Of a stretch of 38,571 nucleotides of DNA, positions 1-38,571 are shown piece by piece. The notes beneath the pieces were generated by a model. That model worked only from the letters and a program-made list of their open reading frames with translations. It had not been told where the DNA came from and ran no database searches. The stretch is from a virus (taxonomy: Duplodnaviria; Heunggongvirae; Uroviricota; Caudoviricetes): the IMG/VR virus record IMGVR_UViG_2541047961_000008; one strand, written 5' to 3'. The translations under genes and the position numbers were made by a program. Numbering within the stretch: position 1 is the first letter of the stretch; the number at the start of each line of letters is the position of its first letter.

Positions 1-1020
1 TTAATCCCCCGTGGACACTGCGTGGACACTTACGCCACCTTTCAGCGGATTAAGGGCCACCGCATCCTGCAGGTAATCCGGTGCAAAATGCGCATATGCC
101 ATTGTTTGCTGAATAGTTGCGTGACCAAGAATCTTCTGAAGCGCAATAATGTTTCCTCCGTTCATCACAAAATGGCTGGCGAACGTATGCCGCAGCACAT
201 GTGCAGCCTGGCCTTTTGGTAAATCGGGCTTAACTCTTTTCAGCGCTAGGCAGAATTCCCGGTACTTCACCTCAAACAAGCCGCCTGTTTCTCTGGTTTT
301 GATCGCCTCACAAACTGCCTGCGAAATTGGCACTGTTCTCTTCCGGCCATTTTTGGTTTCAAGAAACGTTACACGGTTATGAACTATCTGTTCACCACGA
401 AGCTTACAAGCTTCACTCCAGCGCGCCCCTGTGCTTAAACACAAAAGCGCAACACGCCAGTAGTCGCCCTCCAGTGTATCGAGCAATAGCGCCACTTCCT
501 TCTGTGATAGGAACGCCATTTCTCGTGGAGATACATAAAGAATAGAAATTCCCCTTACTGGATGTTCTGCATCCCAAAGACCTATTTTTTTCAGCACGGT
601 AAACATTCCGGATAACCGATTCATGTACCTGTTAGCAGATGACGGTTTCAATCCTTCAGCTATCTTTTGAGAACGCCACGCGATAATTTTCAGCTTATCA
701 AGATCCACAGCCTGCATATCAGCGCCAAGCTCATTGATTATGTTGCGCAGTTGTTTTCGGTCTTCTTCCGCCTTACGCCTGTGCTGGCCGTGATACATCC
801 ACCACAACTCAAGCAAATCATTTAGCGTTCGACGATCACGGTAGCCCTGTATATATTCCCGCTTTTCAGCGTTCGCCATGATGTAGCGTTCAGTGGCCAC
901 CGCTACCGATTTTTTGTCAAATACCTTACGCACGCGCTTTCCCTTGCGTCCGTTCGGCCTGATGTCCAGCAAATAACGACCATCTTCGAGCTTCTTAATC
1001 GACATTACGAAGCCCTCCAA
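1..1020 (-). CDS. int: Tyrosine recombinase, P2-type prophage integrase
   Basis: 339-aa ORF ending exactly at window start; C-terminal catalytic region (ARWSE...HVLRHTFAS...MAYAHF) typical of tyrosine integrases; sits next to a P2 C-type repressor as in P2. Start may be the downstream Met (MSIKK). Confidence 0.9.
   Translation of the reverse strand: MEGFVMSIKKLEDGRYLLDIRPNGRKGKRVRKVFDKKSVAVATERYIMANAEKREYIQGYRDRRTLNDLLELWWMYHGQHRRKAEEDRKQLRNIINELGADMQAVDLDKLKIIAWRSQKIAEGLKPSSANRYMNRLSGMFTVLKKIGLWDAEHPVRGISILYVSPREMAFLSQKEVALLLDTLEGDYWRVALLCLSTGARWSEACKLRGEQIVHNRVTFLETKNGRKRTVPISQAVCEAIKTRETGGLFEVKYREFCLALKRVKPDLPKGQAAHVLRHTFASHFVMNGGNIIALQKILGHATIQQTMAYAHFAPDYLQDAVALNPLKGGVSVHAVSTGD
11..34. 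repeat. Tandem GTGGACAC-type half-repeats, candidate Int arm-type / att-associated site (left end)
   Basis: gtggacactgcgtggacacttacg; an imperfect copy (gtggtcactacgtggacatacg) occurs at 37391-37412 near the other prophage end. Confidence 0.35.
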
Positions 1021-1101
1021 TGAACCGCTCTACAATTTCTCCAGCCTCTTTCCAGCAATAATCAGACCAGACAAAAAGCAGGTCTAACCAGTTTTCTGGC
1101 C

Positions 1102-1422
1102 TCAGCGGGGTAATTTTTGTTTTGTTTCGGTTGAATCCTGATCTCCCTCCGAATCGAAGAAGCCATCAAGAGAGAGAGGCGGAGCAATCTGCCCCGTCGC
1201 AGCATTAGTTTGATTAAACATCACCCAATCCGAATACTTCCGAAAACGAGGATGATTCAAAATCAGGAGTAACGTTTCTCCAGGTATCATTCTTCCCAAT
1301 ATTTCATAATTTTTGAGATTGTTTTGAGATACCCCTGTCACCTCTTCCATCTCTCTACGTGACAATCCCTCTGCCTCTCGAATCAGGCGAAGTTTTTCTC
1401 CAAGGCTTGATTTATGGATCAT
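1102..1422 (-). CDS. Immunity repressor, P2 C-type (HTH)
   Basis: HTH segment (LSRREMEEVTGVSQNNLKNYE) and C-terminal region (KYSDWVMFNQ...GQIAPPL) resemble my recollection of P2 C; divergent from the cox-like gene. Start taken at Met 7 of the 1102-1440 ORF; 1440 is the alternative. Confidence 0.8.
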   Translation of the reverse strand: MIHKSSLGEKLRLIREAEGLSRREMEEVTGVSQNNLKNYEILGRMIPGETLLLILNHPRFRKYSDWVMFNQTNAATGQIAPPLSLDGFFDSEGDQDSTETKQKLPR

Positions 1423-1440
1423 ATGTGATCTAAACTCCAC

Positions 1441-1537
1441 GATATTGGGTTACATGTAATACAAAACATTCAAATAGCCAAAATAAGCCTATATAAGCCA
1501 TTTTGGGCCATTTGGACGAATTAAGGAGATTACCACA
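1441..1537. promoter_or_regulatory. Divergent early promoter/operator region between repressor and cox (Pc/Pe analogue)
   Basis: AT-rich 97-bp intergenic region between divergent C and cox genes; repeated half-sites GCCAAAAT ... ATTTTGGGC around a TATATAA element. Exact promoter elements not resolved. Confidence 0.5.
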
Positions 1538-1825
1538 ATGAGCGAATCAGAGCTTGAGGGGTTCATTCAGGTAGCACCATATCCACTTGAAGCGGTGCCA
1601 TATCAACTATTTGCCAAGATGATTGGTCGCAAAGAATCAACCGTCAGAACCATGATTGACGCTGCAAAGTTACCAACGATTGACTTTGTGAAACCAGGTT
1701 CAGTGAAGACGCGAGCATCAGAAAACTGGGTATATCTGCCAGCATTTAACGCAGGTATGCGCAAAGCGTTTTTTGATCAGCCGAAAGAACGCCGCGACGC
1801 ATGGTTGCTCTGGCTGGGTCTTTGA
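1538..1825 (+). CDS. cox: Cox-like excision/regulatory protein
   Basis: 95 aa; PYQ.FAK.IG....VR.MID..KLP.ID ... WVYLPA.N ... WL.WLGL pattern matches my recollection of P2 Cox; first gene of the early rightward operon; RBS aaggag upstream. Confidence 0.75.
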   Translation: MSESELEGFIQVAPYPLEAVPYQLFAKMIGRKESTVRTMIDAAKLPTIDFVKPGSVKTRASENWVYLPAFNAGMRKAFFDQPKERRDAWLLWLGL

Positions 1826-1836
1826 CGAGGATTTTT

Positions 1837-2178
1837 ATGAGACAACAACGTAATTCACGCTTCCGCAACGGGGCGGAACGCCACGCTAACCGCTTCGCTA
1901 CCAGTGCATCACGTAGCAGCTCTCGCTACAGCCTGAGCGAAACGCACGCAACACCAGACGGACACGCTGTAAAACAAATCGGCGAGCATACCTGGCTGAT
2001 TGAGAAAGCTGGAATCGTGGTCCACAAATGCCCGCGCAATCCGTTTACCGGAAACCGCATTTTTGCTCTGAGCAGCGGCGACAATCAGTTCGGGCAGGAT
2101 TTCACATTATACGAAGCGCTTCGCACGGTTGATCGTCTGCTGCGTGGACAGAGTTTTATTAAACAGGCTGATTTATAA
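1837..2178 (+). CDS. Hypothetical early protein
   Basis: ATG at 1837 with GAGG RBS, in frame with ORF 1801-2178; position equivalent to the first early ORF after cox in P2-like phages. Confidence 0.5.
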   Translation: MRQQRNSRFRNGAERHANRFATSASRSSSRYSLSETHATPDGHAVKQIGEHTWLIEKAGIVVHKCPRNPFTGNRIFALSSGDNQFGQDFTLYEALRTVDRLLRGQSFIKQADL

Positions 2179-2188
2179 CAGGTGCTTT

Positions 2189-2476
2189 ATGACTAAAGAC
2201 CATACTCAAGGTGTATTTATCCGCTTTATTGATTTTCGCGGTGAACTGTTATTACGTGCATCCGCTATTGATGGAGTGGCTCCGGCGGGTAAAAACGGAG
2301 CCGCCGAAGCCACTTACGTTTATCTGAACGGCACGCGACTGATCGTGGAACTTCCGTACCAGACCGTACGCGAAATCATTAGCGAAGCTGAAAAGGCTCG
2401 TCAGGTTAATGGCGATAAACCCTATATCGAAATTATCTGTATGGATTCAGAAGCTGAAATCCAGAAGGCAGATTAA
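2189..2476 (+). CDS. Hypothetical early protein
   Basis: ATG at 2189 in frame with ORF 2129-2476; tightly packed in the early operon. Confidence 0.5.
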   Translation: MTKDHTQGVFIRFIDFRGELLLRASAIDGVAPAGKNGAAEATYVYLNGTRLIVELPYQTVREIISEAEKARQVNGDKPYIEIICMDSEAEIQKAD

Positions 2477-2486
2477 AGGGTGTGCG

Positions 2487-2729
2487 ATGGACAAAGAATA
2501 TAAAGCTCTTGTCAACAAAGCACTTGAGCGTTTTTATTTTCGCTTAAACACATCAGGGGCCCAGGCAGAACACGCAGCCCATGATTCATTAGCGAGGGCA
2601 ATCAGAAGCCTTTATGACGTGGCCTTTTACGCTGACGATTTGGATGCGATTAACGAACTTTCCGAACTCGTCTGCGCTGCAGAATGCGGGGATCGCATTG
2701 AACCATATAAACTGGGGAATATCGCATGA
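2487..2729 (+). CDS. Hypothetical early protein
   Basis: ATG at 2487 in frame with ORF 2409-2729. Confidence 0.5.
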   Translation: MDKEYKALVNKALERFYFRLNTSGAQAEHAAHDSLARAIRSLYDVAFYADDLDAINELSELVCAAECGDRIEPYKLGNIA

Positions 2730-2830
2730 GTATATTTATGTCATGGATTGTTCTGATTATTTCGGTGGCCTGCGCAATCGGGATTATGCGAATTATTCAT
2801 TCAGTGAAAAAGATTGAGCGTTTTTTCTGA
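2726..2830 (+). CDS. Candidate small hydrophobic peptide (34 aa, MSIFMSWIVLIISVACAIGIMRIIHSVKKIERFF)
   Basis: ATG overlaps the upstream stop (ATGA coupling); single predicted TM helix with a basic C-tail; not in the ORF track because under 60 aa. Confidence 0.3.
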   Translation: MSIFMSWIVLIISVACAIGIMRIIHSVKKIERFF

Positions 2831-2930
2831 CGAATAACAGCACAAATAAAACACCAGATTAAATAAGAAAACGTGAAAACCATCCGAATTAGCGGAGGCA
2901 TTCACACACGTAAATAATGGAGATAGAAAA

Positions 2931-3341
2931 ATGAACGCAAAAGAAAAAGGCATTGTAACTGCGCTAAAAAATATATCGAAGACCGCAAACAGAGCCATTC
3001 AGGATGCAACAAATGCAGGAATGATTGGGCCTGCCACCACAGCCATGATGATAGCAAGAGTAACCGCCGAAGCAGCCGAAATCATCGAAAAACAGGATGC
3101 TGAACTAACGGTTCTCAAAACACAACCAACCACCAGACTGAATTTATCTGACATTGGACACCTTATTCATATTATTGGCTCGGAGCTACAGCAATACATC
3201 ATTATCGCCGAATTGCAGGACAAATACCTGATTACCCCTTACCCCATAAGAGAGTCAGAAGTTCTGACAAATCTCCGCCTGATAGAACGCACTCAGGCCG
3301 CATTCATTGATGGTACGCAACGTGCCGTATTTAACGCATAG
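2931..3341 (+). CDS. Hypothetical early protein
   Basis: 136-aa ORF with RBS ggagatag upstream of the ATG. Confidence 0.55.
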   Translation: MNAKEKGIVTALKNISKTANRAIQDATNAGMIGPATTAMMIARVTAEAAEIIEKQDAELTVLKTQPTTRLNLSDIGHLIHIIGSELQQYIIIAELQDKYLITPYPIRESEVLTNLRLIERTQAAFIDGTQRAVFNA

Positions 3342-3364
3342 GGCTATTGGACAAAGAGAGCGTA

Positions 3365-3568
3365 ATGGCAATTAAGCATTTTCCCGTCGTTCGCTTTACC
3401 TCCAGAGGGCGCGAATACGAGGTCGACGAACGCCTGATTACCACTATCGACAAACACCGTTCAGAAAAAGATGCACATCACATCTATCTCACTGACGGCA
3501 CTTACTTCTGCGCCACGAATGTGGCGCGGGTGAACCTTATCCGACAGGTACAGGAGTCACGCAGATGA
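3365..3568 (+). CDS. Hypothetical early protein
   Basis: ATG at 3365 (MAIKHF...) with agagag RBS; the track ORF begins at a TTG at 3347. Confidence 0.5.
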   Translation: MAIKHFPVVRFTSRGREYEVDERLITTIDKHRSEKDAHHIYLTDGTYFCATNVARVNLIRQVQESRR

Positions 3569-3810
3569 CCATTCTGGACTACATCGCCGCCAATCCGGGT
3601 TGTAGCGGTGGAGAAATCGCCGCAGCACTGAATACCCCAACCACAGCCATTAATGCGGAGTTACGCCGACTCTGGCGCGACGGCTTAGTCATCAGAGAAG
3701 AACGCAAAACAGGCGGTCGGTTCTCTTACCAGGTAAACCCGATGCCGTTCGGGTGTGGCAACCCACTTACTCACATGTTTAACCAGCTACTGAAGGAAGC
3801 CAGAGCATGA
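3565..3810 (+). CDS. Putative winged-helix DNA-binding protein
   Basis: 81 aa; ILDYIAANPGCSGGEIAAALN...INAELRRLWRDGLVIRE reads as a winged-helix/MarR-like motif; ATGA overlap with the upstream gene. Confidence 0.55.
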   Translation: MTILDYIAANPGCSGGEIAAALNTPTTAINAELRRLWRDGLVIREERKTGGRFSYQVNPMPFGCGNPLTHMFNQLLKEARA

Positions 3811-4106
3811 GCACCATCAACCACCAGGAACTACGCGAACTGGCGACTGACCTGCAACGAATGGCAACGCATCAAAAATTACTGGCGTTTCGCGCAATGC
3901 TCTCGCCGTCTGCTGTGCTGGCACTGCTGGATGAGCTGGAGCACGCCAGAACCACACCTCTCGCCATTCGCCTGACGCTCCGTCATGAAATCGAGGATTT
4001 CTGCGCGACGTTGGAGGCGCCAGGCGAACCGGAAACGCCGGAAGCAATACAGCAAGAGCTGCTGCAACACATTGACAAGGTTTTTGATTTTTTTCTGAAC
4101 CACTAA
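3807..4106 (+). CDS. Hypothetical early protein
   Basis: 99-aa ORF translationally coupled (ATGA) to the upstream gene. Confidence 0.5.
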   Translation: MSTINHQELRELATDLQRMATHQKLLAFRAMLSPSAVLALLDELEHARTTPLAIRLTLRHEIEDFCATLEAPGEPETPEAIQQELLQHIDKVFDFFLNH

Positions 4107-4428
4107 GAAACCAGAACATGCACACACAAAAAAACCGCTTGCCATGCCGCAATCAGTCAGGTTACATTTCCGCTGCACCTCACAAAACGGGTGCCGGGTT
4201 TCGCAGCCTGCTGACTACACAAGCGCACAACCGCGCCAGCGGTTTTTTTGTGCGTACTGTATTGCCACGTTTTTTTCGCGTCAGAATTATGGCGGGGCGT
4301 ACGGGGCCGACTTCGGTCGGGCCGGGTTCTTGTGTAGCCGGTACTGCGAACCTCGTACGTCTCGCCACCCACAGTTTCGCAGCTCTGGATGGTGAGTTTT
4401 CACAACTTACTACACAAGGGGCCACACC
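4107..4428 (+). other. Structured non-coding segment in the early operon (candidate leader/attenuator RNA or sRNA)
   Basis: No convincing ORF; perfect 15-bp inverted repeat cacaaaaaaaccgct (4125-4139) / agcggtttttttgtg (4238-4252); ~76-nt element 4291-4366 closed by a 13-bp stem with an internal hairpin capped by a UUCG tetraloop (4307-4320). Confidence 0.35.
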
Positions 4429-4659
4429 ATGGCAAACCGCAAACCACACCGCGCTATCGCGGAGCGTCGTCACATCCAGACTGAAATCGACCGCAGACTC
4501 ACCCGCGCTGCACACATCGCCTTTATCATGCAATCCAACACATTGCACAGACTCAACAGCACTATTTCAGCCGACTACTGCGCCGCTGTATTCAGCTATC
4601 TGGCGGAAGACCTCCTGTCTCTTCAGGATCTCATCCAGCAGCAAAACAAACTCCATTAA
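4429..4659 (+). CDS. Hypothetical early protein (76 aa)
   Basis: ORF immediately downstream of the structured element; weak aagggg RBS. Confidence 0.5.
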   Translation: MANRKPHRAIAERRHIQTEIDRRLTRAAHIAFIMQSNTLHRLNSTISADYCAAVFSYLAEDLLSLQDLIQQQNKLH

Positions 4660-4731
4660 TTCCTGTTCCGGGCCTTTCCTGCACCTTGCGGCGGGAGGCC
4701 TTCGCACATCTGTAACAAGAGGATTGCCGCA

Positions 4732-5097
4732 ATGATTCTCGCCAACGACTTTCTTGAATACCTGCTCAACACAGAACGTGATCTTGCCGCTCGCGTGCGT
4801 GATCGTTATGACATGTACCTGAAATCCCTGCCTGTACCGCAGCTCGCTGACGGAAAGATTGTTATTGATGGCCGCTACATGATTGACAGCCATGAGGGAA
4901 ATTACAGGCTTTACCGCATTGAAGGTGGCACCCCGTCCGTTATTGGCATTTACCAGCGCCCATCCTCTGCGATCGTCGATGTGATTGCAGACAGCATCCG
5001 CATCACACATCGCCATGCCGACACAGAAGACACCGTGCTGGAAATTCAGCGGCTGGCTACAGTCTGCCGCGACACCCTGAATGGCATGACGAAGTAA
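4732..5097 (+). CDS. Hypothetical early protein (121 aa)
   Basis: Strong RBS aagagga before the ATG; immediately upstream of replicase A. Confidence 0.6.
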   Translation: MILANDFLEYLLNTERDLAARVRDRYDMYLKSLPVPQLADGKIVIDGRYMIDSHEGNYRLYRIEGGTPSVIGIYQRPSSAIVDVIADSIRITHRHADTEDTVLEIQRLATVCRDTLNGMTK

Positions 5098-5103
5098 ATC
5101 ACT

Positions 5104-7926
5104 ATGACGGCAGAGTACATCAGGGACTGGCAACAACCGCGCCACGCAGTGGGACGTGAAGGAACGGGGATCCCCGTTCCTGAATCCGCGCTTTCCTCCT
5201 GGCTGGATGCCTACCGGGCAGAGAACGAGCGCCGCCAGGAAATGGCTGATGCGGCGTTCTCCGCCACGCCGCTGGGCAACCTGATTAATAAAAGCCTGGA
5301 TGCACAGGAAAAACAGGACAAAACCATCACACTGGCAGGAGACGCCAGAAAACAGGTACGCGGTGCGGTGGATGAAGCCATGGCCTCGCTGCGCCTGCTG
5401 CCGTCCTATCTGCGCGATCCGCTTATTCGCCACCTCTCCTTCCTGCGCAAAAAACAGGAAGCCGATCGCCGGAAAGGCAAAAAGAGCTGGCAGGCTGAAC
5501 GCTACGCGCGCGGAACCCTGCGCAAAATATTCGAACGTCTGGACCGCACCGACCACCGCTGGCTGACACCGGGTTATCGCTCCCTTGCCGGACGCGAACG
5601 CCTGGATGATTTGCTTTACCTGCCGCAGCTCAACAAGCACCAGATACAGACGCTGGCCACCATGACGGCGGCGATGTTCAGCAGCACCTTCGAAAAACTC
5701 TGCGATGGCTTTGGCGCGACTGATGGCGAGCTGACCATGGATGTAACGCTGAAGGCGTATCAGATGCTGGCCCGCATGGCGTTACACCTGCACGCCATGC
5801 CTCCGCATTATGACGCACTGACAACAGACAAAGACCGGAGGAACGAACCGGACACGGAGCTGCTGCCGGGCGCAATCCTTCGCCTGACCTGTGCGGAATG
5901 GTGGAAACGCAAACTGTGGCTGTTACGTTGCGAGTGGCGGGAAGAACAACTCCGCGCCGCCTGTCTGGTTTCCAGAAAAACATCGCCCTATCTGAGCCAG
6001 GACGCGTTAAGCGAGTTTCGCGCACAGCGCGAGAAAACACGCGATTTCCTGAAAAGTTTCATGCTGGAAAACGAAGACGGGTTCACGATTGATCTCGAGA
6101 CGGTGTATTACGCGGGAGTAAGTAACCCGGTTCATCGTAAGGCAGAAATGATGGCCACCATGAAGGGGCTGGAACTTCTGGCCGAAGCCCGTGGCGACAA
6201 AGCGGTGTTTCTGACTGTCACCTGCCCGTCAAAATACCACGCCACAACAGAGAACGGTCATCCGAATCCCAAATGGAACGGGGCCACCATGCGCGACTCC
6301 AGCGATTACCTAGTTAACACGTTTTTTGCGGCGGTCCGCAAGAAACTGAACCGCGACGGTCTGCGCTGGTATGGCATCCGCACGGTGGAGCCTCACCATG
6401 ACGGCACGGTGCACTGGCATATGATGGTCTTTGCACATCCGGACGAGATTGAAACCATCGTGTCCCACGTCTGCGATATTGCCATTCAGGAAGACCGCCA
6501 CGAGCTGGGCGATGACATAACTCCGCGTTTTAAGGCGGAGTACGTCGACGGCTCAAAAGGCACGCCAACCAGCTACATCGCCACCTACATCGGAAAGAAC
6601 CTGGACAGCCGCGCCGTGGATGGTATCGACCCGAAAACGGGCAAGCCACGCGTTGACCACGAAACCGGAAAATCAATGGCCGAGAGCGTGGAGCGCGCCA
6701 TCGGCTGGGCGCGCCTTCACCGGGTCCGCCAGTTCCAGTTCTTTGGTATCCCCTCCCGTCAGGTATGGCGTGAACTCCGCCGCCTTGCCAGCCAGATGGC
6801 ACGCAACCCGGAAGGCCCGCAACGGCTGAAGGATGACGCAATGGATGCGGTACTCGCTGCCGCTGATGCAGGATGTTTTGCCACCTACATAGAGAAACAG
6901 GGCGGCGTACTTGTTCCACGCAAAGACTACCTGATTCGCACCGCCTACGACCTCGCCGATGAGCTGAACGATTACGGCGAACAGAGCGTACAGATTTACG
7001 GGATCTGGTCACCACTCATCGGGGAATCCTCCCGTGTGTGCACGCATCCGGATAACTGGAAGCTGGTAAGACGCAAACCGGAAGCGGAAGACAGCGCCCG
7101 CGAAAATGGTTTTGACCTTCAGGGCGGCCCTGCCGCCCCTTGGACTCGTGGCAATAACTGTCCCCGTGTACAGGAAACAGGCAACAGCGGGACAGAACAG
7201 TCGGAAGAACGGCCAGCACCGTGGCCGCAGCTTCCTGACGGCGTTGAAGTGAACGAATGGATGCGCTCACTGAAACGGCACGAACGCCGGGCGCTGATGC
7301 GTTCGCTTCGTGACAAACAGGCAAAAAACAGCAGTGATGAAATGCAGAGCTGGACACAGAGCCGCAAACAGCAGCGGCCTTTGCCTGATAACCACGAATT
7401 ACTCGCTAAAGAATGGCGGGAGTCTGCTGAATCTCTCGGCCTGCATATCGGTGAACAACAGATGCAGCACCTGTTACGGGGCGGCAGCCTGTACGTTGAC
7501 GGCAGCATCATTGCACCGCAGGGATATGAAATTGTACGTAAACCGGATACCCGCCCGGACAGCCGAATCACGCAGCTCTGGCAACGCCTGAGCCGTAACC
7601 ACGGCGTAAGCAGCACGGAGATCCGCCATAACCCGGTCGCCAGCTATCTGGAACAACTAGGGGCATCAGACCCTGAAGCCGCCGCACGCCTGGCATCCAC
7701 ACTTCAGCAAGACCAGAACACCATGAAAACACCCGTTACCGTACTTTCTGACATGCTGCGCGCCATCCGCGACGCAGAGCACGAACAGAGAATCAGTGAA
7801 ACAACTGAACGCGCCCGCCGCAAAGCAGACCTGCTGCGGGGTGGCCTGACCAGTGGAAACAAAAAACAGACAAAAACGGGATTCACAAATCCCGTAAATG
7901 AGCAAAAAACGTGCCGCGATATATGA
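5104..7926 (+). CDS. A: Rolling-circle replication initiator (P2 gpA-like HUH endonuclease), 940 aa with a long C-terminal extension
   Basis: HUH motif (TVHWHMMVFAH) and active-site tyrosine motif (SYIATYIGKN); follows the early operon as in P2/186; C-terminal ~250 aa is R/Q-rich. Confidence 0.85.
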   Translation: MTAEYIRDWQQPRHAVGREGTGIPVPESALSSWLDAYRAENERRQEMADAAFSATPLGNLINKSLDAQEKQDKTITLAGDARKQVRGAVDEAMASLRLLPSYLRDPLIRHLSFLRKKQEADRRKGKKSWQAERYARGTLRKIFERLDRTDHRWLTPGYRSLAGRERLDDLLYLPQLNKHQIQTLATMTAAMFSSTFEKLCDGFGATDGELTMDVTLKAYQMLARMALHLHAMPPHYDALTTDKDRRNEPDTELLPGAILRLTCAEWWKRKLWLLRCEWREEQLRAACLVSRKTSPYLSQDALSEFRAQREKTRDFLKSFMLENEDGFTIDLETVYYAGVSNPVHRKAEMMATMKGLELLAEARGDKAVFLTVTCPSKYHATTENGHPNPKWNGATMRDSSDYLVNTFFAAVRKKLNRDGLRWYGIRTVEPHHDGTVHWHMMVFAHPDEIETIVSHVCDIAIQEDRHELGDDITPRFKAEYVDGSKGTPTSYIATYIGKNLDSRAVDGIDPKTGKPRVDHETGKSMAESVERAIGWARLHRVRQFQFFGIPSRQVWRELRRLASQMARNPEGPQRLKDDAMDAVLAAADAGCFATYIEKQGGVLVPRKDYLIRTAYDLADELNDYGEQSVQIYGIWSPLIGESSRVCTHPDNWKLVRRKPEAEDSARENGFDLQGGPAAPWTRGNNCPRVQETGNSGTEQSEERPAPWPQLPDGVEVNEWMRSLKRHERRALMRSLRDKQAKNSSDEMQSWTQSRKQQRPLPDNHELLAKEWRESAESLGLHIGEQQMQHLLRGGSLYVDGSIIAPQGYEIVRKPDTRPDSRITQLWQRLSRNHGVSSTEIRHNPVASYLEQLGASDPEAAARLASTLQQDQNTMKTPVTVLSDMLRAIRDAEHEQRISETTERARRKADLLRGGLTSGNKKQTKTGFTNPVNEQKTCRDI

Positions 7927-7971
7927 AGCGCGCACAAAACAGGCGAAAACGGGATTTAAAAATCCTGTAAC
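7871..7971. promoter_or_regulatory. Two 28-bp direct repeats each containing a palindrome; candidate parC-like centromere/operator
   Basis: caaaaacgggattcacaaatcccgtaaa (7871-7898) and cgaaaacgggatttaaaaatcctgtaac (7944-7971), 73 bp apart; overlap the 3' end of A and lie just upstream of the ParM-like gene. Confidence 0.4.
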
Positions 7972-8002
7972 CGATTAATTAATCAACATAAGGAAAAGCG
8001 AC

Positions 8003-8962
8003 ATGAAAATTTGTATCGACGACGGCTCCACCAACATCAAGCTGGCATGGACTGAGAACGGCGAACGCCGCAACGCCATCAGCCCGAACAGCTTCAAGTC
8101 GGAATGGTCTGCGCCGTTCGGTGGCACGCAGCCCGCGAACTACATGCTTGATGACGTGCGCTATGGTTTTGATCCGGTCAGCGATCGCTTTGTCCAGACG
8201 ACCGACACGCAATACCAGTACAGCGATGTGAATGTCATTGCCATTCATCACGCGCTGGTCAAATCAGGCATCACGCCACAGGCGGTGGATGTGGTTGTCA
8301 CCCTGCCACTGAGCGAGTATTTCGACACAAACGCACAGCCGGACATGGCCAACATCAACCGCAAAAAAGCGAACGTTATGCGCCCGGTGGAGTACCAGAA
8401 CGGCGAGGCATTCACTATCCGTAACGCGCGGGTTATGCCTGAATCCATTCCGGCTGGCTTTAAAGCACTGGCTGACATGAGTCCGTTTGAATCCCTGCTG
8501 ATTGTGGATTTGGGCGGAACCACGCTGGATGTGGCAAAGGTTCAGGGGCAACTGGCAGGTATCAGCCAGGTGTTTTGCGATCCACACGTAGGCGTTTCTC
8601 TGATGGCCGATGCCGTGCTGTCGGTGATGGCCACCAACGGTATGCGCACCAGTCACCACATCGCCAATACCATTATCGAACATCGCCACGATGAAGCCTG
8701 GCTGCGCCAGCACATCCACAATGACGCGCATTACGCCAGCCTGATGGCAGTTATTCGTGAAAAGGAAGAAACACTGAAACAACGCGTGATCCGCGCGCTG
8801 GCGGGTTTTTCGGGTTACGGGCGGGTGATGGTTGTCGGTGGCGGGGCGGAGATTGTGGCACCCGCTATCCGCGAAGCCTGCGGAGTTAATGCGACTTTCA
8901 TCGCGGACGGGGTGCCACAGTTTGCTCTGGTTAATGGGCTGTACGCAATGGACAAGGAGTAA
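8003..8962 (+). CDS. parM: Actin-like segregation ATPase, ParM/StbA family
   Basis: 319 aa; N-terminus KICIDDGSTNIKLAW and internal motifs (YSDVNVIAIHHAL, VMPESIPAGF, LIVDLGGTTLD, VMVVGGGAE, LVNGLY) closely track my recollection of plasmid R1 ParM. Confidence 0.85.
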   Translation: MKICIDDGSTNIKLAWTENGERRNAISPNSFKSEWSAPFGGTQPANYMLDDVRYGFDPVSDRFVQTTDTQYQYSDVNVIAIHHALVKSGITPQAVDVVVTLPLSEYFDTNAQPDMANINRKKANVMRPVEYQNGEAFTIRNARVMPESIPAGFKALADMSPFESLLIVDLGGTTLDVAKVQGQLAGISQVFCDPHVGVSLMADAVLSVMATNGMRTSHHIANTIIEHRHDEAWLRQHIHNDAHYASLMAVIREKEETLKQRVIRALAGFSGYGRVMVVGGGAEIVAPAIREACGVNATFIADGVPQFALVNGLYAMDKE

Positions 8963-8966
8963 ACCA

Positions 8967-9278
8967 ATGACGACACCAACCAGACGGATAAGTTTCTATC
9001 TGAAGCCCGCCGCCGTCAAGAACGAAGGCGAAGCATGCGCCTGGCTGGACAGCCTTACACCAGAAGCCCGCAAAAGCGGCCAACGCGTGGCTTTTCTGGC
9101 CGGGCTGGCACTTCTGAAAATGAATCCGGCAGAGGCTTACCGACTGGCTGCATGGGCTGATGATGAAGCGTTATCAGTGACACAAACCAGAGCAGAACGC
9201 CCTGCGACACCTCCAACGCCAACCACACAGATAACCAGCCAGATGGCCGGGAATATCCGGGCGTTATTTCCCGAATAA
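8967..9278 (+). CDS. parR: ParR/StbB-like centromere-binding adaptor
   Basis: 103 aa directly downstream of parM; RRISFYLKP...LDSLTPEARKSG...AFLAGLAL resembles the R1 ParR N-terminal RHH region as I recall it. Confidence 0.7.
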   Translation: MTTPTRRISFYLKPAAVKNEGEACAWLDSLTPEARKSGQRVAFLAGLALLKMNPAEAYRLAAWADDEALSVTQTRAERPATPPTPTTQITSQMAGNIRALFPE

Positions 9279-9330
9279 CACAACATCAGGGCGCATCCGC
9301 CCTGATGCCAACGCGCTAAAGGATAGTGAT

Positions 9331-11463
<2,133 letters not shown>

Positions 11464-11563
11464 ATGGATTGGTGTGCTGCTGTTCATGATATGAATGCCG
11501 GATTTGATGAAACGATTTTGTTCCCCTCGTCAGTTGAAAGCACAGCAGGATAAGGACTAACAC

Positions 11564-11923
11564 ATGACTACTTTTACCGACAAAGAACTGATTAAAGAAA
11601 TCAAAGAGCGCATAGGCAGCCTGGACGTTCGAGACAATATTGAGCGTCGTGCTTATGAAATTGCACTGGCATCGCTGGAAGCAGAGCCTGTAGCGGAATG
11701 CATTATTGAAGATGGGGGTATGTGTGTTGACGGGTTCGGTGAGTATGTGGGTCACTCGCTGCCTGATGGAACGCACCAGCTTTACACCACCCCGCCAGCG
11801 CAGGTAGTGCCGGATGAAATGTATTGGCAGGATGCGCCAGTTGAAGGCAGCAGCAAAGCGGCTGCATACGCTACAGGCTGGAACGCCTGCCGCGCAGCCA
11901 TGCTTCGTAATGAAAATATTTAA
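11564..11923 (+). CDS. Hypothetical protein (119 aa)
   Basis: Good RBS aagga; N-terminus MTTFTDKE resembles that of the IS-disrupted upstream gene (MTTLTKKE), suggesting paralogy. Confidence 0.55.
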   Translation: MTTFTDKELIKEIKERIGSLDVRDNIERRAYEIALASLEAEPVAECIIEDGGMCVDGFGEYVGHSLPDGTHQLYTTPPAQVVPDEMYWQDAPVEGSSKAAAYATGWNACRAAMLRNENI

Positions 11924-12202
11924 TTAGAATTTTCAAAAGGAGACTATGCGTGAGAGGAATAAATATGCCGTTACAGGTTGAAGTCGAGGGCGTACATGGA
12001 AATTATTTTCTGTCGACTTTACGGCGGATGAACGGAAGTACTCATTTTATATCTATGCGATTAACCGTGAACATGCATCGTACATAGTGGACGATATTAA
12101 ACGCACAGCAGAACTGCCCCCTGGTAATCTTGTGGGTATTGTGAAGCGTATTTAGAGCTGCCCAGCCCACAGGAAGACGCAGATTATCAGTTGTCTGCCG
12201 TT

Positions 12203-12256
12203 GAATAAGAAAACCCGGAACGGGTGCGCAAATTCTTTGTGCGCCCGTTCCGGGTT
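12203..12256 (-). terminator. Rho-independent terminator of the leftward P-Q-zinc-finger operon
   Basis: Long GC-rich hairpin (aacccggaacggg... / ...cccgttccgggtt, 12212-12256) followed on the minus strand by a T-rich tract (12203-12211). Confidence 0.6.
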
Positions 12257-12497
12257 GGACAAGCGAAGCGCGTCAGTCGCCGTAGCCAGGGTGAATCCAC
12301 ATCACAAACAAGTTATCGTTGAATTTAAGTTTATTAAACGTTATTTTTCGCTCGCAGACTGTATTTAAGATTTTGGGGATTCAGAGGCGGCTCCCCAAAA
12401 AAAAAGCTGATACCGCCTAGTTGGTCACTTCGTCGTCAGACTGGGACTCCAACCACGCCAGCTGAGAGGTTGGCACAATCTTCTCCCAAAAAAACCA

Positions 12498-12824
12498 CTA
12501 ACCCGCCTGCAACAACTCCAGCGCCATCTGTTTTTCTTCCGGGCGCATTCGTTCAATCAACAGCTTTAACACGCCATTCTCCAGCCCGCTGGGCACCAGT
12601 GTGTGCGAGTAGGTCAGGTTCATCACCCAGGTGTGCCCACACTCGAGACGGGCGCAACGGTAATAAACATCTGCAAAGCGATCATCTTTCCAGAAGGTCT
12701 TCTCAATCACTGCGCGTTCACCACAGCAAAAACATCGCGCTTTTTGTCTGCGCATTTTCCACCTCCCAGAGCAGCGTTTTCCTGCTGCTGATTTTACCTG
12801 CTCTTTTCGCATGTCGCACATCAC
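12498..12824 (-). CDS. Ogr/Delta-family zinc-finger protein (late-gene activator-like) with C-terminal extension
   Basis: CFCCGER...17 aa...YYRCARLECGHTW matches the Ogr CxxC...YxxCxxxxCxxT(F/W) pattern; start overlaps the portal stop (ATGA). A downstream Met (MRRQKARCF) is an alternative start. Confidence 0.65.
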   Translation of the reverse strand: MMCDMRKEQVKSAAGKRCSGRWKMRRQKARCFCCGERAVIEKTFWKDDRFADVYYRCARLECGHTWVMNLTYSHTLVPSGLENGVLKLLIERMRPEEKQMALELLQAG

Positions 12825-13855
12825 TCCGGGGGCTCATCAAATTCAAGAATAAATTTCACCTCCCCCAGTCGCCTGATATCCGGGTCACTGTTGATTCCCT
12901 CCATGATCAGGCGGCGCATCGGAATAACCTCATCCCTGTAATATGCCTCGCGGGATTTCAGTGGGTCACCAAGCCCGGCCGTATTTGCGGGAATGATGCC
13001 GGCAAGTCCGGGTGGGAAACGGTGCGCAACGAGCTGATCCTGGGCACTGATGGTTTTTATATTCAGGAACTCATCTTTTGTACCTGAATCCCCGATAGGG
13101 ATCACCTTAACGCCTTCTTTGTCTCCGCCCGGTATATTGATAAACATGGATTTAAAATTGCCCACCCCTTTTGACGCCTCTATCTTTTTACGGAATTCCG
13201 CCTCGAGCTCGGGATCCATGTCCGGGTCAGTGGAATACAGGATATAACCAAGATGTGCGCCGTTCTTGTAATACTTGCGGCGAAAGCGGGTGGCATCCAC
13301 ATTCAGCATGGCGGATTCCATCCCGTGAATATAATCCGGGACACCGTAAACCTGCTGTTGTGGGTCATAAATGGCCACGAACACCACTTCGCCTGGCTGA
13401 TAAACGAGATCTTCCAGTGCTGCCTGCACAATCACCGTGCCACCCTCGTTGTTACGCCGCAGGTACAGAGAAGGTAACGTATGCAGGCGCACCACTCGAC
13501 CGAAGCCATTGCGCACTTTAAGCAACCCCATATCCCCGAATATCAGCAGATTGGTTACTGCTGCCGCCATGGCGGCGTGTGTCATACCACCACCACCCCG
13601 AAAACCCTGCATGATCATATTGACGCGCGCACGCAATACCGCGCCGTGATACGGTGCGATATTGGACAACATGGCGAGATCCATGCGCTCAATTGGCGGC
13701 GTGTACCAACCGTTATAGCCATCCCAGAGCGAGCCGTAATAACAGCCCCATGCAGCGACCGGCTCCGGGTCACCAAATTCAATAAACGTCATTTTGCTGG
13801 CTGTTTTTTTTGCCACGCCATCGTGTAACACGGGGTATTTTTTCTTTTTACTCAT
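12821..13855 (-). CDS. Q: Portal protein (P2 gpQ-like)
   Basis: 344 aa, the same length as I recall for P2 Q; downstream of the large terminase on the same strand. Confidence 0.9.
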   Translation of the reverse strand: MSKKKKYPVLHDGVAKKTASKMTFIEFGDPEPVAAWGCYYGSLWDGYNGWYTPPIERMDLAMLSNIAPYHGAVLRARVNMIMQGFRGGGGMTHAAMAAAVTNLLIFGDMGLLKVRNGFGRVVRLHTLPSLYLRRNNEGGTVIVQAALEDLVYQPGEVVFVAIYDPQQQVYGVPDYIHGMESAMLNVDATRFRRKYYKNGAHLGYILYSTDPDMDPELEAEFRKKIEASKGVGNFKSMFINIPGGDKEGVKVIPIGDSGTKDEFLNIKTISAQDQLVAHRFPPGLAGIIPANTAGLGDPLKSREAYYRDEVIPMRRLIMEGINSDPDIRRLGEVKFILEFDEPPE

Positions 13856-15635
13856 CTGACAGGATCCATGTTGATTTGCGCTTGTGCTTATAGTTCAGGG
13901 GTTCATTACTTGCGGCATGAGCTATGGCAAAGAAGATGTCAGCGTGCCCGGTTTCTTCGCTACGTTCGGCGGTAAAAGTAACTTTATTGCCACTGTTGGT
14001 GGATTCCTGACGAATGGCCAGGAACGATGCCGGAATATCCGTAGCTTCCTCATCCCACTCAATACGGTTGGCGTAAATCAGATCCAGCATCTTCATCACC
14101 AGGCGGTTTTTGGATTCCACGCTGTAATGAATGGCCACTGTTTCACGGCGGGCAAATCCCTGAACCAGCTCAAAGACACCGTAGCCAAGACCGGTGACGT
14201 CAATGCCGATAAACGTCATGTTATAGCGTGCCTTAATGCTGCGGATACGCTCTGCCATAAACTGGAATGACATGCTGCGCCAGTGGTGTTTTTCCAGCAC
14301 GCGGAATCGTTCTGCCGCAACCAGCGGCGGTGCCAGCACAACAAATGTGGCGTTATCGCCGGAGCGCGCAGGGTCAAAGCCGCCCCAAACCTCACGGTTA
14401 CCAAATGGCATGGGCTCTTCCGGGTGAAAATCCTCCCACGTACTAACATCAACACCACAACGCACAAGATCATCGAATTTAAAGACGCTCTCTTTGTCAT
14501 CCACAAACACACACATAAACAGCATATTGAACGCTGTTTCGTTGTATCGCTCGCGCAGCTCGTTGATGTCAGCAAGGTTAAAGCCGCCGGCAATGGCATC
14601 TTCCAGCGTAACCACATAGCGCCACTGACCATCCGGACATTCACGCCCACCATCGCGCAGCTCATCAAAGGACGGAAACTCAACCCCTTTTCGTTTCGGA
14701 TCGCCTTTGCGCCATTCATCGCCAGACCAGAACGGGTAACCCTGGTGTGTTTTGGATGACGGCGTGGAGAAATAGGTAATGCGCCAGTGTTTATGGGTGG
14801 CCATCCCTGATGCCACTTCATTGAGACAGCGAAAACCGGGGATCCACAGGTATTCATCAATATACAGGTGGCCGCTGTTTGACTGCGCTGTGTTACTGTT
14901 GGTCGCCAGAAAATACAGTTCAGCCAGATTACTTAACTTAACCGGATTGCCTTTAATGGGAATGCCAAACTCTGTTTGTGCAATTTTTACAATATAAGTA
15001 CGGAACACTTCGGCCTGACGTTTTGATGCCGATAAAAATATCTGTGTGTCGCCGGTTAATACTGCATCTTCAAATGCCTCAAACGCGAAGTAATACGTCG
15101 CCCCAATCTGGCGGGATTTAAGCAGGTTGCGTACACGGCGGAATTTGTTTTCACGCAGATGCAACTGATAAGCAAACAACTTTTTCGTAAACGGCTCAAA
15201 ACTTTCAGCAGTCAGTCCGGAAACGTCATTAGCTTTGCGGGGGCGCTCTTTCTTACCTGCACCTTTTTCTCCGCGTTCTTCTTTTCCATAACGACCAGAC
15301 TGGGGAATATCCGCTCCCATTCGTTCAATCTCGGCCATTCGTTCCGTGTGCTTGTTCCTGACCGACATCAGTTTGACGTGATGACCAATCAGGCGATCGA
15401 GTTCATCGTGCTCTTCCGGCGTTTTATGATCACGCTCCGCCAGTACAGCGAGACGACGGGCGATAACATCCTCCACGCCTTCAGTATTAAGCTGTGTGTA
15501 CCACTCAAACTTTGTCGCCCAGTAATAAACAATTCGCGGGCTGTTCAGTCCGAGCTTCTTTTGTATTTCTTTTGGTGTGTGCCTTTTCAGATAGAGCGAT
15601 TTTGCAGCAGCAATCACCTCATCAGAATACGCCAT
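13848..15635 (-). CDS. P: Terminase large (ATPase) subunit (P2 gpP-like)
   Basis: 595 aa; size and position divergent from the scaffold/capsid operon as in P2. Confidence 0.9.
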   Translation of the reverse strand: MAYSDEVIAAAKSLYLKRHTPKEIQKKLGLNSPRIVYYWATKFEWYTQLNTEGVEDVIARRLAVLAERDHKTPEEHDELDRLIGHHVKLMSVRNKHTERMAEIERMGADIPQSGRYGKEERGEKGAGKKERPRKANDVSGLTAESFEPFTKKLFAYQLHLRENKFRRVRNLLKSRQIGATYYFAFEAFEDAVLTGDTQIFLSASKRQAEVFRTYIVKIAQTEFGIPIKGNPVKLSNLAELYFLATNSNTAQSNSGHLYIDEYLWIPGFRCLNEVASGMATHKHWRITYFSTPSSKTHQGYPFWSGDEWRKGDPKRKGVEFPSFDELRDGGRECPDGQWRYVVTLEDAIAGGFNLADINELRERYNETAFNMLFMCVFVDDKESVFKFDDLVRCGVDVSTWEDFHPEEPMPFGNREVWGGFDPARSGDNATFVVLAPPLVAAERFRVLEKHHWRSMSFQFMAERIRSIKARYNMTFIGIDVTGLGYGVFELVQGFARRETVAIHYSVESKNRLVMKMLDLIYANRIEWDEEATDIPASFLAIRQESTNSGNKVTFTAERSEETGHADIFFAIAHAASNEPLNYKHKRKSTWILSDE

Positions 15636-15829
15636 AAATAAACCTCACCTGCTGATGCAATTTTAATTTATGCATTTTCAGCAAAGGCTTTTTTAAAAAC
15701 GAATATCGCTTTTCGGTATTTTTCGGATATATACGCATATCCGAAAGTACCGGAAATTAATCAGATGACGACATTTTCATTTCTCCGTTAAATAACGCCA
15801 GTTTAATTTTTATCAGCGGATTAATTCAG
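15636..15829. promoter_or_regulatory. Divergent late promoter region with palindromic activator-site candidates
   Basis: AT-rich 194-bp gap between divergent P and O; 39-bp near-perfect palindrome cggtatttttcggatatatacgcatatccgaaagtaccg and a TGCA-N11-TGCA dyad. Confidence 0.45.
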
Positions 15830-16720
15830 ATGTCGAAACTGAAAACAGACTGGGTGGTCGTAGCCACTTCAGGCCCCACCATCGACGGTCGGGAAATTGA
15901 TCCAAAGTGGCTGACGGATGCCGCCGAGGTTTATAACCCGGACGAACACACCGCCATGCTCTGGCCGTTTCATGCCAGCGCCGGCTGGCGTGCTTTCACC
16001 AATAACTATGGTCTTGTTGATGCACTGAAGGCGGAAAAAGTCGGTGATAAAGTGCAGCTGAAAGCCCGCCTGATACCAAACCGCTTTCTGACCGAAGCCA
16101 ACGAGGCTGGACAAAAACTTTTCACCTCCATAGAGGTAAAGGAAAACTACCTGGGAACAGGCAAATTCTTTGTATCCGGTATCGCCGTGACTGACACACC
16201 GGCCAGCATCAACACCACCCGCCTGCAATTTTCGCAGGGAGATTCCATTCACATGGGGAATGCAGAAGAACTGAATTTCACGCTGCAGTCTGACGACGAG
16301 CAGGCCAAACGCAGTTTCTTTTCCGGCCTTTTCTCCGTGGGACGCAACAAACAGGAAAACGATATGAACGAAAAACAGTTCGGTCAGTTGATGGACGCCA
16401 TCAACAAAACCGGCGAACGCCTGGACAAACTGGAAGAAAACGTCGCGCAGTTCAGCGCGAAGAATGCCCCGAAAGATACCGGTGATAACAAGCCGGAAGG
16501 CAGCGCCGGCGATCAGGGGCAGAACAACACAGAACAGAACAACAAGGACGACAAAACCTTCACGCTGACCATCGAGCAGGGCGAAAAGCTGTTCTCCACA
16601 GTGAACGCCATCGCGGAGAAGGTTACCAGTATGGAAACCGCATTTGCTGAACTCAGCAAGGACGCCACGAAGCTGCCGGGCAACAATCCGGCCGGTGGCG
16701 AAACTTTTAACCTGGTGTAA
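15830..16720 (+). CDS. O: Capsid scaffolding protein (P2 gpO-like)
   Basis: 296 aa, first gene of the rightward head operon; acidic coiled-coil-like middle region. Confidence 0.8.
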   Translation: MSKLKTDWVVVATSGPTIDGREIDPKWLTDAAEVYNPDEHTAMLWPFHASAGWRAFTNNYGLVDALKAEKVGDKVQLKARLIPNRFLTEANEAGQKLFTSIEVKENYLGTGKFFVSGIAVTDTPASINTTRLQFSQGDSIHMGNAEELNFTLQSDDEQAKRSFFSGLFSVGRNKQENDMNEKQFGQLMDAINKTGERLDKLEENVAQFSAKNAPKDTGDNKPEGSAGDQGQNNTEQNNKDDKTFTLTIEQGEKLFSTVNAIAEKVTSMETAFAELSKDATKLPGNNPAGGETFNLV

Positions 16721-16734
16721 CCGGAGAGAACGCA

Positions 16735-17748
16735 ATGAACATGACACCAGAAGCACAAAAGCTGGTTAATCAGTACATCAGCGAACTGCAAAAAACATTC
16801 AGTGACTGCGGAAAATCAAGCGATCGTTTCTTTTCGCTGACCGAGCCACGCAGTATTGCCCTGCGTAAAGCCCTGCTGGAAAGCACGGAATTTCTGAGTT
16901 TCACCACCTGTATGGACGTTCCGCATCCGCAAGGGCAGGTCGTCACCGTGGGCGAATCCACGCTGCGCACCGGTCGCGTGAAAAGCGGTCGTTTCGCTAA
17001 AGGTTCGGGCATTAAAGGCAACGAATTTAAACTCGTTGAAACTGATTCCTGCTGTGTGATCACCTGGGAACAACTCGCCATCTGGGCGAATGCCGGCAGC
17101 CCGAAGGAATTTTTCAACCTGATGAACTCCGCCGCCGTCACCAACTTTGCGCTGGATATGCTGCGCATTGGCTTTAACGGTAAAACAGCAGCGGAAAACT
17201 CTGACCCGGAAAGTCACCCGAACGGCGAAGACGTCAACATCGGCTGGCATGAAATCGCCAAAAAATGGGGAGAACTGCCCGGCAATACCTCCCGTATTCT
17301 GACGGACGCCGTTACCCTGGGCGAAGGCGGTGATTATGTCGGCCTTGATGCCATGGCCTCAGACCTGATCCGCACTTATATCCCGGCGCAATATCACAAC
17401 GATCCTCGCCTTACTGTGCTGGTTGGCGCAGACCTTGTGGCTGCTGAAGAACTACGCCTCTACAACAAAGAGGATAAGCCTACCGAAAAAGTGGCCGCAC
17501 AGTTGCTGACGAAGAACATTGCGGGCCGCAAGGCCATCATTCCGCCGTTTATGCCGGGCAAACGTATGGTGGTGACCATGCTGCCAAACCTGCAGATCCT
17601 GACGCTGAAAGGCTCCCGCCGCCGCAAGGCAGAAGATGTGGGCGATCGCAAACAGTTCGAAAACTCATACTGGCGTTACGAGGGGTACGCCCTGGGCGAT
17701 CCGGATTTATATGCTGCCGTGGATGAGTCTGCGGTCACCATCGCCTGA
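16735..17748 (+). CDS. N: Major capsid protein (P2 gpN-like)
   Basis: 337 aa; GFNGK...NIGWHEIAKKW...GEGGDYVGLDA segment resembles my recollection of P2 N; RBS ggagag. Confidence 0.85.
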   Translation: MNMTPEAQKLVNQYISELQKTFSDCGKSSDRFFSLTEPRSIALRKALLESTEFLSFTTCMDVPHPQGQVVTVGESTLRTGRVKSGRFAKGSGIKGNEFKLVETDSCCVITWEQLAIWANAGSPKEFFNLMNSAAVTNFALDMLRIGFNGKTAAENSDPESHPNGEDVNIGWHEIAKKWGELPGNTSRILTDAVTLGEGGDYVGLDAMASDLIRTYIPAQYHNDPRLTVLVGADLVAAEELRLYNKEDKPTEKVAAQLLTKNIAGRKAIIPPFMPGKRMVVTMLPNLQILTLKGSRRRKAEDVGDRKQFENSYWRYEGYALGDPDLYAAVDESAVTIA

Positions 17749-17765
17749 TAAACGGAGCACACGGT

Positions 17766-18476
17766 ATGCCAACGCCAATGCAGCGACAACGTGCCCGACA
17801 GATGGATGAGCGCCGTGCAGTGCTCATGACCAGAACAGACGGGCGCGCCGTCAGCACAGAGAGTCAGCACATTAAGCTGCTGGCACTGGATAACGACATC
17901 AGACAACTGCACAACATGGAGCTGCTGTCTGACAAGCTGGAATTCAAGCGGAACACGCTGCTGCCCCGCTGGCTGCCACACGCACAGGCTTATCTGGAGG
18001 GGGAACGCGTCTATCAGAATCCCATTCTGGTGTACTGCATCATCTGGCTGTTCGATACCGGGCAGTTTGAGATGGCGCTGCGGTGGGCTGACATTGCCAT
18101 TGAGCAGGGACAGAAGACGCCGGAGAACTTCAAAAGCGAGCTGCCAACGTTTGTGGCCCATTTCATTCTTGAATGGGCAGAAACCGAAGCAGAACGCGGG
18201 AACAGTATCGCGCCATATTTTCAGCAGGTGTTTGAAAAAATCCGCGACAAATGGCGTGTGAATGAACGCCTTGCTGCCCGCTACTGGCGCTTTGCAGGCG
18301 TCCTGCTGCTGCGCGGTGATGACGGTAAACCGCTGGCCAGTGCAATTAATGATCCGGGGATACTGCAACAGGCCGACCAGTGTCTGGAGCGGGCTGCCTG
18401 GCTGCATCCCAAAATTCAGGTGAAGACTCTGCGCCAGCGCATTGCCGCAAGACTGCGCGCGTTGCAGGGCACGTAA
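17766..18476 (+). CDS. M: Terminase small (endonuclease) subunit (P2 gpM-like)
   Basis: 236 aa, position after the capsid gene as in P2. Confidence 0.75.
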   Translation: MPTPMQRQRARQMDERRAVLMTRTDGRAVSTESQHIKLLALDNDIRQLHNMELLSDKLEFKRNTLLPRWLPHAQAYLEGERVYQNPILVYCIIWLFDTGQFEMALRWADIAIEQGQKTPENFKSELPTFVAHFILEWAETEAERGNSIAPYFQQVFEKIRDKWRVNERLAARYWRFAGVLLLRGDDGKPLASAINDPGILQQADQCLERAAWLHPKIQVKTLRQRIAARLRALQGT

Positions 18477-18574
18477 ACGACTCCCAACAACCGGGCGGGC
18501 GCGGTGGAGGTGTGCCGGCAAAAGCCATCAGCACACTGCGGAAACCGGTCAGTCCGCCTTTCCACGGAGCAAGC

Positions 18575-19069
18575 ATGTTTGACGGGAAAAGCATTCACTA
18601 TCAGCAGGCCATTATTCAGAACGATGGATTCTGGCCGGATATTGATGCCGGTGATTTTGAAAAGAGCCGCAGCATCCCCGCCGTCACGTCACACGAAACG
18701 GTGCTGACGGCGCTGCTTTGCGCGGTGACAGAGATTAACACTGAACTGGCTGCACGCCGTGAATACTGGCAGGAACAGGGCTACATCCGGGCCACTGATA
18801 TTCCGGGTTACACCGTGTTGCAACCAGAGTCGCGCAACACGGATGCACAACCTCAACGGATGCAGAACCACATTACAGCACTGTACACCAAGGCTGTGTA
18901 TGCACGCGCAAAGGCCGATCTTTTGCCGGAATCTGCCAGCGTGGGGCGGCGCGAGGCGCAGCCCTCATCAGAAGCCAGCGAGAGCCGTCGGACGTTGCTG
19001 GCTGAAGCGGCCATGGCGGTGCGGGCACTGTTGGGCCGACCGCGCGCCTCCATTGCACTGATTGATTAA
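18575..19069 (+). CDS. L: Head completion/stabilisation protein (P2 gpL-like)
   Basis: ATG at 18575 with ggagc RBS, in frame with ORF 18380-19069; FWPDID motif resembles P2 L (FFFPDID as I recall). Confidence 0.7.
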   Translation: MFDGKSIHYQQAIIQNDGFWPDIDAGDFEKSRSIPAVTSHETVLTALLCAVTEINTELAARREYWQEQGYIRATDIPGYTVLQPESRNTDAQPQRMQNHITALYTKAVYARAKADLLPESASVGRREAQPSSEASESRRTLLAEAAMAVRALLGRPRASIALID

Positions 19070-19078
19070 GGAAATGCT

Positions 19079-19552
19079 ATGACGCAACTTGCAAGCCTGA
19101 CGGCATTCATTGAAAACAATCTGCCGGCACGCACACGCATTCCGTTCACCAGTGACATGGATGACATCACGCTCGTTCCGTTCACGAAGTCGCTGGGGCA
19201 CGGGCAGTTATGCACACAGGTTCGAAAATACACAGCCATTCTGTGCTGGGACGCATGGCCCTATCGTCAGCTAGATCCGGATTTGGTGTTTTCTCTGGTT
19301 GAAGCCTGGCTGGCAGACAACGGCGGCGACTTGCGCCAGCGCCTGGCACCGGATGCGCCAGCCGTTGACGTCGGAGTGGATGATGAAAATGAAGTGGCAT
19401 GGCTGGAAATCAGTCTGCCGCTGGTTGATCCCATCACCCTGATTGAGGACGAAAACGGTCCCATCCCCAGAGGTGGGAAACGTTACCGGCTGGAAAAGCC
19501 TGAAATCTGGGTGGCTCAGGCGCATCAACTTCACTGTCAGGTGATGCCATGA
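19079..19552 (+). CDS. Putative tail completion protein (gpR-like)
   Basis: 157 aa, between head completion and S-like genes; assigned by size and position only. Confidence 0.45.
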   Translation: MTQLASLTAFIENNLPARTRIPFTSDMDDITLVPFTKSLGHGQLCTQVRKYTAILCWDAWPYRQLDPDLVFSLVEAWLADNGGDLRQRLAPDAPAVDVGVDDENEVAWLEISLPLVDPITLIEDENGPIPRGGKRYRLEKPEIWVAQAHQLHCQVMP

Positions 19553-20262
19553 CGCGCCCCGTGATTAATGAATCACAGCTCCGGCAGGTTCGTCGCGCCA
19601 TCAGAGAGGCAGAGCTTCCGCCGGCAAAGGCCAGAAAGCTGCTGGTTCGTATTGCGAAATACGGCCTGATGCCGGCTGCACGGCGCAATGTGAAAGCACA
19701 GCGAACACCAGAGGGGGCAGCCTGGGCACCACGAAAAAGACCGGATAAAGCCCGCGGCAAGTATAAAAACAAAATGCTGCTGGGACTGCCAAAACTGCTG
19801 GCCATCAGGGTTGACAGCGACGGGAAAAGTGTCCGCCTTTTCTTCAAAAAGGGGGACTACAACACCGGATCTCATGGCGGGGCGGTAGCATGGGTGCAAC
19901 AGCACGGTGCAACCATCAAAGGCCGCGCCACAAAACGCCGGGACAACGAAGCCATGCGCACCCGCCCCGCCACACGACGACAGGCGGAGCGGCTTCTTTC
20001 TCTGGGCTTTCGGGCCCCCGTTGGCGCAGTCAGCAAAAAAACCGGACGCAGGGGACGCAGAAAGCCCTCCCTGAAATGGATTATGGAAAACATGAGTATG
20101 GCGCAGGCCGGGCTGGTGATCAGCATCCTGAAAGGCGAGCAGAAAAAGCGTGTATGGGAAATCAAAATCCCCTCCCGCGCATTTCTGGGCGCCAGCGATG
20201 CTGAATTTACCCGCATTCTGGAAGCGCAGTTGCGCAGCCTGCATTACGGCGGCACGAGATAA
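19549..20262 (+). CDS. Putative virion morphogenesis / tail completion protein (gpS / Mu gpG family)
   Basis: 237 aa, translationally coupled; assigned mainly by position before the sheath gene. Confidence 0.5.
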   Translation: MTRPVINESQLRQVRRAIREAELPPAKARKLLVRIAKYGLMPAARRNVKAQRTPEGAAWAPRKRPDKARGKYKNKMLLGLPKLLAIRVDSDGKSVRLFFKKGDYNTGSHGGAVAWVQQHGATIKGRATKRRDNEAMRTRPATRRQAERLLSLGFRAPVGAVSKKTGRRGRRKPSLKWIMENMSMAQAGLVISILKGEQKKRVWEIKIPSRAFLGASDAEFTRILEAQLRSLHYGGTR

Positions 20263-20281
20263 CAAAATCAGGAGACAAATT

Positions 20282-21430
20282 ATGACCTGGCCATCTGTCA
20301 CGATTGAACAGTACAACACGTTCAGTAGCTCGCCGGACGGCGTGGAAAATACGCTGCTGTTTGTGGGCAATGCACAAAACAACAAAGGTAAGATTCTGCC
20401 GGTTAATGCCAACAGTGATCTGGATGAGCTACTGGGAACGAACGCCAGCCCACTGAAGAGTTTCCTTCAGTCCGCACTGACCAATGCCGGACAGAATGCC
20501 TTTTTCTATGTTGCCGTTCTGCCGGAAGCAGGCAGGGGCAAAGAAGCGACGCCAGCCTGCCAGGCATGGCAGAACGCCATACTGGCGGCTCAGGAAACTG
20601 TTTCAGTTGAAGGTGTGGTGATCACCGAGCCGGTCAGCGCAAAGGATGATATCAACACCATGCAGGCGCTACGTCAGACCATCATCAATAAATATCAGCG
20701 CCGCATCTGGTTCATCCTGACCATCGCCGCCAACGGCGGCAGTAAAACCTGGGCAGAATACGTTGCCGAACTGACCACACTACAGGAAGGTATTGCAGCC
20801 CCGCAGATCATGCTGGTTCCGGAGATTTTTGGATTTGAACCGGGCGTTCTTGCAGGTCGCCTGTGTAACAGCGCCGTCACCATTGCTGACAGTCCGGCAC
20901 GTGTGGCAACCGGGGCACTGTCCGCACTGAAAACCACAGAGCGCCCGAAGGACAGCGCGGGACAGACAATTGATCTCGCCACCCTGCAGGCGCTGGCAAC
21001 CGCCCGCTACAGCGTGCCCATGTGGTATGCCGACTATGACGGCCTTTACTGGGCCGACGGCGTGACACTTGAGGTGGAAGGCGGGGACTACAACGTCATC
21101 GAACATGTCCGCATTGCTGATAAGGTGGCGCGCCGCGTACGGCTGATGGCCATCCCCAAAATTGCCGATCGCTCACTGAACAGCACACCGGGCAGCATTG
21201 CCGCACATGAAACGCTGTTTGCCCGCCCGCTGCGTACCATGGCGAAATCCACGCAGATTAACGGTGTCACCTTTCCGGGCGAAGTGAAATCGCCACAAAA
21301 AGGCGATGTGGCCATCACCTGGCAGGACGAAAAGACGGTCAGCATCAGCATTGTTGTCCGCCCTTACGCCTGCCCCAAAACCATCAAAGTGGGCATTCAG
21401 CTGGACAAATCTCTGGAGGAGAACGCATGA
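20282..21430 (+). CDS. Putative tail sheath protein (non-P2 type)
   Basis: 382 aa from the ATG at 20282 (RBS caggag); lies between completion genes and the tube-chaperone-tape measure set; not obviously similar to P2 FI. Confidence 0.6.
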   Translation: MTWPSVTIEQYNTFSSSPDGVENTLLFVGNAQNNKGKILPVNANSDLDELLGTNASPLKSFLQSALTNAGQNAFFYVAVLPEAGRGKEATPACQAWQNAILAAQETVSVEGVVITEPVSAKDDINTMQALRQTIINKYQRRIWFILTIAANGGSKTWAEYVAELTTLQEGIAAPQIMLVPEIFGFEPGVLAGRLCNSAVTIADSPARVATGALSALKTTERPKDSAGQTIDLATLQALATARYSVPMWYADYDGLYWADGVTLEVEGGDYNVIEHVRIADKVARRVRLMAIPKIADRSLNSTPGSIAAHETLFARPLRTMAKSTQINGVTFPGEVKSPQKGDVAITWQDEKTVSISIVVRPYACPKTIKVGIQLDKSLEENA

Positions 21431-21882
21431 CAACCCGCATTAACGGCATGGCCTTTGATGTTTATGTTGGCGGAACGGATATCCGCGTAAAAAACATTTC
21501 GCTGGATATCAGCGACGAAAGCGCCGTGGCCAAAACCCGTGGCATCCCTGACGGCAAACTGCGCGGTCCCGTCAGTGCCGAAGGTGAAATCGAAATGAGC
21601 ACCCGCAGTTTTAACCAGCTCGGGGAAGCGGCCGCTCAGGCGGGATCGTGGCGTGACCTGCCATCAATGGATTTTGTGTTCTACGCCAACACAGGCACCG
21701 AAGAAATCCGCGTTGAAGTCTTCGGGTGTGAGCTGATGCTTTCGAACCTGTTAAGCATTGACACCGAGAGCGCGGATCTGACCACGCACAAAATCAAGTA
21801 CGTGGTGGCAAGCCCTGACTTTGTACGTATCAACGGCGTGCCCGTTCTCTCAGAGAACGACGTGCGCGGGCTGATGGGGTGA
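21427..21882 (+). CDS. Putative tail tube protein
   Basis: 151 aa, coupled to the sheath gene and upstream of chaperone and tape measure. Confidence 0.55.
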   Translation: MTTRINGMAFDVYVGGTDIRVKNISLDISDESAVAKTRGIPDGKLRGPVSAEGEIEMSTRSFNQLGEAAAQAGSWRDLPSMDFVFYANTGTEEIRVEVFGCELMLSNLLSIDTESADLTTHKIKYVVASPDFVRINGVPVLSENDVRGLMG

Positions 21883-21885
21883 ACC

Positions 21886-22182
21886 ATGCAGGAGCATGAA
21901 CGCACCATCATCACCCTGGGCATTCTGGGCGGAATCGCTGCCGCAAGTCGGGTGCTGGCTGGCGCAGAACCGATTACGTTGCGGTTGTTTGTGGGCCGAA
22001 CCCTGCTGGGGAGCGCGCTGGGTGTTTCTGCCGCCGCCCTGCTGGTTCGCTACCCGAACCTTGACCCACTGGCCATTGCCGGCGCAGGTACCGCAATGGG
22101 CGTTGCCGGTTACCAGATTGTGGAAATCTTCCTGCGCCACATGCGCCGGAAGCTGGACGAAAAAGAGAACAAAGAGGAGTAA
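21886..22182 (+). CDS. Putative holin
   Basis: 98 aa with hydrophobic segments (IITLGILGGIAAA, LLGSALGVSAAALL, AIAGAGTAMGVAG) and a charged C-tail; immediately upstream of an endolysin. Confidence 0.5.
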   Translation: MQEHERTIITLGILGGIAAASRVLAGAEPITLRLFVGRTLLGSALGVSAAALLVRYPNLDPLAIAGAGTAMGVAGYQIVEIFLRHMRRKLDEKENKEE

Positions 22183-22187
22183 CCGCA

Positions 22188-22295
22188 ATGCAGTCCCGCA
22201 GGGATCAGAAAGCCGCTGCCATTGTCTGGAAAATTATCCGGGCGTTGTGGCGCTGGTTGCGTAAACCTCAACAACCCCGTAAGGAGCAAAAATGA
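22188..22295 (+). CDS. Candidate 35-aa basic amphipathic peptide (MQSRRDQKAAAIVWKIIRALWRWLRKPQQPRKEQK)
   Basis: Unannotated small ORF between holin and endolysin; its stop overlaps the endolysin start. Confidence 0.25.
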   Translation: MQSRRDQKAAAIVWKIIRALWRWLRKPQQPRKEQK

Positions 22296-22633
22296 AACTC
22301 TCCGATAAGCAACAACAATTTACCGTCATGATCGGAAAACTCATCCAGTTTGCCCATCAGCGCGGTTATGGCCTGACGTTCGGTGAGGCGTACCGCACGC
22401 CAGAGCAGGCAAAACTCAACGCACAAAAGGGTTCCGGCATCACCAACAGTCTGCACTGCCAGCGACTGGCGGTGGATTTTAATCTGTTTATTAACGGTGA
22501 ATACCAGACCCGCACAGAGGCTTACCGCGAACTGGGCGAGTACTGGGAATCCCTCGGCGGCTCATGGGGCGGTCGTTTTAAAAACCGCCCGGATGGCAAT
22601 CATTTCAGCCTTGAGCACGACGGTGTGCGCTGA
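22292..22633 (+). CDS. Endolysin, M15-family zinc peptidase
   Basis: 113 aa; H...D...H metal-binding pattern (SLHCQRLAVDFNL...DGNHFSLEHD) typical of small M15 peptidase endolysins. Confidence 0.7.
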   Translation: MKLSDKQQQFTVMIGKLIQFAHQRGYGLTFGEAYRTPEQAKLNAQKGSGITNSLHCQRLAVDFNLFINGEYQTRTEAYRELGEYWESLGGSWGGRFKNRPDGNHFSLEHDGVR

Positions 22634-22639
22634 TTTTAC

Positions 22640-22671
22640 GCTTAATAAGCCTTCCTGCAGGCTTATTAAGC
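22640..22671 (+). terminator. Perfect 12-bp inverted-repeat hairpin after the lysis genes (candidate terminator/attenuator)
   Basis: gcttaataagcc-ttcctgca-ggcttattaagc followed by ccccttattctt (weak T-tract). Confidence 0.35.
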
Positions 22672-22697
22672 CCCCTTATTCTTGACATTAACAGGAC

Positions 22698-22991
22698 ATG
22701 ATGATGAACGATAAAAACACCCAGACCACCGCAGAGAACGCCATCACTTTACAGGTCGGCGAGCATGAACTGACGTTTATCCCGACGGTGAAAGACTACA
22801 ACGACCTGCAGAACGACTTCATGCCGGACAATAAAATTGCACCGCTGAAAAACTACCTGCGCCGCATCGTGATTAAAGAGCACCGCGATCTGCTGAACCA
22901 GTTGCTGGAAAAACCGGGAATGCCGGCCAGCCTGGCAACAGCCGTGAATAACGAATTTGTGCCGGAAGTGGAGATCACCGTAAAAAAATAA
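22698..22991 (+). CDS. Tail assembly chaperone (gpE-like)
   Basis: 97-aa acidic protein directly upstream of the tape measure; ends in the slippery A-run gtaaaaaaataa. Confidence 0.6.
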   Translation: MMMNDKNTQTTAENAITLQVGEHELTFIPTVKDYNDLQNDFMPDNKIAPLKNYLRRIVIKEHRDLLNQLLEKPGMPASLATAVNNEFVPEVEITVKK

Positions 22992-23178
22992 AAAGCCGTC
23001 TGGAGGCCATTAACCGTAATGACCTTACCCGGATGCTGATCCTGCGCCGCCACTGGCTGCCCGGTGAGGATGATTCGCCGCAGTCACTGGCGGCCGCCAT
23101 CTGGCTGGATAACCACTACTGGGAAAACATGAGCGTCGCCGTCAATAACGGCATTATCCGTGCTTTTAAGGGATCGTA
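22698..23178 (+). CDS. Tail assembly chaperone frameshift product (gpE+E' analogue) via -1 slip in the A7 tract near 22982-22988
   Basis: The -1 frame after the A-run is open to 23178 (…KIKSRLEAINRNDLTRMLILRRHWLPGEDDSPQSLAAAIWLDNHYWENMSVAVNNGIIRAFKGS) and ends 1 nt before the tape measure ATG. Confidence 0.55.
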
Positions 23179-25275
23179 ATGTCACAACAGCGCCTTGAAT
23201 TACTTCTTGAACTGACAGACCGCCTGACAAGGCCGTTGCGCGCAGCCGGGCGACAGGTTCAGGGATTTGCTGCAACAAGTCGGGGAGCCTTTCGGGACAT
23301 TGCTACCGGAGGCGCTGCGCTCTGGGGAGTGGGTGCAGCCATCCAGGGTGCACTGATGCCAGCTATTGAAATGGACAGGGCGCTCGGTGAGGTGAAATCA
23401 CTGGGCGTCGCAGAGTCCGGATTGCGTAAACTCAGCCGTGCCGCCATTGATTTCACTATGGAATACGGCGGGGCTGCGCAGGATTTTGTGCGTGCTTCTT
23501 ACGACATCCAGTCAGCCATTGCCGGGTTAACTGACGATGAGCTGTCCCGCTTCACCACCGCATCAGCAACAGTGGCAGCAGCAACCAAATCCAGCAGCCA
23601 GACCATTACCGCCTACATGGGCACCATGTACGGCATCTTTAAAGACCAGGCTGATGCCATGGGAAAAAGCAAATGGGTGGAGCAGATCGCCGGACAAACC
23701 GCCACTGCCGTGCAAATGTTTAAAACAACCGGCGATAACATGTCAGCGGCGTTCACCACACTGGGGGCCAGCGCAAAAGCGGCCGGTATTGATGCGGCTG
23801 AACAGTTCGCCGTGCTGGGGCAACTGCAGGCCACCATGAGTGGCAGTGAAGCCGGGACAAAGTACAAGGCATTTCTTGCCGCAGTAGGTAGCGCCCAGAA
23901 AAAGCTGGGGCTTAATTTCGTGAATAAAGACGGCACGATGAAAAGTGTTGTCGAGATCATGAAACTTATCAGGGGTAAATTTGGTGATCTGTCAAAAGTG
24001 GCTGATTCCGATTTGCTGAAAAGCGCCTTTGGCTCCGATGAAGCTGTGGCCATGATTAAATTACTCAATGCGGACATTGGCGGACTTGAAAAGAATATCG
24101 CCACGCTGGGCAATATCAAAGGTATGGATAAGGCTGTCGAAATGGCGCAGGCCATGGCTGATCCATGGGAACAGGCCGCCGCAATTATTAACGGCATTCG
24201 CATTGAAATTGGCACACAACTGTTACCCGTTCTGTATCCATTCATTCAGAAAAGCAACGAAGGCGGTAAATCCTTTGTTGCCTGGTTGCGTCTGTATCCA
24301 AACATCACACGTGCAATCGGCTTATTAAGCGCGGCACTTATTGGTGTTGCGGCGGTTGGCGCAACGGTCAATATCGTAATGGGGGTGGCGAAATTTATCT
24401 GGGTGGGATTACGCATGGTCTGGATGGCCGCAATCGCACCACTGAAATTAATCATCTTTCTGTATCGTGCCCTGAAAGTGGTTATGCTGGCGTTCTGTGC
24501 TACTGCCCGCATGGTCAGGGCATTATATCTGGCGATGAGTATCGCCATGGGGGCGCACAATGTCAGGGCCAAAATTCAGATTGCACTGCTGAAACTGCAA
24601 CGCATCGGTATGTGGCTTTATTCTGCCGCACTGGGCGCTGCAGCTGTGGCCATGAAAATTTATACCGCTGTTACCGGTGGCGCAGCCGTTGCCACTCAGC
24701 TACTTTTCAGCCCGATAACGTTAATCATCCTGGCACTGGCTGCGCTGGGCGTGGGCATTTATTTTCTGATTACCCGCTGGGATGAGATCAAAGCGGCACT
24801 GATGGATACAGCCGCTTTTCAGTGGGTAACCAGTGTCATAAAAAATATAGCTGTATGGTTCGGCAATACCTGGAAAGGCATTAAAAGCGGCTGGGATGCC
24901 GTTATTAATTATTTTTCCGCCCGCTCACCGCTGGAAATATTTCAGGATTATGTCCGTCTGATTAATAAATTATTTTCAGGACTATGGCGCACAATTATCG
25001 GTATGTTCAGCTCAGCATTCAGATGGATTGCTGACAAGCTGAATATGCTCCCGGGTATAAATATTGATGTACCAGAAATTACAAATAACAGTGAGGGTTC
25101 TGTATTAACCGGTGGAAAAGTCATTAGCGCCGGGCCAGGTGGCATTGCGGCAAAAATGCAAAATAACAGCGACAGCCAGACCACAATTGATAACTCCCGT
25201 CGCGTGGTCAATGTCAATGTGCAGGATGCATCCCCGGCCCACCTTAATGAATGGATGGAGCTGCATGCATACTGA
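23179..25275 (+). CDS. Tail tape measure protein
   Basis: 698 aa, alpha-helical/Ala-rich with a C-terminal hydrophobic block; follows the chaperone pair. Confidence 0.8.
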   Translation: MSQQRLELLLELTDRLTRPLRAAGRQVQGFAATSRGAFRDIATGGAALWGVGAAIQGALMPAIEMDRALGEVKSLGVAESGLRKLSRAAIDFTMEYGGAAQDFVRASYDIQSAIAGLTDDELSRFTTASATVAAATKSSSQTITAYMGTMYGIFKDQADAMGKSKWVEQIAGQTATAVQMFKTTGDNMSAAFTTLGASAKAAGIDAAEQFAVLGQLQATMSGSEAGTKYKAFLAAVGSAQKKLGLNFVNKDGTMKSVVEIMKLIRGKFGDLSKVADSDLLKSAFGSDEAVAMIKLLNADIGGLEKNIATLGNIKGMDKAVEMAQAMADPWEQAAAIINGIRIEIGTQLLPVLYPFIQKSNEGGKSFVAWLRLYPNITRAIGLLSAALIGVAAVGATVNIVMGVAKFIWVGLRMVWMAAIAPLKLIIFLYRALKVVMLAFCATARMVRALYLAMSIAMGAHNVRAKIQIALLKLQRIGMWLYSAALGAAAVAMKIYTAVTGGAAVATQLLFSPITLIILALAALGVGIYFLITRWDEIKAALMDTAAFQWVTSVIKNIAVWFGNTWKGIKSGWDAVINYFSARSPLEIFQDYVRLINKLFSGLWRTIIGMFSSAFRWIADKLNMLPGINIDVPEITNNSEGSVLTGGKVISAGPGGIAAKMQNNSDSQTTIDNSRRVVNVNVQDASPAHLNEWMELHAY

Positions 25276-25615
25276 TAAACCGCTTTACATTGATTTGCTT
25301 ATCACCGGTCGCAATTTCACGCTGAACAGCGCCGCCGAACCGGTGCTGTGCAACAACAGGGAAAGCATTGCCCAGGACTGCCAGCACGCCATCATTGAAA
25401 GCGGACTGGCAACGCGCCTGCTGGCTGAAAAAAGCCCGACGCTTCGCGCCGACATTATGATGCAGATGACACTGCTGATTGAAGATGATGAGCGCATCAC
25501 ACCCGGCACGGTCAGTGTGACAGAGGAAACCCCGCTTTCCGGCCGCCTGCTGATTAGCGCCCACACCGAAGATTTTTTTGATCCCCTGACTTTTACGGTA
25601 TCTCTTGATGATTAA
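25265..25615 (+). CDS. Baseplate protein, gpW/gp25-like
   Basis: 116 aa from the ATG at 25265 (in frame with ORF 25112-25615); size and position before the J-like gene match P2 W. Confidence 0.5.
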   Translation: MHTDKPLYIDLLITGRNFTLNSAAEPVLCNNRESIAQDCQHAIIESGLATRLLAEKSPTLRADIMMQMTLLIEDDERITPGTVSVTEETPLSGRLLISAHTEDFFDPLTFTVSLDD

Positions 25616-26792
25616 CGGCAAACCAACCGCAGATTACGAGCGCATTCTGGCTGATAACGGCATGCCGGTAACCGAAGAACAGGCGCGCACTGAATTTGAG
25701 GCCATCGTTAAAGACGAAGGGCTTATCACTAACACATCCCGCATGTCGCCGTTCTGGCGGTTGATTACAGCCATTACCACAAAGCCCGTGATGTGGCTGA
25801 AAGATGCACTGGTTAATGTGGTAATGAAAAACCTGTTTCTGGTAAGTGCCAGCGGTGTATTTGTGGATGTTTTCGCATGGGCGGTAAACCTGCAGCGCAA
25901 GGCTGCCACGCACGCAGCTGGCGTGATTCGTTTCACAAAAGACGACATTGATCACGCGGTCACCGTACCGGCTGGTACGCAGATTCAGACAGAACGCATT
26001 AACGGCGTGATTTATACGCTGACCGTTGTCAGGGATACCATTATTCCGGCAGGAACACTCAGCATGAACATCGATGTTTCTGCTGAACAGGCCGGAGCCG
26101 GGTTTAACCTCGCGCCGGGGTATTACCGCATTCTTCCGGTGGCGATTAATGGTATCGCCGGCGTTGAGAACGACGAAAACTGGCTGACCACGCCGGGGGC
26201 CAACGAAGAAAGCGACGACGAACTGCGTGATCGCGTTCGCAATCAGTTTAATCTTGCCGGTGCTTATCACACCGACGCTGTTTACCGGGGATTAATTGCC
26301 GGTGTTGCCGGCATCAGTGCCGACCGCATCTATTTTTTGCATGACGCACCACGCGGCCCCGGCACAGCAAACGCTTACATTCTGCTGGATACCGGCATCG
26401 CATCCGGACCGTTCGTTGATGCAGTAAACGCATTTATTAACGATGAAGGTCATCACGGACACGGCGATGATTTGCGCTGTTTTTCCATGCCTGAAACGCG
26501 CCATGCCCTGACCGTGACACTCTGGCTGTATGCAACACTGAACCTCAACGCTGAAGAGATACGGGCTTTATTACGCAACGTAGAGAATCTGGTCCGCTGT
26601 GCGTTTCGCGAAAACAGCGATTATGACGTTCAGAAAACATGGCCGTACAGCCGTTTCAGCATGTCCCGACTGGGCGAAGAGATCCACCAGGTATTTCCGC
26701 AGGTGGAATCGGTCACGTTTTCCCTTCCGGATATTCTCAGCGACCTGGCTGTGCCTCGCCTGGAATCCCTTATCGTGGAGGTGGGGTCATGA
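25608..26792 (+). CDS. Baseplate wedge protein, gpJ-like
   Basis: 394 aa from the ATG at 25608 (track starts at a TTG at 25605); in the W-J-I order. Confidence 0.7.
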   Translation: MINGKPTADYERILADNGMPVTEEQARTEFEAIVKDEGLITNTSRMSPFWRLITAITTKPVMWLKDALVNVVMKNLFLVSASGVFVDVFAWAVNLQRKAATHAAGVIRFTKDDIDHAVTVPAGTQIQTERINGVIYTLTVVRDTIIPAGTLSMNIDVSAEQAGAGFNLAPGYYRILPVAINGIAGVENDENWLTTPGANEESDDELRDRVRNQFNLAGAYHTDAVYRGLIAGVAGISADRIYFLHDAPRGPGTANAYILLDTGIASGPFVDAVNAFINDEGHHGHGDDLRCFSMPETRHALTVTLWLYATLNLNAEEIRALLRNVENLVRCAFRENSDYDVQKTWPYSRFSMSRLGEEIHQVFPQVESVTFSLPDILSDLAVPRLESLIVEVGS

Positions 26793-27424
26793 ATATTCCG
26801 GAGATGCCCGAATTCCCTCTCCCAACCTGGATGAACAAGGGAGAGCCATTAACACTGGCACATTCTTCACATCGTTACTGGGAGAAGGTCTACAGCTGGC
26901 TGACATGGCCACTACAGCAAATTGATGTTGATACCTGCGCAGAGCCTCTGCTTAACCTGCTGGCCTATCAGCGCAACATCACCCGCTTCAGTGGGGAGCC
27001 AGTTTCATTATTTCGCTTAAGGGTAAAACACGCGTTTATCAACGCTCAGGACTCGGGCGAACGTGCCGGCTTCGAACGCATCTTTAAGCGCCTTGGCGTG
27101 GGAGAGGTAAAAACCCTGGAACGACAGCTGCAGCATGACTGGGACGTTATTTTACTGCGCATCAATGACACCCAGTTAAGCGAAAACAATGCCCTGATGA
27201 TGCAGCTCGTGCGCCAGTATGGCCGTACCTGCAGGCGCTATTTCTTTCAGGTGATTAATACAACCACCGCTTACCTGACAGCCGGCACATTCAGCGGTGA
27301 TTACCGGTATTACGTGGCAAAAGCGACGATACGACCAGGCACAATCAGATTAAACGCATCATTACAGGCAGGGCATTACGGATTATCCGTGGAGCATTAC
27401 ACATTACAGGCAGGTAACGTATGA
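26789..27424 (+). CDS. Baseplate/tail protein, gpI-like
   Basis: 211 aa from the ATG at 26789, coupled to J; immediately upstream of the tail fibre. Confidence 0.6.
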   Translation: MNIPEMPEFPLPTWMNKGEPLTLAHSSHRYWEKVYSWLTWPLQQIDVDTCAEPLLNLLAYQRNITRFSGEPVSLFRLRVKHAFINAQDSGERAGFERIFKRLGVGEVKTLERQLQHDWDVILLRINDTQLSENNALMMQLVRQYGRTCRRYFFQVINTTTAYLTAGTFSGDYRYYVAKATIRPGTIRLNASLQAGHYGLSVEHYTLQAGNV

Positions 27425-29286
27425 GCACAATTATTACCGAACAATATGAAAACTGGTGCGCAGATCAGATTATCAGCGATAAACCCGCACGCCCGGATAT
27501 GTTTGTTTTTGCGTATATTCCGGGACAGGATGAGTCTGCAGAAATTCCCCGTGATGAGGCTTTGCCCGATGAATCCATGATTCAGTATCGCGCGCCGGTC
27601 ACTCAGTATGGACTGCTGTCCCCGAATGCTGCCGCATTTTCCATTATTCTGGACACCACTATCGGTGACTTCGAATATAACTGGATTGGCCTCATGAACG
27701 AAGAAAGCGGCGTGCTCTGCATGATTGCACACACACCGCGCCAGCAAAAAATTAAAACAGCAAACGGCGTGCAGGGAAATAACCTTATTCGCACCTTTGC
27801 CATGGAGTTTGACGGTGCGGCAGCGGCAATGCATATCGATGTCAGTGCTGATGTCTGGCAGATTGATTTTACTGCCCGACTCGCGGGAATGGATGAATCA
27901 CGTCGCCTGTTGGCATTTGATCACTACGGTGAAGCTGCCTTTCTGGGGGACGGTTTTCAGGTCAGCTATCAGGACGGTACCGCCACTGTTGCCGCCGGCG
28001 TGGGTTATGTGGGAGGCCTGCGCGTCAGTCTGCGCGAACCTTACAGCCTGCCGGCTGCGGTCGGGGATACCCTCTGGATTGATGCAAGCTGGCAGGGATT
28101 TGTTACCGGCGAATGGAATACCGTTTTTACGTTCTGCGCCCGCAAGGAACATGCGTCCTATACAGACGGTAACGGCTTCCGACACTTTGTCGCGCCACTT
28201 GCAAAAATGACAGCAGGCGGCCCACAGGACCTGCGCCCGGAGACACCCGACGAGGAGCAAAGCAATGCACTGGCAGAGCACGAAAAATCCCGCAGACACC
28301 CGGACGCCACGCTGAACGAGAAAGGCTTTGCGCAGTACAGCAACGACACCGACAGCGACGCAGAAGACCGCGCCGCCACTTCAAAGGCGGTAAAAGCCGC
28401 AATGGATAAGGCAAAAAGCGCTGTTGAGCGAGACGGCGATACCATGACCGGGGAACTGAAAATCCGTGGTGTTAATGCGCTGCGAATTTTCAACGAAGCC
28501 TTTGGTCTGATTTTTCGTCGTTCGGAAGAGTGTCTGCACCTTATCCCTACCAGTGAAGGTCAGGGTGAAAATGGCGATATTGGTCCCCTGCGTCCGTTCA
28601 CCATAAATTTGCGGACGGGTGAAATATCCATGTCGCACAAAGTGTCTGTTGGCGGCGGTTCTCAGGTCAATGGTGCGCTGGGTATCGGTGTTCAGAATGC
28701 GCTGGGCGGTAACTCAATTGCTTTCGGGGATAACGATACAGGTATAAAACAAAACGGCGACGGCATTCTGGATGTTTATGCGAATGGACAGCATGTATTT
28801 CGTTTCCAGAATGGTGTGGCGATAGCGTTAAAAAATATTCAGGCCGGAAATGCTAAAAAATTCACGTTATCCAGCGCCAACAACTCAACGAAAAACGCAA
28901 CGTTTAATTTATGGGGCAATTCGTCCCGTCCTGTAGTTGCAGAGCTTGGTGATGATTCCGGCTGGCATTTTTACAGCCAGAGAAATACGGATAACAGTAT
29001 AACGTTCGCTGTAAACGGACAGATGGTCCCGTCAAATTATGGAAATTTCGATGCCCGTTACCAGACCAAATCAGGGGGCGTGCAGAATTTTCAGTACACC
29101 AGTGAGGTGTTTTACAACCCTGGTGGGAATGAGCGCAGCTGGACGTTTCGGGCACCTTCTGGTTGTGTTTTGTCAGGCATTAATGTTCAGGACACTGGCA
29201 GTAACTCTGCAGATAATATCGGTGGCGTGTATTACAAACAGGCTCAGATTTATATCAATGGTGCATGGCGATCCGTATCAGGTTAA
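27421..29286 (+). CDS. H: Tail fibre protein (P2 gpH-like)
   Basis: 621 aa; motif AEHEKSRRHPDATLNEKGF...AATSKAVKAAMD matches the P2 H collar region as I recall it; variable C-terminal tip. Confidence 0.85.
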   Translation: MSTIITEQYENWCADQIISDKPARPDMFVFAYIPGQDESAEIPRDEALPDESMIQYRAPVTQYGLLSPNAAAFSIILDTTIGDFEYNWIGLMNEESGVLCMIAHTPRQQKIKTANGVQGNNLIRTFAMEFDGAAAAMHIDVSADVWQIDFTARLAGMDESRRLLAFDHYGEAAFLGDGFQVSYQDGTATVAAGVGYVGGLRVSLREPYSLPAAVGDTLWIDASWQGFVTGEWNTVFTFCARKEHASYTDGNGFRHFVAPLAKMTAGGPQDLRPETPDEEQSNALAEHEKSRRHPDATLNEKGFAQYSNDTDSDAEDRAATSKAVKAAMDKAKSAVERDGDTMTGELKIRGVNALRIFNEAFGLIFRRSEECLHLIPTSEGQGENGDIGPLRPFTINLRTGEISMSHKVSVGGGSQVNGALGIGVQNALGGNSIAFGDNDTGIKQNGDGILDVYANGQHVFRFQNGVAIALKNIQAGNAKKFTLSSANNSTKNATFNLWGNSSRPVVAELGDDSGWHFYSQRNTDNSITFAVNGQMVPSNYGNFDARYQTKSGGVQNFQYTSEVFYNPGGNERSWTFRAPSGCVLSGINVQDTGSNSADNIGGVYYKQAQIYINGAWRSVSG

Positions 29287-29299
29287 TTAAGGAGAAATA

Positions 29300-29842
29300 A
29301 TGGAACTCGTAAACGTTACGCGTTACTACCCTGAAGATATGCCTTATGGTGAAGGCATTCAGTATTTCCGTAGTGAAGACGGGCAGGATTTTTATGAATC
29401 ACTGGATAAGTTCACGAAGAAATACAAGCTGTGCACACATCCTGAAACTGGCGTTATTTATTCCATGGCGGAAGATGTATCCCGCCTTTATCCCGTTGGT
29501 TTTACCATTGTGGAAGTGGATGAACTACCGGAAGGATTTTGTATTGAAGCCCGCTGGTATTATAAAGACGGTGAAGTGCTGCCGGTCCCTGTTGACTACC
29601 GGCAGCAGGCAGAGTCGGAGCGTGCACGTCTTACTGCGATTGCCGAACGGGAAATATCCGATAAGAAGACGGATTTACTTCTGGGAATCATCAGTGATGA
29701 AGAAAAAGAAAAGTTGACAGCCTGGCGCATTTACGCGAAATCGCTGCAGGCGATGGATTTCAGCCAGATTACCGATAAATCATCGTATGCCACAATTGTA
29801 TGGCCGGAATTACCGCAGGATATTAACGAGAATAAAAAATAA
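29300..29842 (+). CDS. Tail fibre assembly protein (gpG/Tfa-like)
   Basis: 180 aa directly downstream of the fibre gene; C-terminal segment LTAWRIYAKSLQAMDFS typical of the Tfa family. Confidence 0.75.
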   Translation: MELVNVTRYYPEDMPYGEGIQYFRSEDGQDFYESLDKFTKKYKLCTHPETGVIYSMAEDVSRLYPVGFTIVEVDELPEGFCIEARWYYKDGEVLPVPVDYRQQAESERARLTAIAEREISDKKTDLLLGIISDEEKEKLTAWRIYAKSLQAMDFSQITDKSSYATIVWPELPQDINENKK

Positions 29843-32370
29843 TGAGCGCGCTGTTGACGAAAGCATTTGAGAAATGGGTTGCTGAATGCGCCGCCAGTAA
29901 TTTACCGGCGCGACCTGACTCCATTGTTTTTGCACTGATGGAAAGGGAACCATCCAGAGATGATGAAGTTGTCCCTCCTGAAAAAATCACACACACGGTA
30001 AATAATCTGCACTATGGAAAACTGGATCCAAACAGCATTGTCTGTAGTGCCGTTGTTGCTGATAACGAGACATTCACTTACGACTGGATTTGCCTGGTCC
30101 ATCAACCCAGCAACACACTCTGCGGCGTAATTAAAACCCCGGTTCGCCACAAACTGACCGGCGAAACACTTATCCGCAATTTTGCTGTTATTTACAGCGG
30201 ACTGGCTCAGGCTGCACACATTACTGTTCCTCCTGAAAGCTGGCAAACAGACATCTCGCAGGAGCTGAAAACAATTCAGGGCTTTATCAGCGATCACATA
30301 GCAGTATCAACCCGTTATGCGGTCACCGAAGCTAATAAGCAGTTTTTGTCCATGCAGATAACCCACGGGCGTTATTCAGGGCTCTGGCGTTATCTTAATT
30401 CAACCGGGGGTATTAACTGGTATTTTTTGTTTCTTGCGATGTATGAAAGCGAAGGTAAAGCCTTTTCTCTCAGGGACAGACTCGTTATTTGTGAAAAAGC
30501 CTTTCGTCTCGGTATAACGGCGCCATTCATGACGAATTTCCGCTATGAAGCCGGACAGCGCGTGATGATTAACAACACGCTATTTTTTGTAAATATCGCC
30601 GGCATTACTGGAGAAACCACACCTGATATCAGTAGCATCTCACAAGGTGAGTTTATTTATACAGGTTCTGCTGTTCTTGAATGTCTCGGGAAGACCAGTA
30701 AAGAGATCCCGTCATCATGGTCATGGTTCTTTACCGATGTGGCCGCTGATTTATATTCACCGGTTGCCCCTGATTCTACAGACAGTTACCCATCCCTCTG
30801 GTTTGCCTGTATTGCTGAAATTGCAGACGCTTCGTGGTTACAGGCCCCTGCAGGGATCGGCAATCATTCCAGATGGGAAATCATCAGACTGGTAGCGGAA
30901 AATAATATTTTGCGTCAGCTAAATACTGACGCAAATCTGGTAAACGTCTTTCAGGAAAACGTTGCTCCCGGTAATACTCATTACGCGCAATGTTTTTGTC
31001 AGGATAATGCCGAAGTCTATGCCGGTTTACGGGCTCTGGTCTTTCTGGCCAGACTGGTTAATGACTCTGATGCCGCCTCGCAATATTCCAACGCAATGAA
31101 AACAATTAAAACAGGGTTGCTGGCATTATTTGTTCCGGGCCAGAACAGATTCAAGACGTATTACAATGAAGCTGATTACCCCGATACCCCGGGCGATGCT
31201 CGTTTTGTGCAAAAAGACCGATTCTCTGTGGCTCCGTGGCGCTTTGGTGTGCTGAATACGCCTGCTGAACAGGCACAATATGGACTATCCGTTCTGGATG
31301 CCATCCAGAAAGATTATCCCGATTTATTTACATCGGATTACGCAGGCATTGATACTTTCGCCATGAGCGACTTTTTTGCATTCGTGGCAAAAGTTACAGC
31401 CTCACAGACCGCCGCAACAACAGCCCTTCGTCGTCTGCAGATCCGAAAAACTGCCGCCGTAACAATTTCAGATATTGCATCAGCAATGTCAGTTTCAGCA
31501 TGGGGATCAGTCCCCTGCATGAGTACACGCGACTTTATACGAATTAATGGTCGCTCCGTTGTTGGAGGTGAAGATATTGTCTTTCCGGAAAGAGAAATCC
31601 GGCACATTACCCCCGTCAATAACGCCCAGGTGGTTGTGGATAACCTCAACAATGACACCGTATTGTTTATTGATAATGACTCTGCACTTTCATATCTCCA
31701 GTTCAAAATAGCGCCGGGGCTGGTTGATGGTTGCCGCCTGTCAATCACACCGAAAAGGGACGTGACGAGAACATCATTTCTTACGCAGGATGCGCAGGTT
31801 TCAGATGCTCCGGAAGCGTTATTTGCAGGGAAAAACGTTACATTTACGTACAATGCAACAACGCAAACATGGCACAGAAACTTTGTACCTGCAGTTTCTT
31901 CTGCTGCTACAAATTTATTGAAAAAACAATCAGAATCTCTGTTTGTTGATGGCGCTCACCCGATCATCCCCAAAATGCTTGTAAGCACCCTGAACTCCAG
32001 TCTGGATTCATTTAAAAGCCTGCCCGATGGTTCGCGTGTTTATACCCTGAAGCTGGATGTATCAAACCCCGTCGGGCAATCCTCAGTTGGCGGCATCGGA
32101 ATCGCTGTTTCAGCGCAGATTGAGCCGCGTTATCTCTATCAGAACCAGAACCGACAGTACATTCCAGCGCAGTATTTTGTCAGCTCTGTCTCTGCAAATG
32201 CGCGAACAATCACTATCGGAATACAGGTGGTGATGCCTGATAAACCTTACTATGCACTGGATATGTCAACACTGGAAGAAATTGCCGGCGCAGATAATGG
32301 GTTGCTCCCCTGTGTTGTGGTTATAAAAACACTTGCAGGGACAACATTGCGTCAGAACGGAATGGGATAA
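29842..32370 (+). CDS. Second tail fibre/tailspike-like protein (842 aa)
   Basis: First ~150 aa are clearly homologous to the N-terminus of the fibre at 27421 (MSxxxTxxxExWxAxxxxSxxPARPD.xVFA...); the large C-terminal part is unrelated to it. Confidence 0.6.
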   Translation: MSALLTKAFEKWVAECAASNLPARPDSIVFALMEREPSRDDEVVPPEKITHTVNNLHYGKLDPNSIVCSAVVADNETFTYDWICLVHQPSNTLCGVIKTPVRHKLTGETLIRNFAVIYSGLAQAAHITVPPESWQTDISQELKTIQGFISDHIAVSTRYAVTEANKQFLSMQITHGRYSGLWRYLNSTGGINWYFLFLAMYESEGKAFSLRDRLVICEKAFRLGITAPFMTNFRYEAGQRVMINNTLFFVNIAGITGETTPDISSISQGEFIYTGSAVLECLGKTSKEIPSSWSWFFTDVAADLYSPVAPDSTDSYPSLWFACIAEIADASWLQAPAGIGNHSRWEIIRLVAENNILRQLNTDANLVNVFQENVAPGNTHYAQCFCQDNAEVYAGLRALVFLARLVNDSDAASQYSNAMKTIKTGLLALFVPGQNRFKTYYNEADYPDTPGDARFVQKDRFSVAPWRFGVLNTPAEQAQYGLSVLDAIQKDYPDLFTSDYAGIDTFAMSDFFAFVAKVTASQTAATTALRRLQIRKTAAVTISDIASAMSVSAWGSVPCMSTRDFIRINGRSVVGGEDIVFPEREIRHITPVNNAQVVVDNLNNDTVLFIDNDSALSYLQFKIAPGLVDGCRLSITPKRDVTRTSFLTQDAQVSDAPEALFAGKNVTFTYNATTQTWHRNFVPAVSSAATNLLKKQSESLFVDGAHPIIPKMLVSTLNSSLDSFKSLPDGSRVYTLKLDVSNPVGQSSVGGIGIAVSAQIEPRYLYQNQNRQYIPAQYFVSSVSANARTITIGIQVVMPDKPYYALDMSTLEEIAGADNGLLPCVVVIKTLAGTTLRQNGMG

Positions 32371-32394
32371 CATTTGAACGTACAGGAAAATGAG

Positions 32395-33117
32395 ATGAAA
32401 TATTCTGTATGGGAGCACGCCATTCTGCGCCCGGCCCCCATGGCCATCACCTGTTCAATGGTTTGCCTCCATCCATGGTCAGAAAATACGGGAAACATTA
32501 CACCATCAGGGCGTTACCTCAGCCCGGATAATGCTGTATCCGCGCTTTTACCTTATCTGACAGAAAGCACTGAAAAAGACGTTGTGGCGCTGTTATTTTG
32601 CGCCCCGTCTGCAGGCGAGTTTTTATCACTGGCCAGACAGTTTTCAGGTGCACTTCCATTGCCGGAAGTGGGAAGAATGTCCCGCATGATCTCCAGCCAG
32701 CTTTCGCTGGCCGTGAGTAAAATGCAGCTCCCTGCAAAACCGGCAACCACACTTCCTGCAGAAGTCACGCTGTCCACACAAACCACCCGCAGCATGACGC
32801 GGGCAGCGACTATTGCGCAGGCTGCGATCCCGACCGCTGTATCTCCGGAAACATTATCCTCGTCTCTGAATCAGTTCAGAATCGCGAGAGATAAGGCACT
32901 ACAGGAAATCACCGACCAGCAGGCCGCAATTCAGAAAAACACCTGTCCGGTGTGGCGTTTTTTTTATACGGGCACACTAAATCAGGTTGCAGCACTGATA
33001 AAAAAAAATATTCCACATCCGGAATGGGTTTTTACAGCTGTGATGCTGTTTGTCGGTAATGATCTTTCATCACTAAGAGAATCACTACATGACCCAGATG
33101 ATCGTTCTTGCACTTGA
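32395..33117 (+). CDS. Hypothetical protein (possible accessory protein for the second fibre)
   Basis: ATG at 32395 with RBS aggaaa; the track ORF begins at a TTG at 32374. Confidence 0.4.
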   Translation: MKYSVWEHAILRPAPMAITCSMVCLHPWSENTGNITPSGRYLSPDNAVSALLPYLTESTEKDVVALLFCAPSAGEFLSLARQFSGALPLPEVGRMSRMISSQLSLAVSKMQLPAKPATTLPAEVTLSTQTTRSMTRAATIAQAAIPTAVSPETLSSSLNQFRIARDKALQEITDQQAAIQKNTCPVWRFFYTGTLNQVAALIKKNIPHPEWVFTAVMLFVGNDLSSLRESLHDPDDRSCT

Positions 33118-33664
33118 CGGGGAAGCCATTCTGTTACGCAACATCATCGTCAGCGCCACCATGCAACTACCGGATAAAGATATGTCCGGACAGTCAACCA
33201 GCACCACCAGTGCCCAGCAGGGAAGCAAGGCTAAAGAGCTGCGTGTATCAGGCGTCATTGATTTTAATGATGAAGCTGTTCTGACCCGTATATTTCAGCT
33301 TGCAGAAGCCACAGAAAGCAACGGGGCTAAAAAAACATACCGCATCGCCAACGCTACTGCTAAGGCGATTAATATGCGACAGGGTGTTTTTTCGGGCGGT
33401 ATTGATGCAACGGAACAACAGGGCAAGATGCACTGGCAGGTCACCTTTACTCTCAGGGAAAAATTAAGCGTGCCGGAAAAAGCATCGGCACGCAGTGGCT
33501 CACAGAAAACAATCGCAAAGCAGCAGACACAGAACGGCAGTGAGCAGGCACCGGATAAAGGAATGAATACCCAGGAGACTTTCTGGAAAAATATCAATGA
33601 TGGTATTGGCTCCGGGCTGGACTGGATTGGCATCGGGAGCGTGAAAGAGGAAGGGAAAACATGA
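33089..33664 (+). CDS. Hypothetical tail-associated protein (191 aa)
   Basis: ORF overlapping the upstream gene by 29 nt; sits between the fibre module and the hub-like gene. Confidence 0.4.
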   Translation: MTQMIVLALDGEAILLRNIIVSATMQLPDKDMSGQSTSTTSAQQGSKAKELRVSGVIDFNDEAVLTRIFQLAEATESNGAKKTYRIANATAKAINMRQGVFSGGIDATEQQGKMHWQVTFTLREKLSVPEKASARSGSQKTIAKQQTQNGSEQAPDKGMNTQETFWKNINDGIGSGLDWIGIGSVKEEGKT

Positions 33665-35358
33665 AATTAATCCAACGTTGCATGATTAATGGCGAGCTGG
33701 CGGAAATTGCCGATATCAGCCTTGTCCTTACCCTGAATGCTGCCGGTCGCGGCTTCATTTCTGTTAATAATCTGTCACCGGAAAAAAGCCTTGCCGGCGC
33801 AATGATACAAATTGATCTCGGCCGTAATGGTGAGGCATGGCGCTATTTCTCCGGCTACATTGAGCGCGATCAACCCGCCGAAAATGGCTCACGCCGCCTT
33901 TTTATCCGTGAAGCAGCTGCCGTGCTGGATTTTGATTTCCCCTGCTCCATGCAACATCCAACGTTACGGGATGTACTCGATAATCTGGGTAAACAAAGCG
34001 GCATCGTTTTCATCACGCCAGATGCGGATTACGTCAGCACACCGACACCTTACATCACCCACAGCGGCAGCGGAGCACAACTGCTCAGCCAGCTGGGGCG
34101 AGCATTCAGTATCAGCGATTACGTCTGGCATCCAATGCCGGACGGTTCCGTATTTGTGGGAAGCGCACCGGATTCACGGTTTGCCAGTATTACCATGCCG
34201 GATATTCCGCAACAGTACACACTCGGGCAAAGCGGCGGAAACAGCATCGACATCATGTTTATGGAAACTGTGCGGCCGGGCGTGAACCTTCCGGCCGGGC
34301 GCATTACCCGTGTAGCCCTCAACAACGAGAAAATGACCCTGACATGGGAACGCCTTACCGCCACGGGTAGCCCTGTTTCCAAATCACCATTACGCAGACA
34401 GATGGAAACACAGTTCCCGGAACTGGCCAGCGGCACTCTACATACCCGGCTGGCGCGCGTCATTGCCCCAACGGAATCCGTCACCCTGGGCGATATTGCC
34501 AACAGCTTCCGCCCACGCTACGCCGTCGATGTGCAACTGCTTGATGAGAACGGCAACGATAAAAGCGATACGCCTGTTTATCCGGCAGTACCACTCCCCG
34601 TCCCGATGGCTGGTAGCGAGGCGGGATGTTTTGCCTACCCGCCGGCAGGCACCATCGTGGAAATATCCAACATTGAAGGGCGACCGGATAAACCTGTCAT
34701 CAGGCAAATCTTACCCGCGGGCCATAACCTGCCTGATGTAAAGCCCGGCGAACAACTGCAGCAACAGCGCGCAGAAGTGTTTCAGCGCGTCACGACTGAC
34801 GGAAGCTGGCACAGAGAAACTGACCAGCAAATCAGGGAGCATTCAGCCAGGCGAACCATTAACAGCGATCAGGAAGAACGCACAACAACAACCAGAACAA
34901 CAACAGTCCAGGCAAACGACATAACCAGTGTTCTTGGCACCAGTAAGCTGATGACAGGCCAGACAGAGCACCTTACTACCGGCAATTATGCGATCGCAGC
35001 CGGTGAGCATATCCAGATGGTAGCGCAGGATTTGCTGACTCAACTCAAAGGGGCGATATCCACCATTGAGCATGACCTCACCGAAAACGTGGGAGGCCGC
35101 AGAACATGCAGGGCGGACGGCGGTCTGGAGTTTACCGCCCCGACAGTATTTATTGGTCGCGGTGGCTCGCGGGAAAAGTCCGGGCTTAACCTGCTGACGT
35201 TGCTGATCGATATTCTGGATCTGATTCAATTGCTGGCCACACATACAGCAAACCACACCCATAGCAACACAGGCACGCCAATGAACAGCGGCGAACTTGC
35301 CGCAGATGCCCTGCAGGCGACGAGTCTGCGCGAAAAATACGGCGACATTATCGCCTGA
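33661..35358 (+). CDS. Putative baseplate hub/central spike protein (gpD/gpV-like, possibly a fused hub-spike)
   Basis: 565 aa, last structural gene; C-terminal His-rich motif ATHTANHTHSNTGTP resembles metal-binding spike tips; assignment by size, position and motif. Confidence 0.45.
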   Translation: MKLIQRCMINGELAEIADISLVLTLNAAGRGFISVNNLSPEKSLAGAMIQIDLGRNGEAWRYFSGYIERDQPAENGSRRLFIREAAAVLDFDFPCSMQHPTLRDVLDNLGKQSGIVFITPDADYVSTPTPYITHSGSGAQLLSQLGRAFSISDYVWHPMPDGSVFVGSAPDSRFASITMPDIPQQYTLGQSGGNSIDIMFMETVRPGVNLPAGRITRVALNNEKMTLTWERLTATGSPVSKSPLRRQMETQFPELASGTLHTRLARVIAPTESVTLGDIANSFRPRYAVDVQLLDENGNDKSDTPVYPAVPLPVPMAGSEAGCFAYPPAGTIVEISNIEGRPDKPVIRQILPAGHNLPDVKPGEQLQQQRAEVFQRVTTDGSWHRETDQQIREHSARRTINSDQEERTTTTRTTTVQANDITSVLGTSKLMTGQTEHLTTGNYAIAAGEHIQMVAQDLLTQLKGAISTIEHDLTENVGGRRTCRADGGLEFTAPTVFIGRGGSREKSGLNLLTLLIDILDLIQLLATHTANHTHSNTGTPMNSGELAADALQATSLREKYGDIIA

Positions 35359-35397
35359 ACACCAGACATAAAAGCCACATAAACGCCCCATCACACA

Positions 35398-35424
35398 ACG
35401 CACGGTCCCGGCCGTGCGTTTTCC
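35398..35424 (+). terminator. Rho-independent terminator of the late tail operon
   Basis: acgcacgg-tcccgg-ccgtgcgt followed by TTTT, 40 bp after the stop of the 565-aa gene. Confidence 0.7.
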
Positions 35425-36185
35425 TATCCACCACCTGATTAATGCGTTCTGCGTGCCATTCTGGCGCTGTATGCGCGCACCGCGTAAACGGTGTGACGTA
35501 AAGCGTGAGGTGACGTAAACCGCGCTACCCCCTCCAACCCGCGGGTTTTGTGTCGAAACAGTTTTTCAGTTTTCTGCCGTGCAAAAATGACCGCCAGCCC
35601 GCGCAGTAACTGAGGGAAAAGCGAAGATCTGAAATTTCACTCATGGAAATTTTTTGCAGTTTTCAGCGGGTTTTTTACGATCGCACAAATGGCAGGAGCA
35701 ATAAAACCGCATGATATTAAACGAGTTTTCATACTTTACGTGAGACGAGAAACGATCACGAAAGGATCGCATCAAAAAATCGTCAAACAACGAAGCCAGA
35801 CGCGGCGCGGCCTGCGTAAAATTAAGAGTCAAAATTAAACTGAAAAAAGGATCAATACAGCGCATCGATCGCACATGACGATCTACGCAGCAACAGGACA
35901 AAAAAACCGGCGCGAACGCCGGCGGAAGCATGTATCAAATGCGTGACTGAATAATGTCTGCGGTCGGGAATTTTATATCAAAAGGCTGACAGGCCTCAAC
36001 GGATTGAAACAAGGGAAAAAACCAGGCTAGAATTCGCGCGGGTGCCTTTCGGCTGATGGCTGGAGGGAATACCTGAAGGCCGGATGTGGAAAGGCCCCGG
36101 AAAACATTTTTGTTTAACCGAGGCCCTAACCATCTACCCTAGACAAGTGATAGGTTAGCGCCTCCCTAAAAAAGGAGCAAGCGCT

Positions 36186-36326
36186 ATGTCGCAAAAATCG
36201 CTTACGGCCATTACGTTCTGCGTAACGGCAATCCTCATCATCTGGATGCTGCACGGTTCGCTGTGTGAAATACGGATGAGCTTCTGGGGAGCGGAGTTTG
36301 CGGCGTTCTTACAGTGTAAGCAGTAA
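36186..36326 (+). CDS. hok: Hok/Gef-family type I toxin (46 aa)
   Basis: MSQKSLTAITFCVTAILIIWMLHGSLCEIRMSFWGAEFAAFLQCKQ: one TM helix plus the SLCEIR...AAF motif of Hok-family toxins; RBS aaggag. Confidence 0.6.
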   Translation: MSQKSLTAITFCVTAILIIWMLHGSLCEIRMSFWGAEFAAFLQCKQ

Positions 36327-36410
36327 GGAAACCGCGACGGGGGAGCAATCCCCCGTCAATCGGTTGTCAGGGCAAGACTGATAAGGCACCCTATACACAT
36401 CCCAAAGCAG

Positions 36411-36446
36411 AAACCCGCAGCGTAAAAACTGCGGGTTTTCTTTTTG
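36411..36446 (+). terminator. Rho-independent terminator downstream of the hok-like gene
   Basis: aacccgcag-cgtaaaaa-ctgcgggtt followed by ttctttttgg; a second hairpin (ccctcac-aag-tgaggg) follows. Confidence 0.65.
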
Positions 36447-36515
36447 GCGCCCTCACAAGTGAGGGTGCCAGTTAAAGATTACAATAATACTAATTCAGTC
36501 TGTCTATTTATTTTG

Positions 36516-37256
36516 TTAATCTTCGATTTTCTTTAAAGGAAAAATATCTGGAGTAAATACATCCTTAACAGGAATATTTAGCTGCTTACGAATAAACTGT
36601 TTCAATTTCTTTTCTTCCTTTAAATCCAAAATCCCATCATTACCAGCAAACTTTTTCTTATACTCATTCCACAAGGATATAGATTGAAGTTGCGATTTCG
36701 TTAATATTACGTCACTAGACAATATAGTCCATTTTTTATTATCACATACAACACCAGTTCCACAACCATCCGGAGAATAATCAACCATTGCCAACCGATA
36801 ACTACCTTCCGAATTTTCCGTAGGTAGAAGCAACACAGATACAAAGTCAGCTCTCTTCTCTTTCTGCCACTCAATAGCCGCGGCCATTGCTGTCGAAGCT
36901 CTTGATTCTAAATCTTGAGACTCAGGAGACACTATAAAAACCTTAAATCTCTTTCGCCCCGCATAACTTATGTCATCATAACGCACAAAAGAATACGGTT
37001 TCGCCTTGTCTACTCCAGATAAAGCAAGTTCATCGCTAATATGCTCCTTCGATGGAATATTATTTACCTGTGAATCGGATTCGTTTCCGGATAATTGCCA
37101 AATAACCCAAAACACAACGAAGAACATTACAACCAACAATAAACACCCTCTCCTTTCTTTTTTTTGCGTTGCCCAAAAAGAAGTTCCACACGTCGGACAC
37201 ACTGATTCCTTCGTAGAATTTTTAGACTGACATTTTGTACAAACCCAATGAAGCAT
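36516..37256 (-). CDS. Hypothetical zinc-ribbon membrane protein in an AT-rich island (246 aa)
   Basis: N-terminal CxxC...CxxC (CTKCQSKNSTKESVCPTCG), one TM helix (LLLVVMFFVVFWVIWQL), ~190-aa C-terminal domain; visibly AT-rich compared with flanking phage genes; RBS ggag. Confidence 0.55.
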   Translation of the reverse strand: MLHWVCTKCQSKNSTKESVCPTCGTSFWATQKKERRGCLLLVVMFFVVFWVIWQLSGNESDSQVNNIPSKEHISDELALSGVDKAKPYSFVRYDDISYAGRKRFKVFIVSPESQDLESRASTAMAAAIEWQKEKRADFVSVLLLPTENSEGSYRLAMVDYSPDGCGTGVVCDNKKWTILSSDVILTKSQLQSISLWNEYKKKFAGNDGILDLKEEKKLKQFIRKQLNIPVKDVFTPDIFPLKKIED

Positions 37257-37390
37257 GAATAATTCTCCATGATGTCAAAGATAAAACTAACAACCACAAA
37301 AAGGCACACAAATTTTATGGTTTGAAAAGAGGGCAAAGCAAGAATTATAAAGCCCGCATATTTTACGGGCTTTGACTATATCTCGAAAAT

Positions 37391-37412
37391 GTGGTCACTA
37401 CGTGGACATACG
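37391..37412. repeat. Imperfect copy of the left-end GTGGACAC-type repeat; candidate right att region
   Basis: gtggtcactacgtggacatacg versus gtggacactgcgtggacacttacg at 11-34. Confidence 0.35.
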
Positions 37413-37575
37413 TTGATACAAATCCTTTTATATCAATGGATTAATTCATCATCTTTTTCATCAACAAGGATTTTCACGTTTGTGTTACCTGTATGAGACG
37501 AGAGTTAATCAGACAAGTGTGCCATAATCTCGCGGCCAGGCATACTTGCGAAGATTTCAGGTATAAGGATACGTA

Positions 37576-38571
37576 ATGATACAACCTATTTCCGGCCCTC
37601 CTCCTGGGCAACCACCAGGTCAGGGAGATAACCTGCCGTCTGGCGCGGGCAATCAGCCTTTATCCAGTCAGCAACGTACTTCGCTGGAAAGCTTAATGAC
37701 GAAAGTGACCTCACTGACGCAACAACAAAGAGCAGAACTGTGGGCGGGTATCAGGCACGATATTGGTCTGTCGGGAGATTCACCGCTGCTTTCGCGTCAC
37801 TTCCCTGCCGCTGAGCATAATCTGGCGCAACGTCTGTTGGCCGCGCAAAAAAGCCATTCTGCCCGCCAGCTTTTAGCGCAATTAGGGGAGTATTTACGTC
37901 TGGGGAATAATCGTCAGGCGGTCACGGATTATATCCGTCATAACTTTGGTCAGACGCCGCTGAATCAGCTCTCACCGGAGCAATTAAAAACCATTCTCAC
38001 CCTGTTGCAGGAAGGGAAGATGGTTATTCCGCAACCACAGCAGCGCGAGGCGACCGACCGTCCTTTATTACCGGCGGAGCACAATGCGCTCAAACAGCTG
38101 GTGACCAAACTTGCGGCAGCAACGGGGGAACCCAGCAAACAGATCTGGCAATCGATGCTGGAACTTTCCGGGGTGAAAGATGGCGAGTTAATTCCAGCGA
38201 AACTGTTTAACCATCTGGTGACCTGGCTACAGGCGCGTCAGACGCTAAGCCAGCAAAATACGCCGACACTGGAATCACTACAGATGGCGCTAAAACAACC
38301 TTTAGATGCCAGTGAACTGGCGGCGTTATCGGCATATATCCAGCAAAAATATGGCCTTTCTGCGCAATCATCGCTTTCTTCTGCCCAGGCCGAGGATATT
38401 CTTAACCAGCTTTATCAACGGCGGGTTAAAGGGATTGAGCCGCGTGATATGCAACCGCTGCTTAATCCTTTTCCACCGATGATGGACACGTTGCAAAATA
38501 TGGCAACGCGTCCCGCGCTGTGGATACTGTTAGTCGCGATTATCCTGATGCTGGTCTGGCTGGTTCGTTAA
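37576..38571 (+). CDS. Chromosomal Flk-like C-tail-anchored protein
   Basis: 331 aa; Pro/Gly-rich N-terminus (PPPGQPPGQGDNLP), Q-rich body, single C-terminal TM anchor (ALWILLVAIILMLVWLVR), as I recall for enterobacterial Flk; RBS aagga. Confidence 0.5.
   Translation: MIQPISGPPPGQPPGQGDNLPSGAGNQPLSSQQRTSLESLMTKVTSLTQQQRAELWAGIRHDIGLSGDSPLLSRHFPAAEHNLAQRLLAAQKSHSARQLLAQLGEYLRLGNNRQAVTDYIRHNFGQTPLNQLSPEQLKTILTLLQEGKMVIPQPQQREATDRPLLPAEHNALKQLVTKLAAATGEPSKQIWQSMLELSGVKDGELIPAKLFNHLVTWLQARQTLSQQNTPTLESLQMALKQPLDASELAALSAYIQQKYGLSAQSSLSSAQAEDILNQLYQRRVKGIEPRDMQPLLNPFPPMMDTLQNMATRPALWILLVAIILMLVWLVR

Follow-up and report, generated by a model that had tools for sequence, protein, structure and literature searches.

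The P2 family of phages includes helpers exploited by the satellite P4, and the type of immunity cassette that P4 carries has been known since the 1990s. In phages P1 and P7, RNase P cuts the c4 RNA from a precursor, c4 blocks the ribosome site of the first open reading frame (ORF) upstream of the antirepressor gene, and the a' and b' segments of the RNA set heteroimmunity (PMC5320573, PMC12197685). A summary of these systems places RNase P processing at a GG motif and has b' occlude the ribosome site (PMC5320573). In P4, the CI RNA pairs with seqA and seqC, which causes premature termination and keeps the replication genes off (PMC4825925, PMC3632133). IsrK is structurally homologous to P4 SeqA; in Gifsy-1, short IsrK acts on the read-through isrK-orf45-anrP transcript, from which STnc1160 is processed (PMC4825925). 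An 'IsrK-C4 immunity system' has been recognized in P4, P1, P7, N15, and some lambdoid prophages (Barquist et al., PMC3632133).

The stretch analyzed here, referred to as the window, comprises 38,571 nucleotides of IMG/VR virus record IMGVR_UViG_2541047961_000008 and is a P88-type P2-family prophage (genus Xuanwuvirus). From left to right, the genes for an integrase and a C-type repressor lie on the minus strand and are followed by Cox and by a rightward early operon whose last gene is A. Within this operon, 322 bp separate a 99-aa Ead/Ea22-like ORF (3807-4106) from a 76-aa ORF. The surrounding 1.7-kb stretch is common: of 5426 complete E. coli genomes, 1274 have a copy with at least 80% identity. 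PGAP calls no CDS in the gap, and the two records inspected carry no RNA feature annotation there. The phage P88 record places a minus-strand CDS over both of the RNAs described below, and other records label the region 'Ash family'. A P4-like satellite, which needs alpha primase, sid, psu, and delta and is without structural genes, was considered and rejected as the identity of the window: integrase, C, Cox, and gene A are all present in it, and the records that match the window are complete phage genomes, about 34-40 kb long. The P4 likeness of the window is limited to the immunity/epsilon cassette.

An initial annotation, made from the sequence alone, had read the gap as a structured non-coding RNA region, and the Rfam search it called for bore this out. 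Two families, isrK and C4, score above their gathering scores; both lie on the plus strand, and they are the only such matches in the whole window. A tRNA/tmRNA scan of the window gave no match. All of the features named in that annotation were recovered in essentially the same places, and its view of a 76-nt element as a discrete RNA stands, whereas the C4/CI and IsrK/SeqA identities, the a1/b1 and a2/b2 repeats, and the promoter-like site at 4139-4168 had gone unrecognized. The features are listed in Table 1.

Table 1. Features of the gap and of the genes that follow it, in window coordinates
Feature	Position	Strand	Sequence or description
Left arm of inverted repeat	4125-4139	+	CACAAAAAAACCGCT; A7 tract 4128-4134
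Sigma-70-like promoter (predicted)	4139-4168	+	TTGCCA-18-TACATT; predicted start ~4175
IsrK/SeqA-like small RNA	4175-4249	+	Rfam RF01394, 64.1 bits vs gathering score 50, model positions 1-77
a1	4200-4206	+	UUCGCAG, loop of second IsrK-like hairpin; complementary to a'
b1	4215-4223	+	CUACACAAG, single-stranded linker; complementary to b'
Intrinsic terminator of IsrK-like RNA (predicted)	4229-4249	+	AACCGC-GCCA-GCGGTT, then T7
Right arm of inverted repeat	4238-4252	+	AGCGGTTTTTTTGTG; T7 tract 4243-4249
Promoter-like pair	4262-4290	+	TTGCCA-17-AATTAT, 9/12 consensus match
C4/CI-like antisense RNA (predicted mature form, ~77 nt)	4291-4367	+	Rfam RF01695 match 4285-4372
b'	4329-4337	+	CUUGUGUAG, loop of C4 hairpin 2; complementary to b1 and b2
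a'	4344-4350	+	CUGCGAA, C4 junction; complementary to a1 and a2
a2	4376-4382	+	UUCGCAG on mRNA leader; complementary to a'
b2	4410-4420	+	CUACACAAG at 4410-4418, plus two G-U pairs to 4420
76-aa ORF (predicted regulated gene)	4429-4659	+	Probable P4 epsilon / 'Derepression' family protein, short and divergent
Downstream genes (polarity inferred)	4732-7926	+	121-aa ORF and gene A
Gene A replication endonuclease	5104-7926	+	940 aa; end of early operon

The first of the two RNAs, which is IsrK-like, folds into a first hairpin, a second hairpin carrying a1 in its loop, a single-stranded linker carrying b1, and a predicted intrinsic terminator. Its predicted start falls on position 1 of the isrK model, and the promoter-like site ends 7 nt 5' of that position. 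The P4 promoter PLE (TTGCCT-18-TATAGT) stands at the same 7-nt distance and shares the geometry TTGCCN-18-TAnAnT, and the window site is the positional homologue of both PLE and PisrK. By analogy, the IsrK-like RNA would be driven by a promoter of its own, and a member of the IsrK/SeqA family would be expected to bind Hfq and to activate the read-through mRNA in trans. The initial annotation had suspected the T7 tract of belonging to a terminator; the right arm of the inverted repeat is indeed the 3' half, plus U tract, of the predicted intrinsic terminator.

The second RNA matches the C4 covariance model over its full length (positions 1-87) with 83.2 bits against a gathering score of 45. It is laid out as a closing stem (4291-4306 / 4351-4366), hairpin 1 (4307-4320), hairpin 2 (4321-4342), and a single-stranded junction (4343-4350). 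The 76-nt element with a UUCG hairpin noted earlier at 4291-4366 is thus present and is the C4 RNA itself; its closing stem measures 16-17 bp when G-U pairs are included, and hairpin 1 has the form CCGAC-UUCG-GUCGG with the UUCG loop at 4312-4315. The minimum free energy (MFE) of the element is -47.2 kcal/mol (z = -3.6). A check for compensatory changes had been proposed along with the element. Given 18 sequences that included P4 and three lambdoid phages, RNAalifold recovered the C4 fold independently, and compensatory changes were found in 11 of its 27 pairs. The Rfam model c4-a1b1 reached only 20.9 bits on the window, below its gathering score of 46.7.

The possible -35/-10 pair that had been pointed out just before this element is present, with 9 of 12 consensus positions, but its function as a promoter is doubtful; transcription from it would start about 6 nt inside the C4 closing stem. 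The AATTAT hexamer is invariant, lambdoid modules included, and immediately precedes the predicted RNase P site. The sequence is compatible with RNase P processing at a GG motif (U4290/GGC4291, the slash marking the cut, with A-CCC after the closing stem), and RNase P would probably cut between U4290 and G4291. The homologous RNA of Gifsy-1 depends on the isrK promoter. AATTAT also contains an AUG, at the position equivalent to the orf45 start in Gifsy-1.

What joins the two RNAs to the downstream gene is a set of short complementary blocks. Complementarity is perfect between a' and each of a1 and a2 (7 nt), and between b' and each of b1 and b2 (9 nt). The b2 duplex reaches G4420 and overlaps the Shine-Dalgarno sequence AAGGGG (4416-4421), 8 nt 5' of the ATG of the 76-aa ORF. 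To follow these sites across relatives, 60 IMG/VR loci encoding relatives of the 76-aa protein were aligned (alignment A1), which gave 29 distinct sequences for 4170-4432. Most of this segment is invariant in the 29 sequences. The differences cluster in the six short a/b blocks, where they match one another, and every cell in the C4 helices is paired. For a1 and a', 4 of the 7 pairs have changed on both sides and 99.5% of cells are paired; for b1 and b', 7 of 9 have changed and 99.2% are paired, making 11 of 16 a1/b1-C4 pairs with changes on both sides. The targets on the mRNA leader behave in the same manner. Pairing of a2 with a' is 100%, with 4 of 7 pairs changed on both sides, and pairing of a2/b2 with C4 amounts to 98.9%, a figure that drops to 35-49% if the partner is shifted by 1-3 columns. 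For a2/b2 the covariation score is 0.535 against a shuffled mean of 0.11, a value reached in none of 500 shuffles. Because the changes are matched at the a/b blocks, pairing of C4 with both target pairs must be under selection; selection for pairing is shown at all four target sites.

The diversity of the blocks is considerable. In all of the P88-like loci fetched there are 5 a-alleles and 10 b-alleles, freely combined, and any two b-alleles differ at 2 or more positions of the 9-nt core. With the lambdoid examples included, the numbers rise to 7 a-alleles and 13 b-alleles in 19 combinations. Almost all sequences are free of mismatches at each of the four target sites; mismatched alleles occur in a few loci (L015, L026, and L018). 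This is direct evidence that the a and b blocks are specificity determinants. We propose that they define many mutually non-reactive types, and the matched allele diversity indirectly supports a putative role for C4 in repressing the downstream gene and conferring immunity specificity. A search of IMG/VR for the b' allele of the window outside P88-like contexts gave 42 matches, among which 11 contigs were new to the P88-like set. Ten of these carry the allele upstream of an epsilon-like 'MANR...' ORF, and the other is a chance match without a/b sites. A scan of genome contigs found no relatives when seeded with the 76-aa protein alone and only three loci when seeded with the alignment. These three loci have new alleles and zero variation in the arms of the inverted repeat.

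Sequence comparison points to distant homology between the 76-aa protein and P4 epsilon. BLASTP aligns the two with 29% identity over 66 residues (E = 2e-8), and hhalign gives a probability of 93% for the match between the 76-aa family and P4 epsilon. Against Pfam PF25738 the window protein scores 21.6 bits, below the gathering score of 27, whereas a sister allele with 70% identity passes with 32.5 bits. PF25738 is present in the majority of the 126 database relatives. An antirepressor role for the 76-aa protein would follow by analogy; a protein of the epsilon family would be expected to bind and inactivate a P2-type C repressor. The 76-aa ORF is rich in C and poor in G (C/G 1.95, with 37% C and 13% G around 4500-4577), and an untranslated copy of it is therefore a plausible Rho entry site. 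No homology was found between the 121-aa ORF and P4 ORF151 or ORF106.

P4 itself carries the tandem of isrK and C4, at its seqA and CI positions, as do phage P88 and three lambdoid phages; in the lambdoid phages it precedes Rha/Ant antirepressor genes. Within the phage collection, only P88-like and lambdoid records contained the module, and P2 and 186 did not. Wherever b2 was compared it runs straight into the ribosome-binding site: UUCACAGGAGG...AUG in P4, CACCAAAGAGG...AUG in an Stx phage, and CUACACAAGGGG...AUG in the window.

The P4 immunity region reads PLE - seqA - CI RNA/seqB - seqC - kil/eta - epsilon - ... - alpha. The window shares with it the order a1b1 - terminator - C4 - a2b2 - Shine-Dalgarno/ATG, the promoter geometry described above, and an epsilon-family gene downstream that is followed by a replication gene. 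P4-like satellites likewise have combinatorial a/b alleles, with 12 combinations in 79 loci whose C4 hairpin could be parsed. In these 79 loci, epsilon is mostly at least 97% identical to that of P4 and the a/b set is 4 x 7; no a or b allele is common to the P88-like phages and the P4-like set. The differences are also clear. P4 is a satellite, whereas the element in the window is a full P2-family phage with a C/Cox switch. Its epsilon-like ORF directly follows b2, while P4 has a separate ORF between seqC and epsilon; its replication gene encodes an A-type endonuclease rather than the alpha primase; the IsrK-to-C4 spacer is 36 nt instead of about 108 nt; and its 121-aa ORF is without a P4 counterpart.

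The immI operon of P1 and P7, which we compared by published descriptions, is organized as P51 - a1 b1 - c4 - a2 b2 - icd - ant. It shares with the window the RNA family RF01695 and the a'/b' logic, in which b' masks the site where ribosomes bind to the first ORF downstream. In P1 and P7 the function under control is that of an antirepressor, as would be the case in the window, and specificity alleles give heteroimmunity (PMC5320573; PMC12197685). Unlike Icd/Ant, the putative regulated protein of the window is epsilon-like, and the a1b1 part is a separate terminated RNA of the IsrK type. The third group of relatives consists of Gifsy-1 (isrK - orf45/STnc1160 - anrP) and the lambdoid modules, which have about 64-67% DNA identity to the window module. 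The lambdoid carriers are Stx-converting phages, mEp460, ST64B, and 1720a-02, in which the module lies between cII and the Rha/Ant gene, just before the replication genes. As in the window, the isrK and C4 tandem of the lambdoid phages scores above the gathering scores and belongs to the early lytic operon. Unlike the window, the downstream gene in the lambdoid phages and Gifsy-1 is an antirepressor of the Rha/Ant type and not an epsilon homologue, and the lambdoid terminator-to-C4 spacer is 11 nt shorter and the left inverted-repeat arm is lacking.

Taken with the family membership and the fold of both RNAs, these comparisons make it likely that the gap is a three-part antisense-RNA immunity cassette of the P4/P1/Gifsy-1 type, set within the early operon. 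The promoter at 4139-4168 would start transcription at about 4175, and most transcripts would end at the terminator at 4229-4249 to yield an IsrK/SeqA-like RNA of about 75 nt displaying a1 and b1. Read-through transcripts and transcripts from the upstream early promoter Pe would carry the C4 precursor, and a C4/CI-like RNA of about 77 nt (~4291-4367) would be excised from it, with RNase P the probable enzyme. The b' loop and the a' junction of C4 would then pair with a2 and b2 on the mRNA leader. The b2 duplex would mask the Shine-Dalgarno sequence of the epsilon-like ORF and block its translation, and the untranslated C-rich ORF would probably impose Rho-dependent polarity on the 121-aa ORF and gene A. 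The a1/b1 copy, free or in cis, would serve as a competitor, or decoy, that sets the level of free C4, and the a and b blocks, as specificity determinants, would sort such cassettes into many mutually non-reactive types. The processing, translational repression, and polarity steps are transferred from P1, P4, and Gifsy-1. On that analogy, the cassette probably lowers expression of the replication gene A.

The published Gifsy-1 model differs from this proposal, as there the short IsrK activates and does not repress (PMC4825925); the net regulatory sign in vivo would therefore depend on RNA ratios. If the Gifsy-1 mode were primary in the window, the read-through mRNA would be silent through a cis fold of a1/b1 with a'/b', the short IsrK-like RNA would activate it in trans, and the C4 region would be mainly a cis element or leader ORF. 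The MFE structure of the full 4175-4440 transcript does pair a1/b1 with a'/b' in cis, resembling 'structure A' of Gifsy-1 (PMC4825925), and isrK scores above its gathering score and has a predicted promoter and terminator of its own. A pure cis switch, however, needs no a2/b2, while the three-way covariation includes a2/b2 at the ribosome-binding site. The closest architecture, with an epsilon homologue and a PLE-like promoter, is moreover that of P4, whose CI acts in trans. We regard a primary role for the Gifsy-1 mode as rather unlikely, and it and trans repression by C4 are not mutually exclusive.

The inverted repeat raises a different question. As the initial annotation had it, a perfect 15-bp repeat (4125-4139 / 4238-4252) encloses 98 nt; it extends to 21 nt at 90% complementarity (4122-4142 / 4235-4255). 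A repeat of 15 bp was reached in none of 300 dinucleotide-preserving shuffles of 4107-4428, in which the maximum was 13. The left arm is not part of the IsrK-like transcript; relative to the IsrK/PLE-like promoter it spans about -50 to -36, just 5' of the -35 hexamer. It is invariant in all P88-like loci, including those of Escherichia albertii and Salmonella, and is absent from the P4 and lambdoid modules. Its A7 tract occupies the position of an UP element. The repeat could form a long-range helix in early-operon transcripts and so switch the terminator at 4229-4249, acting as a transcription attenuator. Such a helix requires transcription to begin upstream of the IsrK-like promoter, and it is used in the MFE structure of 4107-4260, which represents a transcript with such a start (z = -4.9). 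The left arm, however, copies the 5' half of the terminator instead of sequestering it, and either pairing leaves a GC stem beside the U tract; it is therefore not a conventional antiterminator, and the suggestion of an antiterminator made along with the repeat found no support. There is no covariation in the repeat because neither arm ever varies. An attenuator would also leave the C4 RNA and the a/b covariation unexplained, and P4 and lambdoid modules with otherwise the same architecture lack the repeat. We therefore think an attenuator improbable. The antisense-RNA cassette model does not, for its part, account for the invariant 15-bp repeat or for the invariant AATTAT before C4.

The initial annotation had dismissed the ORFs in the gap as artefacts, and these ORFs are indeed without coding signatures. 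Most relatives retain only 13 codons of the 83-aa ORF (4144-4395), and the ATG at 4118 of the 205-aa ORF (4118-4735) is missing in about half of the upstream contexts. A conserved protein-coding frame would have spoken for a gene, and the frame of ORF 4118-4735 does remain stop-free over 4140-4428 in 36 of 37 variants. Its translation matches Pfam PF10554 (Phage_ASH) with 27.1 bits against a gathering score of 26. Phage_ASH also matches the obsolete 'cI' ORF of P4 and N-terminal extensions annotated on lambdoid Rha genes, and in every case the match falls exactly over the RNA module. Variable columns, however, are spread over the three codon positions as 29/35/37 in P88-like loci and 26/28/31 in comparison with a lambdoid module, without codon periodicity, and indels of 2 and 11 nt between lineages break the frame. 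From these comparisons we conclude that Phage_ASH is in large part the conceptual translation of a conserved RNA locus. That the segment encodes an 'Ash' protein, from ORF 4118-4735 or in a shorter form from the ATG at 4289, is thus most improbable and was rejected, despite the open frame, the equivalent P4 and lambdoid matches, and the report that the overlapping Gifsy-1 orf45 is translated, as the frame has neither codon periodicity nor a conserved start and is broken by indels, the ORF runs across the entire epsilon-like gene in another frame and is not a PGAP CDS, and the P4 immunity factor in the corresponding region is an RNA (PMC3632133; PMC4825925).

We found no description of C4 or IsrK in P88, Xuanwuvirus, or any other P2-family phage in the literature. 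The kind of system and both RNA families were already known, and what is new is their occurrence in a P88-like lineage of the P2 family. A P2-family phage carries a homologue of the P4 SeqA-CI-epsilon cassette, which shows that satellites are not the only carriers of this cassette. The result is relevant to the origin of P4-like elements; very little overlap between these elements and phages has been reported (PMC8628076). The finding explains a conserved and apparently 'empty' gap that has been unannotated or mis-annotated, and it points to a second, RNA-based layer of control in a P2-family phage, acting over a likely antirepressor and gene A.

A second point of interest is how strongly, and in how combinatorial a manner, the specificity blocks are diversified. 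The series of alleles matched at three sites offers clean natural data on the diversification of RNA-RNA specificity. More speculatively, the SeqA-CI-epsilon homologue of this P2-family lineage, with its two independently shuffled RNA blocks (at least 5 x 10 in P88-like loci and a separate 4 x 7 in P4-like loci), could conceivably form an RNA-barcoded system of self and non-self recognition, a suggestion that we put forward tentatively. If it is true, such a system would decide which co-resident prophages and satellites derepress one another. GUGGAAA, an a' allele of P88-like phages, is exactly complementary to UUUCCAC, an a' allele of P4-like satellites and lambdoid phages, and through complementary a' alleles of this kind P88-like phages and P4-like satellites may engage in direct cross-talk.

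When the window's IsrK-C4 RNA module is translated conceptually (4118-4735), the product matches the Pfam family PF10554 ('Phage_ASH'), which also matches open reading frames in satellite phage P4 and in lambdoid phages (see table). No codon-position bias was found in the matching frame over the module, and the frame is broken by indels. PF10554, together with the 'Ash family protein' annotations, looks like a translated RNA gene. The family of P4 epsilon itself is PF25738, not PF10554, although PF10554 has served as the epsilon marker in the detection of P4-like elements (PMC8628076). In the RefSeq record of phage P88 (NC_026014), the coding sequence SF19_gp13 ('hypothetical protein'; 5033-5221, minus strand) lies antisense to the isrK and C4 RNAs and is probably spurious.

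Reading frames matching PF10554 and genes downstream of replication gene A
Feature	Sequence	Coordinates	Remark
Old 'cI' ORF of P4	L066 (satellite phage P4)	8168-8584	PF10554 match
Rha antirepressor CDS with N-terminal extension	L064 (lambdoid phage)	1146-2297	PF10554 match in the extension
Rha antirepressor CDS with N-terminal extension	L063 (lambdoid phage)	1441-2304	PF10554 match in the extension
Rha antirepressor CDS with N-terminal extension	L065 (lambdoid phage)	1147-2304	PF10554 match in the extension
ParM-type segregation ATPase and partition/stability-like gene	Window	8003-8962 and 8832-9278	3' of gene A

Upstream of epsilon, the P4-like satellites from IMG/VR (L111-L190; epsilon at least 97% identical to that of P4 in most) carry four a' and seven b' alleles of the C4 specificity blocks in 12 combinations, and none of these alleles or combinations is common to the satellites and the P88-like phages. 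One a' allele of the P88-like set, GTGGAAA, is exactly reverse-complementary to TTTCCAC, an a' allele found both in P4-like satellites and in lambdoid phages; C4 RNAs bearing the one and the other could therefore pair with each other.

Mismatched specificity blocks occur in a few of the loci. At L015 (2877-2960) the C4 b' block differs from its own b1 and from its own b2 at two positions each, which gives the locus the look of a recombinant. The a1 site of L026 and the b2 sites of L018 and L004/L022 have one mismatch each. All of these loci may represent derepressed or transitional alleles.

The left edge of the module (window ~4125; P88 ~4940-4975; also L003 and similar loci) is a mosaic junction, and the sequence upstream of it is of at least four different kinds. 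The upstream cargo genes of P88 and of many IMG/VR loci end directly before the module in an intrinsic terminator (GCCGGA...TCCGGC, then T7-8), so that expression of gene A and the epsilon-like gene in such phages may rely on the module's own promoter. Within window positions 4361-4401 an alternative pairing is possible, between the 3' strand of the C4 closing stem (CUCGCCA) and UGGUGAG at 4389-4395, a stretch with UUUUC after it; a2 then lies inside a hairpin. The leaders of P4 and Stx phages contain equivalent hairpins with U-rich tracts behind them, and the hairpin predicted here may act as a second attenuator or as a signal for processing.

In some IMG/VR loci (L072, L080, L091) the epsilon-like protein is a variant of 58 aa that has lost residues near its N-terminus through an in-frame deletion (MANRRLSRASRV...); the RNA module that precedes it is otherwise identical. 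A complete P88-like module with the epsilon-like gene was also found on a contig whose label, Vagococcus sp. WN89Y, is that of a Firmicute (L068), probably reflecting enterobacterial contamination of that assembly. Downstream of gene A, the integrated P2-family prophage in the window carries plasmid-style maintenance equipment in the form of the ParM-type ATPase gene and the partition/stability-like gene listed in the table.

Follow-up and report, generated by a model that had tools for sequence, protein, structure and literature searches.

The parM and parR genes that lie between the replication gene gpA and the portal gene of an integrated P2-family prophage have about an even chance of being a functional R1-class type II (ParMRC) DNA-segregation operon, fixed in a P88-like replication module and acting on the extrachromosomal phage circle. 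The window, meaning the whole stretch of 38,571 nucleotides that was analysed, directly establishes, together with the related loci, what the genes are, that they are intact, that purifying selection acts, that the cis repeats are conserved, that the cassette is linked to gpA and that the element is integrated in a chromosome. The features are the following:

1-1020, minus strand: integrase, at the left end of the prophage
1102-1440, minus strand: C repressor
1538-1825: cox
5104-7926, plus strand: gpA replication endonuclease, 940 aa, the cassette's replicon partner (Pfam Phage_GPA, E 7e-130)
7860-7897: repeat 1, candidate parC/operator, with the perfect palindrome ACGGGATT-CACA-AATCCCGT at 7876-7895
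7933-7970: repeat 2, candidate parC/operator, with the palindrome ACGGGATT-TAAA-AATCCTGT at 7949-7968
7973-7998, plus strand: conserved AT-rich box (GATTAATTAATCAACATAAGGAAAAG), a possible -10 region and putative parM ribosome-binding site
8003-8962, plus strand: parM, actin-like ATPase, 319 aa, intact (Pfam and R1 structure matches)
8967-9278, plus strand: parR, ribbon-helix-helix-type adaptor, 103 aa, intact (PF10784 Plasmid_stab_B, E 2.5e-24)
9284-9307, plus strand: hairpin with a 10-bp stem and a 4-nt loop, at the close of the operon (arms 9284-9293 and 9298-9307, 100% complementary)
12498-12824, minus strand: ogr-like gene
12821-13855, minus strand: portal
13848-15635, minus strand: terminase
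37576-38571: flk, a core host gene, at the right end

The presence of flk indicates that the element is integrated in the chromosome, and with the integrase at one end and this host gene at the other, the window copy is not carried extrachromosomally at low copy number. An earlier note made from the sequence had placed a ParM/ParR cassette between A and the head genes of an integrated P2-like prophage, and the positions of gpA, portal, integrase and flk agree with this.

ParM was recognized in that note as a homolog, and the assignment holds over the full-length open reading frame. Both Pfam halves are matched (StbA_N, E 1.8e-80; the ParM C-terminal domain, E 1.2e-68), and residues 2-316 match the structures of R1 ParM (1mwk) at E 2e-90. 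The nucleotide-binding motifs DDGSTN, MPESIPAG, DLGGTTLD and GGGAE are intact and identical to those of R1 ParM. Purifying selection on ParM is strong, with dN/dS values of 0.05-0.24. The ParMs of the E. coli and Hafnia phages share 94% identity, while gpA of the same phages shows only 63.5% identity.

The Shine-Dalgarno sequence of parR, AAGGAG, is situated within the 3' end of parM. The match of its product to PF10784 bears out the suggestion that it is a ParR-like adaptor. The structure of ParR from pB171 (2JD3) was matched at E 1.1e-15 by a profile of diverse ParRs including that of the window, and it is also the top match for a profile of the P88-group ParRs only (E 0.0078). Judged from its sequence, the N-terminus of ParR is of the ribbon-helix-helix DNA-binding type. 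Conservation among the P88-group alleles covers the first 50 residues and the C-terminal NIRALFPE tail, and the variable part is the linker. This tail, QMAGNIRALFPE, is kept in all P88-group alleles, contains the motif N-x-x-x-L-F-P and aligns through an invariant Asn with the tail of R1 ParR, KKNAMKLIN, making it a candidate ParM-binding tail.

The two direct repeats upstream of parM are 38 nt each, 84% identical and 73 bp apart from start to start. The earlier note described two 28-bp repeats with internal palindromes; both the repeats and the palindromes are present, but the length was underestimated. Repeat 1 is not intergenic and lies within the last codons of gpA, the stop codon of which is at 7924-7926, while the distance from the end of repeat 2 to the parM ATG is 35 bp. 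Allowing up to three mismatches, the pattern ACGGGATT-N4-AATCCCGT occurs at only two sites in the 38.6 kb, both in the repeats; the number expected from shuffled sequence is 0.12, and two or more sites were found in none of 100 shuffles. Twelve loci keep the repeat sequence. In Hafnia the palindrome loop contains the stop codon of gpA, and therefore conservation of the repeat there is not due to gpA coding alone. A Plesiomonas locus (L017) shows the same two-copy layout with 72-bp spacing and a different inner sequence (GCGGGACAAC..ACCC), and the Serratia and Enterobacter loci contain two sites each as well. No obvious repeats were seen upstream in the related lineage L025. The AT-rich box that follows repeat 2 is kept in the E. 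coli, Hafnia and Plesiomonas loci despite a parM nucleotide identity of ~63%.

The perfect hairpin after parR is present as previously described. The folded stretch has an energy of about -22 kcal/mol and no T-run follows it on the plus strand. Homologous hairpins are found 3' of parR in P88, in Hafnia and in the loci L003 and L004, and a terminator occupies the same place in R1 and in the Enterobacter locus L019.

The closest described relative is Escherichia phage P88 (NC_026014, gp17/gp18; Xuanwuvirus), whose ParM and ParR are 99.1% and 95% identical to those of the window and are annotated as “plasmid segregation protein ParM” and “partition protein”. P88 has the same repeats and the same hairpin. 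Positions 4125-9307 of the window and 4978-10160 of P88 are 95.9% identical at the nucleotide level, and this collinear block, Ash-orf-gpA-parM-parR, ends at the hairpin, with homology stopping at 9307, its exact last position. All 14 phage records with a P88-type gpA carry parMR, and the pair of gpA and parMR goes together across differing structural modules. Sequence comparison thus identifies the cassette as a conserved component of the P88-type (Xuanwuvirus-type) replication module. An IS100 element is inserted just downstream of parR in the window copy, which is a difference from P88.

The other half of the prophage is of a different type. No megablast match to the structural region 12821-20000 was found among 50,697 phage records. 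Portal and terminase, with 344 and 595 aa, belong to the type found in L002 and L008-L010; those of P88 have 348 and 583 aa. Membership of the whole genome in Xuanwuvirus was considered and rejected, as its late and structural genes are unlike those of P88 and resemble those of L002 and L008-L010. By these comparisons the prophage is a mosaic of a P88-type replication module and a structural half of another type.

The earlier note implied a feature of one prophage, yet the cassette is common: the gpA-parM-parR block is present in 1304 of 5426 complete E. coli genomes (24%). A survey of P2-like prophages for parMR at this locus, which the same note had proposed, yielded six lineages from several genera with the same slot occupied, and parMR resides between gpA and portal in prophages of Hafnia, Plesiomonas, Serratia and Enterobacter. 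The ParMs of the six lineages, with identities down to 53%, cluster apart from plasmid ParMs; identity is 95-99% inside the phage group and at most ~52% to the closest plasmid ParMs. A larger inserted plasmid fragment is excluded by the conserved P88 module, the separate ParM lineage and this distance from plasmid ParMs.

The prototype of type II systems, parMRC (stbAB) of R1/NR1, has the same order of repeats, parM, parR and terminal hairpin. R1 ParR belongs to the same Pfam family, and its RRxIxFxLxP strand at the N-terminus and N-x-x-x-L tail at the C-terminus recur in the phage protein. The ParMs are only ~46% identical, however, and the window ParR, with 103 aa against 117 aa in R1, is without one middle helix segment. 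The cis sites differ as well: two 38-nt palindromic repeats 73 bp apart, the first in the coding region of gpA, take the place of the ten 11-bp A/C-rich iterons arranged in two blocks in R1. With two units against ten, the repeats are a candidate parC. The replicon here is an integrating rolling-circle phage of the P2 type, while R1 is a low-copy theta plasmid.

It is hypothesized that ParR binds to the repeats, that filaments drive movement and that both occur at a particular stage of the life cycle, as follows. ParR dimers would bind the two palindromic repeats through their ribbon-helix-helix N-termini, and the two repeats together would form a small centromere with four half-sites. Since repeat 2 directly borders the start region of parM, the repeats would probably double as the operator of the operon. 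The C-terminal tail of ParR would then capture the ends of ATP-ParM filaments, and the growing filaments would push paired circular phage genomes apart. The substrate would be the circular extrachromosomal phage, either after infection and before integration, or after excision. The gain would be that replicated circles reach both daughter cells, or stay separated and positioned, and are not lost or clumped. The outcome would be a transient, facultative plasmid-like phase and no permanent plasmid carriage.

In complete E. coli genomes 1450 of the 1452 copies of the block are chromosomal, and therefore any plasmid phase is short or rare. Replication by gpA of the P2 type is normally off under the immunity repressor, and ParMRC requires at least two copies of its substrate. 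A repressed episome would therefore not replicate, which argues against partition. One circular extrachromosomal P88-like replicon has been deposited as a complete record of 34,461 bp, the only such record found; a sister strain holds an identical phage in integrated form, and the circle could be no more than phage DNA that was excised or induced in the culture used for sequencing.

By analogy, the best functional precedent for a plasmid phase is srpMRC of the SXT/R391 integrative and conjugative elements. There the system makes loss of the excised circle, a transient state, less frequent, and just four repeats of 13 bp make up its centromere (Carraro et al. 2015, PMC4489591). As here, an actin-type type II system is carried by an element that is normally integrated in the chromosome. 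The host of srpMRC is a conjugative element and not a phage, and SrpM is only distantly related to ParM while SrpR has no homology to ParR (PMC4489591), whereas the window proteins are clearly R1-class.

The strongest competing explanation, tentative and drawn by analogy, is that the proteins organize lytic replication. In such a case the early lytic promoter would drive gpA and parMR together once the phage has been induced or has infected a cell. ParM filaments, tethered by ParR to the repeats, would position or disperse the monomeric circles as these replicate, making replication and packaging efficient, and the system would contribute nothing to inheritance or to carriage as a plasmid. Prophage CGP3 of Corynebacterium glutamicum offers a direct precedent: AlpA attaches to DNA upstream of its operon and links the circular form of CGP3 to AlpC filaments, both proteins are induced early, and efficient replication of the phage requires them (Donovan et al. 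2015, PMC4446434). CGP3 is likewise an integrated prophage with an actin-like protein and a co-transcribed adaptor that binds upstream repeats, and the role shown for AlpAC is efficient replication of phage DNA after induction, not partition. The analogy is functional only: AlpC is from another family of actin-like proteins, in a siphovirus-like element of a Gram-positive host, and the window proteins fall in the ParM and ParR families.

The arrangement of the locus suits such a lytic role: parM starts 76 bp past gpA on the same strand with no plus-strand terminator in between, the association with the replication gene holds tightly in phages whose structural modules differ, and nearly all copies are integrated. 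A scan for consensus promoters upstream of parM found none, and parMR expression may therefore rely on read-through from the early lytic operon. However, the same scan also missed the known promoter of R1, and therefore the absence of a parM promoter is not established. In the Enterobacter locus L019, parMR is located two genes from gpA with its own repeats and a canonical terminator, giving it the look of an autonomous operon. Moreover, most P2-like phages replicate well without a par system, which only about one quarter carry.

A stronger form of the partition reading, which appears rather unlikely, is that P88-like phages are facultative phage-plasmids, in which a gpA-driven circle persists for generations as a ParMR-partitioned episome with a minimal two-site centromere at the end of the replication gene, integration being one of two stable lysogenic states. 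If true, this would be the first rolling-circle, integrase-bearing lineage of Peduoviridae with an active partition phase, and would show the minimum size of a working type II centromere. An R1-class pair on a temperate phage is represented by StbA/StbB of the P1-like phage-plasmid D6, but D6 is an obligate plasmid prophage without a P2 replication module, and its ParM is only 47.5% identical.

It is improbable that the integrated prophage expresses ParM and ParR to the advantage of the lysogen or of itself, either against other DNA, through incompatibility or interference with related phages and plasmids, or on the host chromosome at the repeats. The cassette does lie at the edge of the gpA-to-portal hotspot, which holds anti-phage and accessory cargo (PMC9122126), and a study of Citrobacter phiSM names the gene as a possible fitness factor (PMC6456863). 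ParR alleles also diverge, with 51-92% identity within contexts otherwise 95-98% identical, a diversification resembling that of conflict systems. This variation is in the linker, however, and both the DNA-binding N-terminal part and the candidate ParM-binding tail are kept. Unlike true hotspot cargo, parMR always occupies the same position and shows strong conservation. The repeats are retained along with the genes, which points to a system acting in cis on DNA of the phage itself, and the distance from plasmid ParMs makes cross-talk unlikely. That the cassette is an inert relic of a plasmid fragment, captured in the accessory slot of P2 and now decaying, as its closest characterised relatives being plasmid genes, the slot being known for accessory cargo and IS100 having landed nearby could suggest, is extremely improbable and effectively refuted by the selection and distribution data, given two intact reading frames with dN/dS far below 1, no flanking plasmid DNA, one invariable slot in the 1304 E. 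coli genomes and six lineages, and the identity gap to plasmids.

The finding itself is already known, in that RefSeq annotates the genes and the idea of plasmid maintenance is in print (Rousset et al.). Episomal partition, if true, would mean that P2-family temperate phages blur into phage-plasmids, and would bear on prophage stability, on lysogenisation where the attachment site is occupied, and on prophage-detection tools that sort elements by integrase and partition genes. A lytic organizer, if true, would be a Gram-negative counterpart of AlpAC of CGP3. Under either of these readings, the site with its two palindromes is small and lends itself readily to testing as a putative minimal centromere of type II.

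The window holds a P2-family prophage. Its feature order is as follows, with strand given where assigned.

Features of the prophage
1-1020, minus strand, integrase
1102-1440, minus strand, C-type repressor
1538-1825, cox
4118-4735, Ash-family protein
5104-7926, gpA (P2-type replication endonuclease)
7860-7897 and 7933-7970, two copies of a direct repeat, 38 nt each, 84% identical, 73 bp apart
8003-8962, plus strand, parM, 319 aa
8967-9278, plus strand, parR, 103 aa
9284-9307, hairpin with a perfect 10-bp stem and a 4-nt loop
9510-11462, IS21-family element (IS100/IS100kyp type), 1953 bp, with istA at 9595-10617 and istB at 10614-11396
12498-12824, minus strand, ogr-like gene, following parM, parR and a short cargo stretch
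12821-13855, minus strand, portal
13848-15635, minus strand, terminase, with capsid and tail genes next

At the right end lies flk, a host core gene found in 5426/5426 complete E. coli genomes, which places the element within an Escherichia chromosome as an integrated copy; together with the P2-family gene layout, this supports the integrated P2-like prophage proposed in an earlier note. The cassette lies between gpA and the portal, and the comparison made there with the slot that holds tin and old in P2 is correct (PMC9122126). The stretches 36016-36456 and 36516-38571 contain a Hok/Gef-type toxin region, with homology to the right end of Escherichia phage P88 (NC_026014, Xuanwuvirus), and a DUF4875 gene, which adjoin flk and mark the right prophage-chromosome junction. 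Full-length E. coli matches to the right flanking DNA reach at best only about 96-97% identity. A tRNA search for the attachment site found none within the window.

ParM matches both Pfam halves of the family, StbA_N (E 1.8e-80) and the ParM C-terminal domain (E 1.2e-68), and the crystal and cryo-EM sequences of ParM from plasmid R1 align with it end to end (E 2e-90), which bears out the claimed ParM homologue. The phosphate-1, catalytic, phosphate-2 and adenosine motifs are all kept (DDGSTN, MPESIPAG, DLGGTTLD and GGGAE). The claimed ParR-like adaptor is equally well founded. The protein belongs to PF10784, the StbB/ParR family (E 2.5e-24); as a single sequence it gave no meaningful match among solved structures, and profiles were required. 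A profile of diverse ParRs, including that of the window, matches the ribbon-helix-helix ParR structure of plasmid pB171 (2JD3) with E 1.1e-15, and a profile from the phage group alone also ranks 2JD3 first (E 0.0078). The two genes are closely packed on the same strand, with the parR start 5 bases past the parM stop and AAGGAG as the parR ribosome-binding site. The cassette is real and intact. Judged from its sequence, it has both genes and a candidate cis site for a full ParMRC machine under selection, which would be a type II partition system of the R1 class, and is almost certainly functional.

The upstream direct repeats with palindromes that had been put forward earlier do exist; at 38 nt they are longer than was claimed, and repeat 1 is not intergenic, since it lies within the last codons of gpA (stop codon at 7924-7926). 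Each repeat contains the palindrome ACGGGATT-N4-AATCCCGT. With at most three mismatches allowed, this pattern occurs in the 38.6-kb window only at the two repeat sites, against a shuffled expectation of 0.12. The repeats are conserved in 12/12 aligned loci, with the palindrome arms kept and the loops variable. In Hafnia, palindrome 1 has the gpA stop codon in its loop, and gpA coding alone therefore does not account for the conservation at that site. Conserved arms with variable loops are what a protein-binding site predicts, and the repeats are a candidate for such a site; this pattern fits a DNA site of that kind better than RNA hairpins.

The site differs between lineages. In Plesiomonas, with a ParM of 62% identity, two 26-nt repeats (GCGGGACAAC..ACCC) lie 72 bp apart in the same place; they retain the outer CGGG-N10-CCC(G/A) with a different interior, and the ParR strand RRISFYL is unchanged. 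Serratia and Enterobacter carry a different pair of sites of ~20 nt in inverted orientation, and their ParR N-terminus is also different (NRKISFYL). No obvious repeats were seen upstream in a second Hafnia lineage. While parC of R1 has ten A/C-rich 11-bp iterons, the phage systems have two units, and thus share a reduced two-unit layout. In srpMRC, the partition system of ICE R391, four short repeats (srpC) suffice as a working type II centromere (PMC4489591). A scan of 7500-9700 for consensus sigma-70 promoters found none; because the promoter known to lie in R1 parC escapes the same scan, the result is uninformative on an autonomous promoter. Between repeat 2 and the parM ATG there is a conserved ATTAAT box, followed by the ribosome-binding site.

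The perfect 10-bp-stem hairpin reported after parR was confirmed at 9284-9307. It is not a canonical intrinsic terminator, as no T-run follows on the plus strand. Homologous stem-loops are present 3' of parR in P88, two other loci and Hafnia, and in R1 and the Enterobacter prophage the corresponding position is taken by a strong hairpin or a canonical terminator. On purely positional grounds the hairpin is probably the 3' end of the operon or an RNA 3' stabiliser. It is also a recombination boundary of the module, with homology to P88 ending exactly at 9307, its last base. About 200 bp downstream of the hairpin, the IS100-type element splits a small cargo ORF (start at 9331) and leaves parMR untouched; it is flanked by the target duplication AATGG (9505-9509 and 11463-11467).

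In the phage collection, 14 records match the region 7800-9330 with 94-97% identity, among them P88, P884B11 (Xuanwuvirus), Citrobacter phiSM, 520873 and 503458; there the two genes carry the annotations ParM and partition protein. The region is present in 1304/5426 complete E. coli genomes, with 1450/1452 copies chromosomal. Phage records with a P88-type gpA also carry parMR (14/14), and the counts in E. coli are similar, with P88-type gpA in 1355 genomes (at least 80% coverage) and parMR in 1304. Plasmid ParMs found by tblastn reach at most about 52% identity, and the gap is empty up to the phage group at 95-99%; ParM of the P1-like phage-plasmid D6 is 47.5% identical. The survey of P2-like prophages located ParMs of 53-62% identity in Hafnia, Plesiomonas, Serratia and Enterobacter, all in the gpA-to-portal slot and each followed by a PF10784 ParR. 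A scan of species-representative genomes for ParM recovered three near-identical loci only, the distant relatives coming from protein searches and contig look-ups. In a neighbour-joining tree (no support values), the prophage ParMs cluster apart from plasmid and ICE ParMs. With 14 phage records, 1304 E. coli genomes and the same slot in other genera, a captured fragment of a larger plasmid is rejected, and the cassette is a phage hallmark.

The early, replication and par block (4125-9307) is about 96% identical to P88. The structural half (12821-20000, portal-terminase-capsid) has no megablast match among 50,697 phage records; its matches, at 94-95%, are with prophages of E. albertii and of other Escherichia contigs (loci L002 and L008-L010). 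By these comparisons the prophage is a mosaic, and gpA and parMR therefore move as a module across virion types. A 97%-identical Escherichia-type gpA-parM-parR block also occurs on a 226-kb contig labelled "Vagococcus sp. WN89Y" (L003, NZ_JBQPOM010000071.1), which in a Gram-positive assembly is most likely enterobacterial DNA contamination. In Dickeya (L021, CM001975.1) a chromosomal parM-parR pair, with ParM 48% identical, adjoins TraG and TraU genes and an integrase, and is probably part of an integrative conjugative element with type II partition, a case comparable to SXT/R391.

The cassette itself is already known. Annotations of its genes exist in RefSeq and in the reference genome of P88, Magaziner et al. 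2019 listed the phiSM gene among possible fitness factors, and Rousset et al. have published both the observation and the interpretation of the earlier note; the 24% of E. coli genomes found here agrees with theirs. No functional study of the cassette was found in the literature. New in the present analysis are the delimitation of two palindromes as a candidate centromere, with evidence that they are conserved, the way in which ParR alleles differ, estimates of selection, the association with gpA, and the occurrence of this gene arrangement in P2-like prophages of five genera. The remaining interest is modest and concerns the role of a partition system for an integrating phage.

Compared with nine close relatives and with its homologue from Hafnia, parM gives dN/dS values of 0.05-0.24. 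The ParM proteins of the E. coli and Hafnia phages share 94% identity (dS 0.58, dN 0.029). In the same pair (Hafnia locus L012) the adjacent gpA shows only 63.5% amino acid identity, which suggests that ParM is unusually constrained or that phage lineages have recently exchanged parM.

The ParR alleles are sharply divergent, with 51-92% identity among E. coli prophages whose parM and gpA are 95-98% identical, and homology breakpoints lie inside parR at about 9021 and 9119. The differences are restricted to the linker; the DNA-binding residues 1-50 and the C-terminal NIRALFPE are nearly invariant. This tail aligns with that of R1 ParR via an invariant Asn; the C-terminal peptide of R1 ParR is reportedly its ParM-binding part, in work by Gayathri et al. 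in 2012. A cause of the allele diversification was looked for and none was found.

On the most economical reading, ParR sitting on both palindromes would couple circular phage genomes to growing ParM filaments; the parts of a ParMRC system occur with a candidate cis site on phage DNA beside a replication gene. The stage of action that we infer, with roughly even confidence, is a transient plasmid-like phase that follows infection or excision, when replicated circles would be handed to both daughter cells. The srpMRC system of ICE R391 is a supporting precedent (PMC4489591). A complete P88-like genome with an integrase is also recorded in PLSDB as a 34,461-bp circular "plasmid" (NZ_CP148288.1) of E. 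coli Z1323PEC0009, a cat isolate; a sister strain, the human isolate Z1323HEC0067, carries this phage as an integrated copy in its chromosome (NZ_CP148378.1; 100% identity over 12.4 kb). The circular record is either a true episome or excised phage DNA, and is counted as support for the plasmid-like phase. Against such a phase, nearly every copy is integrated (1450/1452 chromosomal). Replication by gpA is, moreover, repressed in P2 lysogens.

As the main alternative, and more tentatively, the cassette might organise lytic replication, as the actin/adaptor pair AlpC/AlpA (AlpAC) of the Corynebacterium glutamicum prophage CGP3 would suggest by analogy (PMC4446434); the close spacing of parMR behind gpA is in line with this. 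A role in competition or conversion is unlikely, and an inert relic is very improbable.

Within gpA, ~0.7 kb upstream of the repeats, a patch of ~50 bp (7120-7169, GGCGGCCCTGCCGCCCCTTGGACTCGTGGCAATAACTGTCCCCG...) is ~90% identical in Fels-2, SEN8, many Klebsiella P2-like phages and one Yersinia phage, in which the remainder of gpA has no match at the DNA level. P2-type phages have their replication origin, or nick site, within gene A, and the patch may be this site.

Follow-up and report, generated by a model that had tools for sequence, protein, structure and literature searches.

The closest described systems to the locus studied here are the late activator genes ogr of phage P2 and B of phage 186. 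Each encodes a C4 zinc finger of the form C-X2-C-X22-C-X4-C and follows the last gene of a late operon, lying after gene D and next to att. The gap that precedes the gene, as calculated from annotated coordinates, is 81 nt in P2 and 66 nt in 186. In the GenBank record of P2, the ogr promoter has the −10 sequence TAAAAT, 34 nt before the ATG, and in 186 the promoter pB has the −10 sequence TATCAT, 31 nt before the ATG of B. The hairpin after ogr is recorded in P2 as the "terminator for ogr transcript and F operon", and tB is recorded in 186 as "termination of transcription from pB and late promoter". The late operator of P2 lies about 55 bp upstream of the start. A third relative, Delta of P4, belongs to the same Pfam family and is encoded in the sid-delta-psu cluster; this cluster is a late, self-activated operon, and an Ogr-type activator under late control is known there. 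A link between P2 Ogr and the α subunit of RNA polymerase comes from Ogr-rpoA109 genetics (PMC11434276).

The stretch of DNA analyzed here (38,571 nt; IMG/VR record IMGVR_UViG_2541047961_000008; hereafter the window) is a complete P2-like prophage, which extends from the integrase gene (1–1020) through to the host gene flk, with flk/yfcJ forming the right flank. It carries genes for a C-type helix-turn-helix (HTH) repressor (1102–1440), cox (1538–1825), gpA (5104–7926), the partition proteins ParM and StbB, and a long rightward structural block; gpA, cox, portal, terminase, and gpO are of the P2 type and the capsid genes are of the P2 family. One insertion in the prophage was read as an IS21-type element. 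The leftward late operon (12821–15635, minus strand) consists of the P-like gene for the terminase large subunit (13848–15635; Pfam Terminase_6N, Terminase_6C, and Terminase_5) and the Q-like portal gene (12821–13855; Pfam Phage_portal). It reads into a small zinc-finger gene (12498–12755, minus strand), and the gpO scaffold gene begins divergently at 15830. This placement of an Ogr-like gene as the last gene of the leftward unit of terminase and portal, which had been proposed in the initial annotation of the window, was borne out.

By every sequence criterion that we applied, the encoded protein is assigned to the Ogr/Delta family, within the portal-adjacent subfamily typified by Vibrio phage K139. 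The translation matched the Pfam profile Ogr_Delta (PF04606) over its full length (profile positions 1–47 of 47) with 42.3 bits against a cut-off of 26.3 (E = 7.2e−11), and it matched PHROG 603, "transcription regulation", with E = 4e−27; there was no matching model in NCBIfam. The four cysteines (Cys8, Cys11, Cys34, and Cys39) have the C-X2-C-X22-C-X4-C spacing and fall in columns that are invariant across P2 Ogr, 186 B, P4 Delta, and the aligned phage homologues, so the claim of an Ogr-like finger behind the portal gene came through the spacing test that had been set to refute it. Identity to P2 Ogr is 18%, and the pairwise BLAST match is marginal (E = 0.004). The protein, which is encoded by a P2-like prophage, has the small single-domain size of the class of about 70–90 aa. 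P4 Delta differs from it in being satellite-encoded and 166 aa long with a tandem duplication of the finger, and the C-terminal parts of the two proteins show a loose alignment.

The open frame on the minus strand extends over 108 codons (12498–12824), and its first GTG (12824) overlaps the portal stop codon. However, the ATG at 12755 is preceded by a strong ribosome-binding site (GGGAGGTGGAAA, in the context GGGAGGTGGAAAATG), all aligned homologues begin at the methionine matching this ATG, and the RefSeq annotation of the corresponding protein in Escherichia coli prophages, which is 92%–99% identical to the window protein, gives 85 aa; among about 60 related loci, the zinc-finger protein measures 85–90 aa. 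The true coding sequence is thus almost certainly 12498–12755, with 85 rather than 108 aa, and 65 nt lie between it and the portal gene. The coupling to the portal gene proposed initially has to be given up accordingly, as the two genes neither overlap nor are translationally coupled. The C-terminal extension of about 50 aa that had also been described is absent: 46 residues follow the last cysteine in the window protein and 37 in P2 Ogr, and the whole protein is 13 aa longer than Ogr (85 vs. 72 aa).

We then compared the position of the gene with that in relatives. The closest phage homologues, found by tblastn against phage genomes with identities of 42%–52%, were those of Salmonella phages SI7, SW3, and SW5, Cronobacter phage ESSI-2, Yersinia phage vB_YenM_324, Aeromonas phage phiO18P, and Vibrio phages K139 and Kappa. 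In a locus survey with one genome per species, which yielded 80 loci, all from Enterobacterales, the terminase, portal, and zinc-finger genes were consecutive on one strand in 62, with gpA convergent downstream of the zinc-finger gene where gpA was detected. The window has the same order, with the replication gene convergent. K139 and ESSI-2 likewise carry the zinc-finger gene after terminase and portal, and the SI7 record, viewed around the gene, shows it adjoining the replication genes, consistent with the same order. An ogr homologue with the portal gene on one side and the replication endonuclease gene on the other has been reported for K139 and Smhb1 (PMC8537503), and other papers describe the position of ogr as variable among P2-like phages. 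The portal-adjacent site is thus, as judged from these gene orders, where P2-like phages of the K139/ESSI-2/SI7-like branch normally carry this gene, and not the mark of a displaced copy, and the position regarded initially as unusual is an order already stated in the literature. K139 differs from the window in having an extra small open reading frame (orf14) between the portal gene and the zinc-finger gene, orf13, which is annotated only as a "zinc-finger protein". Compared with P2 and 186, the gene is attached to the terminase-portal operon, not to the tail operon FETUD, and it is flanked by the portal gene and by the replication and partition genes instead of adjoining att.

The gap between the portal gene and ogr (12756–12820, minus strand; 65 nt) measures 35–80 nt with a mode of 50 in the 62 related loci, apart from one outlier of 2741 nt. 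In the window it contains the hexamer TAAAAT (12791–12796, minus strand), at a distance of 35 nt from the ATG. Of 63 distinct sequences from related loci, 59 share this strand-specific hexamer, at 29–38 nt from the ATG (mode 32); the exceptions are TAAGAT, TAGAAT, TAAACT, and, in K139, TATGAT. An A-rich run precedes the hexamer, and a G stands at −2, the extended −10 position, in 60 of 63 sequences, while the other flanking bases vary. The hexamer is identical to the −10 of the P2 ogr promoter and similarly spaced. We consider it probable on these grounds that ogr has its own promoter in the gap and that TAAAAT is the −10. The −35, located just upstream of the gap across the portal stop codon, is poor, matching at three of six positions in the window, which accounts for the failure of a consensus promoter scan to call this promoter.

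Conversely, ogr might have no promoter of its own and be the last cistron of the P-Q operon, with TAAAAT serving as a processing or protein-binding site. The shortness of the gap, the poor −35, the negative promoter scan, and the absence of terminator-like sites from the minus strand of the gap would all fit this arrangement. It is nevertheless unlikely, considering that the hexamer is nearly invariant in sequence, strand, and distance from the ATG, is accompanied by the conserved G, and agrees with the annotated P2 −10 in both sequence and spacing. Further, expression would have to begin from basal leakage and be kept up by feedback, and a sole activator that requires itself for its own synthesis has a start-up problem.

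These observations divide the proposal of the initial annotation that ogr is under late control with possible positive feedback. Late read-through into ogr, and hence positive feedback, is plausible because no terminator intervenes, which part of the proposal stands. The conserved −10 in the gap, as the mark of a separate promoter, argues against purely late control. Nor would such feedback be of a new kind, since the GenBank records of P2 and 186 already describe ogr and B after a late operon, with their own promoter and a shared terminator. The window shows the same cassette, with a −10 in a short gap and a terminator after ogr, but none before it. For direct self-activation, we searched for TTCGG-N13/14-CCGAA, the motif considered below as a candidate operator, and found no copy with up to one mismatch within about 150 nt upstream of ogr at any locus. 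A recurrent dyad with one mismatch about 770 nt upstream of ogr was set aside as a conserved coding motif of the portal gene.

Between the −10 and the Shine-Dalgarno sequence lies an inverted repeat (12766–12791, minus strand) that is predicted to fold into a leader hairpin with a minimum free energy of −10.3 kcal/mol. Most lineages carry an inverted repeat at this place, with arm sequences that differ between lineages. Among 24 representatives sharing less than 75% identity, which are not fully independent, the mean z score against dinucleotide shuffles was −1.17 (Wilcoxon p = 2.5e−5). The final base of the −10 is also the first base of the 5ʹ arm, and the hairpin extends into the Shine-Dalgarno sequence, where it ends. 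RNA started at the gap promoter would therefore lack this arm, and the hairpin would form only in the read-through P-Q-ogr RNA. This geometry suggests that the hairpin may damp translation of ogr from late transcripts. It is equally possible that the inverted repeat is a DNA operator. For a repressor operator at the ogr promoter, the inverted repeat AGCAGC-N8-GCTGCT was compared with the repeats of the early switch (1440–1540) and was found to be unlike them; 186 has a CI operator at pB, and a counterpart at the ogr promoter of the window is unsupported.

At the other end of the gene, the strong perfect-stem terminator noted initially is real. The intrinsic terminator (12202–12256, minus strand), which would end both the ogr and the P-Q-ogr transcripts, is made up of a hairpin (12212–12256) with 13 perfect pairs plus an extension, followed by UUUUCUUAUU (12202–12211), which provides the U tract. 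The energy of the hairpin is −36 kcal/mol with a z score of −5.1, and none of 200 shuffles folded as well. In nearly all related loci, the ogr stop codon is followed by a terminator at no more than about 40 nt, an approximate statement made by reading the listed sequences, as the automatic finder missed many obvious terminators.

In the window, the distance from the ogr stop codon to the terminator is about 240 nt, owing to the insertion of a non-coding module of about 220 nt (12277–12497), by which the window copy differs from the K139 group. This module is present in E. coli ECL27977 and in phage Chuche, and it is absent from the close relatives in E. coli A36 and E. albertii, which carry the same hairpin about 25 nt after the stop codon. 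The module core (12409–12479; 71 nt) is about 81% identical to positions 44646–44718 of phage lambda. Searches of the 240-nt stretch revealed no tRNA and no Rfam match at the gathering score, with matches at chance level when E values up to 10 were admitted, and neither strand folded better than shuffles. A small open reading frame near the module copy in Chuche was inspected and is not an Ogr. A search with the P2 cos 19-mer, allowing up to three mismatches, gave no match, and a cos site carried by the module is unlikely because close relatives lack the module.

As the presumed targets of the protein, the late promoters were sought in the intergenic region between the terminase and scaffold genes (15636–15829). 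The motif TGT-N12-ACA occurs six times in the window against 9.4 expected, and neither this region nor any other intergenic region contains it, so it was rejected as the operator here. Instead, the region contains the perfect dyad TTCGGATAT-ATACGC-ATATCCGAA (15722–15745). A perfect TTCGG-N13/14-CCGAA occurs once in the 38.5 kb, with about 0.07 occurrences expected (ten fixed bases, two spacings). The same dyad is found in the same P/O intergenic region of 35 distinct related sequences, the flanks of which are unalignable; they range from Escherichia to Vibrio phage K139, which has TTCGG-N14-CCGAA between its terminase and scaffold genes. In addition, all four loci with ogr beside tail genes have a perfect dyad just upstream of the tail operon. 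About one third of the related portal-linked loci, including the SI7-like group, lack the perfect dyad and appear to have a variant with a longer spacing. Outside the dyad lie a further TTCGG half-site (15712–15716), 10 bp from the inner one, and an imperfect mirror of it, CCGGAA (15750–15755), both read directly from the sequence; these extra half-sites are one helical turn outside the dyad, and similar ones flank the dyad in relatives.

Candidate −10 hexamers are located on both sides of the dyad. On the P side, GAAAAT (15674–15679, minus strand) lies 54 nt from the dyad centre, with TAAAAT (15660–15665, minus strand) as an alternative −10 of the terminase promoter; among relatives, 26 of 35 sequences have a −10-like hexamer, mostly CATAAT, that starts 54 nt from the centre, and the 35 counted hits lie at 52–56 nt. 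On the O side, 29 of 35 relatives have AATAAT or AATACT with the same 54-nt spacing, as found by a scan that required an A at the second position of the hexamer; TTAAAT (15788–15793, plus strand), which lacks this A, was read at the corresponding position of the window, 54 nt from the centre, as the candidate −10 of the scaffold promoter. In K139, −10-like hexamers fit on both sides of the dyad. A single dyad would thus be placed about 65 bp upstream of each of two predicted divergent start sites, compared with about 55 bp for the P2 operator. We propose, based on its conservation and position, that the dyad is the binding site of the zinc-finger protein, common to the P and O promoters. The late region differs in this from those of P2 and 186, as it has TTCGG-N14-CCGAA and no TGT-N12-ACA, and one site for both divergent promoters. 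The absence of TGT-N12-ACA suggests a different DNA specificity of the protein, not a different role. As there is only one dyad for the rightward block of about 19.5 kb, further late promoters may exist in this block that have not been recognized.

A zinc ribbon with a task linked to its neighbours, such as DNA packaging, recognition of cos together with terminase and portal, or repression, rather than late activation, is a much less probable reading of the same data. It would suit the constant company of packaging genes and the outcome of a profile search of solved structures, in which the protein showed only weak resemblance to RPB9/TFIIS-type zinc ribbons; neither a relative of the protein nor a solved structure of the Ogr/Delta family was found in the Protein Data Bank. 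However, members of the same subfamily also occur without portal or terminase, namely, beside tail-only (tailocin-like) clusters with the dyad ahead of their tail operon, and in P4-like satellites, which parallels the presence of Delta in P4. The Pfam match extends over the full profile above the curated cut-off, and a dyad placed symmetrically between two promoters has the geometry expected of an activator site.

The initial annotation had treated the gene as an extra copy and had asked whether a second ogr lies beyond the window. A motif scan and a search with the family hidden Markov model (HMM), both in six frames over the whole window, detected no second Ogr-type open reading frame, the next best match having E = 0.04; and related lysogens have host genes immediately beyond the integrase and nothing phage-like there. 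The gene can therefore hardly be an additional, functionally diverged paralogue with the real late activator elsewhere, as its 18% identity to Ogr and the position of ogr/B next to att in P2 and 186 might suggest, given that the complete prophage from integrase to flk holds a single Ogr-family frame and that adjacency to the portal gene is the norm of the lineage.

We favour the reading, with a probability of about 0.7 for the gene assignment together with the mechanism that follows, that the gene at 12498–12755 encodes the single Ogr/B/Delta-type activator of late (head, tail, and lysis) transcription in this prophage. A weak σ70 promoter in the portal-ogr gap, with its −10 at 12791–12796 and its poor −35, would provide the initial supply of the activator. 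This would bind, probably as a dimer, to TTCGG-N14-CCGAA at 15722–15745 and from there activate two promoters, the leftward one of terminase and portal and the rightward one of scaffold, capsid, and tail, presumably by way of the α subunit of RNA polymerase, as P2 Ogr does. The activated P-Q transcripts would run on into ogr, producing positive feedback, and all transcripts would stop at the hairpin at 12212–12256. The layout, as far as it can be read from the sequence, is the P2/186 design hung on the P-Q operon instead of FETUD. Whether the portal-adjacent subfamily is in addition a distinct regulatory variant, with a single TTCGG-N13/14-CCGAA site midway between two promoters at about −65 from each and a read-through hairpin damping the feedback, is considerably more doubtful, and we put this forward tentatively. 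If true, damping by the hairpin would cap the positive feedback.

The zinc-finger gene itself is ordinary and already annotated in public genomes, and the present results leave the current understanding of P2-type late control unchanged; potentially new are only the predicted operator, the promoter geometry with a shared site, and the leader hairpin. For annotation, the late activator should be sought after the portal gene, not at att, in this Enterobacterales/Vibrio group of P2-like phages, and a copy found there should not be counted as a second ogr. As the subfamily is also present in P4-like satellites and tail-only clusters, the predicted operator could be useful for predicting the helper phages open to exploitation by such satellites. 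The conserved promoter proposed for the gap, a candidate operator unlike that of P2, and the divergent layout with a shared site would extend the P2 model of late control to this branch.

Between the stop codon of the ogr gene, which encodes the probable late activator, and the terminator hairpin of that gene lies an inserted non-coding module of about 220 nt (12277-12497). The similar prophages of E. coli A36 and E. albertii lack the module, and that of E. coli ECL27977 has it; it also occurs in phage Chuche, in a different context, after a partition gene. Its 71-nt core (12409-12479), detected in about 480 genomes of E. coli, shares about 81% identity with lambda 44646-44718, a segment within the pR' late leader (6S RNA) whose orientation matches the plus strand of the window. 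The module (12277-12497) matched no Rfam family and gave no significant fold.

The Ogr subfamily of the window is also carried by P4-like satellites. The Kosakonia sp. locus L084 (1-10258) is such a satellite, with an Ogr protein of 90 aa (Pfam E-value 2e-17), and six related loci (L058, L076, L079, L081, L083, and L085) are similar to it. These satellites encode a P2-family major capsid protein, an Ash-family protein, an alpha-type primase-helicase (DUF927/Toprim), a retron-type reverse transcriptase, and a P4-type integrase, and both portal and terminase are absent from them. The TTCGG dyad, the candidate Ogr-type binding site, was not detected in these satellites.

Upon inspecting loci from Xenorhabdus and one uncultured member of the Enterobacteriaceae, we found that the ogr-like gene adjoins the tail sheath and tube genes rather than the portal gene. 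A perfect TTCGG-N13/14-CCGAA dyad lies directly 5ʹ of the tail operon in these tail-adjacent loci (L059, at about 7027; L060, about 7106; L063, about 6283; and L049, about 4743), which may represent tailocin-type clusters or rearranged prophages. In the window, the genes for structural proteins and lysis form a rightward plus-strand block of about 19.5 kb that has few gaps (15830-35358), and the single recognisable dyad for this block is located in the terminase-scaffold intergenic region. Either a single late operon of great length covers the block, or the block contains additional late promoters with unrecognised sites.

The stretch from the last tail gene to host flk, at the right prophage end, carries an ORF of 96 aa and a gene for a DUF4875 protein, both on the minus strand (35641-37256). 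The corresponding stretch in close E. coli relatives is annotated as encoding Hok/Gef and DUF4875 proteins, and these genes look like cargo adjoining attR. In the early region, an isrK Hfq-binding RNA (4175-4249, plus strand; 64 bits) is directly followed by a C4 antisense RNA (4285-4372, plus strand; 83 bits), both above the Rfam gathering scores. The pair resembles the antisense immunity/anti-repressor control module of the P1/P7 type and lies here within a P2-like prophage.

Two plus-strand ORFs of 340 and 260 aa, putatively IS21-type IstA/IstB (9595-11396), separate the partition genes from the ogr region. In E. coli, the left part of the DNA query 11400-13000 matched thousands of places, as expected for a repeated element. 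The putative insertion may have disrupted a gene kept in relatives, for example one of those that encode hypothetical and Rrf2-type proteins in A36. The partition genes themselves, a plasmid-type ParM (StbA) and StbB pair on the plus strand 3ʹ of gpA (8003-9278), are shared with the E. coli relatives and phage Chuche. That a P2-like prophage carries such a pair while integrated may point to a plasmid-like stage or to stabilisation of the replicating genome.

Follow-up and report, generated by a model that had tools for sequence, protein, structure and literature searches.

A predicted (alpha/alpha)6-barrel cassette in the second tail fibre of a P2/HP1-type Escherichia coli prophage

Receptor-binding proteins (RBPs) determine the host range of phages. 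Those with enzymatic activity are in demand for serotyping and as reagents against capsules and biofilms. In this study, we focused on a tail locus with two fibre genes and asked what the second fibre might contribute. The window (the whole stretch of DNA analysed, 38,571 nucleotides) is an E. coli prophage of the P2/HP1 type (Peduoviridae-like), and its baseplate operon encodes two RBPs. An IS21 element (istA/istB, 9595-11396) interrupts this prophage, and therefore virions may not be made from this particular copy.

All of the fibre and baseplate genes considered here lie on the plus strand. Fibre 1 (27421-29286, 621 aa) is the primary tail fibre. It had been described as P2 gpH-like, and its domains agree with that name: PF12571, the fibre repeat PF03406, a gp34 trimerisation domain and PHROG tail-fibre families. 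Its anchor is 46% identical to that of the one fibre which Salmonella phage SI7 encodes. Fibre 2 (29842-32370, 842 aa) is a mosaic second RBP that matches phrog_33169 ('unknown function') over its whole length. Although both ORFs exist as first reported, fibre 2 does not follow fibre 1 directly. An overlooked gene for a 180-aa tail fibre assembly chaperone, Tfa (29300-29842), stands between them (PF02413 Caudo_TAP, E 7.2e-23; phrog_136 tail fibre assembly protein, E 4e-55), and its TAA stop codon overlaps the ATG of fibre 2 as TAATG. Fibre 1 thus has a PF02413 chaperone gene immediately 3' of it. No Tfa/Caudo_TAP gene was found directly downstream of fibre 2, where the next gene is a conserved 240-aa backbone gene. 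Other second-slot variants do carry a DUF4376 gene.

The two genes after fibre 2 had been listed as of unknown function and, by implication, tied to it. Neither point held. The first (32395-33117, 240 aa from ATG 32395) is a backbone baseplate-region gene that belongs to phrog_1677; its product is homologous to SI7 gp22 (32% identity, E 3e-32), and it occurs at the equivalent position in SI7, Yersinia phage vB_YenM_324, L005, L006 and the sibling prophage L007. The second (33089-33664, 191 aa) encodes an HP1 ORF34-type baseplate complex protein (PF25759, E 1.8e-53). That this pair assists fibre 2, as accessory or chaperone genes, was ruled out because both are conserved in the single-fibre relatives SI7 and vB_YenM_324 and one of them encodes the HP1_ORF34 baseplate protein. 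The backbone continues with a 565-aa baseplate protein (33661-35358; phrog_2258, E 4.8e-233), in which a sub-threshold VgrG-like match was seen at aa 312-363. The order of genes in the window is the same as in the P2 gpH/gpG and HP1-type baseplate modules of SI7 and vB_YenM_324, namely tape measure, DUF2590, J, I, fibre, Tfa, the 240-aa gene, HP1_ORF34 and baseplate protein, and fibre 1 resembles the P2-type fibres in its PF12571 anchor and Caudo_TAP chaperone. However, these two phages have one fibre, whereas the window and related E. coli prophages add a second PF12571-anchored gene after Tfa, which in the window comes without its own chaperone.

The preliminary description held that the two fibres share about 150 N-terminal residues and are unrelated beyond them, and both statements were borne out. 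BLASTP aligned the two proteins significantly only once, pairing aa 1-154 of one with aa 1-142 of the other at 36% identity along about 160 aa (E 7e-24). All other segments had E > 1, and therefore the distal parts are unrelated. Both N-termini match the phage tail-collar fibre N-terminal domain PF12571 (98.9 bits for fibre 1 and 38.2 bits for fibre 2, against a curated cut-off of 23) over about aa 3-150, with the fibre 1 match covering aa 3-157 (E 3.6e-28). The anchor of fibre 2 (aa 1-135; 29842-30246) is a diverged paralogue, only 32-36% identical to the primary one (36% to the anchor of fibre 1, 32% to that of the SI7 fibre) and 97% identical to the anchor of P0266, the second fibre of the sibling prophage. 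More than 100 protein clusters have this anchor at 72-75% identity, with distal parts that differ. Judged from their sequences, the two paralogous PF12571 anchors would dock both RBPs on the virion. Multi-RBP phages such as CBA120 (TSP1-4), G7C (gp63.1/gp66), K1-5/SP6 with dual tailspikes and the Klebsiella phages with branched RBP systems likewise have at least two RBPs of different specificity, but they branch via adaptor or XD domains on one RBP. In the window, each fibre has its own baseplate anchor of one type, which suggests direct docking of each, unlike in the branched systems.

RBP genes of multi-RBP phages are hotspots of cassette exchange. The fibre pair had been presented as a peculiarity of this phage. 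Rather, E. coli prophages of this lineage normally have two fibres; related prophages routinely carry two PF12571 fibres, and the second slot is variable. The sibling prophage L007 offers a direct comparison. Its second fibre is only 350 aa long and consists of the matching anchor and the tip. In a blastn alignment, the window is 98.8% identical to L007 up to 30246 and 96.4% identical from 31888, with no match between, so that 1641 bp in the window (30247-31887; aa 136-682) stand where L007 has a 165-bp linker. The junctions lie at module boundaries, the left one just past the anchor and the right one just ahead of the tip (aa 683-842; 31888-32370), a beta-sandwich module common to the sibling's fibre. 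By this sequence comparison, the part of fibre 2 between anchor and tip arrived as a clean 1.6-kb cassette, inserted into a short second fibre that already had both of these ends. The near-identical prophage pair amounts to a natural before and after, and its splice points (aa 135/136 and 682/683) are a ready design rule for fibre engineering.

Such a mosaic could also be a recombination scar in a decaying prophage, an ORF kept by chance whose product neither folds nor assembles. The IS21 element inside the prophage and the rarity of the cassette (7 of 5,426 complete E. coli genomes) are in line with this. The fibre 2 gene, however, is intact within the baseplate operon: its 2.5-kb ORF is uninterrupted, the junctions respect the modules, and the barrel domain described below models confidently. 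In addition, 103 sequences fall into a cluster represented by a 99%-identical protein, and the order of barrel, beta domain and tip recurs on other anchors at 57-81% identity. The cluster and the recurrence together indicate selection, and we regard a non-functional scar as highly improbable.

The preliminary description could name no features in the distal part of fibre 2 and proposed structure prediction in search of a beta-helix or glycosidase fold. The monomer model strongly supports an (alpha/alpha)6 barrel of glycosidase type at aa about 148-585 (30283-31596). The modelled domain consists mostly of helices, and a small beta-hairpin subdomain is inserted behind the third of them (model residues 78-136). 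Foldseek matched the domain to GH94, GH116, GH78 and GH121 barrels with a probability of 1.0. Active glycosidases and phosphorylases heavily dominate its best structural neighbours, at 8-13% sequence identity. The neighbours include GH15-type and related barrels, namely dextran dextrinase (9ju0), bacterial glucoamylase (1lf6), glucodextranase (1ulv) and MmpH (7qsj), all within the same identity range; other (alpha/alpha)6-barrel glycosidases compared were GH63 YgjK, GH37 trehalase, GH78, GH76 and GH8. The fibre 2 barrel differs from the GH15-type and related barrels in its inserted beta-hairpin subdomain and in sitting within a phage fibre. For aa 150-842, a beta-helix or an ordinary fibre fold was ruled out, since the main domain of the model is made of helices and its matches are (alpha/alpha)6 barrels; no beta-helix enzymes were among the top fold matches. 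The barrel is followed by a beta-sandwich domain (aa 586-682; 31597-31887), which accompanies it in most aligned relatives. This domain and the tip resemble lectin-like and RBP beta-sandwiches.

To our knowledge, nearly all characterised enzymatic RBPs are beta-helices or propellers. The enzymatic tailspikes and depolymerases, which include the endorhamnosidase tailspikes of P22 and epsilon15 and the capsule depolymerases of Klebsiella and Acinetobacter phages, are, like fibre 2, organised as an N-terminal anchor, then a carbohydrate-active domain, then beta domains at the C-terminus. The fibre 2 gene also occupies an RBP locus and encodes a virion-attachment domain, as indicated by its PF12571 anchor, its place in the baseplate operon and its homologues in epsilon15-like and P2-like loci. 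In contrast, canonical tailspikes, including those of the P22/epsilon15 type, have a catalytic domain that is a trimeric right-handed parallel beta-helix or a beta-propeller, whereas the candidate catalytic domain of fibre 2 is, in the model, the (alpha/alpha)6 barrel. Fibre 2 falls instead into the alpha/alpha-toroid class of predicted phage depolymerases known from the DepoScope and Klebsiella prophage surveys, which comprises phage RBP-like proteins with a Foldseek probability > 0.5 to an alpha/alpha-toroid polysaccharide-degrading fold (PMC11326577). Among the depolymerase domains predicted in phages, such folds are recognised yet rare (about 1%; PMC11326577, PMC12491483).

At the sequence level, the barrel belongs to none of the annotated families that we searched. 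Its best Pfam score (PF22422, 19.0 bits) is under the 27-bit cut-off, an NCBIfam search gave no match, nor did a phmmer search of PDB chains with the fibre 2 protein, and a PDB search with the family profile returned one non-significant match to a beta-glucosidase (E 0.66). No Pfam family covered the barrel domain in 40 distant relatives. In the GenBank phage collection, the distal part of fibre 2 is in no sequenced phage, and only the anchor found matches (25-32% identity). The barrel family comprises 183 representative clusters, without a Pfam or NCBIfam model and with 'unknown function' as its PHROG label. Among about 140 representatives of the family (50% clustering level), four carboxylates stand out as the best conserved of the polar residues: D314 (99%), D311 (97%), D388 (97%) and E391 (95%). 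S312 is kept in 93% of these representatives and N389 in 87%. The carboxylates sit in two motifs adjoining helix N-termini. The first is P310-D-S-T-D-S-Y316 (30769-30789), which is invariant in A2, and the second is Q387-D-N-A-E-V-Y393 (31000-31020), which lies at the beginning of model helix 239-258 (pLDDT about 96). This conservation fits a retained active site, with the four carboxylates as putative catalytic residues and a short list for mutation.

The module is not confined to this lineage. The segment 30280-32365 has a counterpart of 77.6% identity in E. coli AH19B041, in a gene with a PF08400 anchor. In an epsilon15/phiV10-like Salmonella prophage, the only tailspike carries this module, behind an N-terminus that is 76-80% identical to the tailspike anchors of SPN1S and phiV10. 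The module is also the sole fibre, without Tfa, of a P2-like phage, and the second fibre of Mu-like prophages, with a PF08400 anchor. As tailspike, sole fibre and second fibre, the module thus fills RBP or tailspike slots on different tail types, contractile in the P2/HP1-type and Mu-like phages and short in the epsilon15-like ones.

These results make it probable, in our judgement, that fibre 2 is an enzymatic second RBP, a glycan depolymerase that cuts the polysaccharide on the host surface. The protein would be built of four modules, namely the anchor (aa 1-135), the barrel (aa about 148-585), the beta-sandwich (586-682) and the tip (683-842). Fibre 2 would bind a surface polysaccharide (O-antigen, capsule or a similar glycan), and the barrel would cleave it via the carboxylates of the PDSxDSY and QDNxE motifs. 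Cleavage would let the virion through the layer, so that fibre 1, which with Tfa would act as a conventional adhesin, and the baseplate could engage the cell surface. Fibre 2 would then play the role of the tailspike in other phages. The attachment to the virion, the activity, the catalytic residues, the substrate and the cooperation with fibre 1 are what we infer from the model and the comparisons. Of the depolymerase-bearing tail suggested in the preliminary description, the predicted glycosidase-like barrel on an anchored fibre stands, with its activity presumptive, and the link to the downstream genes fails.

It is also possible that fibre 2 is a virion RBP whose barrel binds a glycan in the manner of a lectin without cleaving it, and that adhesion by itself widens or switches the host range. 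Fibre 2 has plausible binding parts in its beta domain and tip, given their likeness to lectin-like and RBP beta-sandwiches; the barrel fold is known in non-hydrolases too, and the curated cut-off of no glycoside hydrolase family was reached. However, binding alone hardly explains four carboxylates that are 95-99% conserved over about 140 distant representatives. The top structural neighbours are mostly active enzymes, and in the epsilon15-like prophage the module is at the usual place of the tailspike. The tailspikes of the epsilon15 group are enzymatic. Adhesion without cleavage is therefore an unlikely account of fibre 2.

A barrel enzyme might, on the other hand, have little role in adsorption and act at another stage, for instance by destroying receptors and so releasing progeny from debris, or by degrading the biofilm matrix in free, soluble form. 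Fibre 1 and Tfa already form a complete conventional adhesin, and the sibling prophage lacks the cassette, so that the cassette is dispensable for the lineage. But the protein that carries the cassette retains its baseplate anchor and tip intact, so that the cassette should be virion-bound, and elsewhere the module belongs to the sole RBP of a phage. We consider this use of the enzyme rather improbable, and the adsorption depolymerase remains our preferred reading.

Enzyme-bearing RBPs as such are known, and it is the barrel enzyme family that is unannotated. A literature search on two-fibre Peduoviridae or six-hairpin RBPs found nothing specific. We propose, as a tentative extension that may well prove too broad, that the barrel is a previously unclassified glycoside-hydrolase family (PDSxDSY ... 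FQ ... QDNxE), that it serves enterobacterial phages as a portable depolymerase of surface glycans and travels together with the beta domain as a cassette among Peduoviridae, Mu-like, lambdoid-anchor and epsilon15-like RBPs, and that HP1-type E. coli prophages keep a dedicated second baseplate docking site, marked by the diverged PF12571 paralogue, as a plug-in slot for cassettes of this kind. Confirmation of the activity would make the barrel a new glycosidase family and would give phages of E. coli and Salmonella a new determinant of specificity. Even otherwise, the case documents that a second-fibre slot is routine in this prophage lineage.

Over the distal 700 aa of fibre 2, the nearest full-length relatives are lambdoid side tail fibre (Stf) proteins of E. 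coli prophages (P0002-P0005, 79-81% identity), which differ from fibre 2 in the anchor (a PF08400 N-terminus) and in the type of phage. In two of them, P0002 and P0003 (992 aa), the anchor and the barrel are separated by a long stretch rich in Ala and Glu, which fibre 2 lacks. A search with the beta domain and tip found only four proteins, among them the 350-aa sibling fibre. A variant 68% identical occurs in three O45:H16 strains, too small and possibly too clonal a set to suggest a link with serotype.

The window contains an entire P2-family prophage, with genes for integrase, gpA replication protein, P2-type capsid protein, portal and terminase, and its tail module has the HP1-type gene order. 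The tail genes form an unbroken series on the + strand: tape measure (23179-25275), a DUF2590 gene (~25265-25615), a baseplate J-like gene (25605-26792), an I-like gene (~26789-27424), fibre 1 (621 aa, 27421-29286), Tfa (180 aa, 29300-29842), fibre 2 (842 aa, 29842-32370), a 240-aa backbone gene (32395-33117), the HP1 ORF34 baseplate complex protein (33089-33664) and a 565-aa baseplate protein (33661-35358). The preliminary description had fibre 2 directly following fibre 1, but the gene between them encodes a fibre-assembly chaperone of the Caudo_TAP/Tfa type (PF02413, E 7e-23; phrog_136). The TAA that ends this gene and the ATG that begins fibre 2 overlap (TAATG), which suggests that the two genes are co-translated within the operon. 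The single-fibre phages SI7 and vB_YenM_324, of Salmonella and Yersinia, have the same order of tape measure, DUF2590, J, I, fibre, Tfa and a ~240-aa gene, followed as in the window by a ~180-aa gene and a ~570-aa baseplate protein. The two genes downstream of fibre 2 (32395-33664), earlier regarded as of unknown function, are thus backbone baseplate genes, since the first is 32% identical to SI7 gp22 (E 3e-32) and the second matches PF25759 (E 1.8e-53). A role for them as fibre 2 accessories is ruled out by their counterparts in phages with one fibre. Judged by gene order, the fibre 2 gene is an extra element placed between Tfa and the backbone.

The proposal that the two fibres share an N-terminal anchor and have unrelated distal parts was borne out. 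BLASTP returned a single significant alignment, between aa 1-154 of fibre 1 and aa 1-142 of fibre 2, which is far beyond chance (36% identity, E 7e-24); the remaining segments gave E > 1 throughout. PF12571, the phage tail-collar fibre N-terminal domain, exceeded its Pfam cut-off at both N-termini. Paired fibres are normal in this E. coli prophage lineage. The baseplate module was matched in part in 231 of 5,426 complete E. coli genomes, and the best-matching relatives (65-70% of the module aligned, ~89% identity) are annotated with two tail-collar fibre proteins each. In both A36 and E300010 a 566-aa fibre and Tfa come first; they are followed in A36 by a 645-aa fibre with a DUF4376 chaperone, and in E300010 by a 285-aa fibre with a hypothetical protein of 352 aa. 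The second slot of E. coli E300010 (locus L005, 5069-7009), in which the 285-aa PF12571 protein and the 352-aa protein are separate, may represent either one fibre split in two or a receptor-binding protein (RBP) in two parts. The anchor of fibre 2 is common to more than 100 protein clusters (72-75% identity), whose members are 474-811 aa long and differ in their distal parts, and the single fibre of SI7 is 46% identical to the fibre 1 anchor but only 32% to that of fibre 2. These findings indicate two conserved paralogous anchors, each confined to its own slot, of which the second behaves as a variable cassette site. It may be that the two anchors dock at separate baseplate sites. The distal part of fibre 1 and most of Tfa (~28390-29780) are 85-89% identical in DNA to tail fibre and assembly genes of the E. 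coli phages Rac-SA53 and phiP27, which points to a likewise exchanged cassette of fibre 1 tip and chaperone; the relatives' loci L005 and L006 differ from the window in exactly this stretch.

Alignment with homologues divided fibre 2 into four modules: the anchor (aa 1-135), a strongly conserved central domain (aa ~148-585), a beta domain (aa 586-682) and a C-terminal tip (aa 683-842). The beta domain follows the central domain in most aligned relatives. In two homologous proteins, P0008 (L004, 8001-11192) and P0009, it is repeated in tandem, apparently as three 'RHITPxNNAQ...FTYNA...W' units. The tip also terminates shorter fibres (P0266-P0268, P0031), and no chaperone gene of its own follows the tip-bearing fibre 2 in the window or in the sibling prophage locus L007 (E. 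coli GCA_012762095.1). The history of fibre 2 is settled by this sibling. Its layout is identical to that of the window, yet its fibre 2 (P0266) has only 350 aa, with an anchor 97% identical over aa 1-142 and a tip 88% identical to aa 683-842. In a comparison covering window DNA up to 36500, identity was 98.8% over 23842-30246 and 96.4% over 31888-36445; between these, 165 bp of L007, encoding a short Pro/Thr-rich linker, are replaced in the window by 1641 bp (aa 136-682). The left breakpoint lies directly past the PPESWQ codons, the final residues of the anchor, and the right one at P683. Over 30280-32365 the window is 77.6% identical to a gene of E. coli AH19B041 whose 992-aa product has a PF08400 anchor of the lambdoid Stf type; this gene is located at the end of a Mu-like prophage and likewise directly after a fibre and Tfa pair. 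The cassette is rare, with a DNA homologue detectable in 7 of 5,426 complete E. coli genomes.

Sequence searches placed the central domain in no named family. PF22422 (MGH1-like glycoside hydrolase) scored 19 bits against a Pfam cut-off of 27, NCBIfam gave no match, the sole PDB sequence match of the protein or its family profile was non-significant (E 0.66), and the PHROGs entry for fibre 2, phrog_33169, reads "unknown function". The family profile, searched against 1.84 billion representatives, matched 183 clusters at E ≤ 1e-3, 32 of them at E ≤ 1e-30. No Pfam family covered the domain in 40 distant members, individual ones of which have the N-terminal domain of a T7 tail fibre or repeats of phage fibres, and one of which has RHS repeats. 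The preliminary description had proposed checking the part beyond the anchor for beta-helix or glycosidase folds, and the latter kind is what the AlphaFold2 model of aa 148-842, built from 25 aligned sequences, predicts for the central domain. Mean pLDDT was 77.5 overall, and in the central domain most blocks of 10 residues lay at 82-98. The modelled structure has ~12 long helices and an inserted beta-hairpin. Its fold matches include a long run of (alpha/alpha)6 enzymes, among them GH63 YgjK, GH37 trehalases, GH78, GH76, GH8 and GH94, and Foldseek independently ranked GH94, GH116, GH78, GH121 and GH52 barrels at the top (probability 1.0). Identity to these structural neighbours is 8-13%, so that the (alpha/alpha)6 barrel is strong as a prediction of fold and does not in itself establish membership of a GH family. 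The most conserved polar residues among ~140 representatives are D314 (99%), D311 (97%), D388 (97%) and E391 (95%). They fall in the motifs PDSxDSY and QDNxE, both adjoining helix N-termini in confidently modelled regions, a pattern expected of a retained glycosidase active site, for which they are candidates. Readings of fibre 2 as a protein that binds without catalysis, or as a non-functional scar, are less well supported than that of an active enzyme.

The enzyme module also occurs on other phages. In an epsilon15/phiV10-type Salmonella prophage it forms the only tailspike, directly upstream of the lysis genes; over its first 230-270 aa this protein is 76-80% identical to the SPN1S and phiV10 tailspikes, and it stops right past the beta domain. 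In a classical P2-like phage the module protein comes after V, W, J and I as the only fibre, without Tfa, and in Mu-like E. coli prophages it is the second fibre, carried on a PF08400 anchor, with DUF4376, com and mom next in order. These settings indicate that the barrel module, in most cases accompanied by the beta domain, moves among anchors of contractile- and short-tailed phages. It can serve as the only RBP, in one case in the usual place of a tailspike. Action of fibre 2 at release, or as a soluble enzyme, is less well supported than a place on the virion. A barrel variant of 68% identity (P0016; L010, 8001-10598) occupies the second-fibre position in a Mu-like prophage, beside com and mom. 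By DNA it occurs in three O45:H16 strains, E. coli RM11911, RM13745 and RM13752 (PMC7285328); with three strains only, this serotype offers a possible, though very tenuous, pointer to the substrate.

The analysis establishes the gene layout, the homologies, the breakpoints of the mosaic, the distribution of the module and the conservation of its residues. On the reading with the best support, fibre 2 is a second RBP that bears an enzyme and is bound to the virion. We infer that it is attached to the baseplate, where its barrel would recognise a polysaccharide on the host surface and cleave it as substrate through the putative catalytic residues. Fibre 1 and Tfa would supply conventional adhesion in cooperation with it.

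Multi-RBP virions, anchor sharing and cassette exchange are already well known, and an enzymatic RBP on a shared anchor belongs to a familiar class. Alpha/alpha-toroid folds are a known but rare class of phage depolymerase. Among proteins with a polysaccharide-degrading fold, the DepoScope survey (PMC11326577) has them in 11 of 984 (1.1%), and among depolymerase domains of Klebsiella prophages they account for 29 of ~3,900, under 1% (PMC12491483). In the literature and databases we found no characterised member or curated model for the barrel family of fibre 2. What is not familiar is this enzyme family, its insertion between anchor and tip, and the natural pair of prophages with and without it. 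A specialist would not be astonished, yet the barrel offers a specific candidate, open to test, for a new family of phage-borne glycosidases, and the breakpoints offer precise splice points for engineering fibres.

Several minor features of the prophage were also observed. The start called at 25112 for the DUF2590 ORF is probably too far upstream, given 116-aa orthologues. The 247-aa ORF called downstream of fibre 2 from a TTG at 32374 likely starts at the ATG at 32395; AGGAAA stands ahead of this codon, and the resulting length fits the 240-aa orthologues of the sibling and SI7. The 565-aa protein (phrog_2258) has no Pfam match; a weak, sub-threshold match of its aa 312-363 to T6SS VgrG models suggests a hub or spike of the HP1-type baseplate. 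At the tail-sheath position (20150-21430) the sole Pfam match is DUF2586 (E 4e-127), with no named sheath family, indicating that databases still list the sheath of this HP1-type lineage under a domain of unknown function. An IS21-family element (9595-11396) separates the replication region of the prophage from its packaging region and may have inactivated this copy. It encodes an IstA transposase with rve and HTH domains, and an ATPase, IstB (PF01695, E 8e-112). The stretch 36500-37500, directly beyond the DNA compared with the sibling and with a GC content of 36% against 51% for the whole window and a DUF4875 gene on the minus strand (36516-37256), is probably cargo or flanking DNA.

Follow-up and report, generated by a model that had tools for sequence, protein, structure and literature searches.

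The question raised by this locus is where the central hub and spike of the tail are encoded. [quoted passage not shown] We concluded that the 565-aa product of this gene is very probably the central baseplate hub and the central spike in one chain, and the E. coli-prophage orthologue of HP1 orf35. The finding is in our judgement correct but ordinary, because the same fusion has already been noted for HP1: in a 2023 paper, HP1 orf35 is given as a fusion of gpD and gpV (PMC10612066, Table S1 footnote d).

The three ORFs, of 240, 191 and 565 aa, were recovered where they had been annotated, and the upstream order agreed as well, with tape measure, DUF2590, J, I and fibre genes preceding the orf33-35-type genes (Table 1). 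Plausible ribosome-binding sites were present at all three starts, and the junction of the 191-aa and 565-aa genes is an ATGA overlap. With 1116 homologues (E<=1e-5) for the 565-aa protein and PHROG family matches for all three (E from 3e-40 to 5e-233), chance ORFs can be discounted and the genes are real; a protein identical to the 240-aa one is already on record for E. coli (P0121). No deposited phage was matched by megablast with the three genes, and relatives were seen only at the protein level. A tRNA gene marking the attachment site was looked for and not found.

Table 1. Coordinates of the tail-module genes in the window and of the domains assigned to the 565-aa protein.
Feature	Position	Strand	Remark
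Tape measure	23179-25275		PhageMin_Tail
DUF2590 gene	25274-25615		
Baseplate_J gene	25605-26792		
Tail_P2_I gene	26789-27424		
Fibre gene	27421-29286		
Fibre assembly protein gene	29300-29842		
Second fibre protein gene	29842-32370		tail-collar
240-aa ORF	32395-33117	+	ATG start; HP1 orf33 homologue
191-aa ORF	33089-33664	+	HP1 orf34 homologue
565-aa ORF	33661-35358	+	HP1 orf35 counterpart
Hub domain, residues 1 to ~240	33661..34380	+	gp27/Mu gp44/P2 gpD fold
Linker and OB-fold domain, residues ~243-350	34387..34710	+	gp5N/gpV/VgrG type; motif GTIVEISNIEGRPDKPVI
Predicted triple-stranded beta-helix, residues ~365-505	34753..35175	+	profile matches in homologues
Tip module, residues ~508-565, with stop codon	35182..35358	+	conserved HxH; AF2 helices

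The 565-aa protein matched phrog_2258 ('baseplate protein') over its whole length (E 4.8e-233; residues 1-565 aligned with positions 1-544 of the 544 in the profile). HP1 orf35 (UniProt P51739), K139 orf39, phiO18P gp46 and the ESSI-2-type 'baseplate protein' of phrog_2258 are homologous to it end to end. In tblastn, HP1 orf35 was 42% identical (1e-107) and the ESSI2-type phages were 46-47% identical over the full length, and for the HP1-orf35-type relatives as a group identities of 42-47% went with alignments spanning residues 1-452 up to 1-565. The window protein shares with the HP1 type the plan of hub, OB fold, predicted beta-helix and helix-HxH-helix, and differs from it slightly in the length of the beta-helix region and in belonging to a distinct Enterobacterales clade, recorded in RefSeq only as hypothetical protein, with at most 47% identity to any deposited phage. 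In HP1-type phages the gene likewise closes the tail module, following orf33 and orf34 and downstream of the fibres. Indeed, the gene order of the window is identical to that of HP1 orf27-orf35, K139 and phiO18P, an order kept across genera from Haemophilus to Pseudomonas.

The family is without a solved structure, its best PDB matches being at most 17% identical. Similarity to hub and spike folds was found by Foldseek, in which the best full-length matches, over 570-690 columns, were the fused spikes of T6SS and eCIS: AlgoCIS (1.1e-17), PVC (3.8e-16), Afp8 (7.5e-14) and VgrG (1e-13 to 4e-17); the Mu gp45 spike gave 1.3e-3. VgrG, Pvc8, Afp8 and AlgoCIS Alg8 have hub, OB fold and beta-helix fused in one chain, as is predicted for the window protein. 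These full-length matches, together with OB and beta-helix profiles that recur family-wide and the invariant HxH described below, bear out the proposal of a fused VgrG-like hub-spike. VgrG, Pvc8 and Afp8 have blunt ends and carry a PAAR cap. The window protein differs from the VgrG and eCIS spikes in having its own HxH tip and a shorter hub module. It is not a member of the VgrG families TIGR01646 and TIGR03361, for which it scored 19.8 bits (cutoff 121.8) and 15.9 (186.35), respectively, and none of the hub or spike models of Pfam and NCBIfam rose above its curated cutoff on the 565-aa sequence. Around it lie genes for phage head, tail and fibre proteins, and the locus is not that of a T6SS or eCIS.

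The individual domains were assigned as follows. The N-terminal part showed a very strong match to the hub fold of gp27, Mu gp44 and P2 gpD, and the confident part of the AF2 hub model ended at residues ~236-243; Pfam, including Phage_GPD, gave no match in residues 1-240. A link of the HP1 orf35 N-terminus to gpD by HHpred, at 10% identity, has been published (PMC10612066). For the OB fold, PF04717 (Phage_base_V) matched 37 of 37 family members (best E 4.1e-5) and gave 0.023, under the gathering cutoff, on the window's own sequence. The OB motif aligned with VgrG1 residues 414-447 and with Pvc8, a weak NCBIfam vgr_GE match lay at residues 312-363, and phrog_4011, the stand-alone version of the spike, covered residues 243-563 (E 3.9e-72). 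Beta-helix profiles were found in many homologues, with Gp5_trimer_C matching 23 of the 37 members (best 4e-6) and Gp5_C 11 of them, and the family profile reached E 0.006 against the beta-helix of T4 gp5 (residues 477-576). The AF2 prediction is of a single chain, and its pLDDT is <50 across most of residues 350-505, which makes its beta-helix and tip geometry unreliable. Among homologues, the beta-helix stretch is the site of indels and length-variable insertions; the idea that these differences are multiples of 8 residues was dropped, as the distribution fitted only in part.

The comparison with P2 showed both likeness and difference. P2 shares the hub fold and the spike plan of OB fold, beta-helix (predicted in the window protein) and C-terminal HTH histidine motif, whereas its gpD and gpV (equivalent to Mu gp44 and gp45 and to pyocin R2 PA0628 and PA0616) are separate proteins, and gpD has 387 residues against ~240 in the hub part of the window protein. 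The first-pass annotation had held that hub and spike genes precede the wedge genes in P2. According to the P2 record, this is true of spike gene V, which precedes W-J-I, and not of hub gene D, which follows T and U and thus ends the tail genes in P2 as well. The window differs from P2 in that its hub genes are separated from the tape measure by a W-J-I-fibre block. At the sequence level, simple profiles detected no similarity to P2. A comparison by hhalign with single P2 sequences gave the 565-aa family a probability of 0.2% against gpD and nothing (<1%) against gpV; since the profiles were shallow (Neff ~2.3) and the templates single sequences, probabilities <1% in these comparisons, that with gpU included, are not evidence against homology.

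Within the HP1 subgroup, split versions of the protein also exist. Pseudoalteromonas phage ACA1 (gp48 and gp49) and Pseudomonas phage phi3 (an unannotated hub ORF and gp34) encode pairs homologous to both halves of the 565-aa protein, with the same C-terminal helix-HxH module, in two overlapping ORFs of different reading frames, in contrast to the single ORF of the window. In the split relatives the boundary between the genes is at residues ~236-243 of the window protein, which is precisely the end of the confident hub model, and it coincides with the fusion point. The presence of fused and split forms indicates that fusion or fission occurred within the subgroup.

The C-terminal tip is built in the order hydrophobic helix (511-530), HxH (H532, H534), G/P/T-rich loop and second helix (543-559), the helices being predicted in the AF2 model at pLDDT 75-80. 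Within THTANHTHSNTGTP (residues 527-540, nt 35239-35280), only H532 (nt 35254-35256) and H534 (nt 35260-35262) are invariant, and residue 528 is H, Q or R among homologues. The HxH was present in 124 of the 126 family members scanned, both exceptions being truncated entries. The motif is invariably found 31-39 residues from the C-terminus, and the beginning of the conserved helix is 22 residues upstream of the motif. The same module was found in five distant phages (HP1, K139, phiO18P, ACA1 gp49 and phi3 gp34). HxH is the motif by which Apex domains are recognised, and in P2 gpV it cages Fe (bioRxiv 10.1101/2023.02.25.529910); the gpV sequence bears the same HTH motif at H197/H199. An invariant HxH, the hallmark of iron-binding apex domains, is consistent with the metal-coordinating type of tip that had been proposed, as judged from sequence.

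It could be argued that the protein is hub and spike and that its tip module is not a piercing apex, serving rather to trimerise the chains or clamp their register, to assist folding within the molecule, or to dock another tip protein. HxH cages occur in fibres and tailspikes too, where they are thought to hold chains in register (bioRxiv 10.1101/2023.02.25.529910), and a module of ~58 residues with two predicted helices, the first being of unusual hydrophobicity and kept at a strict distance from the HxH, differs from the P2 Apex with its 21 residues (the HxH is followed by 31 residues here and by 12 in P2). However, the module lies at the extreme C-terminus straight after the predicted beta-helix, the usual site of an Apex, and its HTH and G/P/T-rich loop resemble P2 gpV HTHKHPGDSGGTTGSP; furthermore, a Pfam scan of the tail-module ORFs, which covered the small ORFs of the window in part, revealed no gene for a separate spike tip or PAAR protein. 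We therefore regard a non-piercing tip as improbable.

The conserved helix-HxH-second-helix tip, much longer than the P2 apex, is a so far undescribed feature, and its flanking predicted helices suggest that the tip fold might differ from the gpV/gp138 Apex. A more far-reaching idea, which we put forward tentatively and consider rather unlikely, is that HP1-subgroup spikes end in a structurally distinct apex, in which the HxH cage caps a six-helix bundle, where P2 gpV and phi92 gp138 have a small beta-type Apex of 21 residues, and the hydrophobic helices perhaps detach or insert into the membrane once piercing has taken place.

Considering the above results, a plausible model can be proposed for the fused protein. 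Three copies of the 565-aa protein would form hub and needle together, with the N-terminal gp27/gp44/gpD-like domains making a hub of pseudo-sixfold symmetry, closing off the tail tube and serving as nucleus for the wedges of DUF2590 protein, J and I. The needle would consist of the OB folds, an intertwined beta-helix and the C-terminal module, and three HxH pairs may form a six-histidine cage round a metal ion, by analogy with Fe in P2 gpV. On sheath contraction, the needle would be driven across the outer membrane in front of the tube. The 191-aa and 240-aa proteins would be accessory proteins of the central baseplate.

That the three genes are non-structural, a cargo/moron or assembly-only module at the prophage end with the true hub and spike encoded elsewhere, might be read from their hypothetical-protein labels, from their persistence alone in a degraded prophage remnant beside an IS1 element in E. 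coli 33-6, and from the failure to detect the orf34 homologue of ACA1 in virions (PMC10612066), but it is hardly credible in view of the strength of the hub fold match, the conserved gene order, the search of the tail module, which turned up no further hub- or spike-like ORF, and the detection by mass spectrometry of the split homologues gp48 and gp49 and the orf33 homologue gp46 in ACA1 virions (PMC10612066).

These results leave the current understanding unchanged, the layout and the fusion being already known from HP1. They give a probable function to three RefSeq hypothetical genes in dozens of E. coli genomes, as the central baseplate module of HP1-type prophages. They also place a VgrG-like hub-spike fusion in a true phage lineage, where fused and split forms in one subgroup represent a small, clean case of gene fusion/fission in contractile injection systems. 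A structure of the HP1-type baseplate would contribute a compact hub and perhaps an apex of variant form.

The two smaller proteins had both been left unassigned. For the 191-aa protein this no longer wholly holds, as it matched PF25759 (HP1_ORF34, 'baseplate complex protein') with E 1.8e-53 and 181.3 bits (cutoff 27), residues 2-174 aligning with profile positions 2-176 of 180; the same model matched 44 of 44 homologues, and phrog_1398 gave 1.3e-64. The protein consists of a conserved domain of ~125 residues and a charged, variable tail, and its gene position is kept in HP1, K139, phiO18P, ACA1 and phi3. It may correspond to P2 gpU, a link proposed for orf34 from HHpred and termed 'uncertain' by its authors (PMC10612066). 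We did not reproduce this link: PF06995 (gpU) was absent from the 44 family members at E<=10, and hhalign of the family against P2 gpU gave a probability of 0.1%. A scan for P2 gpU relatives yielded 80 loci, all >=98% identical and too uniform for a diverse profile.

The 240-aa protein is probably a low-copy virion or baseplate-associated protein, and the following searches yielded no fold for it. Lenient Pfam scans over all members added nothing for either small protein, and phmmer and hmmsearch of both families against PDB sequences gave chance-level matches only. An exhaustive representative search of the 240-aa family collected 139 representatives in two length classes, ~235 and ~295 aa, none with an informative fusion partner. 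One 527-aa member has no annotated extra domain, and another, of 323 aa, is an orf33/orf35 deletion chimera.

An HP1-like prophage, of the HP1 subgroup of Peduoviridae, lies in the window. When deposited phages were searched by tblastn, the 565-aa protein matched 75 phage records, all below 60% identity and all of the HP1 subgroup, with hosts in Haemophilus, Pasteurella, Vibrio, Aeromonas, Pseudomonas, Pseudoalteromonas, Cronobacter, Salmonella, Yersinia and Escherichia. The HP1 record has the order orf27 (tape measure), orf28, orf29, orf30, orf31, orf32, orf33 (258 aa), orf34 (187 aa) and orf35 (533 aa), identical to that of the window, and K139 and phiO18P share it, with no gene between the orf35 homologue and the terminator or cos end. 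Therefore, the genes for the 240-aa, 191-aa and 565-aa proteins are orthologues of HP1 orf33, orf34 and orf35, respectively. The three ORFs of the first-pass annotation were recovered where it had placed them, and Pfam matched the upstream order it gave, from tape measure through J and I to the fibres. The 240-aa and 191-aa ORFs overlap by 29 nt, and an ATGA stop/start overlap joins the 191-aa and 565-aa ORFs. Farther upstream, the head and tail genes are of the P2/HP1 type: small terminase, gpL, gpR, gpS and, at the sheath and tube positions respectively, genes for a DUF2586 protein and an HP1_Orf24 protein.

Features of the window and domains of the 565-aa protein
Feature	Position	Strand	Remark
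113-aa Peptidase_M15_4 protein	22292-22633	+	D-Ala-D-Ala carboxypeptidase-type; between tube and tape measure genes
Tape measure	23179-25275		Pfam
DUF2590	25274-25615		Pfam
Baseplate_J	25605-26792		Pfam
Tail_P2_I	26789-27424		Pfam
Tail-collar fibre	27421-29286		Pfam
Fibre assembly protein	29300-29842		Pfam
Second tail-collar protein, 842 aa	29842-32370	+	Collar at N-terminus (PF12571, 1.8e-9)
240-aa ORF (orf33-like)	32395-33117	+	Plausible ribosome-binding site at start
191-aa ORF (orf34-like)	33089-33664	+	Plausible ribosome-binding site at start
565-aa ORF (orf35-like)	33661-35358	+	Plausible ribosome-binding site at start
565-aa protein, hub	residues 1 to about 240
565-aa protein, OB fold	residues about 243-350
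565-aa protein, beta-helix	residues about 365-505
565-aa protein, C-terminal tip module	residues about 508-565
246-aa protein	36516-37256	-	Zinc ribbon and DUF4875; right of prophage
331-aa protein	37576-38571	+	Gln/Pro-rich; right of prophage

This gene layout has long been present in the HP1 genome record and is not special to the window. It had been contrasted with P2, where hub and spike genes were said to precede the wedge genes; in the P2 record this holds for V, which lies ahead of W-J-I-H-G, but not for the hub gene D, which comes after T and U and ends the tail genes. Compared with P2, the block of W-J-I and fibre genes stands, in the HP1 type, between T and the hub-proximal genes, and the hub gene is extended at its 3' end by the spike gene.

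The 565-aa protein belongs to the HP1 orf35 family. An AlphaFold2 monomer model built on 37 homologues was confident for residues 1-240 (pLDDT 80-95) and poor for the rest, as is expected when an intertwined trimer is predicted as a single chain. The top Foldseek scores were for single-chain hub and spike proteins, aligned over 570-690 columns, including the fused spikes of AlgoCIS (1.1e-17), PVC (3.8e-16), Afp8 (7.5e-14) and several T6SS VgrGs (1e-13 to 4e-17); for hub-only proteins the alignment spanned about 300-340 columns, a match to the Mu gp45 spike came at 1.3e-3, and the hubs of phages E217, phiTE and P1 were also listed. The OB domain model PF04717 was matched in all 37 homologues, and gp5 beta-helix models in 23 and 11 of the 37. 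The family profile aligned with the T4 gp5 beta-helix (residues 477-576, E 0.006) and with the OB motif of VgrG1, and both the profile and the single sequence gave weak alignments to VgrG1 and Pvc8. These full-length structural matches, together with the OB and beta-helix profile matches, bore out the proposed fused, VgrG-like hub-spike. The protein works like the VgrG- and Pvc8-type fused spikes. Membership of those families was rejected, as the protein scores below their sequence cutoffs and has a phage context; the NCBIfam VgrG match (residues 312-363) was sub-threshold.

The C-terminus had been singled out for a His-rich string, which corresponds to residues 527-540. In the 37-sequence alignment H532 and H534 were invariant, and H528, the opening histidine of the string, was not conserved. 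This HxH was present in 124 of 126 family members (the other two being truncated database entries), always 31-39 residues from the C-terminus; it is preceded by a conserved, hydrophobic helix (N-[ILV]-x-x-L-L...) whose start lies 22 residues before the motif. According to the P2 spike study, no feature other than HxH is universally conserved among central spikes: its six histidines build a cage around Fe (H197/H199 of gpV), the motif can serve to identify an Apex domain, and spikes that lack it carry a PAAR protein (bioRxiv 10.1101/2023.02.25.529910). Given this invariance and the standing of HxH as an Apex mark, the idea of a metal-binding tip is supported at the motif level, and the tip is a candidate metal-binding site. 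The P2 gpV C-terminus reads ...VLHTHKHPGDSGGTTGSPL and the tip of the 565-aa protein ...NHTHSNTGTPMNSG... The tip module, common to HP1, K139, phiO18P, ACA1 gp49 and phi3 gp34, differs from the P2 Apex in length (about 58 residues versus 21), in the predicted helices flanking the cage on both sides, and in the 31 residues that follow HxH in the 565-aa protein versus 12 in P2. We found no description of these differences, the sole feature of the protein so placed.

The hub-spike reading has precedent: in HHpred, the N-terminal part of HP1 orf35 matched P2 gpD and the C-terminal part matched gpV in structure 3QR8 (PMC10612066). PHROGs labels the family "baseplate protein", some NCBI/UniRef entries read "baseplate assembly protein V" or "Gp5/Vgr OB-fold domain-containing", and all three genes are annotated as hypothetical in RefSeq E. 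coli genomes. The feature is the known standard of the HP1 subgroup, correctly interpreted at first pass. In Pseudoalteromonas phage ACA1, hub and spike are encoded separately, by gp48 (234 aa) and gp49 (317 aa) (PMC10612066). We verified that the gene is split in both ACA1 and Pseudomonas phage phi3, where the two ORFs, in different reading frames, overlap over a few codons; the junction between them maps to window residues about 236-243 and coincides with the end of the confident hub model. As the gene is split in these phages and fused in the window, fusion or fission occurred inside the HP1 subgroup. In the ACA1 (3318-4948) and phi3 (3501-5155) loci the overlap lies exactly at the fusion point of the window, and the phi3 hub ORF has no annotation in its record.

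The 191-aa protein is a clear member of PF25759, "Bacteriophage HP1 ORF34 baseplate complex protein" (E 1.8e-53), in which a variable, charged tail comes after a conserved domain about 125 residues long. A relation of the orf34 type to P2 gpU was proposed, and called uncertain, by the ACA1 authors (PMC10612066); it was not reproduced for the 191-aa protein. The 240-aa protein falls in phrog_1677, of unknown function in PHROGs, and neither Pfam nor PDB yielded a relative, even when a diverse profile from an exhaustive search was used; its AlphaFold2 model was weak and gave no informative match. The only functional evidence on it is its conserved position and the presence of its ACA1 homologue in purified virions, where mass spectrometry detected gp48, gp49 and gp46 (orf33 homologue) and did not detect gp47 (orf34 homologue) (PMC10612066). 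The 240-aa protein also contains the Cys/His motifs CSxVCLHPW (residues 20-28), C69, CPVW (184-187) and NIPHPEW (205-210), which are conserved in close relatives and not kept in HP1, K139 and ACA1, and are therefore a clade-specific feature.

In the best-supported model, three copies of the 565-aa chain form the hub and needle of the baseplate. The hub would match the sixfold symmetry of the tube to the threefold symmetry of the spike and would nucleate the wedges, the needle would end in the histidine-cage tip, and sheath contraction would drive it through the outer membrane. The 191-aa and 240-aa proteins would be accessory parts of the central baseplate.

In three E. coli genomes, the orf33-orf34-orf35 trio (93% identical) is kept in a prophage remnant. 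In E. coli 33-6 (NZ_CP050031.1, 3386235-3397170), the locus comprises glsA, IS1, a truncated tail-collar fibre gene, the trio, hok/gef, a serine acetyltransferase gene and copA, with no other tail genes adjacent to the trio. A 323-aa protein from the representative search for the 240-aa family (P0308) matches the orf33 family at residues 15-81 and the C-terminal part of the orf35 family at 81-321, and is a chimera, most likely from a deletion joining both genes in a decaying prophage.

The 842-aa protein matches phrog_33169 end to end and shows a weak, below-cutoff match to a mannosylglycerate-hydrolase-like GH domain (residues 389-478, E 0.0011); it may be a glycan-degrading tailspike, extra to the ordinary fibre. 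Since the HP1 holin and lysozyme genes occupy the same position, the 113-aa peptidase is probably the endolysin, of an enzyme class unlike that of HP1. No tRNA gene was found at the prophage junction. The 331-aa protein has a hydrophobic C-terminal anchor and may resemble enterobacterial Flk.
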